Positions 1 to 64,000 of a stretch of DNA of 64,000 nt are shown here, piece after piece. The DNA is taken from assembly GCA_016182085.1 (NCBI GenBank), contig JACOYB010000009.1:1393-65392 (forward strand). Direction: 5' to 3'. The DNA is from Candidatus Magasanikiibacteriota bacterium. Its GTDB lineage: Bacteria; Patescibacteriota; Patescibacteriia; Magasanikbacterales; GWA2-37-8. The position numbers were made by a program, and so were the translations under genes. Numbering within the stretch: the stretch's first letter is position 1; every line of letters starts with the position of its first letter. The notes under the pieces were generated by a model. The model ran no database searches. It had not been told where the DNA came from and worked only from the letters and a program-made list of their open reading frames with translations.

Positions 1-692
1 GCAGCACTGATAATTTTGATGAAGTAGTAAAGGAATGTCTGTTGCTTACCGATGGCGATTGTATTGGCGCAGGCAGTGTATTGTCTGTAATATCCCAGCC
101 AAACAGTGGTGCTCCCGTGGCCCGCAATAAAGGTTTTGCTATGTCCAAAGGTGAGTATGTAATTTTTTGGGATGCAGACACCTTGGCTCATCCGCAGATG
201 CTGCAAAAAATGTTTGCTTATTTACAAAAACATCCGGACGCAAGTTATGCCTATAGCCAATTTAAATTTGGCTGGAAAACCATAAAAAGCCGGCATTTTA
301 ATGCGGATAAATTAAAACAAGTAAATTATATAGACATCACCTCGCTTATCCGCCGTTCCACCCTCAATTGTCATCCTGAACAAAGTGAAGGATCTCTGTC
401 CAGTAACGCTGTCATTCCGACCGCAGTGGAGGAATCCCTTTCGCGCACGTCTTGTCCTTTCGACGTACACTTAAAACGTTTCCAAGATTGGGATCTGTGG
501 CTCACAATGTTAGAACAAGGTAAAACCGGAGTTTTTATCCCCGAAGTCCTCTATGAAAAAGTTGTAGGCAGCAGAGAAGGTATAAGCACATGGTTGCCAA
601 GCTTCATGTATCAATTGCCATGGAAGACCAAGCAGGTTAAAAAATACGAAGAAGCCAAACAAATTATTATAAAAAAACACCATCTGTCCTAA
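1..692 (+). CDS. Family 2 glycosyltransferase, 5' end truncated by window edge; carries an in-frame hairpin-repeat insertion at about 366-466
   Basis: Reading frame is open from nt 3. GT2-like motifs are present (STDNFDEVVKE, DGDCIGAG, ...VIFWDADT...). The segment 'NCHPEQSEGSLSSNAVIPTAVEESLSRTSCPFDVH' is encoded by the dispersed 'gtcatcctga…gaaggatc' repeat. Confidence 0.7.
   Translation, partial: STDNFDEVVKECLLLTDGDCIGAGSVLSVISQPNSGAPVARNKGFAMSKGEYVIFWDADTLAHPQMLQKMFAYLQKHPDASYAYSQFKFGWKTIKSRHFNADKLKQVNYIDITSLIRRSTLNCHPEQSEGSLSSNAVIPTAVEESLSRTSCPFDVHLKRFQDWDLWLTMLEQGKTGVFIPEVLYEKVVGSREGISTWLPSFMYQLPWKTKQVKKYEEAKQIIIKKHHLS
366..466. repeat. Dispersed hairpin repeat (gtcatcctga…gaaggatctctgtc family), two tandem arms, inserted in-frame in the GT2 gene
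   Basis: Sequence 'ttgtcatcctgaacaaagtgaaggatctctgtcc…gtcattccgaccgcagtggaggaatcccttt' matches the other copies listed below. Confidence 0.7.
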
Positions 693-699
693 CTGTCAT

Positions 700-740
700 C
701 CCGAGCGAGTCCGTAGCCGACGAGGGATCTATACCTATTA
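700..740. repeat. Solo copy of the hairpin repeat (ctgtcatcccgagcgagtccgtagccgacgagggatct)
   Basis: Same core 'tgtcatccYga…gggatc' immediately after the GT2 stop codon. Confidence 0.6.
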
Positions 741-918
741 AAGAAAAATTTAACCTATGGTCATAGATATAGAATTAACTTTAAATAGATTTGGTTTTGG
801 CAAAATCGCCGAAAACAAATTTCAGTTATTTTGCTTTCGTTTTTCTAAATGGAAAATTCCTGGTAAATATTCTATTTCGTTTGAAATAAACTGGAAGAAA
901 AAAATTTAATAATTTATT

Positions 919-1263
919 ATGAACCTAGAAGAAATCCAGAAAAAAATAATTGCCTTTCGCGATGCGCGTGATTGGAAGCAGTTTCATACGCCAAAAGACA
1001 TGGCCATTTCTTTGGCGTTAGAAGCGGCCGAAGTATTAGAACATTTTTAATGGAAAAACGAAGCAGAAATTGCCGAGTATTTAAAAACTAACAAAGAAGG
1101 TATCGCCGATGAACTGGCCGATGTTCTGTGGTGGGTGTTGCTTATGTCCCATGATTTGGGTATTGATATTTTAGAAGCATCGGAAAAGAAGATAGAAAAA
1201 ACTGCGTTAAAGTATCCGGTGGAGAAATCCAAAGGTAAACATACAAAATATACGGAGTTATAA
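919..1263 (+). pseudogene. MazG-like nucleotide pyrophosphohydrolase (YpjD-like) interrupted by an in-frame TAA at 1048-1050
   Basis: Translation: MNLEEIQKKIIAFRDARDWKQFHTPKDMAISLALEAAEVLEHF*WKNEAEIAEYLKTNKEGIADELADVLWWVLLMSHDLGIDILEASEKKIEKTALKYPVEKSK… This is the typical MazG pattern (RDW..FH.PK…E.GEL.E.FQW…ELADVL). The stop sits exactly where the conserved Gln (CAA) of 'FQW' is expected. Confidence 0.6.
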
Positions 1264-1450
1264 ACTGTCATCCGCTCGTTAACTGTCATCCTGATCTAGA
1301 GTTCTGGGGAGAAGGATCTCTGTCCGTTAATTCCCCGCTTGTCCCGATTCTCGAGAATCGAGGATCCTCGACCGCGGTCGGGAGGCGTCTGGGTAGGGGT
1401 GGGTTGGTCTGTTTAGTTGTCATCCCGACCGCAGTGGAGGGATCCCTTAA
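1264..1450. repeat. Compound cluster of the hairpin repeats plus G+C-rich palindromes
   Basis: 'ctgtcatccgctcgtt', 'actgtcatcctgatctagagttctggggagaaggatctctgtccgtt', the perfect palindrome 'cgattctcgagaatcg', 'cctcgaccgcggtcgggagg', and 'ttgtcatcccgaccgcagtggagggatccctt'. Confidence 0.6.
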
Positions 1451-1464
1451 CCTATTAAAATGAT

Positions 1465-1662
1465 ATGATAGTAAAAAGAAAAAAAGGATATTATGTCCTA
1501 TCCGTCCCGACTTTGCCTTTGGCGGCAAAGTCGCGGATCCGCGATTTTGCTCGAGGCAAAATCGGGAAAAAAACCCGCAAAAACCTAAGCGGGCCATACA
1601 AAACCCGCGCCGAGGCGATTAAACGGCTAGGGCAGGTTGAGTTTTTTAAGCATAGGAAATAG
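1465..1662 (+). CDS. Small basic protein (65 aa), paralog of the 2914..3048 ORF, containing a 63-bp palindromic insertion (1504-1566)
   Basis: DNA is about 85% identical to 2914..3048 outside the insert. The insert 'gtcccgactttgcctttggcggcaaagtcgcggatccgcgattttgctcgaggcaaaatcggg' is three consecutive palindromes and is in frame (21 codons). Confidence 0.4.
   Translation: MIVKRKKGYYVLSVPTLPLAAKSRIRDFARGKIGKKTRKNLSGPYKTRAEAIKRLGQVEFFKHRK
1504..1566. repeat. 63-bp triple-palindrome mini-insertion
   Basis: cgacttt/aaagtcg, cgcggatccgcg (perfect palindrome), gattttgc/gcaaaatc around ctcgag. It is absent from the paralogous copy at 2914..3048. Confidence 0.6.
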
Positions 1663-1700
1663 TTTTACAAGTATAAGCGAGTAAAATATAGATAATAATT

Positions 1701-2243
1701 TTGAAATACAAATATTGTATGATTTTAGGAGAAAAAAATTACGCGTACATAGATGGAGCTAATTTACATAAAGGCGTAAAAAATAGTGGTTGGAATTTAG
1801 ATTATAAAAAATTTAGAGTTTGGTTAAAGGAAAAATATGGTGCGCGACAGGCGTACCTATTTATTGGTTTTGTTCCAAAAAACAAAGATTTGTATACATA
1901 TCTTCAAGAGTGTGGTTTCATTTTGGTTTACAAAGATATTACTTATGGTGGCGATGGTTGTATAAAAGGCAATTGTGATGCGGATCTTGTGCTGCATGCC
2001 ATAAGAGATGCGTATGAAAATAATTTTGAAAAAGCAATTTTGGTTTCAAGTGATGGAGATTATGCGGGCTTAGTTAAATTTCTTCAGGAGAAGAAGAAAT
2101 TTGCGGCAATTCTTTCGCCTTCTTTGCCGGAAAAATGCTCTATTCTGCTTAAGAGAACAAGCGCGCCTATTGCGTATCTGATTGATAAAAAAAGTATTTT
2201 AGCCATAAAAGAAAAAACCCCCGATGCGGACGGAACCGCATAG
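1701..2243 (+). CDS. NYN domain (LabA-like) predicted ribonuclease
   Basis: Motifs IDGANL…KGNCDADLV…ILVSSDGDYAGLV are typical of NYN/LabA proteins. The start may be the internal Met at 1719. Confidence 0.65.
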   Translation: MKYKYCMILGEKNYAYIDGANLHKGVKNSGWNLDYKKFRVWLKEKYGARQAYLFIGFVPKNKDLYTYLQECGFILVYKDITYGGDGCIKGNCDADLVLHAIRDAYENNFEKAILVSSDGDYAGLVKFLQEKKKFAAILSPSLPEKCSILLKRTSAPIAYLIDKKSILAIKEKTPDADGTA

Positions 2244-2401
2244 GGGTCTTTTTCGTAGTAATTACCTATAATATATCAGAATTCTTGACAAATGTCAATA
2301 GTTATCCCCAGGTATTTTTAACTATTATATTAGTAATAAATTGCTTGTAAAAGGGGTGGGGAGAGGGTAAAATGAATAGTGTTTTTTAAGAAAAAATATT
2401 T

Positions 2402-2803
2402 ATGAAATTAACAAATAAACAGCGGGAAGAATTGTGGGGCGAAATCGGGCCATATTCACAATTAAATTTAAAAATCGAAACAAGGATATTGGACGATTCG
2501 GTTAGTCGTGTTTTTGTAATTGTGGAATCAGAAATCAATCCGTTTACGTTTGAGTTTGTCAAGAAAAATAGAGACAAGTTTACAGGAGATAAAATTATTT
2601 TAAAGTCGCTTTTGGATAACGGTATTTATGAAGGAGAGACATATGGGTATGTATCGTGTATATATTTGAAAGAGTTAATCGCGGAAAAAGATAATTTAAC
2701 AGGAAATGACGAAGCGTTTGAGATTGCCAATAAAATTTTGGAAGCGGTTCAGGAAACGATTATAAAAATGCACGAGTTCGTCATGAGAGAAATTAAAAAA
2801 TAA
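2402..2803 (+). CDS. Hypothetical protein
   Basis: 133-aa ORF with a coherent hydrophilic sequence; no recognisable motif. Confidence 0.35.
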   Translation: MKLTNKQREELWGEIGPYSQLNLKIETRILDDSVSRVFVIVESEINPFTFEFVKKNRDKFTGDKIILKSLLDNGIYEGETYGYVSCIYLKELIAEKDNLTGNDEAFEIANKILEAVQETIIKMHEFVMREIKK

Positions 2804-2913
2804 TTTAATCAAGATGGCAATCATTTTAAGTATGATGGATTTGAAATGGGGCAGTATGATAATGGCGAAGTGACGGTTTTTGATGGGATTCGGAAGTAAT
2901 TAATTATAAACGT

Positions 2914-3048
2914 ATGATAGTCAAACGCAAACAAGGATATTATGTCCTGTCCAAAAAAACCCGCAAAAATCTAGGCGGGCCATACAAAACCCGCGCCGAG
3001 GCGGTCGCACGCTTGCGGCAGGTTGAGTTTTTTAAGCATGCGAAATAA
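2914..3048 (+). CDS. Small basic protein (44 aa) immediately upstream (5 nt) of the DpnI-like gene; paralog of 1465..1662
   Basis: MIVKRKQGYYVLSKKTRKNLGGPYKTRAEAVARLRQVEFFKHAK. Not in the ORF track (below size cutoff). Found because it is a direct DNA repeat of 1465..1662. Confidence 0.4.
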   Translation: MIVKRKQGYYVLSKKTRKNLGGPYKTRAEAVARLRQVEFFKHAK

Positions 3049-3053
3049 ACTTT

Positions 3054-3824
3054 ATGAATTTATCTTTTGAAACAAAATTAGCCGATAAATATACAAGTTC
3101 CTCTCAAAAAATAAGAGTTTTGACAGAGGATTGGGTGGATAGACAAGTTTATTGTCCAAATTGTGGATATTTGGATATTGATAAATATAAAAACAATAAG
3201 CCGGTGGCTGATTTCTTTTGCTCGAATTGCAGAGAAGATTATGAATTAAAAAGTAAAAAAGATTCTGTCGGGACAAAAATAGTTGATGGTGCTTACAAAA
3301 CAATGATTGAAAGATTACAAAGTACAAATAATCCCAATTTTTTCCTACTCAACTATGATTTACGAGATTTTTCCGTTTTGAATTTTTTCGTTATTCCAAA
3401 ACATTTTTTTGTTCCAGATATTATTGAAAAGCGTAAGGCATTATCGCAAACAGCAAGACGGGCCGGTTGGATTGGTTGTAATATCTTACTGAAAAGTATA
3501 CCTGAAAGTGGGAAAATATTTTATATTAAAAATGGAAAAACTGAAGAGAAGGATAGGGTGCTTAAAAGTTGGCAAAAAACCTTATTTTTAAGAGAAGAAA
3601 AAGAAATTGCGACAAAAGGCTGGTTGCTTGATATAATGCGATGTGTTGAGAGTCTTGGGAAGAAAGAATTTGTGCTTGACGATATCTATACTTTTGAAAA
3701 AGAATTAAGTAAACTACATCCCGAAAACAAACATATTAAAGATAAAATGCGTCAGCAATTACAAATATTGCGAGATAAAGGGTATTTGGAGTTTGTGGGC
3801 AGGGGAGTTTATAGGACAAAGTAG
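3054..3824 (+). CDS. DpnI-family (type IIM, methyl-directed GmATC) restriction endonuclease
   Basis: Catalytic triad at DpnI positions D53/E64/K66, 'VADFFCSNCREDYELKSKK'. A four-Cys cluster (C34,C37,C56,C59) is present. C-terminal 'IKDKMRQQLQILRDKGYLEFVGRGVYR' resembles a winged-helix domain. Length 256 aa matches DpnI. Confidence 0.75.
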   Translation: MNLSFETKLADKYTSSSQKIRVLTEDWVDRQVYCPNCGYLDIDKYKNNKPVADFFCSNCREDYELKSKKDSVGTKIVDGAYKTMIERLQSTNNPNFFLLNYDLRDFSVLNFFVIPKHFFVPDIIEKRKALSQTARRAGWIGCNILLKSIPESGKIFYIKNGKTEEKDRVLKSWQKTLFLREEKEIATKGWLLDIMRCVESLGKKEFVLDDIYTFEKELSKLHPENKHIKDKMRQQLQILRDKGYLEFVGRGVYRTK

Positions 3825-4381
3825 TATGACCATTAATCTTTCAGCAAAATTAGCAAAGGTTATACTGTGTTTAAATCCATTCGCGAGATTAAAAGTGATG
3901 TGCAGAGGGTATAGCGAAGATTTGGATAATTTTACTGAGCTTGTCTGGGATGATGATAAGTATTTGGATTTTTACGACAAAGAAACATACCCACAACTTC
4001 AGTTGGGGTTAATATAGGAATATGAAGTTAAAAAACTTTATCGAATATTTAAAAATAATCCAAAAAATACATGGCGATAACGCAGAAGTTGTTATGGCTG
4101 ATTTTATTCCTGTCGTTGAGCCAGTTTTATTAAATTCCCATACAGGGAAACCATGTGTTGTGGTAACTGATGAAAAGTAAGATAGGGTATGAAGTATAAG
4201 AAAATTCAATTAGAATACGACAAAATATATTCTTATTTCAAAAGAACCTGCGAGCAGTTTGATTTGTTAGAATGGAACGGAAAAAGATTGGATGTCTGGA
4301 GTAATGATAAGATTATCGAAACTTATAAGTATAAAGATTTAAAAGTTATTAATATTTTTTAAATTTTGTTCTGAAATAATT

Positions 4382-5164
4382 ATGTCCACAGCAAAAGAAA
4401 TAAAATGGTTGCTAAGCACAGGTATATTATTTGCGATTTTATTTTTTAGCGGATATTTATATCTAACAATATATTTTATTGATCTAGCTGTTCCAATAAG
4501 TGATTTATCAATAGCGGAGGTGGCTCTCATGGGCTTTATTCCTTCCATGCTTTCAATTCTAACAGCGCTTATTACATTCTTATTTTTTATCCTTATTTCT
4601 GCCATAATTTTCCGCATTTTTAAAACAAAAGTAAAGGCAAAAATTAAAGAAAGATTCAAAAAAAATTATTTCAATTTTCTAATAATTGGAATTTGTCTTT
4701 TACCCTTTACAATTTATTTTTGGGCATCTTTTAATAATACACGTGGTTATCCATATAATTATATCCCAATATCAAAAAGGACAAGTCGACCAATTGTTTC
4801 AGTTTCTTATAAATCATCTTTAGTAAGTAATTACGCGCCACTAGTCGTGACAAACCAGATTGACAAGGGTACTAGCACAAAAAGCAATAGTCAGGAGGAG
4901 GTTAAAAATTATGATGCAGTATTTTTTAAGGACATTTTTATATTATACTTTGAAAGTAAAGACAGCTATTTTTTTAAAGCTAGAAAAGACTTGTTCTATA
5001 CTAGAACATCTATAACCTTTACTGAAAGTGGGAATACGACAATAATTCCAGTTGGCTTTTATAATGATATTAATAGTGGCTTTATTGTAATTCCCAAGAG
5101 TAATATTCTAGCATTAATTTATTTAGAAAACGATTTGGAAAAAGATTTTGATTTTAAAAAATAA
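4382..5164 (+). CDS. Hypothetical membrane protein (N-terminal TM helices)
   Basis: Hydrophobic N-terminal half; no recognisable motif. Confidence 0.4.
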   Translation: MSTAKEIKWLLSTGILFAILFFSGYLYLTIYFIDLAVPISDLSIAEVALMGFIPSMLSILTALITFLFFILISAIIFRIFKTKVKAKIKERFKKNYFNFLIIGICLLPFTIYFWASFNNTRGYPYNYIPISKRTSRPIVSVSYKSSLVSNYAPLVVTNQIDKGTSTKSNSQEEVKNYDAVFFKDIFILYFESKDSYFFKARKDLFYTRTSITFTESGNTTIIPVGFYNDINSGFIVIPKSNILALIYLENDLEKDFDFKK

Positions 5165-5233
5165 CATGTCAAATACTACCCCAGTAGCAGGTTGCGCGGC
5201 AATCGCTACGGGGCGAGCACCCCCACAAATTAT

Positions 5234-6004
5234 ATGTCTGAGTATTATACAGCTCAACGCACTAAAAATATCTACGACCCCCTAAAGCACGGCAAGCCGG
5301 CTTCAGGGCAAGCCTTCAAACTCTCTCGCTCAAAGATAGATCTTTTTTTAAACTGTCCTCGCTGTTTTTATTTTGACCGCCGCCTCGGTGTCGGTCGGCC
5401 GCCGGGATTTCCTTTTGCCCTCAATTCGGCTGTGGATCATCTTTTGAAGTTGGAATTTGATATACATCGCGTAGCTGGCACCAAGCATCCTTTGATAGAA
5501 AAATATGGTGTAGATGCTATGCCTGTGGCTCACAAAGACTTGGAACAATGGCGACATAACTTTACCGGTATTCAATATCTGCACGAATCCACCAATTTAT
5601 TGGTATTTGGCGCGATAGACGACCTTTGGCAGAACTCCAAAGGCGAGTATATTGTGGTGGATTACAAAGCTACCTCCAAAGACGAAGCCATTATCGAGCT
5701 CAACAAAGAATGGCAGATTGGGTACAAACGGCAAATGGAAGTTTATCAGTGGCTGCTACGCCAGAACGGCTACAAAGTATCCGACACTGGTTATTTTGTC
5801 TATTGCAACGGCCAGACAGACCGCAAAGCTTTTGATGGCAAGTTAGAATTTGATGTTACTTTAATTTCGTACAAGGGCAATGATTCTTGGGTGGAGAAGG
5901 CGATAAAAGACGCGCACAAATGTTTGAACAGTGATAAGATACCTAAATCAGGTTCGGAGTGCGATTATTGCAGTTATGTAGCGGCGATAAATAGTAAAGA
6001 GTAA
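5234..6004 (+). CDS. PD-(D/E)XK nuclease, Cas4/RecB-like, with a CxxC…CxxC cysteine cluster
   Basis: 'IDDLW…EYIVVDYKATSK' carries the D/ExK motifs. N-terminal 'CPRCFYF' and C-terminal 'ECDYCSY' cysteine pairs are present. G+C is somewhat above the flanks. The in-frame upstream extension to 5192 is probably not translated. Confidence 0.55.
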   Translation: MSEYYTAQRTKNIYDPLKHGKPASGQAFKLSRSKIDLFLNCPRCFYFDRRLGVGRPPGFPFALNSAVDHLLKLEFDIHRVAGTKHPLIEKYGVDAMPVAHKDLEQWRHNFTGIQYLHESTNLLVFGAIDDLWQNSKGEYIVVDYKATSKDEAIIELNKEWQIGYKRQMEVYQWLLRQNGYKVSDTGYFVYCNGQTDRKAFDGKLEFDVTLISYKGNDSWVEKAIKDAHKCLNSDKIPKSGSECDYCSYVAAINSKE

Positions 6005-6006
6005 GT

Positions 6007-6633
6007 ATGTTCGGTCTCACCAAATCAGAACTAAAAATCCTAAAAAAACTTTCTACCCCCATAAAAATTCAGGATTTTTTGGATACTATGCCGGTGAATT
6101 GGGAAAAGAAAGGGGAGACCTATATGTCTCCGCGCCGAAGTTTAAAGGCGAAAAAGATGCATTGTTTTGAGGGCGCGCTTTTTGCCGCTTTAGTTTTGTG
6201 GGTTCATGACGAACCGCCGCTGGTAATGGATTTCCAAAACAAAGGCGACGATGATCATGTGATTGCGGTATATAAACGCAATGGATATTGGGGCGCGATA
6301 AGCAAAACCAATCATTCTACTTTGCGCTATCGTGATCCGGTATATAAAACTACTCGCGAATTGGCCATGTCTTACTTTCATGAATATTGGAACAATAAAA
6401 GCGGCAAAAAAACTTTGGTTGCATTTTCCACTGAGCCGTTTGACTTACGAAAATATGGTAAAAAATGGATAACGGCCGAAGAAGAACTATTTAGCATGGT
6501 AGATGATATAGACAATGCGCCGCATACGCAAATTTACCCAAAAAAGAACCTTAAGTTTATTCGTCGGGCTGACAAAATGGAGAGGCGAGCGGGTAAGCTT
6601 ATTGAATGGAAAAAAACTCATCCTAGAACATAG
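6007..6633 (+). CDS. Hypothetical protein; possible Cys/His hydrolase
   Basis: 3-nt gap after the preceding nuclease gene, so likely co-transcribed. 'HCFEGALFAA…DDDHVIAVY' suggests a Cys/His pair (speculative). Confidence 0.35.
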   Translation: MFGLTKSELKILKKLSTPIKIQDFLDTMPVNWEKKGETYMSPRRSLKAKKMHCFEGALFAALVLWVHDEPPLVMDFQNKGDDDHVIAVYKRNGYWGAISKTNHSTLRYRDPVYKTTRELAMSYFHEYWNNKSGKKTLVAFSTEPFDLRKYGKKWITAEEELFSMVDDIDNAPHTQIYPKKNLKFIRRADKMERRAGKLIEWKKTHPRT

Positions 6634-6687
6634 GATAGATTAGTTGTATAATTAATAAAGAGCGTTTTATTAATCTAATTTGTTTAT

Positions 6688-6978
6688 ATGGATACCAAGC
6701 ATCTAAAAGACAAGCTGGCTTCCGGGGAAGATGTAATGATAATTGATGTTCGAGAGCATGATGAATACGAAAAAGGCGAAAAAATGGACGAAGCTACCAA
6801 TATACCGATGGGTCAGATGTTTATTGAAGCTTCGCAAGGAAAATTGCCAAAAGATAAAAAAATTATCACAGTTTGCAAAAGTGGAACTAGATGCGAAATT
6901 GTGGCGCGTGAATTGAAAGCTAAGGGCTATGATATTGAACACTTAGAAGGCGGAATGGATGCTTGGAAAGCAGCTTAG
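6688..6978 (+). CDS. Rhodanese-like single-domain sulfurtransferase
   Basis: IIDVREHDEY…active-site loop 'CKSGTRC'…GGMDAWKAA. Confidence 0.75.
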   Translation: MDTKHLKDKLASGEDVMIIDVREHDEYEKGEKMDEATNIPMGQMFIEASQGKLPKDKKIITVCKSGTRCEIVARELKAKGYDIEHLEGGMDAWKAA

Positions 6979-6981
6979 TGT

Positions 6982-7449
6982 ATGGCTCTTAAAACAAACC
7001 ATGTTGTCATACCGTTGATTACAATTGCTACGATCAGTCTCGGTAGTCTGGTTACTTCTTTGGGTATGAATTGGTATAGCACAATTAAACTTCCGGCGTT
7101 TACGCCCCCCGGCAGCTTTATTGGCGCAGTTTGGACAGTTTTATTTATTTTGGCTACACTTTCCGCTCTTATAGTTTGGAATAAAGCTTGGAGAAAAAGA
7201 AAAAATATAATTGGCATTGCTTTTGTTTTAAACATTTTGCTTAATGTTGGTTGGAGTGTTTTATTCTTCGGGCTGCATTTAATTGGTCCGGCAATTTATG
7301 AATCGGCTTTGCTGGGCGTGTCGGTTTTAGTGTTAATAATTCTAATTTGGCCTGTTTCTAAATTAGCTGTTTGGCTTTTGGTGCCTTACATGGTTTGGGT
7401 CTCTTTCGCTACATTTTTAACTTATACCATTTGGTCTCTTAATAAGTAA
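6982..7449 (+). CDS. tspO: TspO/MBR family (tryptophan-rich sensory protein)
   Basis: Five TM helices; WY..L.KP.FTPP; W-rich; 155 aa. Confidence 0.6.
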   Translation: MALKTNHVVIPLITIATISLGSLVTSLGMNWYSTIKLPAFTPPGSFIGAVWTVLFILATLSALIVWNKAWRKRKNIIGIAFVLNILLNVGWSVLFFGLHLIGPAIYESALLGVSVLVLIILIWPVSKLAVWLLVPYMVWVSFATFLTYTIWSLNK

Positions 7450-7451
7450 CT

Positions 7452-7844
7452 ATGCAAATTCCCGAGAGTGAATTAATAATCACGTTTGCTAGATCATCCG
7501 GAGCGGGCGGGCAAAATGTAAACAAAACTTCCACCAAGGCTATTATTCATTGGCCGGTAGGGAAGTCTTTTGTGTTATCTGAAGAACAAAAACAAAGAAT
7601 AAGAATTGTGCTGGCTAATAGAATAAATAGTGAAGATGAAATGGTGGTAATGTCGGAAGAGGAACGTTCTCAACCACAGAATCGAGAATTGGCAATTGCT
7701 AGGCTGCAATCATTGGTAGATGATGCTTTACACGTGCCAAAAGTACGTCGAGCCACTAAGCCAACCAGATCTTCCAAAATAAAACGCCTTGAATCAAAAA
7801 AGATACGTTCTCAGATAAAAGAGGGGCGACGAAATGTTGAATAA
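7452..7844 (+). CDS. arfB: Alternative ribosome-rescue factor ArfB (peptidyl-tRNA hydrolase, GGQ motif)
   Basis: 'ARSSGAGGQNVNKTSTKA' GGQ motif plus a basic C-terminal tail; about 130 aa. Confidence 0.7.
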   Translation: MQIPESELIITFARSSGAGGQNVNKTSTKAIIHWPVGKSFVLSEEQKQRIRIVLANRINSEDEMVVMSEEERSQPQNRELAIARLQSLVDDALHVPKVRRATKPTRSSKIKRLESKKIRSQIKEGRRNVE

Positions 7845-7851
7845 TTACCCA

Positions 7852-8222
7852 ATTGTCATCCTGAGCAGAGCGAAGGATCTCTGTCCGTTATATTATGCCA
7901 AATCACAATTATTATGTTTATATAATAGCCAGTGTAAGTTTCGTATTATATATAGGAGTAACAAATGACCTTATTAGAAGAGTTGAAGAACATAAGGATG
8001 GAATTGTTGATGGTTTTACTAAAAAGTATAAATGTAAAAAGTTAGTTTATTATGAAAGTTTTTTTCATGTGGAGGATGCTCTTAAAAGAGAAAAAGAATT
8101 AAAAGGTTGGAAAAGATTTAGAAAAGTTAATTTAATAAATATTGGTAATTCGCGGTGGGTAGATTTGTATGATCAACTTACGAGTTGAGACAGAGATCCT
8201 TCACTGCGTTCAGGATGACAAA
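7852..8222. mobile_element. Candidate minimal element: GIY-YIG gene bracketed by 33-bp terminal inverted repeats
   Basis: Left arm at 7853-7885 is 'ttgtcatcctgagcagagcgaaggatctctgtc'. Reverse complement of 8189-8221 is 'ttgtcatcctgaacgcagtgaaggatctctgtc'. Identity is 26/33, and all differences fall in the central 7 nt. The ORF 7895..8188 fills the interior with gaps of 9 nt or less. Confidence 0.5.
7895..8188 (+). CDS. GIY-YIG nuclease family protein (UPF0213/YhbQ-like)
   Basis: YYVYIIAS…LYIGVTNDLIRRVEEH is the GIY-YIG signature. Confidence 0.65.
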   Translation: MPNHNYYVYIIASVSFVLYIGVTNDLIRRVEEHKDGIVDGFTKKYKCKKLVYYESFFHVEDALKREKELKGWKRFRKVNLINIGNSRWVDLYDQLTS

Positions 8223-8227
8223 CTACT

Positions 8228-8470
8228 ATGTATTATGTATATATCCTGGAATGCGTAGACAAAACATTGTATACTGGTATAGCTACGGATTTAGCGCGCA
8301 GGGTAAAAGAACATAATACCTCCAAATTGGCGGCCAAATATACCCGCGGTCGCCGGCCGGTAAAAATTGTTTATACAAAGAGGTTTCGCAATCGGTCTAA
8401 TGCTTCTAAGGCCGAAGCCAGGATAAAGAAAATGACGAGAAAAGAGAAGTTGAAGTTAAGCATAGAATAA
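8228..8470 (+). CDS. GIY-YIG nuclease family protein (second tandem copy)
   Basis: MYYVYILEC…LYTGIATDLARRVKEH. Confidence 0.7.
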   Translation: MYYVYILECVDKTLYTGIATDLARRVKEHNTSKLAAKYTRGRRPVKIVYTKRFRNRSNASKAEARIKKMTRKEKLKLSIE

Positions 8471-8546
8471 ATTTGTCATTCCCGCCGGAGCGGGAATCCA
8501 GACAATTGTATTGGATACTGGATTCCCATTGCGATGGGAATGACAA
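8471..8546. repeat. Hairpin repeat, subfamily B ('gtcattccc…gggaatccag.caattgt.tggattccc…gggaatgacaa')
   Basis: Near-identical architecture at 55165-55232. Overlaps the annotated 5' end of the helicase ORF. Confidence 0.65.
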
Positions 8547-8575
8547 CCGAGAGAATAAATAATTTCTTAAACTGT

Positions 8576-10234
8576 ATGACTCAAGAGCAAGCGCTGGACA
8601 TACTTAAAACCGGCGCTAATGTTTTTTTAACCGGCGAACCTGGAGCGGGTAAGACGCATACTATAAACGAGTATGCGCGTTATTTGCGTGCCCGCAACAT
8701 AGAGCCATCTATTACCGCTTCTACCGGTATTGCGGCTACGCATTTGGGCGGAATGACCATTCATTCTTGGAGCGGTATTGGCATACGTAAATATTTGGAT
8801 GGGTATGAATTAGATAAAATAAGCTCTACTGAATATCTTGCCAAACGCATTCGCCGGGCGAAAGTATTAGTAATAGACGAAGTGTCCATGTTATCTCCCG
8901 AAACACTGGATATGGCTGACGCGGTGTGCCGCAACATACGTCAAAATGGCGATGCGTTTGGCGGTTTGCAAATTATTTTTGTCGGTGATTTTTTTCAGTT
9001 GCCGCCGGTTGTAAAAAATGAGAATAATTCACAATTACAAACTTCGCTACTTCAGAATAATAAACCCAGGTTTGCCTACGCTTCATCTGCTTGGCAAAGA
9101 GCCAAGCCTGTAGTTTGTTATCTTACCGAACAGCACCGTCAGGATGATGATATATTTTTACAAATTCTTTCGGCGGTTCGGGCTAATACTGTTAATAATG
9201 ATCACTTGTCTGAAATTGAAAAAAGAAAAGTACGCGATGAAAATTTCGCCAGTAAAGCTGTAAAATTATATACCCATAATATAGATGTGGATCGCACCAA
9301 TGATGCCATGCTTGCCACGGTTGTAAACAAACCAATGACGTTTGAAATGACAAGTAAAGGTTCGTCGGCGCTGGTGGCCACTCTTCAAAAAGGTTGTTTG
9401 TCGCCATCTAGTTTAATACTAAAAGTTGGAGCCAAAGTTATGTTTACAAAAAATAATCCTAAAGAAGGCTTTGTAAATGGAACATTGGGAATTGTGGAAG
9501 GGTTTGAACGATATATGAATTTGCCAATCATTCGCACTCATGACGGCCGGCAAATTATGGTAGAAAAAATGGAGTGGAGTGTGCAAGAAAACGGTAAGGT
9601 GCGGGCCGAGATCTCGCAGATTCCATTACGTTTAGCCTGGGCTATAACCGTGCATAAAAGCCAAGGAATGAGCCTGGAAGAAGCGGTAATGGACCTAAGC
9701 GACGTATTTGAGTTTGGGCAGGGATATGTGGCTTTGTCGCGCGTACGGCGCCTAGCCGGCCTGTATTTATTGGGTTGGAATGAGCGGGCGTTTCAGGTGC
9801 ATCCGGAAGTACTAGAAAAAGACAAAGATTTTAGGGTTAGTTCGGAGGCAAATGTAAATGTGTTTTCCGGTATTCCCAAAGAAGAACTAAGTAAGATGCA
9901 TAAAAATTTTGTTAAAGCGTGTGGGGGAGATGAAGTTGATTTGAGTTTGCAAACAGGTGAAGACGATGCACAATACGAACCTATTACTCGCCAAAATTAC
10001 GCAGAAGGATTAGGAAAGAAAAAGAAACCAAAAGCAAAAGGGTCTGGTTACGCAAAAATCAGGGAAAAGCATCCAAATGCGTATAAATCATGGAGTGCAG
10101 AGCAAGACGAAGAATTGAAACAGTTTTTTGCGAGCGGCGTACCCATTGAACAGCTCGCGGAAACATTTGGACGTAAAGAAGGCGCTATATCTATGCGGTT
10201 GATTAAATTGGGACTTATGGAAGGGGAGTTATAA
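8576..10234 (+). CDS. PIF1/RecD-like P-loop DNA helicase with a C-terminal HTH-like tail
   Basis: Walker A 'GEPGAGKTH'. 'IIFVGDFFQLPPV' is the PIF1 signature. C-terminal 'WSAEQDEELKQFFASGVPIEQLAETFGRKEGAISMRLIKLGL' resembles a sigma-70 region-4 HTH. The upstream in-frame extension to 8534 is encoded by the repeat. Confidence 0.7.
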   Translation: MTQEQALDILKTGANVFLTGEPGAGKTHTINEYARYLRARNIEPSITASTGIAATHLGGMTIHSWSGIGIRKYLDGYELDKISSTEYLAKRIRRAKVLVIDEVSMLSPETLDMADAVCRNIRQNGDAFGGLQIIFVGDFFQLPPVVKNENNSQLQTSLLQNNKPRFAYASSAWQRAKPVVCYLTEQHRQDDDIFLQILSAVRANTVNNDHLSEIEKRKVRDENFASKAVKLYTHNIDVDRTNDAMLATVVNKPMTFEMTSKGSSALVATLQKGCLSPSSLILKVGAKVMFTKNNPKEGFVNGTLGIVEGFERYMNLPIIRTHDGRQIMVEKMEWSVQENGKVRAEISQIPLRLAWAITVHKSQGMSLEEAVMDLSDVFEFGQGYVALSRVRRLAGLYLLGWNERAFQVHPEVLEKDKDFRVSSEANVNVFSGIPKEELSKMHKNFVKACGGDEVDLSLQTGEDDAQYEPITRQNYAEGLGKKKKPKAKGSGYAKIREKHPNAYKSWSAEQDEELKQFFASGVPIEQLAETFGRKEGAISMRLIKLGLMEGEL

Positions 10235-10246
10235 TTATTTATTTCT

Positions 10247-10873
10247 ATGCGCGAGCAAGAACCATCATTACACAATAAAGATCATTTATTATCAGATCGA
10301 GAGCTTTCAAACCTTGAAATTATTGATCAGATAATGACCGGTAACGACGATAAGCGCCTTCAGCAGCTCAGGGATTTTTTATTAAAGGAAGGTATGAGTA
10401 AAGAGGATATTGAAGGTTCTATTGCTGCGCGACGCCTGAGAGAACAAATCCATAAAGAAGATCGGACTCAGCTTGAAGAGCGTTTAAAAACTCATCCACT
10501 ACCAACGAGCGAAGAGCTTTCAATGGGTGCTTTTGCAGAGGTCATTGAACGGCCAATCAGAAATGCCGTCCTTACTTTGAGACGCAAGGGTTATAATACG
10601 GCTAGTTCTGGTTTTGGGAATTTCAACTATCAAACTCTTCAGTTAAATAGTCCTCAATTTAAAGATTTAGATACGGCGGTAGTTAAAAAATTAGAAGCGC
10701 TCGGAGTCAAAGTGGGTGATGGGAGCTTAAATTTTAAATGCAATCAATCAGATCCAATTAAAATTATGAATATCTGGGATACCATTGCCGCTGCCCTCCC
10801 TTCTTTGGGTGAACCGTCGCCCGACTCGCCGCTCCCAGCTTCTCAAACATTTAGAAATAAATTTAATTTATAA
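10247..10873 (+). CDS. Hypothetical protein
   Basis: 208-aa ORF, 12 nt after the helicase stop. Confidence 0.35.
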   Translation: MREQEPSLHNKDHLLSDRELSNLEIIDQIMTGNDDKRLQQLRDFLLKEGMSKEDIEGSIAARRLREQIHKEDRTQLEERLKTHPLPTSEELSMGAFAEVIERPIRNAVLTLRRKGYNTASSGFGNFNYQTLQLNSPQFKDLDTAVVKKLEALGVKVGDGSLNFKCNQSDPIKIMNIWDTIAAALPSLGEPSPDSPLPASQTFRNKFNL

Positions 10874-10944
10874 AAAATTATTTTATAAAGAGCCCTTTGC
10901 CTTTATAGAAGCTTTTTGTTATCCTTGTAGCAAGGAGGGGGAAA

Positions 10945-11568
10945 ATGCATACCATCAATATCATTGCCGCGGTTGTTACTGTGGTTGTGGCACTGGTCGC
11001 CTTTGTGCGCATGTGGTGGTGCATGCGTAATGAAACAGCTCGCCCCAATGTGTTTACTTGGGTCGTCTGGGCAATCCTGGCTACCGCGCTTCTGAAAAGC
11101 GAGTGGGAAGCAATTGGCGCCACCTGGGCGCTGTCGCTTCTTATCAATGACCTGATTTGTATTTCAGCCACCGCTATAGCGCTGTCTGTGATCGCAATAC
11201 GGAATCTAAAAGCAGGCAAGAAGCAGACCAAGAAAGATTGGTTAAAGAAAAACGCGGTTGAATTGTCTTGCCTGGTAGCAATCATGTTGGCTACCGTTGT
11301 TTGGTGGCTAACCTCGTCAGCGCTTATCGCGCTTATCTGCTATCTGGCAATTGATTTCATAGCTGTAGTGCCTACACTGTATGCGGTCTGGCAGGATTAT
11401 AGAGTTGAAGATGCATGGGAATGGGTCCTGTTCCAGGTGGCCAACACAGCGGTGATCTTGACCGTGCCAGCATTCACCTTCGAGCATTTGGCCTATCCAA
11501 TCACGGTATGCCTTATTGCTTTGGTAGTTAACATGGTGCGTGGGCTATCGTGGTGGATGGATGTATAG
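10945..11568 (+). CDS. Hypothetical polytopic membrane protein (higher G+C than neighbours)
   Basis: RBS 'aggaggggg' upstream; five or six hydrophobic helices. The antisense ORF 10878..11285 is judged spurious. Confidence 0.4.
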   Translation: MHTINIIAAVVTVVVALVAFVRMWWCMRNETARPNVFTWVVWAILATALLKSEWEAIGATWALSLLINDLICISATAIALSVIAIRNLKAGKKQTKKDWLKKNAVELSCLVAIMLATVVWWLTSSALIALICYLAIDFIAVVPTLYAVWQDYRVEDAWEWVLFQVANTAVILTVPAFTFEHLAYPITVCLIALVVNMVRGLSWWMDV

Positions 11569-11588
11569 TAATACTGGCAATCTCTAGA

Positions 11589-13052
11589 TTAACGAGATGC
11601 CAGTAAAGGAGTTTTGCCGGTCCTCGTGGCCGGCTTCGTGTTTGTAAGAAGAAAAGTAAATAGGATAATCCCCATTACGTGAAATAAAGCTGGAGAAGTT
11701 AGGTTGATTATAAGCAGCGCAATTAGTGTTACGAGTAAACCTCGTTGTTTATATATAAGCTTTAAGCAGTACGCAATAAGCGCCAACCAAACAAGCAAAC
11801 CAATAATTCCCACCTCGGCTATAATTTCCAAATAGCCCCAATCAAAATGGGGGGTAGTAATATTCTGTTTAAATACCGGACTATATACCGTAACGGTATC
11901 ACCCAAACCATTTCCCAAAATTGGTTTGTCTTGAATTTTTTCCATAATTTTTGGCAGCAGCAGCATACGGCTCAGCGAACTATCTTCGGTTTGCGGCATG
12001 GCAATGCTTTGCAAGCGTATTCCCAAATATTCCAAGCCCAAACTATCACCTTTAGTGGCGGCAACATGAGTAAAAATAAAAATTGATATAAAAATTACAA
12101 AGGCGCTGCCGGAATATAAAAACCATTTTTTCCAGTTTTTAAAAGAAAAAAGAAGTAAAATACCGGCAAACAAAGACATGAAATAAATACGGGTAAGATT
12201 GATCGTAAGAATGGCCAGCAGCATGCCCGCGGAGATTTGCGACAAACCGAGGCTGATATTTTTTTTGGTTGTAATAAACAGTTGTTTGGAAAATAGATAT
12301 AAAAATATCGGTATCATGAGCAGCTGTTCATTAAGTACGATTCGGAAGAAACCCGTGTTAAAGTTTGTAATTTTTCCGCCGGCTACATCTCTAAACCAGT
12401 GATAATAACTGTCCTGCAAGATAAATATGCCGGAAGAAAATCCGACAAGTGTAATATAGGTAAAAATAAAGTTGCCTATAATCGCGGCAAAAACCATATT
12501 AACACTAGTGCTGCGGAAAGTTACCGAGGAGAGTAGTTGTTTAAGTGGAAAATAGTATAAAAAGAATAGGTAGGGAATACAATCGGCTAGAATTAGTTTT
12601 GGATTGTTGCCTAGCAGGTAGCCTTGTACAGCCGATACTGCTACGGCGGTATAAAGTGCGGCCAAAATTAAAAGTATTGGCTTATTTTCAATAAATAACT
12701 TCCATTTTTTGTCGCGAACGGCATGAAAAACAAAAATACCGGCGGCAAATACCAGAAGTATGGTGCGCAGTGATATATTTTTTATCTCTAAAAAGTTCCC
12801 CGCTCCGCCTAAAATCATTTCCGCGGCAATAATTATCCAGCCGCGCATGTCTTTTTTGATTAAAAAATAAACGGCCGCGGCGAGTATGGCTCCGGAAATA
12901 ATCCAATTTATGATGCTGGCCTCATAGAGCGGCGTGCCCGGGCTGAAGAAATAAGAAAAAATGCGGATTGTGAAATATATCATCAGTCCGCCGAGAATTT
13001 GTTTGGTAGATAGTTCTAAGTTTTGCAGCTTTATTTTTAGTTTTGAAAACAT
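11589..13052 (-). CDS. O-antigen ligase/polymerase-family membrane protein
   Basis: More than 10 TM segments. 'HFDWGYLEIIAEVGIIGLLVWLALI' is an O-antigen ligase (Wzy_C)-like motif. Confidence 0.5.
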   Translation of the reverse strand: MFSKLKIKLQNLELSTKQILGGLMIYFTIRIFSYFFSPGTPLYEASIINWIISGAILAAAVYFLIKKDMRGWIIIAAEMILGGAGNFLEIKNISLRTILLVFAAGIFVFHAVRDKKWKLFIENKPILLILAALYTAVAVSAVQGYLLGNNPKLILADCIPYLFFLYYFPLKQLLSSVTFRSTSVNMVFAAIIGNFIFTYITLVGFSSGIFILQDSYYHWFRDVAGGKITNFNTGFFRIVLNEQLLMIPIFLYLFSKQLFITTKKNISLGLSQISAGMLLAILTINLTRIYFMSLFAGILLLFSFKNWKKWFLYSGSAFVIFISIFIFTHVAATKGDSLGLEYLGIRLQSIAMPQTEDSSLSRMLLLPKIMEKIQDKPILGNGLGDTVTVYSPVFKQNITTPHFDWGYLEIIAEVGIIGLLVWLALIAYCLKLIYKQRGLLVTLIALLIINLTSPALFHVMGIILFTFLLTNTKPATRTGKTPLLASR

Positions 13053-13112
13053 GCGAGCGTTATATATGCAAATTATAGCATTTTTTATTTAATAAGGAAA
13101 ACAAAAAACTTA

Positions 13113-14036
13113 TTAAAGCAGATGAACCTGGTCAAAGTTTTTATAGCCATTTGCAAAAACGCCAGCGCTCATGACAATTTTTCCTTCCAGTTGCAACTCT
13201 AAAACTTTTATAGCATGTTGTCCGCAGCCGATAAAGATATTTCTATGTTCTATAAGTACGGTGCCTGGTTCCAGGGTTCTTTCTGCCCTGGCAATTTTTA
13301 ATAATTTTAATCGTTTATCTGCCCACATGCACCAAATACCCGGCCAGGGAGTATAGGCTCGGTACAGGTTATAGATTTGGTCGGCAGTTTGGGAAAAGTC
13401 AATGCGGCCGTCATCTTTATGTATAAGTTTAGTAAATGTTGCTAAACTATGATCTTGTACTTGGGGGATAATCTCTCCTTCCATATATTCCGGCAGGGTA
13501 TTTAAGAGTAGCGTAGAGCCCGCGGCGGCCATTTTATGGCTTAACGTGGTAAAAGTGTCATCTGCACCTATCGTTACCCCCTCTTCAGACAAAATGGGGC
13601 CATGATCTACCTGTTCATCCATAAGCATTATCGTAACACCGGTTAGCGTTTCGCCATTTTTAATGGCTTCTTGAATAGGCGAGGCGCCGCGGTATTTGGG
13701 CAGCAATGATCCGTGTACATTGATTATGCCTTTGGAAAACGAATCAATGATGCTTTTAGGAATGATGAGTCCGTATTGGGCTACCACAGCTACAGATGAA
13801 TCGGTTAGTGAAGTAAGGGAAAAATTTTTTAAAGTCTCCGGTTGTTTTATAGTTAAATTATGCCGTAAAGCCAATTTTTTTACCGCTGACTGCTCCAAAA
13901 TTTGTTTGCGTCCGACTTTTCGGTCCGGCTGGGTAAAAACCATTTCCACGGAAAACTTGGGATCTTGCAAAAGTCCTTCCAAAATAACGGCCGCAAAATC
14001 TTGCGTGCCAAAGAAAACGATTTTAATCTTGGACAT
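13113..14036 (-). CDS. fmt: Methionyl-tRNA formyltransferase
   Basis: KIVFFGTQDFA…INVHGSLLPKYRGASPIQ…DHGPIL. Confidence 0.85.
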   Translation of the reverse strand: MSKIKIVFFGTQDFAAVILEGLLQDPKFSVEMVFTQPDRKVGRKQILEQSAVKKLALRHNLTIKQPETLKNFSLTSLTDSSVAVVAQYGLIIPKSIIDSFSKGIINVHGSLLPKYRGASPIQEAIKNGETLTGVTIMLMDEQVDHGPILSEEGVTIGADDTFTTLSHKMAAAGSTLLLNTLPEYMEGEIIPQVQDHSLATFTKLIHKDDGRIDFSQTADQIYNLYRAYTPWPGIWCMWADKRLKLLKIARAERTLEPGTVLIEHRNIFIGCGQHAIKVLELQLEGKIVMSAGVFANGYKNFDQVHLL

Positions 14037-14081
14037 ATTATGCTTGAGTTAAGATTAAATACCGACAAAGTATAGAGAAGT

Positions 14082-14576
14082 TTATTTGGCAGTTTCTTCA
14101 AGCGTGTGCAATTGTTTGGCTTTGGAAATAAAGAGAGTGCCGTTTAGATGATCTATTTCATGCTGGCAGATTCTGGCAAAAAAACCAGCGGCCGCAAATT
14201 CAATCTTCTCTCCTTCGGTATTTAAGGCCGTGACCTTTATTTTTTTATATCGCCTGACTTTGCCATATACTTTTGGCACGGATAAACATCCTTCTTCATC
14301 CCAATCACGCAGTATAGATACTTTTTCAAATGTTGGGTTTATTAAAACCAAATCCGTTTTTTTATCCGGCGTGAAATCTTTGGCGATTACGCACAGTTGA
14401 ATTGGTTTGGCTGCTTGGATAGAAGCAATGCCAACGCCGTTTTTGACATACATGGTTTCTATCAAATCAGCCGTAAATTTTTTTATAGCGTCCGACTTTA
14501 TTTCTGCCATGGTTAACTCGCGAGAAGGTTTGTATAGAAGGGGGTATTCTGATTCTTTTGGCACTTTTAAGAGCAT
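14082..14576 (-). CDS. def: Peptide deformylase
   Basis: GVGIASIQ, EEGCLSVP and QHEIDHLNG motifs. Confidence 0.85.
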   Translation of the reverse strand: MLLKVPKESEYPLLYKPSRELTMAEIKSDAIKKFTADLIETMYVKNGVGIASIQAAKPIQLCVIAKDFTPDKKTDLVLINPTFEKVSILRDWDEEGCLSVPKVYGKVRRYKKIKVTALNTEGEKIEFAAAGFFARICQHEIDHLNGTLFISKAKQLHTLEETAK

Positions 14577-14577
14577 A

Positions 14578-16515
14578 CTAAGAAAAAGATAAGATTGAAT
14601 TAGGATTAGGGTCTATTTTCCAATTATCCGGTATATGAGAAAGCAGCAGTTTAGTATTTTTTTTGTAATTTTCGTACTTTATTTTGGCTAGTAGTATTTG
14701 CCAGTATTGCCCATTATGGCGATAAGGAGAAGCTTCCCAAGGCCCCATTATTGTAATATCTTGGCTATTTTTGGTCAATTGTGTTAGTTTGGCAGCGATT
14801 TTGCGTGTTTCGGCTAATAAGGCCTCTTCTTTGGGATTCCCAGCCGTAATTTTTACAAGAAATTTGAATGGCGGATAGCCCAGTATACGTCTTTCGTCTA
14901 GCTGTTGCCCGTAAAAGGCAGTTGGGTCAAAAAGGGAAGTAAATACCAAGTGTTCGGGGTGGCTGGTCTGCACCACTAGTTGTGAATCGGCAGGTAAATT
15001 AAATTGAGCATCACGCAACTGTTGCCAAAGATTTTCAGAAATTTTGTATTCTGGAATAAAAAGCGAAGAGTCTGCATCCAGAAAAGCGAGTAATTTTATT
15101 TTGCTCCAATCAAGGCGAGTCCAGGCTAGCTGAGTGCCGATAATTATTTTATCTGCCCCGTACTGAGTCGGACTTGCGGCTCTAGTACCGGGGTCTGCCT
15201 TTGTATCTAGTTTTTTCAATTCGGTTTCATCGCTATCTATGCGAATAATGGGCCGAGTATCATTTTTCGGAACAATTTTTTTGATAAGTTCTTCGGCAAG
15301 CTGCGTGCCGGCGCCAAACATATTGATATTTGTACCTTGGCATTTTTTACATTCCAAGGACATATTTTCCGAGTACTGGCAGAAATGACAGCTTAGTCGT
15401 CCGGTATCTTGGTGATAGGTGAGAGAAAAATGGCAGTTCGGACATTTTAAGACATTGCCGCAATCTTGGCAGCCCACATAGCTTAGGGTGCCGCGGCGAT
15501 TGATAAAGAGAAAAATATCGCCCGTTTTTATTTTTTGAAATGCTTCCAGCAGATCGTGGCTCATCAGAGAAAAGTTTTTTAACCGCCTTTGCGCGCGCAT
15601 ATCCACGATTTGAATTTCTTTTCGTATGGGTTTTATATCAATATGGCCGCCGGCGTATACTTTTTTTTGGGCAAAAAATAGGGTTTCCACGGTAGGCGTG
15701 TGGGATAGCAAGGTGAGTTGAGCGCCGTGACTGGTGGATAAAAACAAAGCCGCATCGCGCGTGTGGAGGCGTGGAGCCATATCCCAGCTTTTATAATTTG
15801 AATTGCCTTCGTCATCCAAAATAATATGCCGCAAATTAAACCACGGTAAAAACAAAGCGGCTCTGGTGCCGATAATGATGTTTTTTTCACCTCGCCAGAT
15901 TTCCAGCCACCCGGTAAACAGCTCCTTTTCGTTGAGTTCGCTGGTAATTACAGTCGTTTTTTCCAAAATATTATTTGGAAGAATTGCCTTGATTTTTTCT
16001 ACCGATCTTAATTCTGGAACTAGGAACAAGATTTGCGAATCCGCATATTTTAATTTTTCTAGGATACTGTTAGTTTTTTCCTCCGTGTTGTTATAGACAA
16101 ATAATTCAGGCTTATGTCCGGTTTGTTTGGTGGAAAGTGTTGGGTTCGTATCCGGAGAAAAATCTTCGGATTGTAATTTTTGCAGTTTTCTTTTTTGCAG
16201 CGGAATTAAATTGTTTTTTAATAAAAATCCCAAAGATACATGGTAAAATTCGGAAATATCGGTTAAAAAGTTTAATTGTGCTTTAGATAGTATTGGTTTT
16301 TTAAAAACTATTTCGGTAATAGGTTTTAATTTTAAATTTTTGTTCGCGGCGCTTGATTCCAAATTAAAAACTACCCCAAATTCTTCTTTATTACGAAAAG
16401 GGATTTTTACGAGCTGTCCGATTTGGATCGTATCTCGGTACTGCTCCGGTACTATGTAATCCAAGAAAGGCAAGGATAGCGGCACTCGCTTGGCCGGAAT
16501 AATTTGCACGATCAT
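14578..16515 (-). CDS. priA: Primosomal protein N' (PriA helicase)
   Basis: Helicase motifs plus zinc fingers 'CQDCGNVLKCPNCHFSLTYH…CHFCQY…CKKCQG'. Gene order priA-def-fmt is conserved. Confidence 0.8.
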   Translation of the reverse strand: MIVQIIPAKRVPLSLPFLDYIVPEQYRDTIQIGQLVKIPFRNKEEFGVVFNLESSAANKNLKLKPITEIVFKKPILSKAQLNFLTDISEFYHVSLGFLLKNNLIPLQKRKLQKLQSEDFSPDTNPTLSTKQTGHKPELFVYNNTEEKTNSILEKLKYADSQILFLVPELRSVEKIKAILPNNILEKTTVITSELNEKELFTGWLEIWRGEKNIIIGTRAALFLPWFNLRHIILDDEGNSNYKSWDMAPRLHTRDAALFLSTSHGAQLTLLSHTPTVETLFFAQKKVYAGGHIDIKPIRKEIQIVDMRAQRRLKNFSLMSHDLLEAFQKIKTGDIFLFINRRGTLSYVGCQDCGNVLKCPNCHFSLTYHQDTGRLSCHFCQYSENMSLECKKCQGTNINMFGAGTQLAEELIKKIVPKNDTRPIIRIDSDETELKKLDTKADPGTRAASPTQYGADKIIIGTQLAWTRLDWSKIKLLAFLDADSSLFIPEYKISENLWQQLRDAQFNLPADSQLVVQTSHPEHLVFTSLFDPTAFYGQQLDERRILGYPPFKFLVKITAGNPKEEALLAETRKIAAKLTQLTKNSQDITIMGPWEASPYRHNGQYWQILLAKIKYENYKKNTKLLLSHIPDNWKIDPNPNSILSFS

Positions 16516-16604
16516 ATTCGAAATGAGTGAATATAAAGTTAGATATATTTAACTTTATATAAGCGAATGAGAATAATGCGGCTTTAGCCCCTATACGCCA
16601 ATCA

Positions 16605-17396
16605 TTAAAGGGCAAAATTTGCCGTGAGATAGCCTACGCCAAACGGAGCTTCATAGGCGTAAGATTTGTAGTTGCTAGAAACACCCTGAAGAATGCCCAT
16701 GAGAATTAAAAATGATCTAAAACCACATTCGGTGGCATTTGTTACCATCGTCTTATCCATTTGCAGCATGCCGGCCAAATTATGACCAGCCAAAAGTTCT
16801 TGGATTTTTTTATCAAATTCCGGTCCGGCGGGGTTGTATCCGGCCGGCGCGTCGGTAATTAAAGCGTGCGATAAATCTCCGGAAGCAATGACGGCTACGC
16901 GTTTGTTTGTTTCAGAAATTTTTTCCTTTATTAAATTACCAAAGGCCACATGTGTTTTCCAATCTAAGTCACAAAAACCGATCGGAATTATTTTGATATT
17001 TTTTAAGTGAGGGGTTAAGTAAATAAGGGGTACCGATGTTCCATGATCAAGATTTGGTTCGCTAATCATCGTAGCCGGTATATGTTCTTGATTTGCCGAT
17101 TCGCGAATTGAAGAACTTAGGTATGTTTCACCATGAAATTTTATCTTTGTGCCCAAATCGCCAAACGCGCGCAAATCGGTTTGATAGGTAGGGTTAGCGT
17201 TAAGGGTAAAGGCCTCTTTAAACGCGTGGCCGTGCGGAGAAATGATAATTAAAATTTCAGGATGAGTAATATATAAATCTTTTTCCATTTGCTCCAAGCC
17301 TATTTTGGTTTTTTCCAACTTTTTCACCGCGCTGTGGCCGATGCTGGGAAGAATAAGGGGCGGGTGAGGGGTGATACCGGCAAACACTAAAGACAT
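16605..17396 (-). CDS. Class III extradiol dioxygenase-like (LigB/DODA/MEMO1 superfamily) protein
   Basis: 'GITPHPP', 'ISPHGH', 'LDHGTSVPL' and 'ASGDLSHAL' parallel the His-containing motifs of YgiD-like enzymes. Confidence 0.45.
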   Translation of the reverse strand: MSLVFAGITPHPPLILPSIGHSAVKKLEKTKIGLEQMEKDLYITHPEILIIISPHGHAFKEAFTLNANPTYQTDLRAFGDLGTKIKFHGETYLSSSIRESANQEHIPATMISEPNLDHGTSVPLIYLTPHLKNIKIIPIGFCDLDWKTHVAFGNLIKEKISETNKRVAVIASGDLSHALITDAPAGYNPAGPEFDKKIQELLAGHNLAGMLQMDKTMVTNATECGFRSFLILMGILQGVSSNYKSYAYEAPFGVGYLTANFAL

Positions 17397-17404
17397 ATAA
17401 TAAA

Positions 17405-19588
17405 TTAGTTGCTAGTTATTTTTACATTACCGCTTGAAATCCATTTGGCCATTTTGCTTGCTTCTTGGTCCTTACCTTTGCCGCCCATCGTAATAATCGT
17501 ATATTGTTTTTTAGTTTTAACGGATTCTATTACCATCATGGTAACCACGCCGGCCTCATCGGTAGATCCGCTTTTACTGGCGATAATTTTATAATTTTTT
17601 GTTCCCGCCGGAGCGTAAATTGTAGGGCTAGTGACCGTATGTTTGGCGGCTTTACCCGCTTCTTTAAATGTATAACCAGTTTTGGCTAGGGCAGTTTTTA
17701 TAGTGGCATTTTCCAAAACTTTGGTTATGATTTTTAAAGTATTGCGCGGGGTTGATTTGTTCTTAGCGTTCAAGCCGGTAACATCTACAATTGTGGTGTC
17801 ATCCGCGCCCCAGTTTTCCAATCTGGTTCTGATGTTTTCAATAAATGCGGTTTCCGAAGATGCACTGGAATTTTGAGCCATCATCCGAGCGGTATTATTG
17901 GTGGAACCGATAAGCATCGCACTAAATATGTCGGTATTAAGCAGGGTAGCACCATTTTTTAAAGGTACGTTTCGGCCGGATGATTTTTGTTTGGCGCTGG
18001 AAAATACGGATGATTTGGTAAGACTGAAATCTTGATTTAAGGCTTCGTATGCAACCAGCAGCTTGGTTAACGATGCCGAAGAACGAGCTTGATCTATATT
18101 TTTTCCGGAAATAATGCGACCGCTTGGGTATTCGGCAACCAAATATGCCGGAACCGAAGTTTTGAACAGGTCGTCAACTTTTACTTCGCTGTCTCCCAGA
18201 TATTTATTGCGAGAAGAAATAAGACTGCCGTTTATAAAGATAGGCTCGGCTTCCAAAATATTTACCAGGGTAATTGGGGCTACCACCAGGACATTTTCTC
18301 GTTTATATCCCAAGGCCGCGAATGTATCAACATCGGCAATTAAACGTTTCTTTCCATTTTCTATAACATATACATTACTGCTATCTTTTGTTCGTAACAA
18401 GGTGCCGTCTTTGAAATTAAGCGGAAGGTTGGCAACCTCTATATTTTTTATGTCTTTCAAGGTATGTTTTTCAACCGCTAAATTTTTATAATTTGTCGCA
18501 ACAATGCTTTTATCGGTAATTGGATATAAAACACTATCTTTGAGCAGGTAGTAGGTATTGTTAAGATCGGTAATTTGGTACACGATGCCTTGAGGCGCGG
18601 CAGTCTCGGTGGTAATAACAGAGCCTAGAGGGTAGCCGGCAATATCCGCGTCAGTTATGTCTATGAATTCATCTGGGTTATAACCCATTTTTCTGACAAC
18701 TTCAGCCGAAGCAAACGGACGCAGCGCATCATAATCTAACAGATAAAAACCGCCTGGAGTTTTAAGAATTGAGTAATTTGGAAAGGAAATTTCCGTACCA
18801 GTTTGATAATTGCTTAGTTCGGAATCGGGGACAGCCACAATCATTTTTGGGTCCGCGCGGCTAAGAAGCGTAGCTTGATTTTTAAATTTGCGTTTTACGT
18901 TATTTTGAATAAGCCAAACTTCGCTTGTTAATTCTGAACGCAACAAACTGCCGTTTGGATAAATTTGCGTGAACCAGGTATTCCAAATACGCCAGAAATT
19001 TTTATTGCCATGCAAGTGTGGGGTGTAGGTGTACAAAAAAGCCGTTGCCCAGCTTTGCGGAATAATAATCTGATTATCTATGGTGGTATTTTGATCTTTT
19101 TTCTTAACAAATGAACGATCGCTATTATTGTAGTACCAGCGGATAATACCGGCTGCGTTATCTACTTGTTTGCCAAAACCTTTGAATTTTAAAACATTCG
19201 GATCGCTGAGCGAACAGCTGTCGCAAACCCCGTAACCGGCAGCCCAATCCAGTTGCTTTTGAGTCGGCGCGTCATCGGTTACAAGGCTTTGTTCTTTTTG
19301 TAGCGTTACCAAAATATATTTTGGATTTATCTGGTATTCCAAAGCGGTTTGGTGGATAATTTCCGCGGCTGATTTTATTTGGCCGTTTAAATCCTCAGTC
19401 CTAAGAGTAGAAAGATAACTGCCTCTGTCTTCTAAAAATTTTTGTACATCACCCAAGCCCCAGTTGGCTGTGCTCTGCATTTCTTCATCGGAAATAATAA
19501 ATTGCGGGTTGAATTCTACGGCTGCTAGAGCGGCGGAAGAGGGAAGGAGAAGGAGAGCGGTGATAAAAAAAGTGATAATTTTTTGCAT
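17405..19588 (-). CDS. Secreted protein: large N-terminal region of unknown function plus C-terminal serine-type D-Ala-D-Ala carboxypeptidase (S11/PBP5-like) domain
   Basis: Signal peptide MQKIITFFITALLLLPSSAALA. 'ASLTK' (SxxK), 'STNN' and 'KSGST' (KTG-like) in the C-terminal 250 aa. Confidence 0.55.
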   Translation of the reverse strand: MQKIITFFITALLLLPSSAALAAVEFNPQFIISDEEMQSTANWGLGDVQKFLEDRGSYLSTLRTEDLNGQIKSAAEIIHQTALEYQINPKYILVTLQKEQSLVTDDAPTQKQLDWAAGYGVCDSCSLSDPNVLKFKGFGKQVDNAAGIIRWYYNNSDRSFVKKKDQNTTIDNQIIIPQSWATAFLYTYTPHLHGNKNFWRIWNTWFTQIYPNGSLLRSELTSEVWLIQNNVKRKFKNQATLLSRADPKMIVAVPDSELSNYQTGTEISFPNYSILKTPGGFYLLDYDALRPFASAEVVRKMGYNPDEFIDITDADIAGYPLGSVITTETAAPQGIVYQITDLNNTYYLLKDSVLYPITDKSIVATNYKNLAVEKHTLKDIKNIEVANLPLNFKDGTLLRTKDSSNVYVIENGKKRLIADVDTFAALGYKRENVLVVAPITLVNILEAEPIFINGSLISSRNKYLGDSEVKVDDLFKTSVPAYLVAEYPSGRIISGKNIDQARSSASLTKLLVAYEALNQDFSLTKSSVFSSAKQKSSGRNVPLKNGATLLNTDIFSAMLIGSTNNTARMMAQNSSASSETAFIENIRTRLENWGADDTTIVDVTGLNAKNKSTPRNTLKIITKVLENATIKTALAKTGYTFKEAGKAAKHTVTSPTIYAPAGTKNYKIIASKSGSTDEAGVVTMMVIESVKTKKQYTIITMGGKGKDQEASKMAKWISSGNVKITSN

Positions 19589-19741
19589 AGAAAATAAGGG
19601 AAAATAACAGGATTTCTTAATACCTAATTATAACACACTTTGCTTTGGCGCTCAATCTCTTATTTTTAGCCAAAAAATTGACTTTTATATATAAATTTGT
19701 TTATATATTCGCACGGATTTTACCGTAGAAGGACGTGTGCC

Positions 19742-20449
19742 ATGTTTGTTTCCTCTCTCGTTACGTTCAATCTGGCGGGGTTGTGCGATCTTCCGTCAGA
19801 TCTGGGGCGGTCGCTATCTGCTGGTGAGATCAGTCATATCCTTGAAGTGTGTGGAGCGCTTTGGCTCCATGATGGTGATGCTCATAGGCCGCATGCGGAA
19901 CTTACTTCAGGTAAGTGCAGCGATGGGTTTGTGAATGTGCAACAAGCACTTTGCCACACTCCAATCGCCGAGATCTTGGCTGACCAGCTGATGCTGAAAG
20001 TGAGTGATGTCTACCATGGCCCAGTAGATTGGGTTGCGGGTTCGGATCATGCCGCAGCCACCCTTTCGTATAGCGTTGCCGTCAGAAACCGTGCCAGGCA
20101 CGATTTTACGGAGAAGGGGGATGGCAAATCTCAGAAGTGGAGCCGGTTCAAGATCGGTCCGGGCGAAGCGGTTCTGCAGGTGGAGGAGTTGATCACCACA
20201 CTCTTGACGATGGAGGCCGTGCGAAAAGGTATTCGCGCCGCTCATGAGTGGAATATTACCTTTACTCCGGTTGTTGGAGTTTTGGTCAATCGATCTTCGG
20301 CACAGGAGTTTGAAGGAAGTCCGATCGTATCTCTGGCTACATACGATATCAAGACTTGGGAACCATCTGATTGTCCGTTGTGCGCGGCTGGTTCCAAGCG
20401 TGTGCGACCCAAGGCCAACTGGGTTGAGCTTACTGGTCGAGCTACCTGA
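19742..20449 (+). CDS. Orotate phosphoribosyltransferase-like type I PRTase (divergent PRPP loop), G+C-rich
   Basis: 'AELTSGKCSDGF', 'PVDWVAGSDHAAATLSYSVAV' and 'VLQVEELITTLLTMEA' align with PyrE regions. The Gly of the canonical TAG(T/S) is replaced. RBS 'agaagga'. G+C far above the genome background. Confidence 0.5.
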   Translation: MFVSSLVTFNLAGLCDLPSDLGRSLSAGEISHILEVCGALWLHDGDAHRPHAELTSGKCSDGFVNVQQALCHTPIAEILADQLMLKVSDVYHGPVDWVAGSDHAAATLSYSVAVRNRARHDFTEKGDGKSQKWSRFKIGPGEAVLQVEELITTLLTMEAVRKGIRAAHEWNITFTPVVGVLVNRSSAQEFEGSPIVSLATYDIKTWEPSDCPLCAAGSKRVRPKANWVELTGRAT

Positions 20450-20492
20450 CGAGCTGGCAACTAGAGTCTGTTTAGAATCGGAGGGTTTAATG

Positions 20493-20559
20493 AAACTGCC
20501 CGTCGATTCGTTAGATTTTTATAATAGAAATTTAGCGAATCGGGCAGTTTTTGTTTTTT
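20493..20559 (+). terminator. Intrinsic terminator after the OPRT-like gene
   Basis: Stem 'aaactgcccgtcgattcg' … 'cgaatcgggcagttt' followed by 'ttgtttttt'. Confidence 0.55.
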
Positions 20560-20651
20560 AGAAATTTTGACATACCTTTTTACTTGCTATAGACTTCTTT
20601 CACAAGAAGGGCTTACAACAAGCCCATCACAATTTGGGGAGGTATTTTGTC

Positions 20652-21350
20652 ATGATGCAATCGCGTTTGACTGCCAATCATGTTGTTCTAGCCGCCGACA
20701 CCCTTACACTCGAGCAGTGTTTGCGGCTCGGTCCGCTCATCGGCAATCGCGTCTACGCCGTCAAGATCCATGTCCTGTGGGATCGGCATGGGCCATCGGT
20801 CGTCAATCAGCTCAAGGAAGCTGGTTTCCGTCGGGTTTGGGTGGACCTAAAGCTGCACGATACCTCGGACACTGTCGCATTGCGCGCGAAAGAGGTGGCT
20901 GAGGCTGGAGGTGATATTGTGAGTGTGCACATATCTGGCGGCAAGAGGATGATGCAGGCTGCGAAGAAGTCAGGGATTAAGGTCTTCGGCATCACCATCC
21001 TTACCTCGCTTGAAGAGCGTGAGGTGATGGAGGTCTACCGTAGCGACGTGCTGCAGAACGTGATGTCGCTTGCGCTCAAGGCAAAGCAAGCGGGGATCGA
21101 TGGGGTCGTCTGTTCACCGCGAGAAGTTGTGGTGCTTGCTAGCTGGAACGAACTCGCTGGTCTCAAGTTCGTCACTCCCGGTGTTCGTTCGCCGGGAAAG
21201 GAAGTTCATGATCAGAAGCGTGTGGGTACGCCAGCCAAGGCCAGGGAGGACGGTTCCAACCTTCTTGTCATGGGTCGTCAGCTCACGGAGGCGGAAGATC
21301 CGGTTGTTGAGCTGGATCATGTCGAGGGGGAACTCAGCCTGCCCTCGTGA
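20652..21350 (+). CDS. pyrF: Orotidine 5'-phosphate decarboxylase
   Basis: 'DLKLHD' (DxKxxD), 'GGKRMMQAA', 'ILTS', 'GIDGVVCSPRE', 'VTPGVR', 'DQKRVGTP' and 'LVMGRQLTEAEDP' align with PyrF. RBS 'gggagg' 8 nt upstream of the ATGATG. G+C-rich. Confidence 0.8.
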   Translation: MMQSRLTANHVVLAADTLTLEQCLRLGPLIGNRVYAVKIHVLWDRHGPSVVNQLKEAGFRRVWVDLKLHDTSDTVALRAKEVAEAGGDIVSVHISGGKRMMQAAKKSGIKVFGITILTSLEEREVMEVYRSDVLQNVMSLALKAKQAGIDGVVCSPREVVVLASWNELAGLKFVTPGVRSPGKEVHDQKRVGTPAKAREDGSNLLVMGRQLTEAEDPVVELDHVEGELSLPS

Positions 21351-21481
21351 GGTACACTTCGTCGGTTGTTCTGTCGCTACAAGAAGTGATAGAACAGTCA
21401 GCAAGGTCTCCTGTTGTTGCTGTGCTAAATATTTATTAATTTAGTAGAGCAACGGAGATCTTGAAAATAGGAATTATAAAT

Positions 21482-21516
21482 AAACCGCTCAATTTCTCGA
21501 GCGGTTTATTTATTTT
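21482..21516. terminator. Bidirectional intrinsic terminator between pyrF (+) and clpB (-)
   Basis: 'aaaccgctc aatttct cgagcggttt', then 'atttatttt' on the + strand and U-rich sequence on the - strand. Confidence 0.6.
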
Positions 21517-21543
21517 AATTTCCGAGTATGTATGAAAAATACC

Positions 21544-24177
21544 TTAGTGCTTTTCCAAAACAATTTTATTTCTTCCCGCGCTTACCTTTACCATATCGCC
21601 AGGTTTAAACCGTTTTTCAATCAAATCCATGGCCAGTAAATCCAGAAGTTCCGTTTGAATAACTCGTTTCAGCGGTCTGGCGCCATAATTTTCATCAAAA
21701 CCTTTTTTAACCAAATATTTTTCGGCGCTGGCATCAATCTCAAGCGTAATTTTTTGTTGCAATAATCGTTCCTTTACTTTTTCCAGCTGCAATTTTACAA
21801 TGCGGGAAATATCTTTTTCAGTTAAGGAATGGAAAATGATAATATCATCTATACGGTTTAAGAATTCCGGTTTAAAATGGTTTTTTAACCCCTCCATGAT
21901 TTTTTCTTTCATGGTTTTTTCGTTACGGTTTGTTTCGCTGCCATTGAAACCAAATTCACCCTTTTTATTCCAATCAAGAATTAAATTGCTGCCAATGTTG
22001 CTGGTCATAATTACCACCGTATTTTTGAAGTTTACTTTTCTTCCTTTGGCATCGGTCACATGGCCGTCATCCAAAATTTGCAACAAAATATTAAAGACAT
22101 CCGGGTGCGCTTTTTCAATTTCATCAAAAAGTATGACCGAATATGGTTTGCGGCGTACAATTTCCGTAATTTGGCCGCCTTCCTCAAAGCCTACGTATCC
22201 GGGAGGGGAGCCGATAATTTTGGAAACTGCGTGTTTTTCCATATATTCACTCATATCCACGCGGATCATGGCATTTTCCGTATCAAACATAAATTCAGCC
22301 AGCGCTTTGGCAAGTTCGGTTTTACCAACACCCGTTGGGCCTAGAAAAATAAACGACCCGATAGGGCGGTTTGGTTCGGCAATACCCGCACGCGAACGGC
22401 GAATAGCGTTGGAAACCGCTTTTACCGCTTCTTCCTGGCCCACCACTCGTTTGGCCAAATCATTTTCCATGTGGGCTAATTTTTCCGCTTCGGTCATCAG
22501 CATTTTGTATACCGGAATGCCGGTCCAGCGAGCCACAACCCTAGCAATGTCTTGTTCGGTAACTTCTTCCTTTAGAATGCCGCTGCTTTTTTGAATATTA
22601 GCGAGCTTGATTTCTTCCTGGCGCACCTCGGCTTCCAAAGCCGGAATTTTTCCATACCTAATTTCGGCTACTTTTTGCAAGTCGCCACGGCGTTCCTCAA
22701 TTTCCGCTTTTTGGCGGATTTCCTCAATTTCTTTTTTATGTTTATGAATGCTGGTGATAATTTCTTTTTCATTTTTCCATCGGGCCTCCAGTTCGGTGCT
22801 TCTATCTTTAAGTTCCGCCAGGTCTTTTTCAATTTTTTCCAATCGTTCCTGAGCTTCCTTTTCTTTTTCTTTTTTTAAAGCGCGTTTTTCAATTTCCAAT
22901 TTCATCATGGCCCGTTTCATTTTATCTAGTTCATCGGGCATGGAGTCTATTTGCAAACGCAAAGCGGAAGTCGCTTCATCTATTAGGTCTATAGCTTTGT
23001 CCGGCAAGAAACGATCAGCAATATAGCGCTGCGACAAATCCACGGCCGCCAAAATCGCCGTATCGGTAATACGCACACCATGATGCACTTCGTATTTTTC
23101 TTTAATTCCGCGCAAGATAGCGATAGCATCATCGCGAGATGGCTCGTTTACCATTACCGGTTGGAAACGTCGCTCCAAGGCCGCGTCTTTTTCTATGTAT
23201 TTTTGATATTCTTTTAGAGTCGTAGCGCCAATCGTATGCAGTGTGCCGCGAGATAGAGCTGGTTTAAGCATATTGGATGCGTCCATTGATCCTTCGGAAG
23301 AGCCGGCACCAACAATCGTATGCAGTTCGTCAATAAACAAAATTATTTTGCCAGCAGATTGATCTATTTCTTTTAACACGGCCTTAAGACGGTCTTCAAA
23401 TTCACCGCGGAATTTGGTGCCGGCAAGCAAGGCGCCAATATCCAGCGTGATTACTTCTTTATTTTTTAATGATTCCGGAACATCGCCGTTTACAATTCGT
23501 TGCGCCAAACCTTCGGCAATAGCTGTTTTACCGGTTCCAGGTTCACCGATAAGTACCGGATTATTTTTTGTACGGCGGCTTAAAATTTGAATAACACGGC
23601 GAATTTCATCGTCGCGGCCAATTACGGGATCAAGTTTTTCTTTGTATGCCAAATCAGTTAAATTTTTTCCATACTTTTCCAAGACATTATATTTACTTTC
23701 GGGTTCCGGACTATCTACTTTTTGGTTGCCGCGAATGCCGGCCAAAACTTTTAAGGTTTCATCGTAGTTTACAGTGTTAGCTGCCAGCAAGTCGTGTATT
23801 GGATTATGGCCAACTAAAAAAGATAAGAACAAATGTTCCACGCTAATATATTCATCTCCCATTTTTTTGGCTTCACCGACGGCAGTTTGGAAAATATAAA
23901 TCATGCCCTGGCTAAGCAAGATTTGGCCAATGCCGCCAGCAGGCATAGCGCCGGGCTGTTTAGGCAATTTGTCTATCAAACTTTGCGCGCCGGCTTTAAG
24001 GGCAATGATATTGGCATTGAATTTATGTAACACTGAAACAACTACACCATCGGTATCTTCCAGTAAGGCAAAAAATAGGTGGGGAGGTTCAATTTGGCTT
24101 TGCCCGTTTTCATAAGCGATTCGGGCGGCATTTTGGATAATTTCTTGGGATTTATTTGTAAAGTTTTGGGGAATCAT
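21544..24177 (-). CDS. clpB: ATP-dependent chaperone ClpB
   Basis: N-domain, two AAA+ modules ([16 protein letters not shown]) and a long coiled-coil M-domain; about 877 aa. The GTG at 24219 in the ORF track reads through the operator-like palindrome, so the ATG at 24177 is preferred. Confidence 0.85.
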
Positions 24178-24212
24178 ATATAGGGGGTAGTTAAGTAAAG
24201 AGTAGGGAGTAG

Positions 24213-24239
24213 TTATCACTCTATAGATAGGAGTGATAA
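24213..24239. promoter_or_regulatory. CIRCE-like inverted repeat TTATCACTC-N9-GAGTGATAA upstream of clpB
   Basis: One mismatch per arm relative to the HrcA operator consensus TTAGCACTC-N9-GAGTGCTAA; about 36 nt upstream of the preferred clpB start. Confidence 0.45.
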
Positions 24240-24305
24240 CAGTATAGCATCTTGTTAAATCATGTCAAGTTTGATAGTATTTTCATTATATTCTAGCATA
24301 ACCGC

Positions 24306-25007
24306 ATGGCAAATACGAATAAAAAAATCATTCCAGAACATATAGCTATAATTTTAGATGGCAATCGCCGTTGGGCCAAAGAAAGAAGCTTGCCTACTTT
24401 TTTTGGCCATAAAAAGGGTATGGAGAATGCCAAAAAAATAGTTATATACGCGCAAAAAGTTGGGATAAAAATTATTACCATGTTTGCCTTTTCTACGGAA
24501 AATTGGTCGCGTTCGGAAAAAGAAGTAAATTATCTCATGAAGCTTTTTGAAAATTATTTGGATAAATACATTGATGAGTATCATAAACGCGGCATAAAAT
24601 TCAGGCATATTGGCGCGTTGGAAAAATTACCTGTGTCGCTGCAAAAGAAAATTAAAAATGCCGTTGAGTTAACCAAAAATAATACAGGCATTGTTGCTAA
24701 TTTGGCTCTAAACTATGGTGGCCGAGATGAGATAAAAAGAGCTGTGCAAAAATTGATAAGTGAGGGAGTGAAAGCTGGTGATATTACTTTAGATTTAATT
24801 AGTGAAAGTTTGGATACGGCTGGATTACCAGATCCAGATTTAATTATTCGTACTTCTGGTGAACAGAGAACTTCTGGTTTTTTAATTTGGCAGGGCGCAT
24901 ATAGCGAACTGTATTTTCCGAAATGTCATTGGCCGGATTTTGATGAAAAAGAATTTGATAAAGCAATAAAAGAATTTAATAAGAGACAAAGACGGTTTGG
25001 AAAGTAA
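24306..25007 (+). CDS. uppS: Undecaprenyl-diphosphate synthase
   Basis: 'HIAIILDGNRRWA', 'FAFSTENWSR' and 'IRTSGEQRTSGFLIWQ'. Confidence 0.85.
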   Translation: MANTNKKIIPEHIAIILDGNRRWAKERSLPTFFGHKKGMENAKKIVIYAQKVGIKIITMFAFSTENWSRSEKEVNYLMKLFENYLDKYIDEYHKRGIKFRHIGALEKLPVSLQKKIKNAVELTKNNTGIVANLALNYGGRDEIKRAVQKLISEGVKAGDITLDLISESLDTAGLPDPDLIIRTSGEQRTSGFLIWQGAYSELYFPKCHWPDFDEKEFDKAIKEFNKRQRRFGK

Positions 25008-25013
25008 TTTTAT

Positions 25014-26330
25014 ATGAATAACCCAGAAAATCCTCAAGAATTATTAGAATGCTTTGACGAACAAGGTGTTATTATCGAGCCTCATACCCGTACGGAAGTG
25101 CATGCTAAGCCTTTACAGTATTGGCACGGTGTCGTCAATGTTTGGCTTGTAAATAGCGCTGGTGAGTTGCTATGCTCAAAACGTGCCGAAAATTTGTCTG
25201 GCAATCCGGGGAAATGGCAAACTTATTTTGGCGGACATATAAAAGCCGGGAAAAGTTTTAAAGAAAATGCGGTGTTGGAATTAAATGAAGAGGCGGGTGT
25301 AGAGATTGATCAAAATAACTTATTTTTAATTGCAAAAGGTACGAACGATGCGGATAAGCATTATTTTGAAAGTTATGCGTATTTATTTAATGGTTCAGTT
25401 AATGATTTGAAATTTAATGATGGAGAAGTAACTGAAGCCAGGTGGTATACAATGGGCAATTATTGGGCAGAAAGAAATAAAAATTTAGAAAATTGGTGCA
25501 ATGGCTGTAAACCTGAGAATCAGGAATTGATTAAAAATTGGTTAGCCTTAAGTACACAAATTTTAGGTATAAATGTTAGCAATATATCTAAAAAAAGTGC
25601 TTTGGAAAAAGTAGTTGAGTTTTTAAAATCGGATAATCAATATAAAATATTTACACCAAATCCGGAAATGGTAGTAAAAGCACAAAAAGACGAATATTTT
25701 AAACAAGTTTTAAATAGCGGTGATTTGAATTTGTGTGATGGTATGGGCCTGCAGATTTTTACTGGAATAAAACGAATTCCAGGTGTAGATTTTATGTTAG
25801 AAGTTTGTAAGTTAGTGGCGGAGCAGGGGAGAGGAGTCTATTTATTGGGTTCTGGAAATGACAAGGTGGTACAAGGTGCTTGCCAAGAGTTAAGCAAAAA
25901 ATTTCCTAATTTAAAAATATCTGGGTATAACAAAGGGCCGGTATTGCAAGAGGTTTGTCATTCTGAGCAGAGCGAAGAATCCCTCTTGTCCGAACGAAAG
26001 GGATCCTTCACGTCCGTTCAGGATGACAGCGTTATTGTAAATGAGATTAATCAATCTGGAGCGGCAGTTTTATTTGTCGCCTTTGGCATGGGTAAGCAAG
26101 AAAAATGGATTTATGAAAATTTAAGCAAAATGCCGAATGTAAAAGTGGCTATGGGAGTGGGTGGAGCATTTGATTTTATATCTGGAAAAATAAACCGCGC
26201 CCCTTTATTTTTACGTAAGTCTGGGTTAGAATGGGTCTATCGTTTGATCCGGGAACCAAAGCGAATCGGCAGGATTTTTAACGCGACTATTAAATTTTGC
26301 TACCTGGTATTTAAGAGAAAAATATTATAA
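25014..26330 (+). CDS. Fusion: N-terminal Nudix-like domain (degenerate box) plus C-terminal WecB/TagA/CpsF (GT26) glycosyltransferase; carries an in-frame hairpin-repeat insertion
   Basis: Nudix-like 'GGHIKAGKSFKENAVLELNEEAGV' (REx2EE reduced to LEx2EE). GT26 motifs 'NPEMVV…CDGMGL…', 'LLGSGNDKV' and 'GVGGAFDFISGKINRAP…WVYRLIREPKR'. Repeat-encoded segment 'CHSEQSEESLLSERKGSFTSVQDDS' (nt 25955-26032). Confidence 0.6.
   Translation: MNNPENPQELLECFDEQGVIIEPHTRTEVHAKPLQYWHGVVNVWLVNSAGELLCSKRAENLSGNPGKWQTYFGGHIKAGKSFKENAVLELNEEAGVEIDQNNLFLIAKGTNDADKHYFESYAYLFNGSVNDLKFNDGEVTEARWYTMGNYWAERNKNLENWCNGCKPENQELIKNWLALSTQILGINVSNISKKSALEKVVEFLKSDNQYKIFTPNPEMVVKAQKDEYFKQVLNSGDLNLCDGMGLQIFTGIKRIPGVDFMLEVCKLVAEQGRGVYLLGSGNDKVVQGACQELSKKFPNLKISGYNKGPVLQEVCHSEQSEESLLSERKGSFTSVQDDSVIVNEINQSGAAVLFVAFGMGKQEKWIYENLSKMPNVKVAMGVGGAFDFISGKINRAPLFLRKSGLEWVYRLIREPKRIGRIFNATIKFCYLVFKRKIL
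25955..26032. repeat. Hairpin repeat (back-to-back arms) inserted in-frame in the Nudix-GT26 gene
   Basis: 'tgtcattctgagcagagcgaagaatccctcttgtccgaacgaaagggatccttcacgtccgttcaggatgacag'. Confidence 0.7.
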
Positions 26331-26334
26331 TTTT

Positions 26335-27288
26335 ATGGCTGAAAAGTTTAGACCAGATTTTCTTTCTGCAACTCCAGATATTCAAGTTGGCCCGTTAGCT
26401 AACGATGAATACGGAGAAGGATATTTGGTGCGTGTGGGTAACCTGGAAGGTCTGCCGGAGCATGTTAAAGAGCAAGTTCCTAATGGCTTTGTTTTAAAAG
26501 AGTATAAATCATTTGTAGCAAATTATGGCACAGGCCTAATGACTGGAGGGGGTATATTTTCTCTTGTGCCAGGCCCAGAGCGGAATTTTGTATTAAGTTT
26601 GAAAGCCGCGATAGAAAATTTTGCGCGAAAAAATAAGCGTTTTCCTTCCGAAGAAGAAGTTAGAGTAGAAATTGTTGCGGACTCATCCTTTCAAGATCAA
26701 TTTGGCGGTAGGGCCGCCTGCAAAGATCTTTACTATCGAACTTACACTAAAGCGGCTGAAGCAGAACTATTACGTAGACACACAGTTATAAAAAACTATT
26801 TTGCTAAATCTTTACCCGACCTTGTTGTGCCAACACGTATTTTTATAGATAATGATGTGAAAGTTAAAGAAAAACGTATATATGAACTTCAGCCCCGCGT
26901 AGAGGCCGTGCCCTTTAAAAAATCAGAAGGAGCAGGGGTATTTGATTCAGAAACAGGACGAACAATGATAGGGTGGGATGTGGGGGAAGCATTTATTCAA
27001 CGTATTAAAGAAAAATTTCCAAAAAAGATACCTTTATTTAAAAAAGAGCTTATTACTTTTATTGAACAAATAAAAAAAATGCCTTCCGAAACAGGCTATC
27101 TGCCTTATGATTGTGCCCACCTTTCTAATCTGTTATTCACAGAAAATGGATTAAGACTAGCGGACACAAATGCGGTTATCCCGATTCCATCCGAACCATC
27201 TGAGGAGGAAAAAGAGCATATTGAGATATATATGGAACACTTTAACCACGATATAAAAACACTGGAGTTATTAGAGGCAAGACTGTAA
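26335..27288 (+). CDS. Hypothetical protein
   Basis: 317-aa ORF; a weak kinase-like 'HLSNLLF…LADTN' stretch (speculative). Confidence 0.35.
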   Translation: MAEKFRPDFLSATPDIQVGPLANDEYGEGYLVRVGNLEGLPEHVKEQVPNGFVLKEYKSFVANYGTGLMTGGGIFSLVPGPERNFVLSLKAAIENFARKNKRFPSEEEVRVEIVADSSFQDQFGGRAACKDLYYRTYTKAAEAELLRRHTVIKNYFAKSLPDLVVPTRIFIDNDVKVKEKRIYELQPRVEAVPFKKSEGAGVFDSETGRTMIGWDVGEAFIQRIKEKFPKKIPLFKKELITFIEQIKKMPSETGYLPYDCAHLSNLLFTENGLRLADTNAVIPIPSEPSEEEKEHIEIYMEHFNHDIKTLELLEARL

Positions 27289-27310
27289 ATTATGATTATT
27301 TAATATTTTT

Positions 27311-28828
27311 ATGATCAAAACCCGTTTTGCACCCAGCCCCACCGGATATTTACATGTAGGAGGTCTACGCACCGCTTTGTATTCATATTTATTTGCCAAA
27401 AAACATGGTGGTAAATTTTTGTTGCGCATAGAAGATACGGATAGAGAAAGGTATGTGGCCGACGGCGTGGCAAATATTTTAAAATCACTGTATTGGGCAA
27501 GTGTTGTGCCCGATGAGGGTGTCATCCTGAGTGAAGCGAAGGATCCCTCTCGTTCGGATAAAAGGGATTCTTCGGCAAAGCCTCAGAATGACAATTTGCG
27601 AATTACTCAAAAGGGTGAAAATGGACCATATACACAATCAGAACGTTTAGATATATATAAAGAATACGCACAAAAGTTACTTGATGCTGGACATGCATAT
27701 TATTGTTTTTGCAGCTCCGAAAGATTAGAAAAATTACGAGCCGATCAACAGGCCAAAAAAATGCCAACGGGCTACGATGGTCTTTGCGCAAAACTTGACC
27801 CAACAGAGTCTAAACAAAAAGCAGAGGCAGGAGAAAAACATGTAATGAGACTTAAAATGGACAAGCACGGCGAAACTGTTTTTAATGATTTGATTCGCGG
27901 AGAAGTGCGTTTTAAAAATGAATTGGTAGACGATCAGGTACTAATAAAATCAGATGGTTTTCCTACTTATCATTTTGCGGTGGTGGTAGATGATCATTTA
28001 ATGGGTATTACCCATATTATCCGCGGCGAAGAATGGATAAGCAGCGTGCCAAAGCATGCTCAACTATATAAATACTTTGGTTGGGAAATTCCCGAGATGG
28101 CTCACTTGCCACTATTGCTTAACCCAGATAAATCCAAGCTCAGCAAACGCCAAGGTGATGTAGCTGTAGAAGATTATATGAAAAAAGGTTATTTACCAGA
28201 AGCGCTGGTAAATTTTGTGGCATTTTTGGGTTGGAATCCGGGCACAGAAAAAGAAATGTATACAATGGAAGAATTAGTTAAAGATTTTGATTTAGCCAAA
28301 GTCGGTAAAACCGGCGGGGTTTTTAATATTGAAAAATTAGATTGGTATAACAAACAATATATTAAAAATTTATCCAACGCAGAGTTGGTAGAAAAAGCCA
28401 TGCCTTGGCTGGAAGAAGCGGGGGTAGGCGGCCGTCCAATTCTAGAGAAAGCCGTGTCATTGGAAAGAGAAAGAATTACAATTTTGTCCGAATTGCCGGA
28501 AGCAATTAAATTTGTTTTTGAGCTGCCAGATTATAAAGCTGACACACTAGTCTGGAAAAAAAGTTCAAACGAAGAGGTAAAAAATATTTTGCCAAAACTT
28601 ATAGAATTTTTTGATACAGTTGATGAAAACGATTGGGATAAACAAGTTTTAGAAGAAAAAACCAAAATTTGGATAGCTGAGAAAGGATTCTCTGTTGGTT
28701 CTGTACTCTGGCCAATGCGCGTGGCATTATCTGGACAAGAAAACTCCCCGGGTCCTTTTGAAATTGCCGAAGTTTTAGCCAAAAAACAAACAATTACAAG
28801 ACTTCAAATTGCCTTAGAAAAGTTATAG
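27311..28828 (+). CDS. gltX: Glutamyl-tRNA synthetase with an in-frame hairpin-repeat insertion (nt 27518-27596)
   Basis: 'RFAPSPTGYLHVGGLRTAL' HIGH region and 'KLSKR' KMSKS variant. The insert 'VILSEAKDPSRSDKRDSSAKPQNDN' lies between the conserved '…DEG' and 'PY.QS.R' positions. Confidence 0.85.
   Translation: MIKTRFAPSPTGYLHVGGLRTALYSYLFAKKHGGKFLLRIEDTDRERYVADGVANILKSLYWASVVPDEGVILSEAKDPSRSDKRDSSAKPQNDNLRITQKGENGPYTQSERLDIYKEYAQKLLDAGHAYYCFCSSERLEKLRADQQAKKMPTGYDGLCAKLDPTESKQKAEAGEKHVMRLKMDKHGETVFNDLIRGEVRFKNELVDDQVLIKSDGFPTYHFAVVVDDHLMGITHIIRGEEWISSVPKHAQLYKYFGWEIPEMAHLPLLLNPDKSKLSKRQGDVAVEDYMKKGYLPEALVNFVAFLGWNPGTEKEMYTMEELVKDFDLAKVGKTGGVFNIEKLDWYNKQYIKNLSNAELVEKAMPWLEEAGVGGRPILEKAVSLERERITILSELPEAIKFVFELPDYKADTLVWKKSSNEEVKNILPKLIEFFDTVDENDWDKQVLEEKTKIWIAEKGFSVGSVLWPMRVALSGQENSPGPFEIAEVLAKKQTITRLQIALEKL
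27518..27596. repeat. Hairpin repeat (back-to-back arms) inside gltX
   Basis: 'gtcatcctgagtgaagcgaaggatccctctcgttcggataaaagggattcttcggcaaagcctcagaatgacaa'. Confidence 0.7.
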
Positions 28829-28829
28829 G

Positions 28830-28858
28830 GCAACAGTAAGCAATTAGTATGGTATAAT
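28830..28858 (+). promoter_or_regulatory. Extended -10 promoter (TGgTATAAT) upstream of the M23 peptidase gene
   Basis: 'tatggTATAATat' at 28850-28858; weak -35 'gcaaca'. Confidence 0.35.
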
Positions 28859-28882
28859 ATCTCACAGATATAAGCTCTGGTA

Positions 28883-30049
28883 GTGAGGGCGCCTGTTTTT
28901 GTTTATGCGCAAACACCTGCCGTGTCCCAAGAAATCGCCGAATTAAACAAGCAAATTGCCGAGAAGAAAGAAAAAATAAGACAACTTGAAGAAACCATAG
29001 CCAAGTACAATAAAAATATTGAGAAAAAACAAACCGAAGCTCAGTCGCTTAAAAATCAACTGAGTATTTTAGATAACCATATTGCCAAGGCTGAAGCCGA
29101 TCTGGTATTAACCGAAGAAAAAATAAAACAGGCGCAACTTCAAATTGAAGCGCTGCAGTTAACTATCGCGGCCAAAGAAGCGACACTTCTAAAACAAAAA
29201 GATATCGTCACCAAAATAGTGCAGGGTATAAACGCGGATAAGGAAAAAAATTATCTGGAAGTTTTACTTACCAACGATAGTTTTGCGGATTTCTACGATC
29301 AGCTGCAATACACGGTAAAGATATACAAGGATATGGGGAAATCCGTAAAAGTATTGCGTTTGGTAAAAGAGGATTTGCAGAAAAAAAGAGACCAGTTAGA
29401 AGCTACTAAAAAAACATACGAAGATTTAAAAACAGATTTGGAAGAAAAAAAATCACGATTAGAAACTCAGTCAGACGCCAAAAGTCAGCTGCTTATATCA
29501 ACCAAATCTTCGGAAATGCAATATCGTACGCTGCTTTCTAGTTTAAAACAACAATACCAGGCGGTAATTAACGAACAGCGCGCCTACGAAGATCAGGTAA
29601 GAAAGAAACTGGAAGAACAAAATAAATTAAGTACAAGCATTGATTCCTTTGCCTGGCCCGTGCCGAATCGTACAATTACGGCCATGTTTCACGATCCGGA
29701 TTATCCGTTTAGAAATGTATTTGAGCATAGCGCCATAGATATCCGCGCTTCGCAAGGTACGCCGGTAAGAGCCGCAGCATCGGGGTATGTGGCCCGTGCC
29801 AAAACCTGTACCGCCTCTACTTGTTATGCGTATGTTTTAATCGTTCATACAGGCAATTTATCCACCTTGTATGGCCACCTAAGCCGCATAGATGTCGCTG
29901 GAGATCAGTTTGTAAATAAGGGTGATATTATTGGTTTTTCCGGCGGTAAGCCCGGAACTGTAGGCGCCGGGCCATTTGTAACCGGCCCTCATTTGCATTT
30001 TGAAGTGCGTTTAAACGGAATTCCGGTTGATCCGCTGGGGTATTTATAA
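28883..30049 (+). CDS. M23 family metallopeptidase with N-terminal coiled coil (EnvC-like)
   Basis: Long heptad-rich N-terminal domain. C-terminal 'HTGNLSTLYGHL…GPHLHFEVRLNGIPVDP'. GTG start. Confidence 0.7.
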   Translation: MRAPVFVYAQTPAVSQEIAELNKQIAEKKEKIRQLEETIAKYNKNIEKKQTEAQSLKNQLSILDNHIAKAEADLVLTEEKIKQAQLQIEALQLTIAAKEATLLKQKDIVTKIVQGINADKEKNYLEVLLTNDSFADFYDQLQYTVKIYKDMGKSVKVLRLVKEDLQKKRDQLEATKKTYEDLKTDLEEKKSRLETQSDAKSQLLISTKSSEMQYRTLLSSLKQQYQAVINEQRAYEDQVRKKLEEQNKLSTSIDSFAWPVPNRTITAMFHDPDYPFRNVFEHSAIDIRASQGTPVRAAASGYVARAKTCTASTCYAYVLIVHTGNLSTLYGHLSRIDVAGDQFVNKGDIIGFSGGKPGTVGAGPFVTGPHLHFEVRLNGIPVDPLGYL

Positions 30050-30140
30050 TTACTAGGGGTGAATAAAAAGAAAAGAATTTTCTTTTTTGAAGCCCGACCT
30101 ACCCGCTAATGCAAGCATAGCGTTGCGGGCGGGCGTAATT

Positions 30141-31187
30141 ATGAAGAAAATTAAAGTCGGAGTTCTGATGGGAGGGCCGTCATCGGAAAGAGAAGTGTCG
30201 CTCGTAACCGGTAAAGCCGTATTTGATAATTTAGACAGAAAAAAATACGCGCCAGCAGTGGTAGAAATGAAAAAAGACGGTACTTTTTGGTTACATAAAA
30301 AACCCGCCCGACCGAACGGAATCGGTCATTCGGGCGGGCGCAAACTTGATTTACAAAACAAAGACAGAAATCTATTTGATATTATTTTTATTGCCATGCA
30401 TGGCTCGCCCGGAGAAGATGGAGGCGTGCAGGGGATGTTGGAAACTTTGAACATTAAATACACGGGTCCGGGAGTCCTTGCCAGCGCCTTGGCCATGAAT
30501 AAAGTTTTTTCAGCGCAAATTTATTTTGCCAACAATTTGCCATATCCAAAATTTATCCATTTTAAATATGACGGCTGGAAACGTGAAAGCGCGCAAATTA
30601 CGGAAGAAATTAACAACATAGGATTTCCGATAGTAATAAAGCCGGTAAGCGAAGGTTCGGCCGTGGGGGTGAGTATTGTAAAATCTAACAATGGCTTAAA
30701 AAAAGCAATTGATAAAATAATTAAAAAATTTCCTTGGCTGATGGCCCAAAAATTTGTGGCCGGCCAGGAAGCAACCTGTGGGGTTTTGGAAAAAAATGGT
30801 ACAATAATGGCGCTGCCGCCCACGCATATTCTGCCAAAGATGGGAGAATTTTACGATTATAAGTCAAAATATAAAACTGGAGGCTCGACTCATATTTGTC
30901 CCGCGGATTTTGATGAACAAATAAATTTGGAAATACAAAAATTAGCCGTGCAAGCGCACAAAGCCTTGGGTTGTCGCGGCATGTCTAGAACCGATATTTT
31001 TGTGGGGGATGACCCCGATACTAGAGTCGCAGGAGCGACTCAGTACGGGGCAGGTAAAAAATTATATATCTTGGAAACTAATACCATTCCGGGCATGACA
31101 CCAACCAGCTTGTTCCCCGAAGCTGCAGGCAAGGCCGGTATCAGTTTTTCACAAATGCTCGATTATATTATTAAGACAAGTTTATAG
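30141..31187 (+). CDS. ddl: D-alanine--D-alanine ligase
   Basis: 'KIKVGVLMGGPSSEREVSL…MHGSPGEDGGVQGMLE' plus ATP-grasp motifs. A G+C-rich palindrome-encoded segment 'KKPARPNGIGHSGGRKL' sits near 30300-30340. Confidence 0.8.
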   Translation: MKKIKVGVLMGGPSSEREVSLVTGKAVFDNLDRKKYAPAVVEMKKDGTFWLHKKPARPNGIGHSGGRKLDLQNKDRNLFDIIFIAMHGSPGEDGGVQGMLETLNIKYTGPGVLASALAMNKVFSAQIYFANNLPYPKFIHFKYDGWKRESAQITEEINNIGFPIVIKPVSEGSAVGVSIVKSNNGLKKAIDKIIKKFPWLMAQKFVAGQEATCGVLEKNGTIMALPPTHILPKMGEFYDYKSKYKTGGSTHICPADFDEQINLEIQKLAVQAHKALGCRGMSRTDIFVGDDPDTRVAGATQYGAGKKLYILETNTIPGMTPTSLFPEAAGKAGISFSQMLDYIIKTSL

Positions 31188-31189
31188 AT

Positions 31190-33337
31190 ATGGCAAAGCC
31201 AGTCACGCATAATTTACATAAACTTTTTAATCCAAGCTCTGTTGCTATTTTAGGAGCTTCGCGCGATGAAAAAAAGATCGGCAATATAGTGCTTAGAAAT
31301 ATCGTTAATTCCGGTTTTAGAGGCAAGATTTTTCCGGTCAATCCAAATTCCAAAGATATAAACGGATTAACATGTTATGGCAGTTACGCGAAATTGCCGG
31401 AGATTCCGGATTTGGCAATTTTGTCACTGCCTTCGGATTTAGCTTTAGAACTTTTAGAACCGATTGCCAAAAAAGGCACAAAAAATATTATCATATTCAG
31501 CGCCGGTTTTAAGGAAATCGGCCCTGAAGGAGAAAAAAAAGAAGAGGAATTGCGCGCGGCCGCGCAGAAATTTGGTTTAAATATATTGGGTCCGAATTGT
31601 CTTGGCTTTGCCAGCACTTTAAGCAGTTTAAATGCCACATTTAGCAGAGTCGGCGGAGCCAGAGGCAATTTAAGATTTATATCTCAATCCGGAGCGCTGG
31701 CTTCCGGAATTTTTGATTGGGCCAGACAAAATACTATTGGTTTTAGCGAGTTTATTACGCTGGGCAATAAAGCGGTGTTAAATGAAAATGATATTTTGCA
31801 GTATTGGTTAACTAAACCCAAAACCAAAATAACTGATCCGGGTTTATCCAGATGCCAGCCTATAGGGTTATATTTGGAATCAATAGATGAAGGACAGAAA
31901 TTTTTAGAATTAGCCTCTAAAGTTTCGTTTACCGATCCGATTTTTATCTTAAAACCCGGTAAATCAAAACATGCGCAGCAAGCCATTCGCTCCCACACCG
32001 GATCAATGGCCGGGGATGATGCGGTGCAAGATGCGGCATTTGCGCAAGCCGGCATAATTCGGTGTGAGGGTGTGGAAGATATGTTTGATTTGGCAAAAGT
32101 TTTCTCTTGGGAGAATGCCCCGAAAGGGCCGAGGGTAGCCATAGTATCCAATGCCGGCGGACCGGCGGTTATTAGTACTGATGCTTTAGAAAAAGAAGGT
32201 TTAGAACTTGCGGCGTTAAGTAAAAATACAAAAGTAAAATTAGAAAAGAATTTGCCGCGCGCCGCAAATGTGGCAAACCCGGTTGATGTTTTGGGCGATG
32301 CTCTGGCAGGCAGATATCATGAAGCCATAGAAGATGTTTTGGTGGAAAAAGGCGTAGATGCGCTTGTGGTAATTTTAACGCCGCAAATAATGACCGAAAT
32401 AGAAACCACCGCGGATCTGATTGGCAAATTATCCGCAAAATACGGCAAACCCGTAGTGTGTTCGTTTATGGGAGCCGATCTTATTCATACTGCTGAAGAA
32501 ATTTTAAATAAATATAAGATCCCATCGTTTAGATTCCCGGAACGGGCTATAAAGGCCTTGGCAAAAATGTGGCAATGGCGATCGGTAGCTGAAAAACAAA
32601 AAGCGCAAGTAAAACAGAAAAAACAAAAGCTGGTTTCTAAACATAGCACAAAAAAAATCAACGCCATAATCCAATCTTTGGAAAAAAATAACAAAGTACT
32701 CTCGGCAGCTCAAGCCGACGAGGTATTAAATACGTTTGGCATTAAAACGCCAAAGTCCGCAACTATTAATAATTTAGAAGAAGCGCGTAATTTTGCGCAA
32801 AAAAATAAATGGCCGGCAGTGCTTAAAATTTCTTCGCCATTTTTGATGCATAAAACCGAAGCGGGAGCCGTAATTAAAAATATAAATAATAATGAACAAT
32901 TAGAAAACGCATGGACAAAAATTACGGCCATAGTAAAAAAATTACCGAATAAATCAAACTGTTTTATACAAATTCAACAGCAGATCGGCGCGGGAGTGGA
33001 AGTTATTGCGGGCATTAAACATGACAGCAGTTTTGGCAACGTGCTTATGTTTGGCGCGGGTGGAATACTCGCCGAACTAATAGGGGACAGTAATTTAAAA
33101 ATGCTGCCAATTGATAGAAAGCGCGCCTTAGAACTTATATTTTCATCAAAAGTATATAAACTACTCGCCGGATTTAGAAATCAAAAATCGTACGCTGTAG
33201 ATAAATTAGCAGATTTGCTTATGCATTTGGGAAATCTGGCGCAAACAACAGATCGGTTTAGTGAAATTACGATCAATCCGATTATAGTTACCGAAACCGA
33301 TGCCTGGGCCGTAGATCCAAGAATCATAGTCAGATAA
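31190..33337 (+). CDS. ADP-forming acetyl-CoA synthetase (NDP-forming acyl-CoA synthetase, fused alpha/beta)
   Basis: CoA-binding 'VAILGASRDEKKIGN', succinyl-CoA-synthetase-like ligase domains and a C-terminal ATP-grasp; 715 aa. Confidence 0.7.
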   Translation: MAKPVTHNLHKLFNPSSVAILGASRDEKKIGNIVLRNIVNSGFRGKIFPVNPNSKDINGLTCYGSYAKLPEIPDLAILSLPSDLALELLEPIAKKGTKNIIIFSAGFKEIGPEGEKKEEELRAAAQKFGLNILGPNCLGFASTLSSLNATFSRVGGARGNLRFISQSGALASGIFDWARQNTIGFSEFITLGNKAVLNENDILQYWLTKPKTKITDPGLSRCQPIGLYLESIDEGQKFLELASKVSFTDPIFILKPGKSKHAQQAIRSHTGSMAGDDAVQDAAFAQAGIIRCEGVEDMFDLAKVFSWENAPKGPRVAIVSNAGGPAVISTDALEKEGLELAALSKNTKVKLEKNLPRAANVANPVDVLGDALAGRYHEAIEDVLVEKGVDALVVILTPQIMTEIETTADLIGKLSAKYGKPVVCSFMGADLIHTAEEILNKYKIPSFRFPERAIKALAKMWQWRSVAEKQKAQVKQKKQKLVSKHSTKKINAIIQSLEKNNKVLSAAQADEVLNTFGIKTPKSATINNLEEARNFAQKNKWPAVLKISSPFLMHKTEAGAVIKNINNNEQLENAWTKITAIVKKLPNKSNCFIQIQQQIGAGVEVIAGIKHDSSFGNVLMFGAGGILAELIGDSNLKMLPIDRKRALELIFSSKVYKLLAGFRNQKSYAVDKLADLLMHLGNLAQTTDRFSEITINPIIVTETDAWAVDPRIIVR

Positions 33338-33346
33338 TATTAAGGT

Positions 33347-35050
33347 ATGCAACCATTTAGCGTAAAAATTGGCGGAGAAGCGGGGTTTGGCATCATGTCC
33401 TCTGGTTTGATTTTTTCTAAAGTTGCGACTCGTTCCGGCTACCATGTATTTAATTATATGGAGTACCCCTCCATCATTAGAGGCGGGCATAATGTAATGC
33501 AGATAATGGTATCGGAAAAATCGATTGCGGCTTCATACAAGCATACGGATTTTTTAATTGCTTTAAATCAGCAAACCATAGACCTGCATGTTTCAGAGCT
33601 TTCACTAAACGCTGGTTTGATGTATGACTCTGCAACGTGCGTGCTGCCAAAACTCCCCAAAGGAGTAACTGTTTTTGATATTCCGATTGATAAAATAGTC
33701 AGAGAAATTGGCGGGTCGTTTATTTTTAGAAATACTATAGCGATCGGCGCAGCCGCGGCGCTGGTTGGAGGCGATATAAAAATTTTGAAAGATTTGCTAG
33801 CGGAAGGGTTTGCCGGTAAATCAAAAGAACTCATAGAGAAAAATTTTCGCGTTGCCGAAGCCGGATATAACTACGCGCGCCAGCAGTATGCTAATAAAAC
33901 CAAGCCAATACTTGCGATAAAAAAGAAAAAACAAAAACAAATGGTAATAGCCGGCAATGACGCGATCGCTCTGGGTTCAATTGCTGCAGGCATGCAATTT
34001 GCCGCTATTTACCCTATGACGCCGATTAGCAATATTTTACATACTTTGGCGCCACTACAGGAAAAATATAATTTTATTTATAAGCAACCCGAGGATGAAA
34101 TCTCGGCCATTAATATGGCTATTGGCGCTTCGTTTGCGGGAGCTAGGGCCATGACTGCGTCTGCGGGCGGGGGATTTTGTTTGATGAGTGAGGGCTATGG
34201 CTTGGCGGCTATGACCGAAACCCCGCTGGTTATTATAGAAGGTATGCGCGGCGGTCCGGCTACGGGTTTGCCAACGTGGACCGAACAGGGTGATTTACGA
34301 TTTGTTTTGCATGCGCATCAAGGCGAGTTTCCAAGAATTGTTTTGGCAGCCGGTGATGCGAACGAAGCATTTCATCTTACCATGCAAGCGTTTAATTTGG
34401 CAGATAAATATCAAACCCCGGTAATAATTATTGTTGACAAACAAGTGTGCGAAAGTCATTTTAGCGTTAGTCCGTTTGAGTATAATAAATATATAGCAGA
34501 CAGAGGAAAATTTACGGTTAAAAAACAAGCAAGCTATAAACGCTATGCTCTCAGTAAAGATGGCATATCATTGCGCAGCATTCCAGGTGTAGGCAATCAT
34601 ATTGTCGTCAATTCCGATGAACATAATGAATTGGGGTATTCCAATGAAGAGGCTAAAAATAGATTGGATCAGATGAGTAAGCGTATGCAAAAATTGGCTA
34701 CCTGTGCCAAAGAAGATCTAGCTAAGCCGGAGTTGATCGGGCCAAAAGATGCGGATGTAACAATAGTATCCTGGGGCAGCAATAAAGGCGCAATCTTAGA
34801 GGCCATGAATGATTTTGATAATGTAAATTTTTTACATCTGACTTGGATCAGTCCGTTTCCAACCGAGGCCGTGAAAAATATTTTGCATAAAGCAAATAGA
34901 ATTTTAAATATAGAATGTAATTCTACGGCACAGATGGCCGGACTTATTAAAGAAAAAACCGGCATTGGCATAAAAGATAATTTATTAAAATACGATGGCC
35001 GGCCGTTTTTCCCGGAAGAAATCATCGCGAAAATTAAAAAAATGTTGTAA
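33347..35050 (+). CDS. 2-oxoacid:ferredoxin oxidoreductase, fused gamma-alpha subunit
   Basis: N-terminal gamma domain 'KIGGEAGFGIMSSG' followed by an alpha/transketolase-like domain. Confidence 0.7.
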   Translation: MQPFSVKIGGEAGFGIMSSGLIFSKVATRSGYHVFNYMEYPSIIRGGHNVMQIMVSEKSIAASYKHTDFLIALNQQTIDLHVSELSLNAGLMYDSATCVLPKLPKGVTVFDIPIDKIVREIGGSFIFRNTIAIGAAAALVGGDIKILKDLLAEGFAGKSKELIEKNFRVAEAGYNYARQQYANKTKPILAIKKKKQKQMVIAGNDAIALGSIAAGMQFAAIYPMTPISNILHTLAPLQEKYNFIYKQPEDEISAINMAIGASFAGARAMTASAGGGFCLMSEGYGLAAMTETPLVIIEGMRGGPATGLPTWTEQGDLRFVLHAHQGEFPRIVLAAGDANEAFHLTMQAFNLADKYQTPVIIIVDKQVCESHFSVSPFEYNKYIADRGKFTVKKQASYKRYALSKDGISLRSIPGVGNHIVVNSDEHNELGYSNEEAKNRLDQMSKRMQKLATCAKEDLAKPELIGPKDADVTIVSWGSNKGAILEAMNDFDNVNFLHLTWISPFPTEAVKNILHKANRILNIECNSTAQMAGLIKEKTGIGIKDNLLKYDGRPFFPEEIIAKIKKML

Positions 35051-35056
35051 ATCGCT

Positions 35057-35914
35057 ATGACTACTGTACAAAATTTAAAAACTCCTAATGCGTGCAATTG
35101 GTGTCCGGGATGCGGCAATTTTGGCATTTGGACAGCAGTTAAGGAAGCCGCGGCTAAGGAACGCTGGAATAATACCAACAGCGTGATTGTGGCTGGCATC
35201 GGTTGCCATGGTCATATTAATAATTTCATTGAACTGAGCAGTTTTGAGGGGCTGCACGGCCGGGCTATACCGGTGGCTTCGGCTATAAAAATGGTGAACC
35301 ACAGGCTAAATGTAATGGTTTTTACCGGGGACGGAGATTGTTTGGCTGAGGGCGGTAATCATTTCATGCATGCGGCTCGCCGTAATCAAAATTTGACGGT
35401 TATTTTGCACGATAATGCTATTTATGGCCTTACTACCGGACAAACTTCGCCGCGTTCTCCGCACGGCTTTAAATCAAAATCAACTCCTATGGGGAATTTG
35501 GATGAACCGATTAACCCGCTTACGCTGGCCATATCTGCCGGAGCCACGTTTGTCGCCAGAGCATATTCAGGTGATATTCCTCGTCTCACAGATTTAATTA
35601 TTCAAGCAAATAACCATAACGGTTTTTCGGTGTTGCAGATTTTACAGCCATGCGTAACGTTTAATAAAATCTATTCACATACCTTTTTCCAGGAAAATAC
35701 GTATCATTTGCCCGCAAGTTATAATCCGCAAGATAAAACCGCGGCCTTTGCCAAAACCTTGGAGTGGGGAGAAAAACAAATTCCGGTCGGCGTAATTTAT
35801 AAAGAAGATAGGCCGTCGTACGAAGATCAAGTGCCGCAAATTAAAGCCGCGCCTCTTATTTCGGTAGCCGCGAAAAAAAGAAATATCAACGAAACATTGG
35901 AAACATTTTTATGA
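35057..35914 (+). CDS. 2-oxoacid:ferredoxin oxidoreductase beta (TPP-binding) subunit
   Basis: 'CPGCGNFGIW', 'GIGCHG' and 'GDGD'. Confidence 0.8.
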   Translation: MTTVQNLKTPNACNWCPGCGNFGIWTAVKEAAAKERWNNTNSVIVAGIGCHGHINNFIELSSFEGLHGRAIPVASAIKMVNHRLNVMVFTGDGDCLAEGGNHFMHAARRNQNLTVILHDNAIYGLTTGQTSPRSPHGFKSKSTPMGNLDEPINPLTLAISAGATFVARAYSGDIPRLTDLIIQANNHNGFSVLQILQPCVTFNKIYSHTFFQENTYHLPASYNPQDKTAAFAKTLEWGEKQIPVGVIYKEDRPSYEDQVPQIKAAPLISVAAKKRNINETLETFL

Positions 35915-36378
35915 AGAAGATTCTATTAATATACGCTACGCATTCCGGCAGCACCTTTGTAGCCGCGCAAATCATGAAGGAAATTTTGTCAGCCGATTTT
36001 GAAGTGGTAATGCAAAATGCCTTGGAGTCAAAACCCGCAGATATAAAAAATTATGATACGGTTATTTTAGGTTCCCCAAGCTGGTTTAGCAGAGGAGAAG
36101 AGGGAATGCCATCCGAAACCATGCTGAAATTAATGGATGTTTGGGGCAAACAGAATTTATCCAACAAGCATTTCGCGGTATATGGCTGCGGTGACGATAG
36201 TTATATGACTTTTTGCGGCGCGGTAGATCATCTGGAAAATTTTGTAAAAAACGTAAAAGGCGAATTTATTCTACCATCACTTCGCCTTAACGGCTTCTTT
36301 TTTGACGTGGATAAAAACGTAGAACAGGTAAAAAAATGGGCCGCTGATCTAAAAGTTAAAGCCAGCGCGATCTGGTAA
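35911..36378 (+). CDS. Flavodoxin
   Basis: 'KILLIYATHSGSTFVAAQ' FMN loop; overlaps the previous stop codon. Confidence 0.7.
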   Translation: MKKILLIYATHSGSTFVAAQIMKEILSADFEVVMQNALESKPADIKNYDTVILGSPSWFSRGEEGMPSETMLKLMDVWGKQNLSNKHFAVYGCGDDSYMTFCGAVDHLENFVKNVKGEFILPSLRLNGFFFDVDKNVEQVKKWAADLKVKASAIW

Positions 36379-36557
36379 AGATTTTAAGAAAGTTGTGGTA
36401 ATTGCGGGTAGAAATAGGGGAGAGGCCCTTTTCAATTTCGCAGTATTCTAAAAAAGTGGGGATGTGGAAGGTGACGGGTTGATTGGATTTGTGCATAAGC
36501 TTGTATTAACCGTATTTTTATTATATCATAAAATATTATACGACGTATCTTAATTTT

Positions 36558-36707
36558 ATGAGTAGTTTCTTAAAAACCCGTGCGGCCACATTATTTTGGG
36601 GATTTGCGGTAACGTATTTTTTTACCGGCCATATTGTTACTTCCCTTAAGATTTTTGCCGTTATGGCAATTGGCAACACGCTTATCATGTGGAAGTTAGT
36701 AAAATAA
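36558..36707 (+). CDS. Small hydrophobic protein (49 aa)
   Basis: MSSFLKTRAATLFWGFAVTYFFTGHIVTSLKIFAVMAIGNTLIMWKLVK. The track only lists the antisense frame. Confidence 0.25.
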   Translation: MSSFLKTRAATLFWGFAVTYFFTGHIVTSLKIFAVMAIGNTLIMWKLVK

Positions 36708-36781
36708 GGAGGTCTATTTGACATAATTATCTTATATGTTAATCTTTGTATTTAAGACAAAAAAACACCAGGGAGGCATCC

Positions 36782-37159
36782 ATGAATTGGCGCGAAGTTG
36801 CAAACCGTGATGATGTGGTGGGCGGGGAGATTGAGACCCAAGAAGGGGAGTTCGTCTTCCGCGGCCCGATCGCATCTGTAGAAGTTCGTGATGACGGCCT
36901 GGTCTATTTCCAGGTTGCCTGGGCAGCCCAGAAACCGATCAGCATGGAAGGCGGATGGGTGAAGCATGAGACCACGAGCTTCGTGGCGAGTGCAGATGTT
37001 TCGGTGGAAGATATCGGTGAAGGCAAACTTCACTTCCGGACTTCGTTTGCGGAGTCTGGTACTATCTTCCTGAAGGGGAGTGGTAACAAACTTGATCCAC
37101 GCAGGGTTCGTGGCCTGCGGGTTTGCAAGAGTCACAAAAGACATGCCAAGGCTTCTTGA
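36782..37159 (+). CDS. Hypothetical protein (G+C-rich island 2, ORF A)
   Basis: RBS 'cagggagg' 6 nt upstream; downstream hairpin 'acacctttaattaggtgt' plus T-run near 37258-37290. Confidence 0.4.
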   Translation: MNWREVANRDDVVGGEIETQEGEFVFRGPIASVEVRDDGLVYFQVAWAAQKPISMEGGWVKHETTSFVASADVSVEDIGEGKLHFRTSFAESGTIFLKGSGNKLDPRRVRGLRVCKSHKRHAKAS

Positions 37160-37428
37160 GGATGAGTTTGGGCAGCCATTGTAGGGGGAAATCAGTAAGG
37201 CCGTCCAAATTGCTTTGATTATAAAAGTTGTAGTTAAAGCAATGACGGTCTTAATAAAACACACCTTTAATTAGGTGTATTTTATTATTTAAAATTGCAA
37301 AACCACCGCCCCGAACTCATCTTTGCAGATAAAATCGGAAACGGTGGTTGAAAGAATCCTCGACCGGCATCACTTGTTCCATAGATCAAATGTCCGAATA
37401 GCTAAGATTCTAGTTGGTTATTGCGTAC

Positions 37429-37740
37429 TTACTCAACGGCCTGGATAGCGTCCAGCGAGCCGAGAAGTCTGGCGATGAAGAGATCTTCGGCAGCTCCGCT
37501 GAAGTGCTGAGAAAGTTCGATCGTGATGGTGCGATCGGCGTTTCCCCGCCAGTCTCCGTAGCTGCCCACAGAGGTGAGCAATTCGTCGTCCTCAATTGAG
37601 GCCGGCGCCAGGTAGTTCTCGCTCATCCGAAGTAGTTCTCTGACAGCGCCGGTTGCGCCATGTTTGAACTGCAGTCTCAACTTACGACTGCCCTTGCGCG
37701 CCTTCCTCAGTTCGGCAAACATCTGCTCTCTCGTATTCAT
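37429..37740 (-). CDS. Hypothetical protein (island 2, ORF B)
   Basis: RBS 'ggag' before the ATG at 37740; convergent terminator hairpin 'aaccaccg…cggtggtt' near 37300-37360. Confidence 0.4.
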   Translation of the reverse strand: MNTREQMFAELRKARKGSRKLRLQFKHGATGAVRELLRMSENYLAPASIEDDELLTSVGSYGDWRGNADRTITIELSQHFSGAAEDLFIARLLGSLDAIQAVE

Positions 37741-37890
37741 ACACATCTCCGAGGTGGAATGGAATTTGTTTGTGCAGTGAACAAGGCAGGATAGTACCAT
37801 ACTTTTTGCCCCAGGTCAATTAAAACCAGCAATCATGATTGACAATAATAATTAATGTGTTAGTCTTATTTACCAGGAGAAGGAGCTATT

Positions 37891-38244
37891 ATGAAATGGA
37901 AAAAGGTTGATCGGGTAGATAAAGGGATTACCATAACCGGAAATCATGGTGTTCCGCCCACAAGATGGTGGAACCACTGGTGGCTTGCGCTCTTCGGCTG
38001 GAAGACAATTGTCACGTTTAGTCTTCCTGATGAGGTGGCGACAAGCGGGTACCGTGTTGGCTTCACGACCAAAGACGGTAAGTCATGGTGTAAGCGCACA
38101 ATCGCGCACGATAAGTTCTTTAGCATGAAAATTGGGTACGAGGATTGCAAGTTCTGGGTCAAAGCGGCCCGCAATCCCGAACAGCCCGATACCGATGGCG
38201 CAGTGATTTTGCCCGAGCTCATCAGCAGAGGGCCTCTTCACTAA
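37891..38244 (+). CDS. Hypothetical protein (island 2, ORF C), Trp-rich N-terminus
   Basis: RBS 'aggagaaggag'; terminator 38316-38346. Confidence 0.4.
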   Translation: MKWKKVDRVDKGITITGNHGVPPTRWWNHWWLALFGWKTIVTFSLPDEVATSGYRVGFTTKDGKSWCKRTIAHDKFFSMKIGYEDCKFWVKAARNPEQPDTDGAVILPELISRGPLH

Positions 38245-38315
38245 GATGCAGCCATCTTTTCCAAGACGTACCCACCGCAAGGCGTTTTGGAAATAAAAAA
38301 ACTTGCGGTTTGAGC

Positions 38316-38346
38316 AAAAACAACCTTCATGAGAAGGTTGTTTTTG
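38316..38346 (+). terminator. Intrinsic terminator
   Basis: 'aaaaacaaccttc atga gaaggttgttttt'. Confidence 0.6.
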
Positions 38347-38464
38347 CTAGCTCTTTAATTATTGTTAAAATTCCTAGTAGGGAGTTTTTTGATTTTAAGT
38401 CTGTATGTATTTTTACAAAAAATTATGCTATTCTAAGTGCGGTAGAATATAACATCATTTATAT

Positions 38465-38818
38465 ATGGGTAAGAAATCATTTGAAACAGGAGGTTTGTTG
38501 CCACAGAAACAGACAAGCGAAGAGAATAATGAGAATTTGGAACTTGAGAAATACGCTACCGGAGAAATAGCAAATAGTGAGATTGCCGCCAAGGAATTTG
38601 CCAAGTTTGGTTTTAAAGTGGGTGATAGGGTAGAGGTTGCAGGAAGTTTAATGGAGCCGTATGAGGGCACTATTGAATATTTTGAAGTTGAAGAGGTTGG
38701 GGCGAGAAGCGTATCTTATCGTGCCTATGTAAAGGTAAAAGGTGCAGAGGATCTATATTATTTTACATTACAAGCAATAAAACATCCTTCTTCGGCAATA
38801 AGGGTAACTAAAATTTAA
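38465..38818 (+). CDS. Hypothetical protein
   Basis: 117-aa ORF. Confidence 0.3.
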   Translation: MGKKSFETGGLLPQKQTSEENNENLELEKYATGEIANSEIAAKEFAKFGFKVGDRVEVAGSLMEPYEGTIEYFEVEEVGARSVSYRAYVKVKGAEDLYYFTLQAIKHPSSAIRVTKI

Positions 38819-38852
38819 TAGGTTATACACGGTTGCGAAATACCACCAGTGC

Positions 38853-39797
38853 TTATTTTTCAAATAACGGATGAAAATCATGGTGTGTTTTTTCTGCAAA
38901 TTTATCGGAAGCATGCACATAACGAGTGGTTGTGTCTAGAGATTCATGTCCCAAAAGTATCTGAATCGCTGCCGGATTAGCCCCGTTTTCAGCCAAATAA
39001 GTGGCAAAACCATGTCTTAGCGTATGCGCGCTAATCGGAAGGTTTATATCTAGTAATTCTCGATATTTTTTTATTTTAAATTGTAAATAGTTAGTTGAAA
39101 TTTTTTTATTTTTTTCATTATTATTTCGGCCGCGGTAGGGGACAAATAGCATTTCAGAAGTGCTGTTGCGTTTTGCCATGTAATTTTTTAAATGAGTAAC
39201 AGCTCTAGGGGTTAAATAGGCAAAGCGCTGTTTTTTACCTTTCCCAAGTATGTAAACACGTCCGGTTTGATCAATCTGGTTAACTTTTAGCGACAATAAT
39301 TCTGATATACGCATGCCGGTGGCAAATAATGTTTCTAACATAGCGCGATTGCGCAAAGCCACACGCTCGTCATCCTCATATTTCATCGGAGCTTCAATGA
39401 TTTTTATCAACTCTCCAAATTCAGGAATTTGCGCGTGTTTTTTTATATTTTTTATTAGTTTTACGGCGCCGGATGAAACAGGCGGATCATGATCCATATC
39501 TTCCATAAATTTTAAGTACGATCGGAGGGCTGACAGCATTCGATTTATGGAATAGCTGCTTAATTTTTTATTTGTTTTTTCCCCGGAAACAGATGTTTTG
39601 CGATCAGATGACGCCAAGTAGGCTTTATAGCGTAAAATATCAGTTTTATTTATTCTGTTAAAGGGTGTTTTTATATCTTCGTTTAAAAAAGTTTCAAAAG
39701 TATTTAAATCGCGTTCATAGTTATACGCAGTTTCTTCCGAGAAGTTATTTGCTTTTAAGTTTAAAATAAAATCATCTAAATAGGGAAGTTGGTTCAT
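38853..39797 (-). CDS. Tyrosine site-specific recombinase (XerC/XerD/phage-integrase family)
   Basis: 'HTLRHGFATYLAENGANPAAIQILLGHESLDTTTRYVH' carries the R..H…R..Y catalytic signature; N-terminal core-binding domain. Confidence 0.8.
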   Translation of the reverse strand: MNQLPYLDDFILNLKANNFSEETAYNYERDLNTFETFLNEDIKTPFNRINKTDILRYKAYLASSDRKTSVSGEKTNKKLSSYSINRMLSALRSYLKFMEDMDHDPPVSSGAVKLIKNIKKHAQIPEFGELIKIIEAPMKYEDDERVALRNRAMLETLFATGMRISELLSLKVNQIDQTGRVYILGKGKKQRFAYLTPRAVTHLKNYMAKRNSTSEMLFVPYRGRNNNEKNKKISTNYLQFKIKKYRELLDINLPISAHTLRHGFATYLAENGANPAAIQILLGHESLDTTTRYVHASDKFAEKTHHDFHPLFEK

Positions 39798-39903
39798 ATT
39801 TTGCTTAAATTAGGCATATTGAATTGAGTGTAAGAGATATTATACTCAATTATATACCTCGGTGCAGCTAGGGTCAATAATGCTTATCCACACCTTTCTC
39901 CCT

Positions 39904-40926
39904 CTACTTCCAATACACCTTTTCGCCAAAACGAAGATCTATATATTCCTTTGGTTTTATGGTTGGTAGAATCTGTTTAAAGGTATCTATTTGCGCGTCC
40001 AGGTTATTTTTTGGTTGGAAAATAATACTCCAGGATTCTTTGGTATCAATTACCATTCCGGCATTTACATCGTCTAAAACGAAGAATTTAGGCGCTGCCC
40101 TCCCCTGCTCGGCCAACTCTCGCTGCCAAGTAATGGCCGAGGTAATAAATTCAGTTGGTAAAATACCAGATTTCTTTAATTCAATTTCAAGATTTCGTCT
40201 GTCATATATTAAGGGGTATGTGCCAAATAGTTTTCGGATTTTTTCATAATTTGGCACATGTTTAACTGAGGATGTCGTAATAATTGGCGTGGAAGTGGTG
40301 CTGGAAGTAAACGAAATGCTTAAACTGGTGGTGGTTGTGGTTTCTTTTAAAAACTCTCCGGCCTCAACATCTGTTAAATATTTGATTGCGGTTCCTTCGC
40401 TATCCAATAAGAAATATTTCTTACCGTTATCATAAATAATAGAGGAAATTTTTTCCTTAACTTCTATATTCAATTCATTAGGAAATACTTTTGTAACCCG
40501 AACGCTTTCCAAGGATAATGTATCATATAAATCCTTTGAAATACTGCCTTCATCAACAAAGAAATAGTTATTTAAAGGAAGCCTGCTTTTCTTGTTTAAA
40601 TACTTTTGAAATACGACTTGATCCAATTCTGCCCTGGTATTATTTTCCAGTCCAAAATAATTAACTTTATTAATTCTAAAGTATGGTAAATATGCCAAGC
40701 AAGCCGCCCAGGATATAAATAAAATAAGAAGTATAATCAACTTTAGCTTGGGACTTCTCTGCTTCTGTCTTCGTTCCGCTTTAAATGGATTTGATTTATA
40801 ATGTAATGACTGGTTTGGAACGGCAACAGAGTATTGTTTTTTTCTAAAAAGGCGTAAAATTTTTTTACGCCAGCTTACGTGGGGCTTATATTTTTCAAAA
40901 GCGTGTTCAGAACGGAAATGCTTCAT
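39904..40926 (-). CDS. FtsQ/DivIB-like (POTRA) membrane-anchored protein with a Ser/Thr-rich linker
   Basis: One N-terminal TM, a POTRA-like region 'KVNYFGLENNTRAELDQ…' and low-complexity 'TTTTSLSISFTSSTTSTPIITTSS'. Confidence 0.4.
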   Translation of the reverse strand: MKHFRSEHAFEKYKPHVSWRKKILRLFRKKQYSVAVPNQSLHYKSNPFKAERRQKQRSPKLKLIILLILFISWAACLAYLPYFRINKVNYFGLENNTRAELDQVVFQKYLNKKSRLPLNNYFFVDEGSISKDLYDTLSLESVRVTKVFPNELNIEVKEKISSIIYDNGKKYFLLDSEGTAIKYLTDVEAGEFLKETTTTTSLSISFTSSTTSTPIITTSSVKHVPNYEKIRKLFGTYPLIYDRRNLEIELKKSGILPTEFITSAITWQRELAEQGRAAPKFFVLDDVNAGMVIDTKESWSIIFQPKNNLDAQIDTFKQILPTIKPKEYIDLRFGEKVYWK

Positions 40927-40937
40927 GTGTGGATAAG

Positions 40938-42179
40938 TTAAAGTTTTTTGAATCCGGTATATTTACGCAAAGCCCTTGGTATGAGTACGCTGCCATCTTT
41001 TTGTTGGTGATTTTCTATAAGCGCCAGAGGGAATCTGCTGGACACAATGGCTGTGCCATTTAGGGTGTGCGCAAATTCATTTGAACCATCTTCTTTTTTG
41101 TACTTTATATTTAACCGGCGCGCTTGATAATCCGTGCAATTGCTGGTGCTGGTAATCTCTCCATAATCATTTTTCATGGTCATCCAAGCCTCTATATCAT
41201 ATTTGCGATAAGCAGGGCCGCCCAAATCGCCACTAGCAACGTCTATTACTCTATAAGGTAACTCTAGTCCATCACAAATCTTTTGTTCTAATTTAAGCAG
41301 CTCTTGGTGCATTTTTTCACTATCTTCTGGTTTGCAATAAACAAACATTTCTAATTTAGTAAACTGGTGCACGCGGTATAATCCTTTGCTTGTTTTGCCA
41401 TAAGCGCCAGCTTCGGTGCGGAAACAATGTGATACAGCCGCGTATTTTTTTGGTCCTTTGCTTAAATCAAGCACCTCGTCGGCATGATAGCCTCCCATGG
41501 TAATTTCGGCGGTGCCGATAAGGCTAAGATCGGTATTTTCTACGGAATATACCTGGGTTTCGGTGCCGCGTGGATTAAAACCAATACCGGTTAGAATATC
41601 ATTTTTGGCTAAATCGGGGGTTTCTATTAGAGAAAAACCCTGTTTTTCCAAGATGTCCATACCGTACTGGATAAGCGCTTGATTGAGACGCACCAATTTA
41701 TTTTTAGCAAAGTAGAATTTTGAAGCGGCTACTTTGGCTCCTCTTTCAAAATCTATTAAATCTAAATTAAGCATCAGTTCGTCATGGTCTTTTGGTTGAA
41801 AAGAAAACTTGGGCGGATTGCCTTCTTTGGCCACTACTGTATAATCCTCTTCCCCGCCTATTGGACTTTCCGGATGAGTAAGATTCGGGACTCTTAACAA
41901 GAGTTCGCGATATTTAGTTTCTGTTTCTTCGGCATTTTTTTCTAAAACGGTAATATCGTCCCCCATTTTGCGGAGTCTGGCGATATCTTCTTCGCTAGGC
42001 TTGCCCTTTGATTGGCTTTTTCTTTGCGCTCGCAATGCTTCTACTTCCTGTTGGGCTGCGCGTCTTTGTTCATCTAGTTTAAGCAGCTCATCTACATCCA
42101 AATTAACATGCCGATTTTTGCAGTTCTCTTTTATCAGTTCTTTGTTTTCACGGATGAATTTTATGTCTAGCATATACAA
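40938..42179 (-). CDS. serS: Seryl-tRNA synthetase
   Basis: N-terminal coiled-coil arm and class II motifs. Confidence 0.85.
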   Translation of the reverse strand: MYMLDIKFIRENKELIKENCKNRHVNLDVDELLKLDEQRRAAQQEVEALRAQRKSQSKGKPSEEDIARLRKMGDDITVLEKNAEETETKYRELLLRVPNLTHPESPIGGEEDYTVVAKEGNPPKFSFQPKDHDELMLNLDLIDFERGAKVAASKFYFAKNKLVRLNQALIQYGMDILEKQGFSLIETPDLAKNDILTGIGFNPRGTETQVYSVENTDLSLIGTAEITMGGYHADEVLDLSKGPKKYAAVSHCFRTEAGAYGKTSKGLYRVHQFTKLEMFVYCKPEDSEKMHQELLKLEQKICDGLELPYRVIDVASGDLGGPAYRKYDIEAWMTMKNDYGEITSTSNCTDYQARRLNIKYKKEDGSNEFAHTLNGTAIVSSRFPLALIENHQQKDGSVLIPRALRKYTGFKKL

Positions 42180-42180
42180 T

Positions 42181-43209
42181 TTACGGTTTGATATATTTTA
42201 ATAGGACTTTTTTATTGCTTTTTGATTGAATAAGTTTTTTGTTCAAGGGTAACATATCTGCTTTTAAAGCTTCTGTATAAGTAAACCAGCTATAATCTGA
42301 ACTTTCTGAAGGCGCAAGTTTTAGCTTGCCGGATTTTATCGTACAAACACACATAAAAAGATGTACCTGATAAGCATCTTCTTTGACCAAGGTTGTAACA
42401 ATATCAGGCATCTGCTGCCGTATCTGTACTTTAAAACCAGTTTCTTCCAGCACTTCATTGTGCAGCGTTTGGACAAATGTTTCTCCACCCTCTACGCCTC
42501 CGCCGGGAAATTCCCATTTATCATTAAATTCCGGACGAAAATCTCGGCGTTTGGTCATAAGCATTTTGCCATCTTTTACAATAATTCCGGCGGCGCAGAT
42601 AAGCTGATACGGCTGATAATTTTTCATTAAAAAATATTTTAACTGAATGGCCATCTTTCCTCTCTGACTTACGATATTTTTTTCAAGCAGCGGCATTTCC
42701 GCAAATAGTTTTTTCATTGGCGGGTAATAAAAGATAGAGGCATAGCCCATATTTTCTTGCACATGCGGAAGCATTTTTTTAGCTATAATCCCATCGGTTC
42801 TGCCTTTAAAAATAGTGAAACTATTAGTCGTTGGATTATATAAACATCCGGAAGTTTCAAAATAAGCCGCGCGCTTTTTATCTGGAACCCCCTCTAATTT
42901 TTTTAACACCGCATTGTTTCTCTCTATGGCCGTAGCTCCTAATCGTTTTGCCTTTACTCCCGGCTCTCCGTTTAAATAATCAATAAATAATCCGGTATCT
43001 TCGGCAACGGTAAGTAAACCTGTTTTTTTAGCAAAAAACTGCGCTTTTTCCAAAGCATTTTCCCAGGTAGTAGCATGGGGTTCATCCACCTCTACCCCAT
43101 TCAGCTTAAGATCTGTAAGACTAACAAACTTAAAATGCAGGTCCGCAAGTTCAATCGTTATTTCTTCAAACTTAGCTTTGTTCGTTGTGGCAATAAGGAT
43201 TTTTTTCAT
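42181..43209 (-). CDS. Fusion: RdgB/HAM1 non-canonical NTP pyrophosphatase plus Nudix hydrolase
   Basis: 'KILIATTNKAKFEE…EDTGLFIDYLNGEPGVKAKR' (Ham1) followed by Nudix box 'GGGVEGGETFVQTLHNEVLEETGF'. Confidence 0.65.
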   Translation of the reverse strand: MKKILIATTNKAKFEEITIELADLHFKFVSLTDLKLNGVEVDEPHATTWENALEKAQFFAKKTGLLTVAEDTGLFIDYLNGEPGVKAKRLGATAIERNNAVLKKLEGVPDKKRAAYFETSGCLYNPTTNSFTIFKGRTDGIIAKKMLPHVQENMGYASIFYYPPMKKLFAEMPLLEKNIVSQRGKMAIQLKYFLMKNYQPYQLICAAGIIVKDGKMLMTKRRDFRPEFNDKWEFPGGGVEGGETFVQTLHNEVLEETGFKVQIRQQMPDIVTTLVKEDAYQVHLFMCVCTIKSGKLKLAPSESSDYSWFTYTEALKADMLPLNKKLIQSKSNKKVLLKYIKP

Positions 43210-43613
43210 ACTTCCAGTAAGGCTGCGCGTAGTTTAGAACTCTTATATATTTCCGGTTTAAACGCTTCCAGGCGCACGATCTGTACATGTTTTTTTACAA
43301 CATCTTGCAGTTTGTCGGTAAAAAATTTTTGATCGTATCCGAGTACGATAATATCAGGATCTTCATCGATAATCACCTGATATTTATCTCCGGTATTTCC
43401 TAACCGTATTTTATCGGCAATTTGCAATTTTTCCAAGTTCTTTAAGCGCTGTTGTTCATTAAATAGCGGTTGTTGGCCTTTTACTTGCTGCACGGTAGCG
43501 TCTCTGGCCACAATTACCGTAAGATGATCGCCTTGTTTTTTTGCTTCAGTAAGAATATAGGCGTGACCCGGGTGCAGTATATCAAATGTACCGAATGCCA
43601 AAACTTTGCGCAT
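43206..43613 (-). CDS. Cytidylyl/adenylyltransferase-family protein (HxGH nucleotidyltransferase)
   Basis: 'GTFDILHPGH' resembles TagD/RibL-like enzymes. Confidence 0.55.
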   Translation of the reverse strand: MRKVLAFGTFDILHPGHAYILTEAKKQGDHLTVIVARDATVQQVKGQQPLFNEQQRLKNLEKLQIADKIRLGNTGDKYQVIIDEDPDIIVLGYDQKFFTDKLQDVVKKHVQIVRLEAFKPEIYKSSKLRAALLEV

Positions 43614-43616
43614 ATA

Positions 43617-45077
43617 TTATTTCTCCGGTTTTAAAGTTGGAAACAGAATTACCTCCTTTAGGTTTTGTACGTCCATGAGAAGTTTTATAAGCCTGTCTAT
43701 ACCCATGCCCAGACCAGCCGTAGGCGGCATGCCATGTTTAAGGGCTGTAACAAAATCCTCATCATACGGCATGCTTTCCTCATCCCCCGCTTCGTGCAAT
43801 CTCTCTTGTTCTTTAAATCTGGATTCTTGATCTATAGGATCATTAAGTTCTGAAAAGCCATTACAAAGTTCATTTCCACCCACGCAAACTAGCTGCAGAC
43901 GTTCCACATATCTAGGATTATCGGCTTTACGTTTAGCCAGCGGTGACAACTCCACCGGATGGTCTATCATAAAAATTGGATTAATAATTTTTGGCCGCGC
44001 AAACGTTTTGTATATTTCATCCACCATTTTTCCATAACCTGTATTTGCGTCTACGCCGTCTATATTTAATTTTTTAATCTTTTTATATAAAGAAGTTTGA
44101 TCCGGAAATTCTTCAATATCTATATCTGCGTACTGTTTAATAAGCTCACGCATAGTTTTGCGCGGATAGGGCGGAGTAAAATCAACTTCCGTATCCTGAG
44201 CCTTAAATTTAAGAGGCAAGCCGGCAGTAGTGATTACCTTTGGTAATAATTCTTCAACTAAATCCATTAAATCCTCGTAATTTGCGTAAGCCCAGTAAAA
44301 CTCAACTTGGGTAAATTCAGGATTATGGTTGTTGTCTATACCCTCATTTCTAAAACACTTGGCAATTTCATAAACTTTTTCAAACCCGCCAACAATCAGG
44401 CGTTTTAGATATAATTCCGGCGCAATTCGCAGATATAAAGGAATATCCAGCGCGTTGTGATGCGTGCTAAACGGTTTGGCCAGCGCCCCGCCGTATAAAG
44501 TCTGTAACACGGGGGTCTCAACTTCAAAAAATCCTTTACTGTCAAAATAATTTCTGATTTCACGAACAATAACGCTTCTTACCTTGGCAATTTTCATTGA
44601 CTCTTCATTCGCGATAAGATCCAAGTATCTCTGGCGATATCTGGTTTCAATATTTTGCAAGCCGTGGAATTTTTCCGGAAGCGGTAAAAGTGTTTTGCTA
44701 AGCAGGGTATATTTTTTTACTAAAACCGTAAGCTCGCCTTTGTGGGTGATAAAAAGGTCGCCTTCTATGTGTAAAAAATCTCCTACATCAAAATACTTGA
44801 TAAAAAATTTATAGGTTTCCTTACCTAGTTCTTTTTCAGAAAAAGCAAGCTGTATGTTGCCGCTCCCATCTTTTATATGAGAAAAAGCAATTCTTCCCAT
44901 TTCTCTTTTGGAAATAAGTCGGCCCGCAACTTTTACCGGGGTATTTTCCGGTTTTTGCAAAGCATCTTTTACGGAGATTCGCTCTTCGGTATGGCTTGGA
45001 TATGGATTGACGCCAAGAGCGCGAAGATGTTCCAGTCGTTCCAGTCTGACTTTATCCTCCCTGATTTCATCTGACAT
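43617..45077 (-). CDS. lysS: Lysyl-tRNA synthetase (class II)
   Basis: OB-fold N-terminal domain, 'FRNEGIDNNHNPEFT' and 'GGNELCNGFSELNDP'. Confidence 0.85.
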   Translation of the reverse strand: MSDEIREDKVRLERLEHLRALGVNPYPSHTEERISVKDALQKPENTPVKVAGRLISKREMGRIAFSHIKDGSGNIQLAFSEKELGKETYKFFIKYFDVGDFLHIEGDLFITHKGELTVLVKKYTLLSKTLLPLPEKFHGLQNIETRYRQRYLDLIANEESMKIAKVRSVIVREIRNYFDSKGFFEVETPVLQTLYGGALAKPFSTHHNALDIPLYLRIAPELYLKRLIVGGFEKVYEIAKCFRNEGIDNNHNPEFTQVEFYWAYANYEDLMDLVEELLPKVITTAGLPLKFKAQDTEVDFTPPYPRKTMRELIKQYADIDIEEFPDQTSLYKKIKKLNIDGVDANTGYGKMVDEIYKTFARPKIINPIFMIDHPVELSPLAKRKADNPRYVERLQLVCVGGNELCNGFSELNDPIDQESRFKEQERLHEAGDEESMPYDEDFVTALKHGMPPTAGLGMGIDRLIKLLMDVQNLKEVILFPTLKPEK

Positions 45078-45091
45078 AATGCTTAAAACGT

Positions 45092-45565
45092 TTATTTAAT
45101 TTCTAAAATTTCGTATATTTGTTTCCCGGCTGGGGTTACCACCGATACTTCATCTCCTACCGCATGGCCAATAAATGTCCCGCCAAGCGGAGATTCGTTG
45201 GAAATTTTTCCCTGTAACGGGTTCGCCTCTTGTGGGCCAACAATTGTGTATGATTTTGTCCTATCGCCTGTTTTCACGGTAATATTACTGCCCATCTGCA
45301 CTTTCCCGCCCTGCTTTTGGCCAACAGATTCTACAATCTCAGCATTATCTAAAATACGCTGCACATCTTGCTTTCTGCCCTGTGCCCAAGCCATTTCTTC
45401 CTTGGCTTGGTGGTATTCGGCGTTTTCCGACAAGTCGCCATGTTGTTTAGCTTCATCTATACGTACGGCAATCTCGGGGATCTTGGTATTTTTTAAATAT
45501 TCAAGTTCGTTTTGCAAGTCTGCCAAGCCTTTGGGGGTGAGATATTGGGTTTTTTGATTTAACAT
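45092..45565 (-). CDS. greA: Transcription elongation factor GreA
   Basis: 'GDLSENAEYHQAKEE' and a C-terminal FKBP-like domain. Confidence 0.8.
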   Translation of the reverse strand: MLNQKTQYLTPKGLADLQNELEYLKNTKIPEIAVRIDEAKQHGDLSENAEYHQAKEEMAWAQGRKQDVQRILDNAEIVESVGQKQGGKVQMGSNITVKTGDRTKSYTIVGPQEANPLQGKISNESPLGGTFIGHAVGDEVSVVTPAGKQIYEILEIK

Positions 45566-45644
45566 ATTTTCGCTAATTTTATCGTTTTTATCTTTGATTT
45601 AGATAGAAAAATTATATCATAAAAGCTTGGGTTTGGTAAAGAAA

Positions 45645-47615
45645 TTAATTTAAGTATTTTTTCCCCCACCAGAGCAAGAAATCACGGGCAATTGGCTGCG
45701 CGGTGGTACTTCCTTCCTCCCCTTCTTCAATCAGCACGGTAACTACAATTTCAGGGTTGTTTGCTGGAGCAAATGAAGTGAACCAGGCATGATTATCTTT
45801 ATTTGAATTCCACTGAGCCGTACCTGTTTTTCCGCCGCTTGCAAACGGCAGCACCCGCATAAGTCCGCAACTGCCGTATACTACACAATCTTTCATCCCC
45901 TGGCGAACGATGCTTAAGTTCTCGGCAGAAACGGGTACGTCGTATTTTTTGAAATCTAAAGAGGTTTTAGTATGAGTTACAGGTTCTTCCAGTTGCAGAC
46001 CCAAATGAGGTTGTATTACTTTACCGCCATTTGCCACGGCCGCAGTCCATACGGCTACTTGAAGCGGAGTTACGAGTAAATCCCCCTGGCCAATGGATAT
46101 ATTGTAGGTATCACCGACAAACCACTGCTCACCCTTAGTTTTAAGTTTCCATTCTTTGCTTGGTAGAAAACCGGCAGCTTCTCCGGTTAAATCTATTTCA
46201 GTTTTTTTAGAAATTCCAAACGCGGTCATATACTTCGCAATTCTATCAATCCCTAAGCCCACGAAATTTTTATATCCGCCGCCTACGTAGTAGAAAAAAG
46301 TATTTACCGACCAAGCTATGCCCTTATATACATTGGTAGTGCCATGACCGCCGACTTTCCAATCTCTGAATATTCTATCTCCCAATTTTAATCCGCCCGT
46401 ACTTAAAAAGGCTGTGGTGGGAGTGATTATTTTTTCCTGCAAAGCGGCGGCGGCCATAACCAGCTTTATCGTAGAGCCGGATGGATAAGTACCTCCGATA
46501 GCCCGATTAAATAGCGGATGATCGGTATTTTGAGTGTATTCACTGTATTTTTTTTGAGTTATACCTCCGGAAAAATCATTATTATTAAAGGCCGGCAGGC
46601 TGACCATGGCCAAAATTGAACCATCTCGCGGATCCATAGCCATTGCCGCCGCGCGTTTCTTGCCTGTTTTGGCCAGCATGTTTTTTGTGAGCTCCTCCAA
46701 TTTTTTTTGCGCTTCCAAATCAAGCGTTAAGATCAAATTTTTTCCTGGATGCGGCGGATCTTCGGCGAGCACGCTTTGTTCCCGGCCAATAGCGTTTACT
46801 TCTACCTTTTTAAGTCCGTATTTGCCGCGCAACGCGGATTCATAGCTTTTTTCCAATCCAACCTTGCCGATATTATCAAATGGCAAGTATTCTTCTGTAT
46901 CTTTTAGACCCTCTATTTCTTGATCATTTAATTTGCCTAAGTACCCAAGAAGGTGAGAAATACTTAAGTTGTGTTCCAGGGTGCTTGTGGAAGAAATATA
47001 TTGGCGTTTACTGCCTTTTTCAATGGAAATACCGGGAAGTTGTGAGCTTTGGATGTATAACTTTAACGCGGATTCGTAGTCCAAGTTTTCTTTAATAACC
47101 AAGGAAGCGTAGCTGTATGAACTGTATTTCTTTAACATTTCCGTAATTTGTTCTTCGGGTACGCCGCTTAAACTGACTACTCTCTCAATAACAGTTTTGC
47201 GTTTGCCGGCATTTCTAGGCAGGTCTTGAGGAATCAAAGCTAGAGAAAAATTAGGCACGTTTTCTACAAGCTCCGTATGGAATCTATCATAGATAATCCC
47301 CCGTTCCGAAAGAATTGGCCGCAACCTAATTCTATTTCCTTCGGCCAGATCGCGATAATAACCGCCCTTTACCGTTTGCAGATAAAATGTTTTGCCAAAA
47401 AGCATCCCAAGCCCGGCAATAACGATAAGCATCATGATAAAAATATTCTTTCGAGGAATGCTCGTACCTAAGTATGTTTTGGTATGTGATAAGGAAATTT
47501 GTTTGCCGGTCTGGCGTTCAAAATTAAAAGATTCCTCAACCCAGTTGTGGCTATACTTTCCATCTAAATCTCCACGTTGAATTTTTTCTTCGGAAATATC
47601 AAATATTTTTGCCAT
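45645..47615 (-). CDS. mrdA: Penicillin-binding protein 2 (elongasome transpeptidase)
   Basis: 'GSTIK' (SxxK), 'SVN' and 'KTGTAQ'. Sits downstream of mreBCD. Confidence 0.8.
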   Translation of the reverse strand: MAKIFDISEEKIQRGDLDGKYSHNWVEESFNFERQTGKQISLSHTKTYLGTSIPRKNIFIMMLIVIAGLGMLFGKTFYLQTVKGGYYRDLAEGNRIRLRPILSERGIIYDRFHTELVENVPNFSLALIPQDLPRNAGKRKTVIERVVSLSGVPEEQITEMLKKYSSYSYASLVIKENLDYESALKLYIQSSQLPGISIEKGSKRQYISSTSTLEHNLSISHLLGYLGKLNDQEIEGLKDTEEYLPFDNIGKVGLEKSYESALRGKYGLKKVEVNAIGREQSVLAEDPPHPGKNLILTLDLEAQKKLEELTKNMLAKTGKKRAAAMAMDPRDGSILAMVSLPAFNNNDFSGGITQKKYSEYTQNTDHPLFNRAIGGTYPSGSTIKLVMAAAALQEKIITPTTAFLSTGGLKLGDRIFRDWKVGGHGTTNVYKGIAWSVNTFFYYVGGGYKNFVGLGIDRIAKYMTAFGISKKTEIDLTGEAAGFLPSKEWKLKTKGEQWFVGDTYNISIGQGDLLVTPLQVAVWTAAVANGGKVIQPHLGLQLEEPVTHTKTSLDFKKYDVPVSAENLSIVRQGMKDCVVYGSCGLMRVLPFASGGKTGTAQWNSNKDNHAWFTSFAPANNPEIVVTVLIEEGEEGSTTAQPIARDFLLWWGKKYLN

Positions 47616-48147
47616 ACATGCGCGCGTTTCTGGCCGAGGAGTGTAAATATTTTAAGAATTTTAAATCAAAAAGATACATCAAAAATAGTAGAATCGAGGA
47701 AAGCAGCACTTCCCAGCCCGTATCTGCCAAAATTTCTTTATACGGTAATCCGGGAAGATTGTAAAAGTAGTTATAGATCGTTAGGAGAAGTATAAATAAT
47801 ATGCGGTATAAGGTAATCCCTAAAGTTGCGGACAGCAGTATCATATATACCGAACGGTTGGTAAGGATATGAAGCTGAAACCAGTTAATTGTCAGAAGGC
47901 TAGCCAGGAGCGCGGAAGTGCCAATGCCAAATGGAATACTGCTTAGCAGCTCCGAAAAGTATGATATAACGAGGCCTAGCCAAAAAATTTTCTTATTGGG
48001 GGCGACAATGAGCAGTAACAACAAGATGACAAAAATAATGTTGATGTGGTTAAAAGGGTATGGCAAAAAATTAACGATAAATATATGCGTTGCCAGAATC
48101 AGGGTTACATATATACAAAGCATGATTACCTTCCATACTATCTTCAT
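47599..48147 (-). CDS. mreD: Rod shape-determining protein MreD (membrane)
   Basis: Position in the mre operon; polytopic membrane protein. Confidence 0.45.
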   Translation of the reverse strand: MKIVWKVIMLCIYVTLILATHIFIVNFLPYPFNHINIIFVILLLLLIVAPNKKIFWLGLVISYFSELLSSIPFGIGTSALLASLLTINWFQLHILTNRSVYMILLSATLGITLYRILFILLLTIYNYFYNLPGLPYKEILADTGWEVLLSSILLFLMYLFDLKFLKYLHSSARNARMYGKNI

Positions 48148-48159
48148 AGGCGGGGAATA

Positions 48160-48960
48160 TTAGTTGGATATCAGGATGCTAACAATGTGGAGTTTGGAAA
48201 GATCGGTGCTGGGTGTAAGTACGGCTTGTTGAAACGGCTGGTAGGCTTCGTTCTCGGCTACAGCCACCTCGCCAATGAGCAGGCCTCGGGGGATGTTTTG
48301 TTCCATGCCCGAAGTAATGATTTGGTCGCCAATGAGCACGGTTTCGTTTCGAGGTATGAAATTCATGCGTATACTGAGTCCGTAACCGCCTTCTACAACT
48401 CCCAAACTGCCATCCTTATTTAAAATTGTGGCGGCAATTTTGCTTTGATTATCGTTAATCAACCGCACCATGGAAATATTTTTTTCAACTTTGGCAATAG
48501 TGCCCACCAAAATCCCCTCTCCAGCAATAACCGGTTGGCCAATTTTTACCCCAGCCTCTTCGCCGGCAGTAATAATTATCATTTTTTCCACGCTACCCGT
48601 GTTTCTTCCCACCACTTCCGCCATGACATGAGCAAAACTACGTTCACTAAGAAAGTTTAATTGTTTTTTTAATTCGGCATTTTCTTGCTCCAACACCTTT
48701 AACTTTGCTTTATCCACCTCGGAATTCTGATTTTTTTCTAAACATGCATTATAATTATCCATGACAGCCTGTTTGTTGGAAACGTATTTAAATGAATCTT
48801 GAAAAGCAAAACGCCAGCCGGTGATTTTGCTGGAGATTGGAATGATTACGGCTTGTACGCCTTGCTCCAAAAATTTTAACCACCCCAAATAATGGAAACC
48901 AATGAGCAGAGCTAAGATAAAACCTAAAAAAAAATAGTTTCTAACCTTAAATCGAAGCAT
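48160..48960 (-). CDS. mreC: Rod shape-determining protein MreC
   Basis: N-terminal TM plus coiled coil 'LKVLEQENAELKKQL', beta domain. Confidence 0.65.
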   Translation of the reverse strand: MLRFKVRNYFFLGFILALLIGFHYLGWLKFLEQGVQAVIIPISSKITGWRFAFQDSFKYVSNKQAVMDNYNACLEKNQNSEVDKAKLKVLEQENAELKKQLNFLSERSFAHVMAEVVGRNTGSVEKMIIITAGEEAGVKIGQPVIAGEGILVGTIAKVEKNISMVRLINDNQSKIAATILNKDGSLGVVEGGYGLSIRMNFIPRNETVLIGDQIITSGMEQNIPRGLLIGEVAVAENEAYQPFQQAVLTPSTDLSKLHIVSILISN

Positions 48961-48973
48961 ACGTTATGATGAT

Positions 48974-50029
48974 TTATAGCGGTGAGTGTTTTTGATTCTG
49001 ATTTTTTATGGAGATTTCACTAAGCAGTTCCTCTTCGTCAAGGAGTATGCCCGCGCCTCGCACCACCGAAGTAAGCGGATCATCAGCGATACGGACGGGA
49101 ATTTCTACGGCTCTGGCAATAAGCTGATCAAAACCTCGTAAGAGCGCGCCACCGCCTGAAAGCACAATGCCTCGCTCATGAATATCGGCAACCAGTTCTG
49201 GCGGCGTAGTTTCCAAAACGCCTTTTATATTTTCAATAATTGCTCTGAGAGATTTAGCGATCGCTTCACGAACTTGCGAATCATTAATCATTACTTCTTT
49301 TGGCAAACCGGAAACAAGATCGCGGCCGCGCATTGGAAAGTGCATTGGCTCATTTAATTCTATAGCTGAGCCGATTTTTATTTTTATTTCCTCGGCTTGT
49401 TTCTCGCCCAAGAGTAAATTAAAGTAATCGCGAGCATACTGAATAATATTTCGGTTTAATTCATCTCCGGCTACGGGAATAGAACGCCAGGTAACAATGC
49501 CGCTTAAAGAAATAACCGCGATCTCGGCCGTACCGCCGCCAATTTCTACGATAAAATTACCAATCGGTTCTCGGATTGGCATACGCGCGCCAATCGCCGC
49601 GGCCATAGGTTCCTGGATTACTATTACTTCCCTGGCACCGGCATTAGTGGCCGCGTCGGTAATGGCTTTTAATTCTACTTCAGTAATTTCCAGAGGCGCC
49701 CCAACCACGACGCGCGGGCGAGTCATAAAATTCATGTTATCTTCGTATACTTTATCAATAAAGTACTTAAGCATTTTTTCCGTAACTTCAAAGTCAGAAA
49801 TAATGCCGTTGATGAGCGGTCTGGTAGTGAGAATATGCGGCGGGGTTTTACCCAACATTTCCTTAGCTTCGTTTCCTACAGCTAAAATTTGTTCGGTTTT
49901 AGTATTGACAGCCACGACACTCGGCTCGTTTATTACCACTCCCCGGCCCTTAACATACACAAGCGTATTTGCGGTGCCTAAATCAATGCCGATATCCTTT
50001 CTTAATTTTCCTAAAATGCCTTCAAACAT
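48974..50029 (-). CDS. mreB: Rod shape-determining protein MreB
   Basis: 'DLGTANTLVYVKGRGVVINEPSVVA' actin-fold motifs. Confidence 0.85.
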   Translation of the reverse strand: MFEGILGKLRKDIGIDLGTANTLVYVKGRGVVINEPSVVAVNTKTEQILAVGNEAKEMLGKTPPHILTTRPLINGIISDFEVTEKMLKYFIDKVYEDNMNFMTRPRVVVGAPLEITEVELKAITDAATNAGAREVIVIQEPMAAAIGARMPIREPIGNFIVEIGGGTAEIAVISLSGIVTWRSIPVAGDELNRNIIQYARDYFNLLLGEKQAEEIKIKIGSAIELNEPMHFPMRGRDLVSGLPKEVMINDSQVREAIAKSLRAIIENIKGVLETTPPELVADIHERGIVLSGGGALLRGFDQLIARAVEIPVRIADDPLTSVVRGAGILLDEEELLSEISIKNQNQKHSPL

Positions 50030-50043
50030 AACTTGTCGTAATT

Positions 50044-50433
50044 CTATCTATTAGTATATTTTCGGTTGGTAAAAATTATTCCTTCTATAGCGATAAAAAT
50101 TAAAATTAGCAAAATCGCGCTCCACCAGGCAAATAAATCTATTTGTAGTAAAAATAACCCGGCCACGATGATTCCGGCCACGAGCAATCCCTGTCTGAAT
50201 GTGGACTTCACGTGGTGAAAAACAACCTGGTCATCCTTAAGGATTATTTTTTTGATAAGGAACCCTATGACGGAAAATGTGCCGGCCAGAGCCAGAAAAA
50301 GACTGCAATAAAAAAATAAAAAACCAAAAAATCCGGCTTGGGTGGGGTCTGTGCTGTTTAAGACAAAGAACCAAGCCAACCAACAGATAAACGCCCCAAT
50401 AGACATTAAAATTAGGTAATATCGCAGGGTCAT
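50044..50433 (-). CDS. Small membrane protein
   Basis: Three or four hydrophobic helices. Confidence 0.3.
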   Translation of the reverse strand: MTLRYYLILMSIGAFICWLAWFFVLNSTDPTQAGFFGFLFFYCSLFLALAGTFSVIGFLIKKIILKDDQVVFHHVKSTFRQGLLVAGIIVAGLFLLQIDLFAWWSAILLILIFIAIEGIIFTNRKYTNR

Positions 50434-50527
50434 AGTGTGTTACGGGTCGGGTTCTAATAGACACTACCCGACCTGATTCTGATGAATCAATTTTAGCTGT
50501 GTTTTGCCAGTTTGGCAAGTCGCCTGT

Positions 50528-50824
50528 TTAAAATAAATATCGCACCTTTTCTATGCTTTGCGCGCCCAATTTATTGTTTGCGAGGGCTACGATTTTTTTC
50601 TCGTTTAGCTTTATTTCTTGGGCCATTACCGAGCTGAGGCAAGTTATAGCGATGGTTTTATCTTTAAAATAAACAGCCTGAGCGAATTTTTTCGCGTTAA
50701 CCCCGAATAATTCCCGTATGGTTTCGTTTGTTTTTTCTACAACAAATGTCGCAGCCACTTGTTTGCCGACCGGTGTTTGTCCCATGTGTTTTTTTAAAAT
50801 TTCTCCCAAAGATTTCATGGACAT
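50528..50824 (-). CDS. DUF721/DciA-like protein (putative replicative-helicase loader)
   Basis: 'MSMKSLGEILKKHM…VYFKDKTIAITCLSSVMAQEIKLNEKKIVALANNKLG…IEKVRYL' fits the DUF721 pattern. Start is trimmed to avoid overlap with the upstream helicase gene. Confidence 0.5.
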   Translation of the reverse strand: MSMKSLGEILKKHMGQTPVGKQVAATFVVEKTNETIRELFGVNAKKFAQAVYFKDKTIAITCLSSVMAQEIKLNEKKIVALANNKLGAQSIEKVRYLF

Positions 50825-50828
50825 ATAA

Positions 50829-53771
50829 TTAGGCTCTAAATTGACAAATATCTCTAAAATCACAGCGTTTGCAAACATGAGGGCTCGGCGTGGCGGTGAA
50901 ATCCTGCGAATTAATCTTATCAATGGCCATAACAACTTTTTCTTTTAATTTTTCTATGTCTTTTTCATTTCCTAAAAAGGAAACTTTTAAATTATCGTTG
51001 AGATAAAAATACGTGAGACGTTCCGGCGCGCCGATGTTTTTATATTCGGGCAGTTCATTGACTGCTATTTGATAAAGCAACAATTGGTCCTTATCTTCGC
51101 TCTCAAGTTTTTCTTTGCCATTTCCAGTCTTGTAATCTATAATTTCCAGCTGTCCGTTTGGAAGCTGGTCTATCCTGTCAATGCGGCCATTTACCAAATA
51201 ATTTCCGATTTTTATTTTAAACCATCCTTCCAGAGAAATTGGGATGGTCCAATTATCCTTTTCAGTATTATAAAAGGTCTGTAGAATTTCTTTGCCCAGT
51301 TTATAATATTCCTCTCGTTGCGCTTTGCTTTTATACCAATCGTCAATCCAAGCCGCTTCATAAAAATTAAACAACTCCTGCAGACTTGGCGCTTTTACGC
51401 CATTACTTGATGGCTCCACTTTTTCCGGCAGAGCAAATAACGATGTTTGCGTAGCCCTATTTAAGTCTTTTAACCGTTCATAAAATTTTTGTAAGGCAGA
51501 GTGAATGCTTTGGCCAAAACTGAAACTGGCATTGCCTTTGGTGGGGATTTTCAAAACATGCGCCAATTTATATTGATACGGACAAGTGCGATAGGATTTT
51601 ATTTGGGAAAAAGAAAAAACTTTTGGCAGTTCATAGATAAATTCACCCTTTTCTTTATTTTTTGAAGGAATTGAGATTTTTAAAGGCTCTTTTTTTCCCG
51701 CCTCTTTTTCTAACACGCTAAACTCTATCTCTGGCAGAAAACGGGAGATTTTTTTTGTTTTTACGCCGCCATAATCATCGGCGCTGGTTAGATATAATCG
51801 TTCTTTGGCTCTGGTCATGGCCACATAAAACAACCTGCGCTCTTCTTGATAATGACTATCACCGCTCGGCATCTGTTCTTTAATAAGCGCCGCCGGAATT
51901 TCTATCGGTTCGCCGCGGCGGCGTCCGGGAAATCTGTCTTCTACCAAGTTCACGACAAAAACATATTTAAATTCCAACCCTTTGGATTTATGCACCGTAA
52001 TGATATTTACCGAATCGGGAGTTTCGGTTGGTTGATACATGGCGCCTAAATCGCCGGATTCCATGATGTAGTTTAAGTGCTCTAAGAAACTCGCAACATG
52101 CGCTCCGGGTGTGGAATTTTCAAAGCCGCCCATATATTCAAAAAATTCTTTCAACTGGTAAATTTGCCGAATCACTTCCCTGTTTTGATCTACCTCCTCT
52201 TTGGCCAAATATTCCAACAGGCCGCTATCCTGAAGAAAATGAAAAAGTACGGTAGTTGGTTTCTCATTTTTGGCGTTCTGCATTCCCGCATGGATAACAG
52301 TTAACAATTTATCTGCGGCGGCGATGCCATTTGACGACAAGCCAAACTCCACCGCTCGTTTTAAGGCTTCATAGAAAGAAATACTTTTCCTTTTCGCGTT
52401 AAAAGTTATTTTTTGAATATCGTGATCATCCATTTTCCAGATCGGCATCAGCAGCAACCGAAAAATCGCGCTTGATTCCCGATAATTATCCAGCAGTTTA
52501 AAAAAATTGATGCAGTCCAGCACTAGCGGTTGGCGATACAAGCCTGATGCCGCCAGAAATTCGTATGGTATCCCCGCCTTTTCCAGCGCCGAAATAAATG
52601 GTTCGCTATGGTTATTGGCGCGCACCAGGATCGCAAAATCATCCCAGGCCGCTTCTTTATCCGTATCTTTTATTTTCTTAATTTCTTCAATGACCGAACG
52701 TACCTCTTGATCGAGTGTGGCAGAATGCAGATGCACCACGCTTTTACCTTTTGAAGCTGAAGTTTTGCTTGAATTTACGAGTTTTTTATTTACCTGCAAT
52801 TTTACTTCCAGCCTATCTGGATTATTATGCTGTATTAATTTATACGCGCTATCCAAAATTTCCTGGCGGGAACGATAATTTTCATTCAATACAATCTCTT
52901 GGGCTTTGGGAAAATCATCCTTGAATCGTAAAATATTAGACACCGAAGCGCCTCTAAACGCATAGATACTCTGATCATCATCACCTACTACCGTAAGTTG
53001 TGAATTTGAACCCGTAAGCAGCCGTACCAATTGATATTGCGCCCAATTTACGTCCTGAAATTCATCCACTAAAATATATTTGAATCTATTTTGAAGCAGT
53101 TTCAAAATTGCCGGACGTTCTTTTAATAATTTAATGGTATAAAAAATAAGATCGGCAAAATCCAGATAATTATTGTCCAAAAGCAATTGGTTGTAAACAT
53201 GGTAGGCGTTTGCAAGTTCAGCCAAGCGATTTTTCTCTTCAATTTCCGCGTTGTCCGTATCGGCTTGCAACTCTTGAACATAACGCAAATAATCGGCCGG
53301 TGTAATTAATTCGTCCTTGCATTTTTGAAAGTGAGAAATGAGGGTATGGATATGATTGGTCGGATTTCCAAGCGAACGATAATAATCCAAGTTAAATTTA
53401 TCCAAATTTTGCCGTACCAGCAGCCAGGCATCTACTTCGGTAAGCAGCTTAAATTTATTGCTGATACCGATATCTAATCCATACTCCTCTAGAATTTTTT
53501 GGCAAAAGGAGTGAAACGTGGAGATTTGCAGATCTACATAACCAATCCCTACTTCCGCGTCCACCCTATCAAACATCTCTGCCGCGGCCTTTTCGGTAAA
53601 CGTGAGCGCTAAAATTTCACTGGTCTTGGCCAGTTTATTTTGTAGAATATGAAAAATTTTTTGAGTAATTACCGTGGTTTTACCGGTACCTGCGCCCGCG
53701 ACAATAATAAGCGGTCCGGATACGTATTCTACCGCCTGTTTCTGTGAGGGATTTAATTTATAATTAGCCAT
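50829..53771 (-). CDS. UvrD/PcrA-family helicase fused to a C-terminal Cas4/AddB-like PD-(D/E)XK nuclease with a Cys cluster
   Basis: 'AGAGTGKTTV' Walker A and UvrD motifs. C-terminal 'CPYQYK…IIDYKTG…CKRCDFRDIC' gives the C…CxxCx5C pattern. Confidence 0.7.
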   Translation of the reverse strand: MANYKLNPSQKQAVEYVSGPLIIVAGAGTGKTTVITQKIFHILQNKLAKTSEILALTFTEKAAAEMFDRVDAEVGIGYVDLQISTFHSFCQKILEEYGLDIGISNKFKLLTEVDAWLLVRQNLDKFNLDYYRSLGNPTNHIHTLISHFQKCKDELITPADYLRYVQELQADTDNAEIEEKNRLAELANAYHVYNQLLLDNNYLDFADLIFYTIKLLKERPAILKLLQNRFKYILVDEFQDVNWAQYQLVRLLTGSNSQLTVVGDDDQSIYAFRGASVSNILRFKDDFPKAQEIVLNENYRSRQEILDSAYKLIQHNNPDRLEVKLQVNKKLVNSSKTSASKGKSVVHLHSATLDQEVRSVIEEIKKIKDTDKEAAWDDFAILVRANNHSEPFISALEKAGIPYEFLAASGLYRQPLVLDCINFFKLLDNYRESSAIFRLLLMPIWKMDDHDIQKITFNAKRKSISFYEALKRAVEFGLSSNGIAAADKLLTVIHAGMQNAKNEKPTTVLFHFLQDSGLLEYLAKEEVDQNREVIRQIYQLKEFFEYMGGFENSTPGAHVASFLEHLNYIMESGDLGAMYQPTETPDSVNIITVHKSKGLEFKYVFVVNLVEDRFPGRRRGEPIEIPAALIKEQMPSGDSHYQEERRLFYVAMTRAKERLYLTSADDYGGVKTKKISRFLPEIEFSVLEKEAGKKEPLKISIPSKNKEKGEFIYELPKVFSFSQIKSYRTCPYQYKLAHVLKIPTKGNASFSFGQSIHSALQKFYERLKDLNRATQTSLFALPEKVEPSSNGVKAPSLQELFNFYEAAWIDDWYKSKAQREEYYKLGKEILQTFYNTEKDNWTIPISLEGWFKIKIGNYLVNGRIDRIDQLPNGQLEIIDYKTGNGKEKLESEDKDQLLLYQIAVNELPEYKNIGAPERLTYFYLNDNLKVSFLGNEKDIEKLKEKVVMAIDKINSQDFTATPSPHVCKRCDFRDICQFRA

Positions 53772-53922
53772 ATCTTCTACCTGTTTAGCACAATAAAAAC
53801 AGCCTTTTGGCTGTGTTTATTATAAGCGAAATGAGTGAGAGAAGCAAGAAATTTATTTCATTGATTCCGAGCGAACGAGTTTATACCGAAGGTATAGTTT
53901 AACTACGTTTTTTTGACAATCT

Positions 53923-54111
53923 TTACCCCCGTTTATCAATACATTCACAACCGCAGCTTTCATCACAACCGCAACAACGCACGCATACACTTTCGTTACA
54001 TAAACAAGAGTCGTTCATTTCCTCCAGCATAGTTCTACATTGTTGGCATTTTTCCATAATTTTTAATGTTGAGCTCAAGTATGAAAATGTGTTTTCATAC
54101 CTGCGAAACAT
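53923..54111 (-). CDS. Small cysteine-rich peptide (11 Cys in the last 44 aa)
   Basis: …MEKCQQCRTMLEEMNDSCLCNESVCVRCCGCDESCGCECIDKRG; the start may be the internal Met at 54057. Confidence 0.35.
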   Translation of the reverse strand: MFRRYENTFSYLSSTLKIMEKCQQCRTMLEEMNDSCLCNESVCVRCCGCDESCGCECIDKRG

Positions 54112-54142
54112 GCTAAAAGTTGATTAAATAAATTAAGTTTGT

Positions 54143-54691
54143 TTATATTTTTATTTTTGCTTTATCATTTTTAATAAAAATATCGCCTACGTCATAATTC
54201 ATTTTTTGCGGCTGCTGTTCCGGTCTGTATAAAACAACCCGTACATCCATTTTTGATAGTTTTATTTCTGAGTTATGCCGACTTGCTTTCTGTAAAGCAA
54301 AATCCTGCATAGCATGATAATTAGCGATCTGTTCTTTGTCAAGGTTTTGCAGCGGCATCCCCAAAGCTCCAAATACCACTACTCCGCCTTCTTTCTCATA
54401 TATACTCTGCAGTGTTTTTAGGGTGGGTAATAAATTTTGCTCTATAAAACCACTTGTATCATTTGTAATGATGGTAGGAATTTTTTCCAAAAGAAGCCCT
54501 TGGGCAAGCTGACCGCTAAAATATGATTTTCCCACATTTGCATCGTCAATATCCAATCCCCCCACTGCTACGGCAACATACTTTTGAGATTCAAGCAGTT
54601 CTTTAATACGACGCGCAGTTTCTTTCAAACCATCCTCAAAAGAGAATTCTTTTACCTCTTTGAATTTCTCACGGGAATTGCCTGTTTCCAT
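54143..54691 (-). CDS. Hypothetical protein
   Basis: 182-aa ORF immediately upstream of the Cys-rich peptide on the same strand. Confidence 0.3.
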   Translation of the reverse strand: METGNSREKFKEVKEFSFEDGLKETARRIKELLESQKYVAVAVGGLDIDDANVGKSYFSGQLAQGLLLEKIPTIITNDTSGFIEQNLLPTLKTLQSIYEKEGGVVVFGALGMPLQNLDKEQIANYHAMQDFALQKASRHNSEIKLSKMDVRVVLYRPEQQPQKMNYDVGDIFIKNDKAKIKI

Positions 54692-54692
54692 A

Positions 54693-55109
54693 TTATGGTA
54701 ATTTACGATACTTTTTTACAACTTTTAATTTATTTAATTCCCTATCAATAACAGCTTGCAGCTTAGCATAATCCACGTCTTGCGCGTTTTTAAGGTTTGC
54801 CATCTGCTCTTCGGCTCTGGCCCGCGCTTCTTCGGCTTTATCTATATCTATTTCGGCCACTCTCTGCGCGTGATCTGCCAAAATTACAATTTCATTTTTG
54901 CCTCTTACTTCCAAAAATCCTCCGGAAACCGCCATCTGCTGCTGGCCTTCTTTATCCTTAAATTTTAATTCACCGGCTTTGAGAACAGAGATAAGCGGAA
55001 TATGATTTGGCAGAACCGTAATCTCACCCTCCATAGTAGGAATAGTAACTTGAAAAATTTCATTTTCGTAAATTGTTTTTTCCGGTGTTACGATTTTGAA
55101 TTTTAACAT
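54693..55109 (-). CDS. atpC: F-type ATP synthase epsilon subunit
   Basis: Beta-sandwich plus helical hairpin; operon position. Confidence 0.8.
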   Translation of the reverse strand: MLKFKIVTPEKTIYENEIFQVTIPTMEGEITVLPNHIPLISVLKAGELKFKDKEGQQQMAVSGGFLEVRGKNEIVILADHAQRVAEIDIDKAEEARARAEEQMANLKNAQDVDYAKLQAVIDRELNKLKVVKKYRKLP

Positions 55110-55119
55110 AAGTTTTTAG

Positions 55120-55300
55120 TTTGTCATTGTGACTACAACCTTTTGGTCTACACGTTCCCGTAGTTGTCATTCCCATCGAAATGGGAATCCAGTCGACAAT
55201 TGTCTGGATTCCCGCTTTGGCGGGAATGACAATATATGGACAAAGATTCCTCACACAAGAGCCTGCCCTGAGCTTGTCGAATGGGTTCGGAATGACAGTG
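55120..55300. repeat. Cluster of hairpin repeats (subfamily B plus partial copies) between atpC and atpD
   Basis: 'gtcattcccatcgaaatgggaatccagtcgacaattgtctggattcccgctttggcgggaatgacaat', plus flanking 'ttgtcattg…' and '…ttcggaatgacag'. Confidence 0.65.
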
Positions 55301-55304
55301 AATG

Positions 55305-56708
<1,404 letters not shown>

Positions 56709-56725
56709 TTAATTAAACTTCTTGG

Positions 56726-56802
56726 TTGTCATCCTGAACGGAGTGAAGGATCTCTTTTGTTCGGACTGGAGGGATTCTTCGCAAAGCTTCAGAATGACAA
56801 TT
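56726..56802. repeat. Hairpin repeat (back-to-back arms) between atpD and atpG
   Basis: 'ttgtcatcctgaacggagtgaaggatctcttttgttcggactggagggattcttcgcaaagcttcagaatgacaa'. Confidence 0.7.
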
Positions 56803-56810
56803 GAAAAAAT

Positions 56811-57710
56811 TTACTCTAGCGCCATTGCCCCACCGGCGATTTCTGCAATCTCTTGGGTGATGCCCGCTTGTCTGGCTTTATTAAATGTTAGATTCAGTTC
56901 GCTTATCATATCTTTGGCTGCTTCGGATGCGTTTTTCATAGCTACCATGCGGCTGCTATGTTCGCTGGCCGAAGATTCTAACATTGTTTGATAAATTTGG
57001 GTTTCTACCAGTCTTGGTAAAATTATTTTTAAAACATCCAGTCTATTTGGCTCAAATAAATAATCAGTTAGATTATTTTTAACAACAGTTTTATCATCAG
57101 ACAATTCGGTTATCTCGGCTAGAGTTTTTTCCAAATCCGATTCGGATATTGGCAAAACTTGTCTTAGTCTGGCTGTTTGCACCAGCGCTGATTTAAAATC
57201 CGTATAAGCGACAATTACTTTGTCATAGGATTTCTTCTCATAAGCATCTATTACCATTTTGGCAATTGGCAGCGCGTCGTCAAAATTTGGCGTATCAGTC
57301 ATGTTGGTAAAGGCAGCGGTAAGATTGTAGCCCATTTTTTTGGCAAAATCAGCACCTTTCTTACCAATACCAACTACATCAACCGCGGCTTTTTCTCTAG
57401 TCATTTGCGCGGCTGTTTTCTTGATAATATTGGCATTAAAACTGCCGCACAAACCGCGATTAGAGGTAATAATAATCATTAGGATTTTTTCTACTGGCCT
57501 GGTAGCTAAAAGCGGCACTTGTTCTTTTTGAGTTTTGGAAAGATCAACCAAAAGTTCCCAAGCCAAACCGGCATAGGCGCGCGTGTCTATAGCCGCGTTT
57601 ACCGCTTTGCGCATTTTGGCAGCCGCAATCATCTCCATGGCTTTGGTAATTTTTTTGGTACTGCCAATGGATTTGAGACGACGCTTAATTACTTTTGTAT
57701 TAATTGCCAT
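56811..57710 (-). CDS. atpG: F-type ATP synthase gamma subunit
   Basis: Terminal coiled-coil helices; operon position. Confidence 0.85.
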   Translation of the reverse strand: MAINTKVIKRRLKSIGSTKKITKAMEMIAAAKMRKAVNAAIDTRAYAGLAWELLVDLSKTQKEQVPLLATRPVEKILMIIITSNRGLCGSFNANIIKKTAAQMTREKAAVDVVGIGKKGADFAKKMGYNLTAAFTNMTDTPNFDDALPIAKMVIDAYEKKSYDKVIVAYTDFKSALVQTARLRQVLPISESDLEKTLAEITELSDDKTVVKNNLTDYLFEPNRLDVLKIILPRLVETQIYQTMLESSASEHSSRMVAMKNASEAAKDMISELNLTFNKARQAGITQEIAEIAGGAMALE

Positions 57711-57773
57711 AGGTCATGATACATAATACTCACAGCATGATGCTCAGATGTATCGTGCTGCGTGAATTGTGAT

Positions 57774-59270
57774 TTATGATTTAAATTGTCCGCAAGCATC
57801 TTTTAGTTCAGCTTCTACTTTTTCATCCCACTCACCCGCTTCTAATTTCGCTAGCAGCACTCCTTTTGATTTTTCCAAAAAGGCATGCAAGCCATTTTCC
57901 CATTCCTTCATATCTTTTACAGCTACAGCGCTAGCAAAACCATTACTTACCGCATAAATTACTGCCACTTGTTGAGAAACAGAAACTGGCTCATACTGTG
58001 GCTGCTTCAATACTTCGGCTAGTCTCTGGCCAAGGTCAATCTGGTTTTTTGTTTCTGCGTCCAAATCAGAAGAAAATTGCGCAAAGGCTTCCATTTCACG
58101 GAATTGGGCCATAGCTAATTTTAATTTACCAGCAACTTTTTTCATTGGTTTGATTTGAGCGGCTCCGCCAACGCGTGATACAGACACGCCTACATTTAAA
58201 GCCGGGCGAATACCTTTGTAGAATAAATCTGTTTCCAAGAAAATTTGACCATCGGTGATGGAAATTACGTTGGTTGGAATATAGGCAGAAATATCACCGG
58301 CTTGAGTTTCAATAATAGGAAGCGCGGTAATAGAGCCTCCGCCGGATTCTTGATTGCGGCGGCAAGATCTTTCTAGTAAGCGGGAGTGTAAATAAAATAC
58401 ATCACCAGGGTAAGCTTCACGGCCCGGTGGTCTGCGAAGCAAGAGAGAAATTTCGCGGTATGCCCAAGCTTGTTTAGTCAAATCATCATACACACACAAT
58501 ACATCTTTACCTTTATCCATAAAGTATTCGGCCATTGCTACACCAGAGTACGGAGCGATATAAGACATGGCAGCTGGCTGGGATGCGCCGGCTACAACTA
58601 CGATTGTATATTCCATTGCACCAGCTTCTTTTAGTTTGGCCACAATACGAGCAACTTTGGATTCTTTCTGACCAACAGCCACATAGACACAAATAATATC
58701 TTTACCTTTTTGATTAATAATTGCATCTATTGCCACCGCGGTTTTACCGGTCTGGCGGTCGCCAATGATAAGCTCGCGCTGACCGCGGCCGATGGGAATA
58801 AGAGCGTCAATCGCTTTGATGCCGGTCTGCAATGGCTGAGTTACCGGTTCTCTAGTCATTACACCCGGAGCGATTTTTTCAATTGGCGCAAACTTACCGG
58901 TTTTGATTTCTTTGCCTCCGTCTATGGCTTGGCCAAGCGGGTTTACCACCCTGCCTACCAGCTCGTCTCCAACCGGTACAGACAAAATTCTGTTTGTTCG
59001 TTTTACCGTATCCCCTTCTTTAATATGTCGGTATTCGCCGAGTAACACACAGCCAATGGTTTCTTCTTCCAGGTTTAAGGCTAATCCGTAAGTTGTTTCT
59101 TCACCGGATCCAAACTCAATCATTTCACTCGCTTGGCATTTGGAAAGCCCCGAAAGACGAGCGATGCCGTCGCCTACTTCTATAACTTTGCCGGTTTCTT
59201 CTTTTTCGGTTTCTTTTTGGAAGAGTGAAATATTTTTCTTAATCTCTTCAACAATGTTATTTGTGGACAT
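57774..59270 (-). CDS. atpA: F-type ATP synthase alpha subunit
   Basis: 'GDRQTGKTA' P-loop. Confidence 0.9.
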
Positions 59271-59285
59271 ATTCGGTAGTTTAAT

Positions 59286-59675
59286 TTATTTGATTAAGGC
59301 TTGTTTTAATTTGTATAATTGGGTTTTGAGACTGGCATCATGGACCGTATCATCAATTTTTATTCGTATGCCGCCAAGTATTTGTTTGTTTATTTTTTGG
59401 GTTATTTCAGATTTGGCGCCAAATGTATTTATAATCTTTTCCCTGGTTTTCTCGTCAAGTTCGCGCGTAGTTTCTACTTCTATGGTTTTTATACCCGACT
59501 GTTTTTTAGAATAGCTGATAAAATCTTCAAGAATATAGTCTATTTTTTTAAGTTTATTGTACTTTTGCAGCGTAATAAAAAACTGTTTCACAACTTGCGG
59601 CAAGCTTTCCGCCGGTAAACTTTTCGTAACTTCGTACAGGGCTTTGGCAAATTGTAAATTACTTTGCTTTCGCAT
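59286..59675 (-). CDS. atpH: F-type ATP synthase delta (OSCP) subunit, short form
   Basis: Operon position; helical; 129 aa. Confidence 0.6.
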   Translation of the reverse strand: MRKQSNLQFAKALYEVTKSLPAESLPQVVKQFFITLQKYNKLKKIDYILEDFISYSKKQSGIKTIEVETTRELDEKTREKIINTFGAKSEITQKINKQILGGIRIKIDDTVHDASLKTQLYKLKQALIK

Positions 59676-59676
59676 A

Positions 59677-60234
59677 TTATTTTAGACTTTTTACCGCTTC
59701 GTCAATTATTTTATTGTCTGCTGCAGCATCTATTTTTGTGCCTAAAATTTTCTCGGCAGCAGCCACGATCAAATTGGCAGTTTGTTCCTTTATTTCGTCA
59801 AGCGATTGATCTCGTTCGGTTTTAATATTTTTTCTGGCCTGTTCCACAAGCTGTTCAATTTCCTTTCTGGTTTTTTCCTTCAACAGTTCGGCGTTTTGCA
59901 AGGCTTCAGCTTGAGCTTTTTCCAAAACTTTATTTGCGTCTACTTTGGCCTGATCTATCTTTTCCTGATATTTTTTTTCGCTCATGCCTAAGTTAGTTTC
60001 AATTTTTCTCGCATTTTCAATGCTGTCATCAATCATCTTCTGTCTCTCGGACATTTTTTTGGTCAGTGGTTTTAGAATTAAAAACCATAAAATTAATGCT
60101 ACTAAAGCAAAGTTAATAAGCTGAAAGATAAATAGGGTGCTATTTATGCCAAGCGAGGCAAGCACTCCGGTTTCAGCCGCGGCTTCGGCAGTTTTTCCGG
60201 TTATTTCTGAGGCGTGAGCAATATCTATAAACAT
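59677..60234 (-). CDS. atpF: F-type ATP synthase subunit b
   Basis: N-terminal TM plus long charged helix. Confidence 0.7.
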   Translation of the reverse strand: MFIDIAHASEITGKTAEAAAETGVLASLGINSTLFIFQLINFALVALILWFLILKPLTKKMSERQKMIDDSIENARKIETNLGMSEKKYQEKIDQAKVDANKVLEKAQAEALQNAELLKEKTRKEIEQLVEQARKNIKTERDQSLDEIKEQTANLIVAAAEKILGTKIDAAADNKIIDEAVKSLK

Positions 60235-60315
60235 AGAGCTACTAAGTATTTATTGGTTGAAAAATTATCTCGTCAAGCTCGGCCTTGTATTTCACAAGCC
60301 CGAACCGATACGAAA

Positions 60316-60537
60316 TTATTTTAAAGTAAAAACTACCACCAAAGCGTAAATGGCGATAGCTTCCGCAAAAGCGGCGCCCAAGAGCATCGGTACGAATAAC
60401 TTATCAGAAGCTTCCGGATTGCGGCCGATAGCTTCCATGGCTTTTGCCACTAGTAAACCGATAGCTATAGCCGGACCAAATCCGCCGATAGCCATTGTTA
60501 AACCCTTTGCCAGAGCTAACACTGATTCGTGTTCCAT
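60316..60537 (-). CDS. atpE: F-type ATP synthase subunit c
   Basis: Two-helix hairpin, 'GRNPE' loop, 73 aa. Confidence 0.8.
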   Translation of the reverse strand: MEHESVLALAKGLTMAIGGFGPAIAIGLLVAKAMEAIGRNPEASDKLFVPMLLGAAFAEAIAIYALVVVFTLK

Positions 60538-60661
60538 ATTTGACCTTTCCGATATCAGAGCCGGACGAGGAGGCTTGAATGTTAACCTCGCGGATAATAT
60601 CTTATTTAAATTAATTGCCTCAAATTAAGAAACTTTGTTTTAATTTTTTAATTTGAAATAA

Positions 60662-61441
60662 TTAATGTTTTTGTCCGTGTGGTTTAGTGGTCATGACCGT
60701 TAGATAAACCAGCGTAAGCATCGTGAAAACACTAGCTTGGATTAAACCAACCAAAAGTTCCAAAAGCATAAACGGAGCTGGCACCAAAGCGGCTGCGATA
60801 CTGCTAATAACGGAAATCAAAACTTCACCGGCAAAGATATTGCCGAACAGTCTTAAGGACAAAGATAAGACCTTGGCCATTTCACTGATTATCTCTATAA
60901 CTCCCACGACCAGCTCTACAACAGCTGTAAAAATTGCAACGGGCCCTTTGGTTAGGCTTTTTACAAAGGTTCCAATTTGGATGAATTTATTTAAGTGAGT
61001 GAAGATACCAACCGTAAACAACCCAAATAAGTGCGAAGAAACTACCGAAACAAGAGCCATGGCCACAGTTAAGTTTAGATCCGTATTGGCAGGTCGCAAC
61101 AATGGCGATTCCCCTACTGTAATACTTCCGGTACCCGGCAATAATCCCAGCCAATTTGATAATAAAATAAAGAAGAAGATTGAGCCGGTAATAGGCAAAA
61201 ATCTCATGGTTTTTTTGCGATCACCCGTGACTTGGTCAAAATAAACAAAAAGTTTTTCTAAAAAATATTCTAAGAAGTTTTGTGTTTTACCCGGTTTAAG
61301 TTTTATATTGCTGCGGATGATAAAACCCAAGATTAGAAAAAAGACAATAGCCAGCCATGTATTTATAATTGTGTTAGTAACGGGAAGCTTTCCAATGTGG
61401 AATAAAACTTCCGGAGCTAGGGTTGGGATATGTAATTCCAT
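60662..61441 (-). CDS. atpB: F-type ATP synthase subunit a
   Basis: Polytopic; conserved Arg in 'LSLRLFGNIFAGE'. Start is trimmed to avoid overlap with atpZ. Confidence 0.75.
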   Translation of the reverse strand: MELHIPTLAPEVLFHIGKLPVTNTIINTWLAIVFFLILGFIIRSNIKLKPGKTQNFLEYFLEKLFVYFDQVTGDRKKTMRFLPITGSIFFFILLSNWLGLLPGTGSITVGESPLLRPANTDLNLTVAMALVSVVSSHLFGLFTVGIFTHLNKFIQIGTFVKSLTKGPVAIFTAVVELVVGVIEIISEMAKVLSLSLRLFGNIFAGEVLISVISSIAAALVPAPFMLLELLVGLIQASVFTMLTLVYLTVMTTKPHGQKH

Positions 61442-61457
61442 AACTAAAGTAGGTTTT

Positions 61458-61805
61458 CTATAAATGATCTTCCGGTTTCTTTTCTTTCTTGCCGGCATCG
61501 TTTAATCTCTTGTATTGCGCGCCGTAATTTTTTGCTTTTTTGTGAATGATCTTGGCGGAAATTAGAGCCGCAAGGACAAATGCCAAAATGATAAAAAGAG
61601 GCGCGGTGTTATATTTCTTATCAATATACTGGCCAATCAGCACTAAGATTACAACCGGTACGGCTATGGAGGCGCCAAAATCACCTATAATTCGCAGAGC
61701 CAATAGATAGTAATCTCGGCTCGCCGGTTTCGGTAAATTTTCTTCGGGCATACAAAATGCACTTAAGAACGCGACTATTTTACATATATTTTTTTCTAAA
61801 GTCAA
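61458..61805 (-). CDS. atpZ: AtpZ/AtpI-family small membrane protein
   Basis: 'LRIIGDFGASIAVPVVILVLIGQYIDKKYNTAPLFIILAFVLAALISAKII'; first gene of the atp operon. Confidence 0.5.
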   Translation of the reverse strand: MTLEKNICKIVAFLSAFCMPEENLPKPASRDYYLLALRIIGDFGASIAVPVVILVLIGQYIDKKYNTAPLFIILAFVLAALISAKIIHKKAKNYGAQYKRLNDAGKKEKKPEDHL

Positions 61806-61928
61806 GTATTTTTACGGGTGGATTGTTATTGATAAAACTGTAGTTACAGAATCCAGCGCCCACACACTGCTATTTTTGTTTATTTTGGCTAATTTTAAAC
61901 TAAAAATAGATAAAATCTTGATAAAGTA

Positions 61929-61957
61929 TTGACAAAACACGAACTTATTGTTACTAT
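61929..61957 (+). promoter_or_regulatory. Sigma70-like promoter TTGACA-17-TACTAT driving the island-3 acidic ORF
   Basis: TTGACA at 61929-61934, 17-nt spacer, TACTAT at 61952-61957; RBS 'aaaggag' before the ATG at 62040. Confidence 0.5.
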
Positions 61958-62039
61958 TCTTCGTTATGTAGAAGCGGCACGCAGGGGGTGTGCAACTTCT
62001 CATAATAGACCCTAAACGGCGAAAGGAGCCGTTTTCCCG

Positions 62040-62396
62040 ATGACCGACTACCACACGGATGATGATCCCGAACTTTTTGGTCTGGAGATCGCAGGCCTTT
62101 TGGCCTGCTTCGCCGATACCGGAACCCTTCCTTCGCTAGAAGACGAGGGGGCAGAGATCACGATCAGCGAGTTTTCCGACGCTGATCTGTTCAACTGGGA
62201 GGTCGAACACGCGGTCGACACTGCCGTTGTCGTGCCGGAGCCCGCTGGGCTGAAGGCAGCAACTGCGGAACCGACCAGCGTGGATGATGGTTGGGAGATG
62301 GAAAACCCGGGTGACACCGAGGAGAATACCCAGGTTGATCGCCCGCGTCACATGATCATTACGGCAGAAGGGCCCCGTCTGGTCCACCACGAGTAA
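62040..62396 (+). CDS. Highly acidic hypothetical protein (about 29 D/E vs 4 K/R in 118 aa), G+C-rich
   Basis: MTDYHTDDDPELFGLE…; strong RBS and promoter; followed by hairpins at 62423-62485 and 62509-62543. Confidence 0.4.
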   Translation: MTDYHTDDDPELFGLEIAGLLACFADTGTLPSLEDEGAEITISEFSDADLFNWEVEHAVDTAVVVPEPAGLKAATAEPTSVDDGWEMENPGDTEENTQVDRPRHMIITAEGPRLVHHE

Positions 62397-62508
62397 TTGG
62401 GTGTGCCGGCGCGAAGCCTCTGTTCGCCGCCGCACTACCGCTTTCAAGATAAAAAATATTTGTCTTGTAAAGCGGTGGCGGCGAACTTCACAAAGAACAG
62501 ATATAACA

Positions 62509-62543
62509 AAAACCCTCCGACGTAACGTCGGAGGGTTTTTGTT
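62509..62543. terminator. Intrinsic terminator (A-tract/stem/T-tract, probably bidirectional)
   Basis: 'aaaaaccctccgacg taa cgtcggagggtttttgtt'. Confidence 0.65.
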
Positions 62544-62802
62544 ATATTGACCATTTACTTAAAAATATGGTACGAATTATTTAGGAGGGAATAACATGAA
62601 CTTTGCCGAGGGATTGATTGGAACGGCCCTGGAAATCTTCCTGAACTGGATGGCGCTCATGTACCGTATCCGGGAGCTCGTCCGGATTGACCTCTTCCCC
62701 TTGTCCTCCTAGTTAGTACCTTGTGCCGGGCTTCACGCCTAGCACGTCGTCCTAGAGAGGGTAACAACCAGCCGGCGTCACACACTGTTGTGACGCCGCA
62801 AA

Positions 62803-62840
62803 ACAAAAACAGCTTTCAACTTAAAGCTGTTTTTGTTTTC
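62803..62840 (+). terminator. Intrinsic terminator
   Basis: 'acaaaaacagcttt caactt aaagctgtttttgtttt'; preceded by a second hairpin 'ggcgtcaca…tgtgacgcc'. Confidence 0.6.
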
Positions 62841-62894
62841 AACAATTGACCCATTTTATATAAGTATGCTAGTTTACATACAGGAGGTAGTAGT

Positions 62895-63155
62895 ATGAAG
62901 AAGCACGCGACTTTCTTTGAGAACCTGGTGGATTGGATTGCGGAGACGCGGCGCACGGTGCAGCTAAACGAGGTGTTGGAAGAACTTGCTTACTGGGTGG
63001 GACAGTTCGTTATTGCGGTGAGCAGAGAGCTTACCCCCGAAGGTTTGCAGAAGTTCTTCAGCGGTTTGAGCGGCGGGTATATCAATACGATGGACCTAAA
63101 CATCGACCTGGATGGAATGCATGCCGATGAACTTCTCTGCAAGAAAAGCAGGTAG
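62895..63155 (+). CDS. Hypothetical protein (island 3)
   Basis: RBS 'acaggagg'; 86 aa. Confidence 0.35.
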   Translation: MKKHATFFENLVDWIAETRRTVQLNEVLEELAYWVGQFVIAVSRELTPEGLQKFFSGLSGGYINTMDLNIDLDGMHADELLCKKSR

Positions 63156-63266
63156 GTCACCCCTACTCCGCAAGGTCTTCGCCTCGCCCGAAAATTCGGA
63201 GCGAGGCAATGCATTTTTATAGGAGAAATGAATTAAGTTTAATTTTTTAAATATTACTGACACCCC

Positions 63267-63295
63267 TTGACAAAAGGGGTGTTTTGGTGTATACT
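63267..63295 (+). promoter_or_regulatory. Near-consensus sigma70 promoter TTGACA-17-TATACT, with a palindrome overlapping the -35
   Basis: 'caccccTTGACAaaaggggtg' ('cccctt'/'aagggg' arms), then 'ttttggtgTATACT'. Confidence 0.55.
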
Positions 63296-63421
63296 GCTGG
63301 GTTGCTCTTTTAATGACCGATGGTACCTGTCGAGGGAGAAAAATACGTTAAATTAGCATATTTTTCCCCCTCGGCACCAAATTTTCGCCGAGATAACCAG
63401 TTTCGCGAGAGGAAAACCGCC

Positions 63422-63790
63422 ATGAACACCCTGTCCAAGATCGTCACCATCCTGACCCTGGTCGCTCTGATCCTGGCCATGGCCGTCAACCCGGCCTACG
63501 CCGACCGTTCGGTGGTCCGCATCCGCAAGAACGGCCCGCTCACGCAGAAGCACCGCAACGCGATCAGCGAGATCGAGCACATCATGCGCCGGTCGGGCGA
63601 CAGCCAGAAGCGGCCGACGAAGTTCTCATACTCCTGCAACCAGGGGAACGAGAAGATTCGGCAGATCGTCGCCACCTTCCCCGCGGACGAGCAGTTCATC
63701 CTGTCGGACGAGTGGGACGGCGAGTGTTTCTTCTACATCCCGCCGACCCGGAAGGTCAACAAGGCGCCGGTGATGGTCGCCAAGAAGTAG
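63422..63790 (+). CDS. Small secreted protein (signal peptide MNTLSKIVTILTLVALILAMAVNPAYA), very G+C-rich
   Basis: RBS 'gagaggaaaa'; a leader of about 120 nt with a 15-bp stem ('cgagggagaaaaata' … 'tatttttccccctcg'); terminator 63838-63870. Confidence 0.45.
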   Translation: MNTLSKIVTILTLVALILAMAVNPAYADRSVVRIRKNGPLTQKHRNAISEIEHIMRRSGDSQKRPTKFSYSCNQGNEKIRQIVATFPADEQFILSDEWDGECFFYIPPTRKVNKAPVMVAKK

Positions 63791-63837
63791 CAACACCCTG
63801 GCCAAGGCCGCGCAAGCGACCAAGGCCGAGACAGCCC

Positions 63838-63870
63838 GAAGCCCGCACATCAGCGGGCTTCTTTATTTTT
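63838..63870 (+). terminator. Intrinsic terminator
   Basis: 'gaagcccgc acatca gcgggcttc tttattttt'. Confidence 0.65.
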
Positions 63871-64000
63871 AAAAAGAAATATTAAATAATTTTTTAGCGT
63901 TTTCTGTAGTCGCAGCTTCAACTTCGGCAAATTCTATCTGTTTCAACTGCGCGATTTTTTTAATAGTTTCCCGTATCATCGGCGGATCGCATCTTTGCCC

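Follow-up and report, generated by a model that had tools for sequence, protein, structure and literature searches.

The gltX gene in the 64-kb stretch of DNA analysed here (the window) carries within its reading frame a 74-nt palindrome that belongs to a dispersed repeat family, is absent from most GltX orthologues and is associated with a GIY-YIG nuclease gene flanked by units with the same arms. Intragenic members of this family are biased toward the reading frame of their hosts. We consider it very probable that the gltX insert is a TGTC-tagged, REP-like dimer, likely partnered by an Ssn nuclease, which landed in frame, is translated and is tolerated by the enzyme.

The insert forms an imperfect palindrome (TGTCATCCTGAG…CTCAGAATGACA) that starts with TGTCAT and ends with ATGACA. 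A preliminary description of this DNA had reported an in-frame hairpin in gltX at 27518-27596, and this is borne out, the 74-nt element at 27520-27593 lying 2-3 nt inside these limits. Its outer arms (27520-27531 and 27582-27593) and inner arms (27537-27548 and 27563-27574) are 12 nt long each and 92% complementary. The element folds stably as RNA (-36.6 kcal/mol, z -3.0) and as DNA (-14.8 kcal/mol, z -3.4), and in both cases none of 200 shuffles was as stable. In the left of its two units, the GTC tag, a palindrome starting with AT and a C right after the palindrome were all found. The element is free of stops in four of the six reading frames; in the gltX frame it encodes the peptide VILSEAKDPSRSDKRDSSAKPQNDN, also written VILSEAKDPSRSDKRDSSAKPQND(N), and the ORF across it reads …VVPDEGVILSEAKDPSRSDKRDSSAKPQNDNLRITQKGENGPYTQSERLDIY….

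The gltX ORF matches the Pfam families tRNA-synt_1c (1e-105) and Anticodon_2. As had been anticipated, the insert falls in a loop that differs in length among bacteria, and the element is absent from this site in 117 of 120 GltX homologues, among the matches listed. The claim that the motifs VVPDEG and PYTQSERLDIY are adjacent in canonical GluRS was imprecise: in related CPR GltX proteins 15-16 aa separate DEG from GPY, and in the GluRS of T. thermophilus 8 aa do, so the net gain in gltX is +18 aa and not +25. In a phmmer search of the PDB, the alignment of GltX with 1j09 is interrupted precisely by the insert, which falls between residues 71 and 75 of that structure. An AlphaFold2 model of the insert-bearing GluRS (mean pLDDT 92) keeps the enzyme fold, with predicted strands 69-75 and 96-101 as a stalk and a tip (84-92) of pLDDT <50. 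In this model the insert projects from an intact GluRS fold as a surface loop, with low confidence at its tip. Unrelated hairpin inserts are found in the same GltX loop of P0030, P0036, and P0113. The independent Logan assembly L081, which encodes P0014, contains the same gltX insert with the same junctions, and the insert is therefore not an assembly artefact of this record.

For the gltX insert, the close presence/absence comparison has n=1, the nearest empty site being 85% identical at the protein level, and the insertion event itself cannot be reconstructed. A search for near-identical strains with an empty gltX site found none, and the downstream M23 peptidase gave no match. At both intragenic sites of the window for which the host was aligned, gltX and WecG, 6-8 host codons are seemingly missing. 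Two ideas about the boundaries of the element were rejected: that the "empty" loops (QDxNG) are remnants of an old element, because an xLDxxG loop is general in distant CPR GltX, and that the mobile unit reaches past the hairpin into "LRITQKGEN", because the other copies are common only up to …ATGACAA.

Table 1. Repeat units, dimers and associated genes in the 64-kb window (window coordinates).
Feature	Coordinates	Strand	Evidence
Tandem pair of forward units (type A at 369 followed by type C at 410), reading …NCHPEQSEGSLSSNAVIPTAVEESLS… in frame	369..445	+	
Type A unit preceding the GIY-YIG gene, TGTCATCCTGAGCAGAGCGAAGGATCTCTGTCC	7854..7886	+	
GIY-YIG nuclease gene, 97 aa, single-domain, Ssn-family homologue	7895..8188	+	Pfam PF01541 at 1.4e-13
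Type A unit following the GIY-YIG gene in inverted orientation, minus-strand reading TGTCATCCTGAACGCAGTGAAGGATCTCTGTC	8190..8220	-	
Type B dimer, units near-identical to Neisseria NTS (TGTCATTCCCGCCGGAGCGGGAATCCAG)	8474..8545	.	NTS consensus from PMC11893778
Nudix + WecG/TagA/CpsF glycosyltransferase fusion ORF, host of second type A dimer	25014..26330	+	ORF, Pfam, alignment
Second type A dimer (73 nt), oppositely oriented, in frame within the Nudix-WecG ORF, peptide (V)CHSEQSEESLLSERKGSFTSVQDD	25956..26028	-	
gltX (glutamate--tRNA ligase), 505 aa, intact, insert host	27311..28828	+	ORF, Pfam, homologues, predicted structure
Type A dimer in gltX, two inverted TGTC-tagged hairpin units, tags outward	27520..27593	+	Inverted repeats, folds, unit catalogue
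Left unit of gltX dimer, TGTCAT-CCT-GAGTGAAGCGA-AGG-ATC-CCT	27520..27548	+	Sequence, unit catalogue
Right unit of gltX dimer, minus-strand reading TGTCAT-TCT-GAGGCTTTGCCGA-AGA-ATC-CCT	27565..27593	-	Sequence, unit catalogue, fold
Second type B dimer, intergenic; minus-strand unit 26/28 to NTS consensus	55165..55231	.	
Third type A dimer (73 nt), intergenic, with a minus-strand ORF on either side	56727..56799	+	

The gltX element is one of several related repeats in the window (Table 1). A 25-mer from its left arm has two matches in the window where none is expected, and the motif HGTCATYC occurs 23 times as against ~7 expected. Altogether, the window contains three type A dimers of 73-74 nt, two type B dimers and solo units, and all type A, B, and C units begin with TGTCAT. 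The dimers in gltX and in the WecG ORF encode 25-26 aa, and when aligned with the syntenic WecG proteins in L082 and L083, the WecG insert likewise shows a net gain of +18 aa. The tandem units near the window start lie in a family-2-like glycosyltransferase ORF which is truncated by that start. Type A units have a 5-bp stem, ATCCT/AGGAT, around an 11-nt interior (internal loop, variable distal stem), and in every one of them a C directly follows the palindrome on its 3' side (…AGGATC or …AGAATC). A single type A unit in the window folds no better than its shuffles and only the dimer does better (z -3.4), whereas a single type B unit folds at -9.5 kcal/mol (z -4.6). The type B units share 24 to 26 positions with the 28-nt NTS consensus and fit the layout of CGTC-tagged REPs (ATTCCCGC-CGGA-GCGGGAAT-CCA). 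The published SRM pattern HGTCWYN(0-2)YYVSBRHN(0-5)WNVSBRGN(0-2)RNCYNB has no match on either strand of the 64-kb window; type B units miss it in the loop only. Scans of the 64-kb window yielded no Rfam family and no tRNA.

The GIY-YIG gene is enclosed on both sides by inverted type A units with the same arms as the gltX insert. PF01541 covers residues 5-78 of its 97-aa product, and homologues are mostly 95-100 aa long. Residues Y9, Y19, and E66 are invariant in an alignment of 42 sequences (A1), and the YIG-tyrosine-to-glutamate spacing of 47 residues equals that of Y17-E64 in N. meningitidis SsnA, the comparison being one of spacing. The Ssn family cd10448 consists of single-domain GIY-YIG proteins of ~94 aa, with Y6, Y17, and E64 as the corresponding residues of N. 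meningitidis SsnA. NCBIfam gave no match for either GIY-YIG ORF. Of 80 homologue loci, drawn from many phyla, 51 have the gene surrounded by inverted TGTCAT-hairpin units, counting loci that scored above the 95th percentile of a mismatched-pair control, and the stems of these units vary by lineage. Canonical SRMs occur within 500 bp in 17 of the 80 loci, on both sides in 8, and some are identical to Neisseria NTS; homologues with 50-60% identity to the window protein have canonical SRMs alongside. Many annotated GIY-YIG homologues include read-through peptides of the arms, and contigs that encode an identical GIY-YIG protein are ~1-2 kb long and stop at the repeat; this protein was encountered in the runs SRR12113430 and SRR12113420. 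The gene with its inverted units is the published Ssn/SRM layout, which corresponds to TGTC/CGTC REP dimers, and the Ssn-type GIY-YIG nuclease encoded 19 kb upstream of gltX is likely the partner of the dimer. A GIY-YIG gene between two inverted units also resembles an IS or a REP/RAYT unit.

Beyond the window, the 73-74-nt sequence is present in at least 120 metagenome stretches. A metagenome scan recovered 69 full dimers, 22 of them spanned by ORFs; several spanning ORFs on high-GC contigs look spurious, and a stricter frame test on low-GC contigs left 14 ORF-spanned dimers. The low-GC contigs yield 14 dimers that are open and in frame, two that are in frame with a stop and one that is out of frame. 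Intragenic copies are thus in frame in 16 of 17 cases versus the one-third expected were frame irrelevant (binomial p ~3e-7), and the frames used by intragenic copies elsewhere are exactly the four stop-free ones. On low-GC metagenome contigs 14 dimers out of 54 are intragenic, in the window two out of three. Pfam-confirmed hosts of dimers include PolA (two dimers), UvrB, TruB, MiaA, TatD, and RNase HII. Of 67 metagenome copies with full flanks, 64 have a T directly ahead of GTCAT, and the distal stem covaries among the metagenome copies. Carriage of the dimer by phages was considered and dropped, since the dimer core is absent from 2.9 million viral contigs. A protein search with both element-encoded peptides joined (55 aa) returned no candidates; a HMMER search with the 35-aa insert region against 1.84 billion representative proteins gave a single match to a tandem-repeat ORF (P0241), the query being too short to inform.

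Four known repeat systems come closest to the gltX element. Chenal et al. (Nat Commun 2025) characterized Ssn as a site-specific ssDNA endonuclease that binds a hairpin and cuts upstream of it; its action is confined to one strand and spares both RNA and dsDNA, and binding depends most critically on the cytosine that directly follows the palindrome on its 3' side (PMC11893778). The targets of Ssn, SRM/NTS, include the dRS3 repeats of Neisseria, where NTS/Ssn modulates transformation, and the authors call the arrangement NTS-ssnA-NTS IS-like (PMC11893778). The Ssn system and the present one both have a single-domain GIY-YIG gene of ~95 aa between inverted (C/T)GTCAT hairpin units that are dispersed genome-wide, and the reported critical positions, a GTC tag before the palindrome and a C after it, are found here. 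However, type A units such as the gltX insert have a short 5-bp basal stem and lie outside the published SRM pattern, the host belongs to the CPR/Patescibacteria, a group absent from PMC11893778, and in N. meningitidis NTS are seldom intragenic (2%; PMC11893778) whereas two of the three window dimers are.

CGTC-tagged REPs (Di Nocera 2013) carry at one terminus a CGTC tag that is "changed to TGTC in many repeats", and their four canonical families show an 8-9-bp stem starting from AT, a 4-5-nt loop and a short CCA-like tail (PMC3733652). They were reported from five phyla, CPR not among them, and no dedicated enzyme was found; dimers inside genes encode 20-30 aa and occur in repair/replication and tRNA-synthetase genes, uvrB, truB, and dnaE (PMC3733652). 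The elements described here share the TGTC tag, the AT-starting palindrome, the short 3' tail and the prevalence of tags-outward dimers foldable into one long hairpin, and the 25-26 aa of our intragenic dimers fall within the reported 20-30 aa. The 5-bp stem of type A departs from the canonical 8-9-bp stem with 4-5-nt loop, and the GIY-YIG partner came with the later Ssn study. Similarly, the palindromic repeats of Rickettsia, the RPEs, lie in frame in housekeeping genes and encode extra surface peptides compatible with the fold (PMC10969869), and RPE-4 and RPE-6 are CGTC REPs (PMC3733652). The gltX palindrome is likewise in frame, adds a predicted surface peptide and keeps the modelled fold; RPEs differ in host phylum and presumably in sequence family, and the first-described ones are ~150 bp long compared with 74 nt. 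Such in-frame palindromes are therefore well known from Rickettsia RPEs (PMC10969869) and CGTC REPs (PMC3733652), and the gltX insertion is not as unusual as it had been portrayed.

REP/REPIN-RAYT systems also combine short tagged hairpins, mostly in inverted dimers, with a single-copy enzyme gene between two inverted units, but their tag is GTAG rather than (C/T)GTC and their enzyme is a HUH/Y1 transposase of the IS200/IS605 family rather than a GIY-YIG nuclease. Population-level evidence backs the mobility of REPINs but not that of the gltX element; to our knowledge, mobility of SRM or CGTC repeats has not been demonstrated to date. The preliminary designation as a MITE-like mobile element holds insofar as the element is a dispersed palindromic repeat with terminal inverted repeats. 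It does not fit a classical MITE, as no target-site duplication of 2-4 nt was found above chance at 67 dimers and the associated enzyme is a GIY-YIG nuclease and not an IS transposase.

These comparisons suggest how the gltX copy may have arisen. The element would have landed in gltX as a non-coding repeat, a tags-outward dimer of two hairpin units. Ssn would bind each unit as single-stranded DNA and nick it a few nucleotides 5' of the tag, and with the tags pointing outward one cut would fall outside each end of the dimer. Ssn activity, or recombination triggered by it, may then spread the dimer. Once in gltX, the dimer would be transcribed and translated into a 25-aa peptide (net +18 aa) in a length-variable loop of the catalytic domain, and it would persist because four of its six frames lack stops and selection lets only those insertions survive that preserve the frame and lie in tolerant loops of essential genes. 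The results join three hitherto separate literatures, on in-frame palindromic elements (Rickettsia RPEs), on enzyme-less CGTC-tagged REPs and on Ssn nucleases, and extend them to the CPR/Patescibacteria, whose small genomes seem to tolerate repeats in many essential genes, among them those for GluRS, PolA, UvrB, TruB, MiaA, and RNase HII. Whole families of these units are overlooked by the published SRM search pattern, and repeat-encoded loops of 20-30 aa are to be expected in the annotation of CPR proteins.

The preliminary description had offered two explanations for the intact frame, namely that only stop-free, multiple-of-3 insertions into surface loops survive or that the insert is removed from the RNA. 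The former is upheld by the four open frames out of six, the 14/2/1 frame split and the fold kept in the AlphaFold model. Removal of the hairpin from the gltX transcript, either intron-like or by nuclease processing and ligation, would yield a mature enzyme without the insert and could draw on the stable RNA fold described above. The in-frame, stop-free bias of the intragenic copies favours translation and disfavours this route, and the P0014 orthologue has retained the peptide. We know of no bacterial mechanism for splicing a 74-nt hairpin. With no Rfam family in the window and Ssn inactive on RNA (PMC11893778), we regard removal at the RNA level as highly improbable. Still more remote is a lineage-specific native extension of a GluRS loop or an assembly error, unrelated to mobile DNA. 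Loop length does vary among bacterial GluRS; however, the same 73-74-nt sequence stands twice more in the window and around the GIY-YIG gene, recurs in the metagenome stretches and is inserted identically in an independent assembly, and the copies elsewhere already refute this explanation.

One observation sets limits to a purely passive account. The arms of the window gltX copy are identical at 79 of 80 nt to those of the copy in the distantly related gltX of L081, which belongs to another GltX clade. Between the window and L081, among codons for the same amino acid, 1 of 22 differs in the element versus 165 of 365 elsewhere in gltX (Fisher p = 7e-5), and ~45% of synonymous sites outside the element are changed. 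The high identity stops right at the ends of the element, whose central loop varies freely. Neutral decay of a passive insertion does not predict this arm identity and leaves it unexplained. The host might instead keep the intragenic dimer for a function at the DNA level, as an Ssn site at which incoming single-stranded homologous DNA is cut, or the dimer might spread from allele to allele in a homing-like manner, a GIY-YIG-driven hairpin element travelling with a short piece of flank. By extension, dimers in CPR housekeeping genes would be kept near-unchanged and moved between alleles by Ssn-dependent ssDNA recombination, or would serve the host as single-strand restriction marks on essential genes. 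The near-unchanged element codons point this way, as do the two carriers in different GltX clades, each beside empty orthologues, the 9 aa after the insert, which match P0014 at 8/9 positions and the query's own clade at only 2-5/9, and the effect of NTS/Ssn on transformation in Neisseria (PMC11893778). The other window copies diverge from the gltX copy by ~20% in the arms, which makes homogenisation within the genome unlikely. However, this argument rests on one sequence pair and a 9-aa flank, Ssn has no experimental link to CPR biology, and the unrelated hairpins in the same loop speak for tolerance of the loop and not for a specific function. We therefore judge a retained DNA-level function or a homing-like spread of the gltX dimer to be unlikely, and its extension to CPR housekeeping genes in general to be equally doubtful, and favour the tolerated, translated REP-like insertion. 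Should other copies turn out to be conserved at the nucleotide level like that in gltX, this would be a first hint of selection on, or active transfer of, intragenic Ssn motifs. The same picture could arise if a slow-evolving or recently spread subfamily had inserted twice into a tolerant loop, and non-orthologous copies across genomes can indeed be ~95% identical, as seen for window 25956-26028 and L125.

The palindromic dimer in gltX (TGTCATCCTGAGTGAAGCGAAGGATCCCTCTCGTTCGGATAAAAGGGATTCTTCGGCAAAGCCTCAGAATGACA) contains, according to an inverted-repeat search, two nested arm pairs of 12 nt each that are 92% complementary. Its predicted fold beats 200 of 200 dinucleotide shuffles both as RNA (-36.6 kcal/mol, z -3.0) and as DNA (-14.8 kcal/mol, z -3.4). 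The host ORF (27311-28828, 505 aa) runs through the element with no interruption and matches Pfam tRNA-synt_1c (1e-105) and an anticodon-binding domain; a protein of identical sequence (100%) from a Candidatus Magasanikbacteria MAG carries the annotation glutamate--tRNA ligase. The hairpin element reported in the preliminary description is thus borne out, and its translation of the segment was correct. Since the same insert is present in L081, an independent Logan assembly encoding the GltX homologue P0014, it is not an artefact of a single assembly.

By its sequence, the DNA inserted in gltX is a member of a repeat family. The 25-mer of its left arm recurs at 7855 (0 matches expected), the motif TGTCATYC marks 20 units in the window, and HGTCATYC is enriched there, with 23 occurrences observed versus about 7 expected. 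Type A units have the form TGTCAT-CCT-GA…GA-AGG-ATC and make up three dimers, all with their tags outward; type B units read TGTCATTCCCGC-loop-GCGGGAATCCAG.

Tagged repeat units and dimers in the window
Feature	Position	Orientation	Context
Tandem forward units, type A then type C	369-445	+	in frame in family-2-like glycosyltransferase ORF
Type A unit	7854-7886		left of ORF 7895-8188
Type A unit	8190-8220		right of ORF 7895-8188, inverted relative to the left unit
Type B dimer	8474-8545		
Type A dimer	25956-26028	opposite	in frame in Nudix-WecG ORF
Type A dimer	27520-27593	+	within gltX
Type B dimer	55165-55231		
Type A dimer	56727-56799	+	intergenic

The WecG dimer adds a net 18 aa compared to syntenic WecG. 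Its host (25014-26330) is a 438-aa fusion of an N-terminal Nudix part and WecG; syntenic WecG proteins on the contigs L082 and L083 comprise 241-247 aa without the Nudix part, and an additional 317-aa ORF without Pfam matches (26335-27288) lies between WecG and gltX and is missing from the syntenic loci. The glycosyltransferase ORF, which extends from the window start to 692 in frame 3 and in which the tandem units read …NCHPEQSEGSLSSNAVIPTAVEESLS…, is the third window gene with a translated repeat, and a further solo unit follows at 694, past its stop codon. Tagged units also cluster with other GC-rich palindromes at 1266-1450 (a partial unit at 1266, others at 1284 and 1418), downstream of a short ORF. 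This cluster resembles the REP clusters of other bacteria, and a MazG-like reading frame upstream of it is apparently interrupted by an in-frame TAA at about 1049.

The gltX element belongs to a known class, the CGTC/TGTC-tagged REPs alias Ssn-related motifs (SRMs), with in-frame insertions like those of Rickettsia palindromic elements (RPEs). The earlier description of these repeats reports a tag that is often TGTC, a stem beginning with AT, a CCA tail, and mostly tags-outward dimers, with no enzyme known for them then (Di Nocera et al., 2013; PMC3733652). Intragenic dimers were found to encode 20-30 aa in uvrA/B, dnaE, recB, truB, and tRNA-synthetase genes, and the CGTC REPs of R. conorii correspond to RPE-4 and RPE-6 (PMC3733652); in-frame Rickettsia palindromic elements are a textbook case (PMC10969869). 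SsnA of N. meningitidis, a 94-aa GIY-YIG protein (cd10448), binds the Neisseria version of the SRM, the NTS hairpin repeat (CGTCATTCCCGCGMAVGCGGGAATCYRG), solely as single-stranded DNA and on one strand only, cleaves a few nucleotides upstream of it, and is inactive on dsDNA or RNA (Chenal et al., 2025; PMC11893778). Ssn homologues across bacteria are flanked by SRMs, and the NTS-ssnA-NTS layout is insertion sequence-like, similar to REP/RAYT (PMC11893778). Type B units of the window agree with the NTS at 24-26 of its 28 positions, and the features reported as critical are preserved in type A units, i.e., the GTC tag, the AT-starting palindrome, and the C just 3' of the palindrome. The published degenerate SRM pattern gave no match to any unit of the 64-kb window, and shuffled sequences fold just as well as a lone type A unit; type A therefore appears to be a variant family. 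New here are the host phylum, a unit family missed by the published search pattern, the large share of intragenic copies, and the arm conservation between gltX copies.

The GltX motifs DEG and GPY are 15-16 residues apart in nearly all of 120 aligned homologues (e.g., DEGVTQETNGKTSEEGKNGPY in P0002) and 34 residues apart in the window protein. The preliminary description was right that the segment is an insert, but the flanks that it took to be adjacent in canonical sequences are not, and the net gain is 18 aa rather than 25. When PDB chains were searched with phmmer, the alignment broke exactly at the insert: residues 1-71 of T. thermophilus GluRS (1j09) correspond to query residues 1-71 and residues 75-467 to 102-502, and other solved GluRS chains have an even shorter loop at this point. 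The loop lengths and the split alignment together show that the insert occupies a loop of naturally variable length. Extra, unrelated residues occupy the same loop in three homologues (P0030, P0036, and P0113). In the GltX protein P0046, the insert is a longer relative of the element, placed about one codon away from the same 3' junction; the loop is thus a tolerant site. P0030, P0036, and P0113 are CPR proteins, and the extra peptide of P0030, RPHLNLLLKGEEVVDPSPVRRGQGEV, appears to be translated from another palindromic repeat family. Six to eight host codons were seemingly lost at both intragenic dimers of the window (gltX and WecG); the P0046 insertion occurred without such loss. AlphaFold2, run with a 71-sequence alignment, predicts a confident GluRS fold (mean pLDDT 92.1) in which strands 69-75 and 96-101 form a paired stalk and pLDDT drops below 50 at the tip (84-92). 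This model fits a protruding, flexible loop. Overall, the findings support the proposal of a mobile palindromic element inserted in frame in a surface loop.

The element is open in four of the six frames, the other frame on each strand having a TGA from C(C/T)TGA. The dimer core GAAGGATCYCT-N8-18-AGGGATTCTTCG was detected in at least 120 metagenome stretches. Among the matches listed, 69 are full dimers, 22 of which lie within ORFs that extend at least 40 codons to either side (several such ORFs in high-GC contigs look spurious), and the frames used by intragenic dimers are exactly the four open ones. Hosts confirmed by Pfam include DNA polymerase I, UvrB, TruB, MiaA, TatD, RNase HII, a PLP enzyme, an RlmI-like methyltransferase, a metallophosphatase, and an O-antigen ligase. 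The alternative offered earlier, removal of the insert at the RNA level, would make the frame irrelevant, so that two thirds of insertions should be out of frame. However, among the matches listed in contigs of at most 55% GC, dimers flanked on both sides by 60 or more stop-free codons were in frame and open in 14 cases, in frame with a stop in 2, and out of frame in 1, i.e., insertions pass a selection filter on frame. Given this strong bias, the absence of Rfam families within the window, and the inactivity of Ssn on RNA, removal from the RNA is very unlikely.

Several in-frame insertions per gene occur in these metagenomes, as the DNA polymerase I gene L099:1108-4191 carries two dimers in opposite orientations and the TruB gene L123:85-825 a dimer plus a further unit-derived peptide. 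The sole match in a search with the insert peptide, the 320-aa P0241, is built from four roughly 70-aa tandem repeats, each with VILREAKSPSRHSARSAAESQNL, and is probably a translated tandem array of a related hairpin repeat, not a real protein.

Window GltX clusters with the empty orthologues P0002 and P0009 (84-85% identity outside the loop), whereas P0014, the sole other protein among the 120 homologues to carry this insert, falls into a different cluster and is 76% identical to window GltX. Nevertheless, the element arms of the window and L081 (45-1583) are identical at 79 of 80 nt, and codons for the same amino acid differ at 1 of 22 positions in the element versus 165 of 365 elsewhere (p = 7e-5), about 45% of synonymous sites having changed elsewhere in the two genes. 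Identity stops exactly at the element borders; the central loop differs, and the 3' flank shows ordinary synonymous change (5/12). The nine residues after the insert match P0014 at eight positions and the window protein's own clade at only two to five. Selection on the arm DNA sequence, transfer of a short patch between lineages, and repeated insertion of a conserved subfamily are all possible readings of this one pair of sequences; repeated insertion would fit with the WecG copy, which shares about 95% identity with an intergenic one on the unrelated contig L125.

The repeat family is associated with a GIY-YIG gene in the window, the 97-aa ORF 7895-8188, which encodes a single GIY-YIG domain (PF01541, 1.4e-13) bracketed by inverted type A units. 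Its homologues number in the thousands, are about 96 aa long, and come from many phyla; the catalytic tyrosines and glutamate are invariant across the family alignment. In many annotated homologues, the N or C terminus is extended by mere read-through of such arms, e.g., …DRDPSLRSG or MSVYFCHSEQSEESL…. At 80 sampled genomic loci of homologues, the upstream flank was aligned with the reverse-complemented downstream flank; 51 loci exceeded the 95th percentile of controls with mismatched pairs, and nearly all matching pairs start with TGTCAT, after which comes a hairpin with a stem that varies by lineage. The canonical SRM of the published pattern was present at 17 of the 80 loci, on both sides in 8; some copies are identical to the Neisseria consensus, and one copy lies in a CPR (Uhrbacteria) genome. 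At the sequence level, these SRMs link the product of ORF 7895-8188 to the Ssn family.

Given the published biochemistry of SsnA and the arrangement of the units, a tags-outward dimer would present one unit in cleavable orientation per strand, so that Ssn cuts would land just outside both dimer ends. The gene-carrying copy would have the same cut geometry. No target-site duplication was seen at the dimers, and the dimer core was absent from viral contigs.

A second, different GIY-YIG ORF (8228-8470, 80 aa, also matching T5orf172) lies directly after the Ssn-like gene. The NTS-like type B dimer behind it overlaps the predicted start of the 566-aa ORF 8534-10234, the start codon of which was thus probably called too early. 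Two Logan contigs encoding the identical GIY-YIG protein, L084 and L085, end about 33 nt past its stop codon, inside the right-hand unit. Repeats of this family break short-read assemblies, so their copy numbers in MAGs are probably underestimated.

Follow-up and report, generated by a model that had tools for sequence, protein, structure and literature searches.

A probable Xer recombinase gene and dif site at the replication terminus of a Magasanikbacteria genome, beside an island of small G+C-rich genes

A 64-kb stretch of a Magasanikbacteria MAG (the window) carries, between the flavodoxin gene and FtsQ, three small genes whose G+C contents (ORFs A, B and C in Table 1) contrast with roughly 40% for the genome. 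Their GC3 is 0.56-0.67, compared with 0.34-0.43 in flanking genes of 0.35-0.44 G+C. The same arrangement is present in an independent Logan contig. RBSs precede A (GGGAGG), B (GGAG) and C (GGAGAAGGAG), promoters of the form TTGACA-16-TA(A/G)TCT were read by eye for A and C, and a promoter-like site for B was detected by a scan. The open frame of B spans 37429-37800 on the minus strand, its start at 37740 being favoured by the RBS and by the orthologue in L001, the closest relative. These features, together with a PF00589 recombinase gene nearby, agree with the original prediction of G+C-rich ORFs with RBSs, promoters and hairpins beside a tyrosine recombinase. The small orf49 has a weak DUF2061 match (E 0.011) and a 98% identical copy in L001 (dN/dS 0.06). 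Homology to L001 stops at the hairpin after C, where L001 shows a compensatory C-G to T-A change, and ORF D falls within the window-specific segment 38347-39899.

Table 1. Positions of genes and sites in the window
Feature	Position	Strand	Description
xer2 5' remnant	36367..36496	-	pseudogene, about 44 codons, 130-nt stub
Half dif2 site (psi-dif2)	36519..36546	-	ACGTCGTATAA-TATTTT-ATGATATAATA, left arm perfect
dif2 right-arm-like 11-mer	36543..36553	+	ACGTATCTTAA, 9/11, back-to-back with psi-dif2
orf49	36558..36707	+	small hydrophobic protein, host-like G+C 0.38
ORF A	36782..37159	+	125 aa, G+C 0.54, orphan
Terminator after A	37252..37287	+	hairpin and T-run
ORF B	37429..37740	-	103 aa, G+C 0.56, small uncharacterised family
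ORF C	37891..38244	+	117 aa, G+C 0.51, orphan, Trp-rich hydrophobic stretch
Bidirectional terminator after C	38313..38348	.	perfect 16-bp hairpin, 16/16 complementary
ORF D	38465..38818	+	106-117 aa, G+C 0.39, orphan
xer1	38853..39797	-	conserved chromosomal Xer-type tyrosine recombinase; domain and family matches, FtsQ-adjacent orthologues
dif1	39823..39850	-	ATTGAGTATAA-TATCTC-TTACACTCAAT, 28 bp, 11-6-11; conserved site upstream of xer1
xer1 promoter	39849..39877	-	TTGACC-17-TATAAT, 11/12 match, layout conserved in relatives
DnaA-box-like motif	39884..39892	-	TGTGGATAA, just 5' of the xer1 -35 hexamer

G+C-rich DNA gives long ORFs on both strands (e.g., 36752-37264 on the minus strand), A and C each matched only themselves among 5.8 billion proteins, and their AF2 models are poor (pLDDT 40 and 39). 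One might then suppose that the G+C-rich stretches are structured RNAs or chance ORFs and not protein genes. However, the frames are intact in both the window and L001, the orthologues of A and C are 90% and 91% identical with dN/dS of 0.32 and 0.18, and codon change in both is third-position-biased. The coding signal of B is weaker than those of A and C (dN/dS 0.61, substitutions even across codon positions), but B has eight small full-length relatives (E 6e-6 to 8e-4, full HMMER search), proteins of about 100 aa standing alone in unrelated contexts, and a paralogue in L001 at 11524-11832. With RBSs and promoters correctly placed and no Rfam match found, a non-coding nature is hardly credible. 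A, B and C are real genes with a foreign-looking composition, carried as cargo at a terminus insertion hotspot.

The dS of A-C against L001 (0.13-0.20) equals that of the flanking host genes, so they are not a recent drop-in, contrary to the cassette first envisaged. Syntenic ORFs of host-like composition in a relative had been named as evidence against an element; L001 does carry the ORFs in synteny, but with an equally atypical composition. None of A-C matched a family in Pfam, PHROG, PADLOC or NCBIfam, as had been anticipated, and B belongs only to its small uncharacterised family. The best PADLOC match of the island proteins is noise (E 0.026). No phage, plasmid or transfer genes were found in the island with PHROG and Pfam, phage matches to the island and dif2 mimics in viral contigs were likewise absent, and database searches with A and C and the phage searches found the island genes nowhere else. 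The suggestion of a moron or defence cargo thus gains nothing from PHROG, PADLOC or the phage searches, which gave no evidence for a prophage or a defence system.

In L001, C pairs with the B paralogue in a tight operon of two genes, and because of this operon we would guess, with low confidence, that the three island genes serve as a small set in conflict or immunity. Reading the cargo as a toxin-antitoxin or anti-phage defence module concerns function only and is compatible with the explanation of the locus preferred below. The genes are small and insulated, and the L001 island also has an overlapping pair of 58-aa and 208-aa ORFs with an R-x6-H motif (read by eye), which together with the operon would fit such a module. 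Yet the four family collections returned no match, the B-family homologues are solitary in unrelated contexts, and C persists in the window although an RBS-to-RBS deletion removed the B paralogue ahead of it. We therefore regard a defence or toxin-antitoxin role as quite unlikely.

Xer1, the neighbouring recombinase, has the N-terminal SAM-like and catalytic layout (PF02899, 7.8e-12; PF00589, 2.3e-36), and its R, K, HxxR, H and Y motifs were recognised by eye. It aligns full-length to XerC, XerD and XerA models, and XerD is the closest solved structure (best PDB match). Its scores are below the equivalog cut-offs of TIGR02224 (192.6 versus 335) and TIGR02225 (183.6 versus 329.6), and Xer1 is thus Xer-like, neither an orthodox XerC nor an orthodox XerD. 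Orthologues with 60-90% amino acid identity adjoin FtsQ, and mostly SerS too, in about 24 species without the island (L003-L026). Among the 24 related Patescibacteria loci, FtsQ is followed by xer1 in about 21, and the two genes converge in three. Judged by this synteny, xer1 is a core chromosomal gene and no element-borne integrase. The gene is 81% identical in nucleotides to its nearest sampled relative, compared with about 70% for neighbouring genes, an excess compatible with transfer but no proof of it.

A 28-bp site, dif1, lies 26 bp upstream of xer1 and is unique in the window, with one copy per locus in the 5-13-kb loci of relatives. In 22 of 24 loci it lies in the FtsQ-xer1 interval, 14-98 bp upstream of xer1 where no ORF intervenes and 223-956 bp where an HNH ORF or other DNA does. 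Mean column identity across loci is 91%, the flanks being unalignable; the arms are symmetric at 10/11 positions in the window, about a centre within the 6-8 bp expected of dif sites, and dyad symmetry is 87.7% across loci. The remaining two loci (L017 and L025) have the canonical-dif-like variant ACTGCGTATAA-TGCTCC-TTATGTGAAGT, which resembles E. coli dif. In principle, an operator or an RNA hairpin could also give such a 28-bp palindrome, and pair counts do not separate these. The first two bases of dif1 also belong to the -10 hexamer of the xer1 promoter, and a DnaA-box-like motif is found at -41 to -49 from dif1 in 15/25 loci (background 0.036 per 100 bp). In the 64-kb window, the cumulative G-C peak is at 40.3-41.1 kb, the cumulative T-A minimum is at 38877, and gene strands converge at about 38.8 kb. 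By the skew of the window, the locus is the replication-terminus region, with dif1 at the GC-skew switch. In the Xer family definitions, the site measures 28 bp (11+6+11) and is found at the terminus, and for single-recombinase systems linkage of gene and site is included and called a hallmark (PMC5357621).

At the flavodoxin side of the island are remnants of another module, xer2/dif2. The xer2 stub is 89% identical in amino acids to residues 1-44 of the intact 321-aa xer2 product of L001, and nucleotide alignment places the loss of about 835 bp between GGTAAAGATT and GGTAAAGGTT. Searching for a second Xer gene, as the original prediction had advised, yielded only this stub in the window; in the 90% clusters, which derive from incomplete MAGs, the window MAG has xer1 only and L001 has xer2 only. 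In relatives with xer2 orthologues, the order is FtsQ, dif2, xer2, then flavodoxin/POR on the opposite strand, and the conserved dif2 reads ACGTCGTATAA-CATAGA-TTAAGCGACGT. The half site psi-dif2 matches the dif2 left arm at 11/11 positions; the rest of it, centre and right arm, does not resemble dif and contains an extended -10 (TGATATAAT). It is situated 23 bp upstream of the xer2 start, the place of the intact dif2 in empty-site relatives (7-89 bp upstream of xer2), and is kept in L001, L028 and L039. Further dif2-type arms occur at cargo junctions, in L028 at 2997 and 4937 and in the window at 36543. The last is possibly the scar of a hybrid integration site; it shares 4 nt with the psi-dif2 arm and is weak alone, and the equivalent arm in L028 matches at 10/11. 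Other arm-like matches inside the island are 9/11, at chance frequency.

A single simple integration would not give the half site its polarity: the arm that has degenerated is the outer one, nearer to xer2, and integration should spare the outer chromosomal arms. An ancestral tandem half-site and a hybrid scar would have to be assumed in addition, the support for these being the 9/11 and 10/11 arm matches.

L001 lacks xer1 and retains xer2/dif2, with an intact dif2 beside FtsQ, a half dif2 beside xer2, and the island (orf49, A, B, C and others) exactly between them. L028 and L039 likewise have an intact and a half dif2 on the same strand, with different cargo. The empty site that was to be sought in relatives was found, e.g., in L032, where FtsQ, dif2, xer2 and flavodoxin lie within about 1.2 kb. 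In three lineages, cargo sits precisely in the interval from the intact dif2 to xer2, which measures 16-90 bp in empty-site relatives, and the filled loci form one clade on the xer2 tree. Because the L001 island lies exactly between half and intact dif2 and empty-site relatives exist, the dif-proximal interval is, as far as sequence comparison can tell, a dif-linked accretion locus, IMEX-like and without mobility genes.

The original prediction took the recombinase at 38853-39797 for the integrase of a small integrative element or moron cassette, with two copies of the 9-mer ATATTATAC (36533-36541 and 39837-39845) as att sites. The recombinase does adjoin compositionally foreign genes, and the 9-mer recurs near both edges and is over-represented, although four copies in the window versus 0.8 expected make it weak evidence by itself. 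Both copies fall within Xer-type sites, but of two different types, one in the half dif2 and one in dif1, and are not att duplicates. Against an element with its own integrase stand, furthermore, the FtsQ-adjacent orthologues in about 24 island-free species, the presence of A, B and C in L001 without this recombinase, the host-like dS of the cargo and the lack of phage genes found in the island, which leave such an element very improbable. No recombinase lies between the Xer sites, and both flanking types are conserved chromosomal genes. What survives of the integrated element is its foreign composition, its insertion locus and its edges at Xer-type sites. A sole chromosomal Xer with boundaries away from repeats had been the other point named against it: the recombinase is a chromosomal Xer, and the boundaries do coincide with repeats.

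A more serious alternative is an ordinary terminus-proximal variable region, shaped by illegitimate or homologous recombination without any part for Xer, in which the half dif2 would be only an operator or promoter of xer2. Several island indels are plainly microhomology events and not site-specific, among them the deletion that left the xer2 stub and the RBS-to-RBS one that removed the B paralogue. An allelic replacement tract is present in SerS, xer1-type species have insertions also 3' of xer1 (ACS, 248-aa and 297-aa ORFs) without dif repeats, and the half-site polarity is awkward for integration. A variable region of this kind would not account for cargo exactly between intact dif2 and xer2 in three lineages, nor for the extra dif2-type arms at cargo junctions in L028 and the window, and we consider it rather unlikely.

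We favour, with a probability of roughly 0.6, a cellular xer1/dif1 module at the terminus that has replaced xer2/dif2 and adjoins a Xer-captured island. Xer1 would be the chromosome-dimer-resolution enzyme of the cell and dif1 its target. As the 11-bp arms are near-identical, Xer1 would occupy both as a homo-oligomer, with strand exchange across the 6-bp centre; bound there, it should also repress its own gene, given the overlap of the xer1 -10 hexamer with dif1. The lineage probably first used xer2/dif2 at the same place, as L001 still does, then gained the segment D-xer1-dif1 beside the 3' end of FtsQ and lost dif2. A microhomology deletion would subsequently have removed most of xer2, leaving the 130-nt stub and the half dif2. 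orf49, A, B and C occupy the interval from the half dif2 on the xer2 side to the predicted functional dif on the FtsQ side, an interval that has gathered unrelated small genes of mixed composition in the clade of L001, L028, L039 and the window. Foreign DNA would most likely have been captured at dif through Xer recombination, as in IMEX. The cargo may have been retained because one flanking site is crippled, with ordinary indels later reshaping the content. We take A, B and C to be protein genes that are expressed from host-type promoters, evolve under purifying selection and have descended vertically since the split from L001.

The predicted module resembles XerS/difSL of streptococci and lactococci and XerH/difH of Helicobacter and Campylobacter, in which the gene is immediately beside its own site at the terminus and arms of imperfect dyad symmetry suit one protein; a single-recombinase status may apply here. 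In contrast, the site is the classical 28-bp 11-6-11 one and not one of 31 bp whose centre has 11 bp, the proteins score best against XerC/XerD/XerA models and not against XerS, and xer1/dif1 and xer2/dif2 alternate at the same FtsQ-proximal position in sister lineages. With E. coli XerC/XerD-dif and B. subtilis CodV/RipX-dif it shares the 28-bp site at the skew switch, arms ending in ..ATAA and TTA.. at the centre, the XerC/D domain layout and XerD as closest solved structure. It differs from them in arms nearly identical to each other, linkage of gene and site, one recombinase type seen per sister genome, and scores below the XerC and XerD equivalog cut-offs.

Small insulated gene units with Xer-type sites, as here, also occur in the pdif modules of Acinetobacter plasmids, but no alternating inverted pdif pairs surround each gene in the island. 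As in IMEX (the gonococcal genetic island, Legionella LME-1, CTX and TLC phages), the cargo in L001, L028 and L039 is bounded by an intact dif and a degenerate direct repeat resembling dif, and the sites enclose no integrase; a crippled flank stabilises IMEX integration (PMC9765430; PMC5357621). Unlike IMEX, the island lacks phage, plasmid and secretion genes, and no second copy was found anywhere. Its content is a mosaic of G+C values that looks like several accretion events and decay, the arm that has degenerated is, unexpectedly, the outer one, and the window seems to have exchanged the intact partner site for the other dif type, keeping only the half dif2.

The locus offers a concrete, testable prediction of a dif site and its Xer recombinase for a CPR lineage, for which our literature search found no description of such a Xer/dif system. 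Tentatively, and with less confidence than in the explanation of the window itself, Magasanikbacteria (CPR) may resolve chromosome dimers with self-contained, promoter-embedded xer-dif cassettes of at least two types that are not cross-compatible, occupy the same FtsQ-proximal terminus position and are horizontally exchangeable within a species-level lineage. The window could then be a swap caught in progress (xer1/dif1 in, xer2 decaying, dif2 gone), with the dif-xer interval as a Xer-fed trap for orphan genes. One chromosomal position can host either of two Xer/dif modules, and judging by the window one has displaced the other, which bears on the turnover of essential site-specific systems. 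The dif-proximal interval looks like a storage place for foreign orphan genes in reduced genomes. For annotation of CPR MAGs, a gene called 'phage integrase' that adjoins FtsQ is probably a chromosomal Xer, and dif locates the terminus. In L052, xer2 and a xer1-like gene are found in tandem, and a two-recombinase ancestry is thus possible.

The window, from a Candidatus Magasanikbacteria (CPR/Patescibacteria) MAG (encoded proteins MBI2038236-43), carries three small ORFs (A, B and C), a further ORF (D) and a tyrosine recombinase gene (xer1) with its 28-bp site (dif1). As in the original prediction, A, B and C are G+C-rich (0.54, 0.56 and 0.51; GC3 0.56-0.67) compared with their flanking genes (0.35-0.44; GC3 0.34-0.43), have RBSs readable straight from the sequence together with promoter-like and terminator-like elements, and lie beside the recombinase. 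No family match was found for A-D in Pfam, PHROG, PADLOC or NCBIfam, an Rfam search gave nothing credible at gathering or E-value thresholds, and a repeat finder revealed no long direct repeats around the island. The proposed interpretation, an integrated element with its own integrase, is supported in part, and not with respect to the recombinase.

Coordinates of the features of the island and of its recombination modules in the window
Feature	Coordinates	Strand	Remark
xer2 stub	36367-36496		first 130 nt; 89% aa identity over 44 residues
half dif2 site	36519-36546
ORF A	36782-37159	+	ORF call
ORF B	37429-37800	-	start at 37740 indicated by RBS and L001 orthologue, giving 103 aa
ORF C	37891-38244	+	ORF call
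ORF D	38465-38818	+	additional ORF
xer1	38853-39797	-	tyrosine recombinase, 314 aa
dif1	39823-39850		centre TATCTC

The xer1 protein has the XerC/D domain layout, aligns over its full length to the XerC, XerD and XerA models with scores below the equivalog cut-offs, and has XerD as its best solved relative. When one genome per species was scanned, 24 Patescibacteria genomes were observed to have orthologues with 60-90% aa identity. About 21 of them have xer1 downstream of FtsQ, frequently with SerS and Ham1/Nudix too, and the other three (L017, L021 and L025) have it convergent with FtsQ; xer1 is more conserved than the neighbouring genes. This conservation, mostly downstream of FtsQ, and the absence of xer1 from the island of the closest relative indicate that the recombinase, rather than being the integrase of an element, is the chromosome's own Xer, with a dif site. 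At seven loci (L003, L009, L010, L014, L016, L023 and L026), an HNH-endonuclease-like ORF, absent from the window, is located between dif1 and xer1, abutting the xer1 start without site duplication.

The dif1 element is found between FtsQ and xer1 at 22 of 24 loci, in a single copy per locus, and once in the 64 kb of the window. Its consensus is ATTGAGTATAA-TAACTC-TTACACTCAAT, with a mean column identity of 91% and variation at columns 13, 14 and 16, half of the six centre positions. L017 and L025 carry a variant, ACTGCGTATAA-TGCTCC-TTATGTGAAGT, close to E. coli dif. At L018, dif1 (5919-5946) is inverted relative to xer1, unlike at all other loci, judging by its asymmetric centre and arms. By definition, dif has 11-bp arms with imperfect dyad symmetry and a 6-bp centre, and is located at the terminus (PMC5357621); arms, centre and terminus position are all found in dif1. 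A recombinase gene lying next to its own site is described as a hallmark of single-recombinase systems, XerS and XerH (PMC5357621). Pair counts did not separate a hairpin from a protein-binding palindrome at dif1. Among viral contigs, the only match to the dif1 pattern lies inside a 916-aa ORF, with neither xer nor FtsQ nearby, and was judged to be chance; the dif2 pattern, described below, had none.

Within the window, the cumulative G-C maximum falls at 40.3-41.1 kb and the cumulative T-A minimum at 38877, and coding is on the plus strand left of this region and on the minus strand right of it. The skew extremes and strand layout thus indicate that replication forks converge in this region. 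A DnaA-like box had suggested an origin instead of a terminus, which is ruled out by the skew polarity and the convergent gene orientation. The box, TGTGGATAA at 39884-39892, directly precedes the -35 hexamer in the xer1 promoter and recurs at a fixed -41 to -49 from dif1 at 15 of 25 loci (same position in L004-L025), against a background of 0.036 per 100 bp; comparable boxes precede some xer2 genes (L041 and L046). It might tie the expression of xer to DnaA or to the cell cycle. The best promoter match of the region (TTGACC-17-TATAAT, 39877-39849) ends inside dif1, and the conservation of this layout suggests Xer autoregulation.

A second module was observed at the same position. The closest relative, L001 (GCA_964619625.1), whose flanks are 91-95% nt identical to the window, lacks the D-xer1-dif1 segment and has, straight after flavodoxin, an intact 321-aa Xer-like gene (xer2) with 30% identity to xer1. 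In the window xer2 is reduced to a stub by a deletion bounded by GGTAAAGATT and GGTAAAGGTT. Metagenome orthologues of xer2 also lie directly downstream of FtsQ, convergent on flavodoxin/POR in L028, L029, L032 and L039, and have their own conserved upstream site, dif2 (ACGTCGTATAA-CATAGA-TTAAGCGACGT). These comparisons indicate that two alternative xer-dif modules share one chromosomal position in different Magasanikbacteria. At 90% identity, the xer1 cluster and the xer2 cluster each contain just one of the two sister genomes. In a more distant member of the Patescibacteria (L052, 4957-7453), one dif2-like site is followed by xer2, an ORF of ~180 aa and an xer1-like gene in tandem, which may be an ancestral two-recombinase arrangement.

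The island is positioned with respect to dif2. In relatives with an empty site (L029-L038), dif2 and xer2 are 7-89 bp apart, and the whole interval from FtsQ to flavodoxin is ~1.2 kb in L032. L001 has an intact dif2 (20/22) beside FtsQ and, on the same strand beside xer2, a half site consisting of a perfect left arm followed by TATTTT and an extended -10 box; a 3.9-kb island lies exactly between the two, containing orf49 (a small hydrophobic protein gene), A, B, a 92-aa ORF, a B paralogue, C, and ORFs of 58, 208 and 58 aa. The same architecture with unrelated cargo is seen in L028 (3.0 kb) and L039 (1.25 kb). Since these three filled loci form a clade in the xer2 tree, sister to the empty L029-L032 group, the half-site architecture is likely to have arisen once, with cargo turnover afterwards, and the range of cargo G+C across loci (0.27-0.56) indicates several sources. 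The window retains the half site, orf49, A, B and C. Its homology to L001 breaks off at 38347, at the terminator that follows C, and restarts at 39900, 4 nt beyond the FtsQ stop codon; this stretch contains D, xer1 and dif1, and its place in L001 is taken by three ORFs and dif2. The arrangement of the window is also seen in an independent Logan contig. The 9-mer ATATTATAC, predicted near both edges, is indeed present at 36533 and 39837, in the half dif2 site and in dif1, respectively, although the window has four copies in all, compared with an expectation of 0.8.

In the simplest reading, foreign DNA would have been captured at dif2 via Xer recombination, in the fashion of integrative mobile elements exploiting Xer (IMEX), and retained because one flanking site was crippled, as may be compared with LME-1 (PMC9765430) and the gonococcal island (PMC5357621). 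The weak point of Xer capture is polarity: in the half site, it is the outer arm, next to xer2, that is degenerate, although after a single integration both outer arms would be expected to be chromosomal and undamaged. This could be accommodated by an ancestral extra half-site beside dif2 and by a hybrid scar of degenerate element arm, centre and chromosomal right arm. Inverted right-arm copies follow dif2 in L029, L030 and L032, and the half site is directly adjoined by right-arm-like 11-mers, with matches of 10/11 in L028 and of 9/11 (4 nt shared) in both the window and L001; such evidence is suggestive only. The idea of one pdif module per gene was dropped, arm-like 9/11 matches within the island being no more frequent than chance predicts (5.7 expected per 3.5 kb). 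Indels independent of Xer have clearly shaped the locus as well, and xer1-type species have insertions 3' of xer1 without repeats.

The module used throughout the L001/L028/L039 clade and its sister group is xer2/dif2, and the window keeps an xer2 stub; by parsimony, the window lineage would thus have acquired D-xer1-dif1. Homology between the window and xer1-type species covers the FtsQ-to-dif1 spacer with its promoter and TGTGGATAA box, and the conserved FtsQ 3' end was probably used for one crossover. Presumably dif2 was lost during the exchange and xer2 decayed afterwards. The donor is not among the sampled genomes, the nearest xer1 being 81% nt identical. The main interest lies in two interchangeable modules and an apparent replacement caught in progress. 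By analogy, the pairs may work as modules like XerS/difSL and XerH/difH, but their sites are of the classical 28-bp kind and their proteins XerC/D-like; the island resembles the remains of an IMEX, yet without a recognized mobile backbone. No paper on Xer/dif in CPR was found in the literature searched.

The frames of A, B and C are intact relative to L001, with dN/dS of 0.32, 0.61 and 0.18, respectively, and dS of 0.13-0.20, compared with 0.14-0.24 for flavodoxin, orf49, FtsQ and POR-beta. A, B and C are real genes, which predate the split of the window genome and L001 and are not ameliorated. Neither A nor C has a homologue among 5.8 billion clustered proteins, word-indexed searches with A, B and C returned the self-match alone, tblastn of A-D against a phage collection gave no match, and AF2 modelling of A and C from single sequences gave a pLDDT of ~40. 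A full HMMER search with B found eight full-length relatives (~100 aa), to which the L001 paralogue is to be added; the eight are unannotated, solitary genes in unrelated contexts, which gave no clue to role, and the family profile had no match below E 0.5 among PDB sequences. HMMER matches of B to multi-repeat adhesins were judged spurious. A conflict or immunity-type role for A-C is a guess. In L001 (region 11470-11843, compared with window 37835-37890), the 102-aa B paralogue sits between the shared promoter and C, forming a tight operon with C; the same promoter drives C alone in the window, which lacks exactly the paralogue gene through an RBS-to-RBS deletion with its junction at two AGGAG RBS sequences. 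Cargo specific to L001 beside dif2 (12362-13142) includes an overlapping 58-aa/208-aa gene pair; the 208-aa protein, without family match, has an RIDRNKVH motif (R-x6-H, HEPN-like) read by eye.

Elsewhere in the window, SerS (40938-42179) is a sharply divergent tract, with 77-89% nt identity to L001 against ~96% on either side and a dS of 1.13 against 0.13-0.24, which indicates that recombination replaced the allele in one of the lineages. Two more G+C-rich islands (0.51-0.59) were observed: 19697-21350, with PyrE-like and PyrF-like enzymes assigned by eye, and 62040-64000, with three further ORFs lacking Pfam matches and similarity to A-D. In most xer1-type species, D-Ala-D-Ala ligase (Ddl) is directly convergent on xer1 (window 31190-36378 compared with L004, L023, L024 and L026). 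Between Ddl and the xer locus, the window has ADP-forming acetyl-CoA synthetase, POR alpha and beta, and flavodoxin, and L024 has the synthetase alone; thus the 3' side of xer, too, is a place of insertion, in this case of a metabolic operon.

What the first reader, a model, noticed from the sequence alone, without database searches (positions are those of the whole stretch)
61990..63880. Third G+C-rich island: acidic protein, 38-aa peptide, 86-aa protein and secreted protein, each with its own promoter and terminator
The island holds at least three separate transcription units. These are 62040..62396, a possible 38-aa ORF at 62596..62712, 62895..63155 and 63422..63790. Two near-consensus sigma70 promoters (61929-61957 and 63267-63295) and four clean intrinsic terminators are present. 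G+C is markedly higher than the adjacent atp operon. The density of regulatory punctuation around tiny ORFans is typical of phage or plasmid accessory genes.
Basis: seen in the sequence. Interest (0 to 1): 0.55.

Follow-up and report, generated by a model that had tools for sequence, protein, structure and literature searches.

The report
Fast-evolving small-gene island in Magasanikbacteria
Between the tatD gene and the ATP-synthase operon of an uncultured groundwater bacterium (Candidatus Magasanikbacteria) lies a real 2-kb insert of four small, G+C-rich, fast-evolving genes of unknown function, each with its own promoter and terminator; it is a lineage-specific chromosomal islet held in a conserved non-coding framework, and nothing links it to a phage or plasmid.

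Summary
There are four ORFs with Shine-Dalgarno sites, four promoters (two near-consensus, two extended -10) and four strong terminator hairpins. ORF G+C is 51-62% against 39% nearby. The junctions are not chimeric: a second assembly is identical across them, and a relative with about 89% nucleotide identity has the same island.

The phage/plasmid reading is not supported. No mobility gene, phage, plasmid or IMG/VR relative was found.

The window comes from a Candidatus Magasanikbacteria MAG. The tatD|atpI junction is an insertion hot spot: it is empty (115 bp or less) in 35 of 72 species and filled with 0.2-7.4 kb in the rest.

In the closest clade the inserts are versions of one array:
- an acidic protein gene followed by a covarying 26-bp hairpin;
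- small peptides;
- family F (the 86-aa protein);
- exported Cys-containing proteins, including B (the 122-aa protein).

The hairpin-terminator-promoter module and a leader stem-loop are conserved across these lineages. The proteins are not: F and B keep only 25-34% identity.

dN/dS is 0.5-0.9 for the island genes against 0.01-0.13 for the flanks. B keeps GC3 of 0.91-0.99 across lineages whose core synonymous sites are saturated, which a fading transfer signal does not predict and which remains unexplained. Function is unknown; I infer an envelope or extracellular interaction role.

The parts
61777..61805 (-). Promoter of the atp operon (TTGACT-17-TAAAAT). It marks the left boundary of the island.
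   Evidence: Promoter scan. The block is conserved in L004, L010 and L011.
61866..61881 (+). The 3' half of a terminator (GCTATTTTTGTTT) that lacks its 5' arm. I read it as the scar of a lost upstream cassette.
   Evidence: L038 has the complete terminator AAACAAAAATAGCTTTTTCAAGGCTATTTTTGTTT after an extra gene, followed by the same TTATTTTGGCTAATT...GTATTGACAAAA. This is an inference.
61929..61957 (+). Promoter P1 of the 118-aa gene (TTGACA-17-TACTAT, with TG before the -10).
   Evidence: It is identical in L011.
61958..62039 (+). 5' UTR of the 118-aa gene, with two hairpins. The second holds the AGGAG in its loop.
   Evidence: Fold of -31.0 kcal/mol, z-score -2.85.
62040..62396 (+). Gene for a 118-aa acidic cytoplasmic protein (pI 4.05).
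   Evidence: The L011 ortholog is 86% identical with in-frame indels. dN/dS is 0.79. A weak homolog lies upstream of the same hairpin in L014 (42% over 60 aa, E 8e-5). Only two clusters exist among 5.8e9.
62422..62485 (+). Conserved 26-bp hairpin in the 3' UTR of the acidic gene, with a CACTA bulge and an AGATAAA..TTGTCTT tip.
   Evidence: Fold of -40.5 kcal/mol, z-score -9.2. 97.6% of cells are paired and 8 pairs have compensatory changes. Covariance model R1 hits once per island in 8 islands and nowhere else in 1.3 Mb.
62501..62547 (+). Terminator T1, a perfect 23-bp palindrome with an A-tract and a T-tract (bidirectional).
   Evidence: -35.5 kcal/mol. The stem covaries between islands.
62547..62576 (+). 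Promoter P2 (TTGACC, 18-nt spacer, TGgTACGAA; extended -10 type).
   Evidence: Read from the sequence. ATTGAC and AAAATATGRTA are conserved in 8 islands.
62596..62712 (+). 38-aa ORF encoding a moderately hydrophobic peptide. It is probably a gene; the evidence is weaker than for the other three.
   Evidence: AGGAGG lies 7 nt upstream. GC by codon position is 0.49/0.33/0.82. The ORF is intact in L011, with 6 replacement and 3 silent changes.
62773..62839 (+). G+C-rich hairpin (62773-62798) followed by terminator T2 (62800-62839).
   Evidence: -37.4 kcal/mol, z-score -8.8.
62846..62875 (+). Promoter P3 (TTGACC, 18-nt spacer, TGcTAGTTT; extended -10 type).
   Evidence: Read from the sequence. It is identical in L011.
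62895..63155 (+). Gene for the 86-aa helical protein, family F.
   Evidence: Homologs with 25-34% identity lie at the same site in L004/L016, L010 and L012, and one with 83% identity in L011. dN/dS is 0.48. The exhaustive HMM search found only a handful of small relatives.
63181..63218 (+). Terminator T3 of the F gene.
   Evidence: -21.0 kcal/mol, z-score -4.1. The same CCTCGCCCGA..TTCGG.GCGAGG hairpin follows F in L010, L004 and L012.
63267..63295 (+). Promoter P4 (TTGACA-17-TATACT, 11/12).
   Evidence: Conserved in L011, L010 and L004.
63296..63421 (+). 126-nt leader of the B gene. It contains the conserved leader stem-loop at 63328-63376.
   Evidence: Covariance model R2 hits 63323-63382 (60 bits). 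All other hits lie inside islands, upstream of the A, B, E or acidic genes. 82% of cells are paired and 8 pairs have changes on both sides. No Rfam family matches.
63422..63790 (+). Gene for the 122-aa precursor of an exported basic protein, family B. The signal peptide ends AVNPAYA|D; the mature protein is about 95 aa, pI 9.8, with 2 conserved Cys.
   Evidence: GC3 is 0.96. dN/dS is 0.87. The AF2 model has pLDDT 67.8 and no PDB fold match.
63838..63870 (+). Terminator T4, facing the 3' end of tatD (tatD stop codon at 63869-63871, minus strand). It marks the right boundary.
   Evidence: -18.7 kcal/mol. tatD continues in L001.

Best explanation
What it is. This is a lineage-specific flexible islet of the Magasanikbacteria chromosome. 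It sits at a recurrent insertion hot spot between the 3' end of tatD and the promoter of the atp operon, and it is oriented antisense to both neighbours.

History (inferred). An array of small genes was present in the ancestor of the subclade closest to the window. It has since been inherited with its flanks and remodelled by cassette loss, reordering and rapid protein divergence. It was probably also exchanged through the conserved flanks.

Expression (inferred from sequence). Each gene is a separate unit made of a sigma-70-type promoter, a Shine-Dalgarno site, an ORF and an intrinsic terminator. This keeps antisense transcription out of tatD and the atp operon. The non-coding framework is under stronger constraint than the proteins. 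That framework comprises the leader stem-loop, the 3'-UTR hairpin after the acidic gene and the terminator-promoter modules.

Products. B is exported by the Sec pathway as a basic protein of about 95 aa, probably disulfide-bonded. The 118-aa protein is acidic and cytoplasmic. F is helical. The 38-aa product is a small hydrophobic peptide.

Function (inferred, low confidence). The high replacement rates and the exported or membrane-type products point to an interaction at the cell envelope or outside the cell, with a host, a competitor or a phage.

Composition. The G+C richness does not behave like a fading trace of recent transfer and seems to be maintained. The cause is unknown.
For: Real locus. 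The Logan contig L001 is 100% identical to window 60017-64000 and continues into tatD and cvpA. L011, from a different study, has the same four genes and both junctions at about 89% nucleotide identity.

Hot spot. Of 72 species loci, 35 have a tatD-atpI gap of 115 bp or less and 37 have 0.2-7.4 kb. In the nearest clade the inserts are 0.47-0.52 G+C against flanks of 0.37-0.40.

Shared ancestry of the arrays.
- F and B homologs lie at the same site in L004/L016, L010, L012 and L023.
- The acidic gene plus hairpin module is present in L014, L015 and L038.
- A module of about 190 nt has 59 invariant columns across 8 islands.
- R1 and R2 hit only inside islands.

Coding status and speed.
- GC3 exceeds GC2 in the annotated frame of every ORF.
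- dN/dS is 0.48-0.87 for the island against 0.01-0.13 for atpA through atpI, tatD and cvpA.
- In a second genome pair, A is 0.31, B 0.85 and D 0.26, against a core of 0.06-0.14.

Recombination nearby. Between the window and L011, atpA and atpH have dS of about 1.3 while atpE through cvpA have 0.08-0.28.

Maintained composition. B has GC3 of 0.91-0.99 in five lineages whose core dS is 0.9 or higher up to saturated, with flank GC3 of 0.27-0.47.
Against: - No transcript, protein or phenotype data exist, so promoters, terminators and export are predictions only.
- Protein function is entirely unknown. There is no Pfam, PHROG, PADLOC or PDB-fold match.
- dN/dS near 0.85 for B is close to neutral. 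Function rests on ORF integrity, the conserved Cys residues and the conserved signal peptide.
- The common-ancestor scenario rests on weak similarities (25-42% identity) and few lineages. Repeated imports from an unsampled pool cannot be excluded.
- The covariation comes from about three independent lineages.
- The 38-aa ORF is supported by only one close comparison.
- The 'maintained' reading of GC3 is not the only one. B's low dS between L010 and L016 could instead mean a later exchange of B between those lineages.
Confidence: 0.72

Rival explanations
1. The island is a remnant of a prophage, plasmid or other mobile element, carrying moron-type accessory genes recently brought in from a high-G+C donor.
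For: - Each gene has its own promoter and terminator and a deviating G+C content, as in the description of morons.
- The site is empty in 35 of 72 species.
- Genomic islands are reported to be common in Patescibacteria (PMC12455944).
Against: - There are no phage, plasmid or IMG/VR matches at the DNA or protein level and no PHROG family.
- No integrase, transposase, tRNA gene or flanking direct repeats were found.
- The same families and the same non-coding modules sit at the same site in lineages whose core synonymous sites are saturated. The array is therefore old.
- Island dS matches the flanks between the window and L011.
- GC3 has not drifted towards the genome value.
Confidence: 0.12
2. 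The island is a competition locus of the bacteriocin/toxin plus immunity type. The basic exported proteins (B, and A in relatives) would be toxins, and the acidic or small membrane proteins would be their immunity partners.
For: - The mature exported protein is basic (pI 9.8) and has conserved Cys residues. It is encoded near an acidic protein (pI 4.05) and a small hydrophobic peptide.
- Evolution is rapid and gene content varies between strains.
- Relatives carry single-pass membrane peptides of 51-72 aa in the same array.
Against: - No homology to any known toxin, immunity protein or export system was found, and no fold match.
- B and the acidic gene are not adjacent and do not co-occur consistently. 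L014, L015 and L038 have the acidic gene without B.
- Every gene is transcribed separately, unlike typical toxin-immunity operons.
Confidence: 0.15
3. The G+C-rich segments are structured non-coding RNAs or non-functional DNA, and the ORFs are by-products of the scarcity of stop codons in G+C-rich sequence.
For: - G+C-rich stretches here carry overlapping ORFs on both strands.
- dN/dS of 0.8-0.9 for the 118-aa and B genes is close to neutral.
- The region does contain conserved RNA structures.
Against: - Composition has a period of 3 in the annotated frames, with GC3 0.66-0.96 against GC2 0.32-0.41.
- Shine-Dalgarno and ATG are correctly spaced after promoters.
- The signal peptide, the AVNPAYAD motif and two Cys are conserved in B at 25% identity.
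- F aligns over its full length across lineages.
- Indels are in frame.
- No Rfam family reaches its gathering score.
Confidence: 0.05
4. The island is an assembly or binning chimera that joins foreign G+C-rich DNA to the atp contig.
For: The composition steps sharply at about 61,990 and about 63,870.
Against: - An independent assembler (Logan, SRR12113430) gives the identical sequence across both junctions.
- L011, from another study, has the same junctions.
- Eight related islands share the framework at the same site.
Confidence: 0.01

Closest known systems
Phage morons (HK97/HK022 type; PMC3594210)
   Same: They are single genes added between conserved neighbours. Each has its own promoter and terminator, and a G+C content unlike the surrounding genes.
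   Different: The island is not in a phage genome and its neighbours are housekeeping genes. No phage relatives were found. The units form an inherited array with shared regulatory RNA elements. The compositional deviation persists over deep divergence.
Flexible genomic islands and integration hot spots, including the genomic islands reported in Patescibacteria (PMC12455944)
   Same: The content between conserved flanking genes is variable. Related species have empty sites. Composition deviates from the genome, and ORFans of unknown function are enriched.
   Different: The island is very small (2 kb) and has no integrase, tRNA gene or direct repeats. Its non-coding framework is better conserved than its genes. 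Every gene is monocistronic.
Integron cassette arrays
   Same: It is a row of small, unrelated, co-oriented ORFs separated by hairpin-forming sequences. Cassette content and order differ between relatives.
   Different: There is no intI gene and no attI site. The hairpins are terminators with T-runs, or a single-copy 26-bp hairpin lacking the RYYYAAC...GTTRRRY ends. Each gene has its own promoter.
Structured 5' leaders (riboswitches, attenuators and similar cis-regulatory RNAs)
   Same: A conserved stem-loop with compensatory changes lies in the 5' UTR of several genes of one locus. Sequence segments that could form an alternative pairing are visible.
   Different: No Rfam family matches and no ligand or binding factor is known. 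A thermodynamic test of Shine-Dalgarno occlusion across nine leaders gave no consistent switch.

Membership tests
Phage moron | Own promoter and own terminator around a single gene | tested here: met
   Four promoter-like sites and four terminator hairpins bracket the four ORFs. They are conserved in relatives. These are sequence predictions only.
Phage moron | [quoted passage not shown] | tested here: met
   ORF G+C is 0.51-0.62 against 0.39 nearby. GC3 is 0.66-0.96 against a median of 0.40.
Phage moron | Located within a phage or prophage genome, between phage genes | tested here: not met
   The flanks are atpI/atpB and tatD/cvpA. There are no phage or IMG/VR matches and no significant PHROG match (best E 0.008).
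Classical genomic island | Present in some relatives and absent from others at the same site | tested here: met
   35 of 72 species have a gap of 115 bp or less; 37 have 0.2-7.4 kb.
Classical genomic island | Integrase or other mobility gene, tRNA target, flanking direct repeats | tested here: not met
   The window has no tRNA gene. Neighbouring genes carry no integrase or transposase Pfam family. No direct repeat brackets the island.
Integron cassette array | intI integrase and attI next to the array | tested here: not met
   The genes on both sides are atp genes and tatD/cvpA/tRNA synthetase.
Integron cassette array | An attC site (RYYYAAC...GTTRRRY imperfect palindrome) after each cassette, and promoterless cassettes | tested here: not met
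   The only long non-terminator palindrome starts GTTCGCC and ends GGCGAAC. It occurs once per island. Each gene has its own promoter.
Any Rfam RNA family (for the leader and the 3'-UTR hairpin) | Score at or above the family's gathering threshold | tested here: not met
   There were no hits at gathering thresholds in the whole window. The best sub-threshold hit was His_leader at 36.6 bits against a threshold of 49, on the hairpin plus terminator.
Known anti-phage defence systems (PADLOC) | Match to a defence-protein model | tested here: not met
   No families matched any of 10 island proteins from the window and its relatives.
Sec-exported protein (for the 122-aa product) | N-terminal positively charged, hydrophobic and AxA signal-peptide regions | tested here: met
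   The sequence is MNTLSK, then a 19-residue hydrophobic core (mean Kyte-Doolittle 2.44), then AYA|D. The AVNPAYAD motif is shared with distant homologs. No dedicated predictor was available, and export itself was not tested.

The most novel reading that the evidence does not exclude
The islet may be a dedicated effector array of an episymbiotic CPR lineage with three unusual properties:
- a conserved non-coding framework (two new cis-acting RNA elements plus reusable terminator-promoter modules) that hosts rapidly diversifying small exported, membrane and acidic proteins;
- extreme GC3 (up to 0.99 in a 39% G+C genome) that is actively maintained by selection on synonymous sites or by locus-specific GC-biased gene conversion;
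- cassette gain, loss and shuffling that need no integrase.
Probability: 0.25. Interest if true: 0.65.

Novelty: new variant of a known kind. Interest (0 to 1): 0.45.

Why it matters
CPR/Patescibacteria are thought to live attached to other cells, yet the molecules that mediate this are almost unknown. This locus offers four things.
- It names a small, well-delimited set of candidate molecules: fast-evolving exported and small proteins.
- It provides two candidate regulatory RNA motifs that are conserved and specific to the locus.
- It defines a comparative system. One chromosomal site is empty or variously filled in 72 species, so gene gain, loss and divergence in reduced genomes can be followed there.
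- The persistence of GC3 above 0.9 in an A+T-rich genome tests the usual rule that deviant G+C means recent transfer. This one locus gives a concrete place to distinguish selection on synonymous sites, biased gene conversion and repeated import.

Tried and rejected
- Pfam, PHROGs and PADLOC gave no significant match for the window proteins or for families A-F of relatives. The best hits were phrog_25836 at E 0.008 and TauD at E 0.011, both rejected as noise.
- Homolog searches in 5.8e9 clusters found F in 4 clusters, B in 5 and the 118-aa protein in 2, all from this clade.
- The exhaustive HMM search for F added two small relatives and some repeat proteins.
- The AF2 model of B is moderate (pLDDT 67.8) and has no PDB fold match with E below 2. 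The AF2 model of F is too poor to search with (pLDDT 57).
- Phage and plasmid blastn, IMG/VR scans and JGI metagenome scans gave nothing, or only the already known Rifle contigs.
- Rfam at gathering and at relaxed thresholds returned only generic hairpin-plus-terminator look-alikes.
- attC or integron reading of the hairpin: rejected. The end motifs are wrong, it is single-copy, and there is no intI.
- dif/Xer site reading of the hairpin tip: considered, not tested, and dropped. The skew-inferred terminus lies about 20 kb away.
- Leader as a switch that occludes the Shine-Dalgarno site: blocking the 5' arm in silico did not change accessibility consistently across nine leaders. This is inconclusive, so I claim only a conserved stem-loop.
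- Homology between the 118-aa protein and families D or E: not detected by BLASTP. Only a motif-level resemblance (DDGW or FDWDE) was seen by eye, and I do not claim it.
Full report
**Source and setting**

The window belongs to a Candidatus Magasanikbacteria (CPR/Patescibacteria) MAG. The 118-, 86- and 122-aa proteins are NCBI MBI2038266-68, locus tags HYT15_05100/05105/05110, on a 72-kb contig. To the left of the finding lies the atp operon on the minus strand. Its first gene, atpI, occupies 61458-61751, and its promoter lies at 61805-61777. To the right, from 63869, is the 3' end of tatD on the minus strand, followed by cvpA. tatD and the atp operon point the same way. The island genes all lie on the opposite strand.

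**Check of the observation**

The four ORFs exist as stated, and each ATG follows a Shine-Dalgarno motif.

Promoters:
- The two quoted promoters score 10/12 and 11/12 in the consensus scan.
- Promoter-like sites are not enriched in the region as a whole (6 found against 4.2 expected). Their value comes from position and conservation.
- The 38-aa and 86-aa genes have TTGACC + 18 nt + TGnTA... promoters of the extended -10 type, which I read from the sequence.
- The one that follows the hairpin is conserved in all eight related islands.

Terminators:
- The four terminator hairpins fold at -18.7 to -37.4 kcal/mol, with z-scores of -4.1 to -11.5.

Composition:
- ORF G+C is 0.51-0.62 and GC3 is 0.66, 0.82, 0.69 and 0.96. 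The median GC3 of 62 window ORFs is 0.40.
- Spacers are 0.37-0.44 G+C.

Protein features:
- The 118-aa protein has a pI of 4.05.
- The 122-aa protein has a signal-peptide-like N-terminus ending AYA|D and a basic mature part (pI 9.8) with two Cys.

**Not an artefact**

A Logan contig from SRR12113430 is 100% identical to window 60017-64000 and runs on into tatD, cvpA and a tRNA synthetase gene. L011 (GCA_964619625, from another study) carries the same four genes between the same neighbours. Nucleotide identity is about 89% overall and 84-92% over the ORFs.

**The site is a hot spot**

I fetched the atpB neighbourhood from 80 Magasanikbacteria species genomes. Of these, 72 have tatD next to atpI.
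- In 35 of them the gap is 115 bp or less.
- In 37 it holds 0.2-7.4 kb.
- In the clade nearest the window (tatD at least 72% identical) the inserts are 0.47-0.52 G+C against flanks of 0.37-0.40. Local 300-nt windows reach 0.57-0.67.
- Several more distant species also hold a single G+C-rich ORF at this site.

**The inserts of the near clade are versions of one array**

L010 and L004/L016 carry six genes:
- A: exported, 137 aa, four Cys.
- B: exported, about 128 aa.
- C: 119 aa.
- D: acidic, 86-88 aa.
- E: 126-149 aa.
- F: 85 aa.

Links between these arrays and the window:
- The window's 122-aa protein is a B homolog (21-29% identity). It shares the AVNPAYAD signal-peptide end and both Cys.
- The window's 86-aa protein is an F homolog (25-34% identity, full length).
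- The window's 118-aa protein resembles the acidic protein that precedes the same hairpin in L014 (42% over 60 aa, E 8e-5 in a small database).
- L014, L015 and L038 have an acidic gene, the hairpin and small membrane-type peptides, but neither B nor F.
- L023 has A-like and B-like exported proteins.

Gene order differs between arrays. In L010 and L004, B is second in the array. In the window, B comes last.

At 61866-61881 the window keeps only the 3' half of a terminator. That terminator is complete in L038, where it ends an extra upstream gene. I read this as the scar of a lost cassette.

**The families are tiny**

Among 5.8e9 protein clusters, F has 4, B has 5 and the 118-aa protein has 2. 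All come from this clade. An exhaustive profile search for F added two more small relatives. Nothing matches Pfam, PHROGs, PADLOC, phage or plasmid records, or IMG/VR.

**A conserved non-coding framework**

The 3'-UTR hairpin:
- Downstream of the acidic gene lies a 26-bp hairpin (window 62422-62485; -40.5 kcal/mol, z-score -9.2).
- Across eight islands 97.6% of pair cells are paired, against 39-52% when the partners are slid.
- Eight pairs show changes on both sides. The CACTA bulge and the AGATAAA..TTGTCTT tip are conserved.
- The alignment was fitted to the model, and the lineages number about three, so this is good but not overwhelming evidence.
- Model R1 finds exactly one copy per island and none elsewhere in 1.3 Mb.

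The terminator-promoter module:
- The hairpin is followed by a terminator whose stem covaries, then by ATTGAC(C/T) and AAAATATGRTA.
- This module of about 190 nt has 59 invariant columns across eight islands.
- The ORFs on either side of it are unalignable or about 30% identical.

The leader stem-loop:
- The B leader contains a stem-loop (63328-63376).
- Its family (model R2) occurs only inside these islands, upstream of the A, B, E or acidic genes, at up to three copies per island.
- 82% of cells are paired, eight pairs show compensatory changes, and 0 of 500 shuffles reach the observed covariation score.
- No Rfam family fits either element.
- I saw segments that could pair alternatively with the 3' arm. 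However, an in-silico test of Shine-Dalgarno exposure across nine leaders gave no consistent effect.

I therefore claim a conserved leader stem-loop, not a demonstrated switch.

**Evolutionary rates**

Window against L011 (Nei-Gojobori):

| Gene or group | dN/dS | dS |
|---|---|---|
| 118-aa protein | 0.79 | 0.08 |
| 38-aa peptide | 0.58 | 0.12 |
| 86-aa protein (F) | 0.48 | 0.17 |
| 122-aa protein (B) | 0.87 | 0.18 |
| atpF, atpE, atpB, atpI, tatD, cvpA | 0.00-0.12 | 0.08-0.41 |
| atpA, atpH | 0.05-0.13 | about 1.3 |

The 38-aa value rests on only 9 changes.

L010 against L016:
- dN/dS is 0.31 for A, 0.85 for B, 0.10 for C, 0.26 for D and 0.17 for F.
- Core genes are 0.06-0.14.

Across the deeper split (window against L010 or L016):
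- Core dN is 0.02-0.17, against 0.6 for F and 0.88 for B.
- Core synonymous sites are saturated.

The proteins are kept as intact ORFs. They show in-frame indels, a conserved signal peptide and conserved Cys residues. Their amino-acid sequences nevertheless change several-fold to tens-of-fold faster than those of their neighbours.

The atp operon itself is a recombination mosaic between the window and L011, with dS of about 1.3 in atpA and atpH against 0.08-0.28 from atpE to cvpA. Homologous exchange through the flanks is therefore plausible.

**The composition puzzle**

B has GC3 of 0.96 in the window, 0.99 in L011, 0.92 in L010, 0.98 in L016 and 0.94 in L023. Flanking genes have 0.27-0.47. 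The GC3 ranking of the families is the same in different lineages: B is highest, then A, then F, E and D, with C lowest.

Between L010 and L016, B has a dS of 0.22, against 0.6-1.9 for core genes. A fading signal of an old transfer would not look like this. Three explanations remain open:
- constraint at synonymous sites, acting on codon choice or mRNA properties;
- GC-biased gene conversion at a recombination hot spot;
- repeated import from an unsampled high-G+C pool.

I could not separate these, and the low dS could also reflect a more recent exchange of B.

**How it most likely works**

*Shown*
- The anatomy of the island.
- Its conservation at a fixed site.
- The variable content of that site.
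- Locus-specific conserved RNA-like structures.
- Accelerated protein evolution.

*Inferred from sequence*
- Four independent sigma-70-type transcription units, insulated by terminators because the array runs antisense to tatD and the atp operon.
- Sec export of B, with cleavage after AYA.

*Inferred with low confidence*
- The products act at the envelope or outside the cell in an interaction that drives diversification, whether with a host, a competitor or a phage.
- A toxin-immunity reading is possible: a basic exported protein together with acidic and small membrane proteins. Its weakness is that B and the acidic gene do not co-occur consistently.

**Comparison with known systems**

[quoted passage not shown] The defining phage context is absent. 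The locus fits the broad class of flexible genomic islands, which are known to be frequent in Patescibacteria (PMC12455944). It lacks integrase, tRNA and repeat hallmarks, and its scaffold is better conserved than its cargo. It is not an integron: there is no intI, no attC consensus, and every cassette has a promoter.

**Verdict**

This is a real and well-delimited feature. It is a new variant of a known kind, a small integrase-less chromosomal islet, with three features worth following up: two candidate RNA motifs, fast-evolving exported and small proteins in a CPR lineage, and a maintained extreme GC3. Interest is moderate at 0.45.

Noticed in passing
window 1-64000 (switch near 38,800-41,000): GC skew is positive up to about 41 kb and negative after it. 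Gene orientation flips from + to - at about 38.8 kb. This is the pattern expected at a replication terminus.
   Followed up: no
window 19697-21450: This is another G+C-rich islet. It holds a 235-aa ORF with no Pfam hit and an OMP decarboxylase gene (PF00215, E 2.5e-37). Each has a TTGAC-type promoter and a terminator, and both are antisense to their neighbours. A nucleotide-synthesis gene of deviant composition is unexpected in a CPR genome.
   Followed up: partly
window 36750-38250 and 10945-11568: These are further GC3 outliers. The first holds three ORFans of 125, 103 (minus strand) and 117 aa, built the same way with promoter, Shine-Dalgarno site and terminator. The second is a 207-aa ORF with GC3 of 0.57. 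Neither contains the R1 hairpin or the R2 leader.
   Followed up: partly
window 1700-5164: This is the opposite kind of compositional patch. It is a run of genes at 0.28-0.35 G+C with GC3 of 0.22-0.35, well below the window median.
   Followed up: no
window 55,300-59,700 compared with 60,000-64,000 (against L011): Divergence from L011 is a mosaic. atpD, atpG, atpA and atpH are about 80% identical (dS about 1.3), while atpE through cvpA, including the island, are 90-98% identical (dS 0.08-0.28). This points to a recombination breakpoint around atpF.
   Followed up: partly
L004 3,780-3,960 and 7,400-7,500 (also in L016): In the Rifle genome an A+T-rich block of 3.6 kb with four genes lies between the atp promoter and the G+C-rich array. 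It is bounded by a partial duplicate of the atpI 5' end and the atp promoter. This may be the footprint of a second insertion at the same hot spot.
   Followed up: no
L038 8,200-8,260 and L015 8,330-8,385: In these islands, the promoter after the hairpin is followed within about 6-15 nt by an ATG with no Shine-Dalgarno motif. These small peptide genes may therefore be leaderless.
   Followed up: no
protein P0024 (313 aa, from the exhaustive search with family F): This protein is built of repeats of FLSK[IVL][ST]GG[LIM]I[NT]T[VL]P. The repeats resemble the conserved FFSGLSGGYINTMD segment of family F (E 1e-4, six matched stretches).
   Followed up: no
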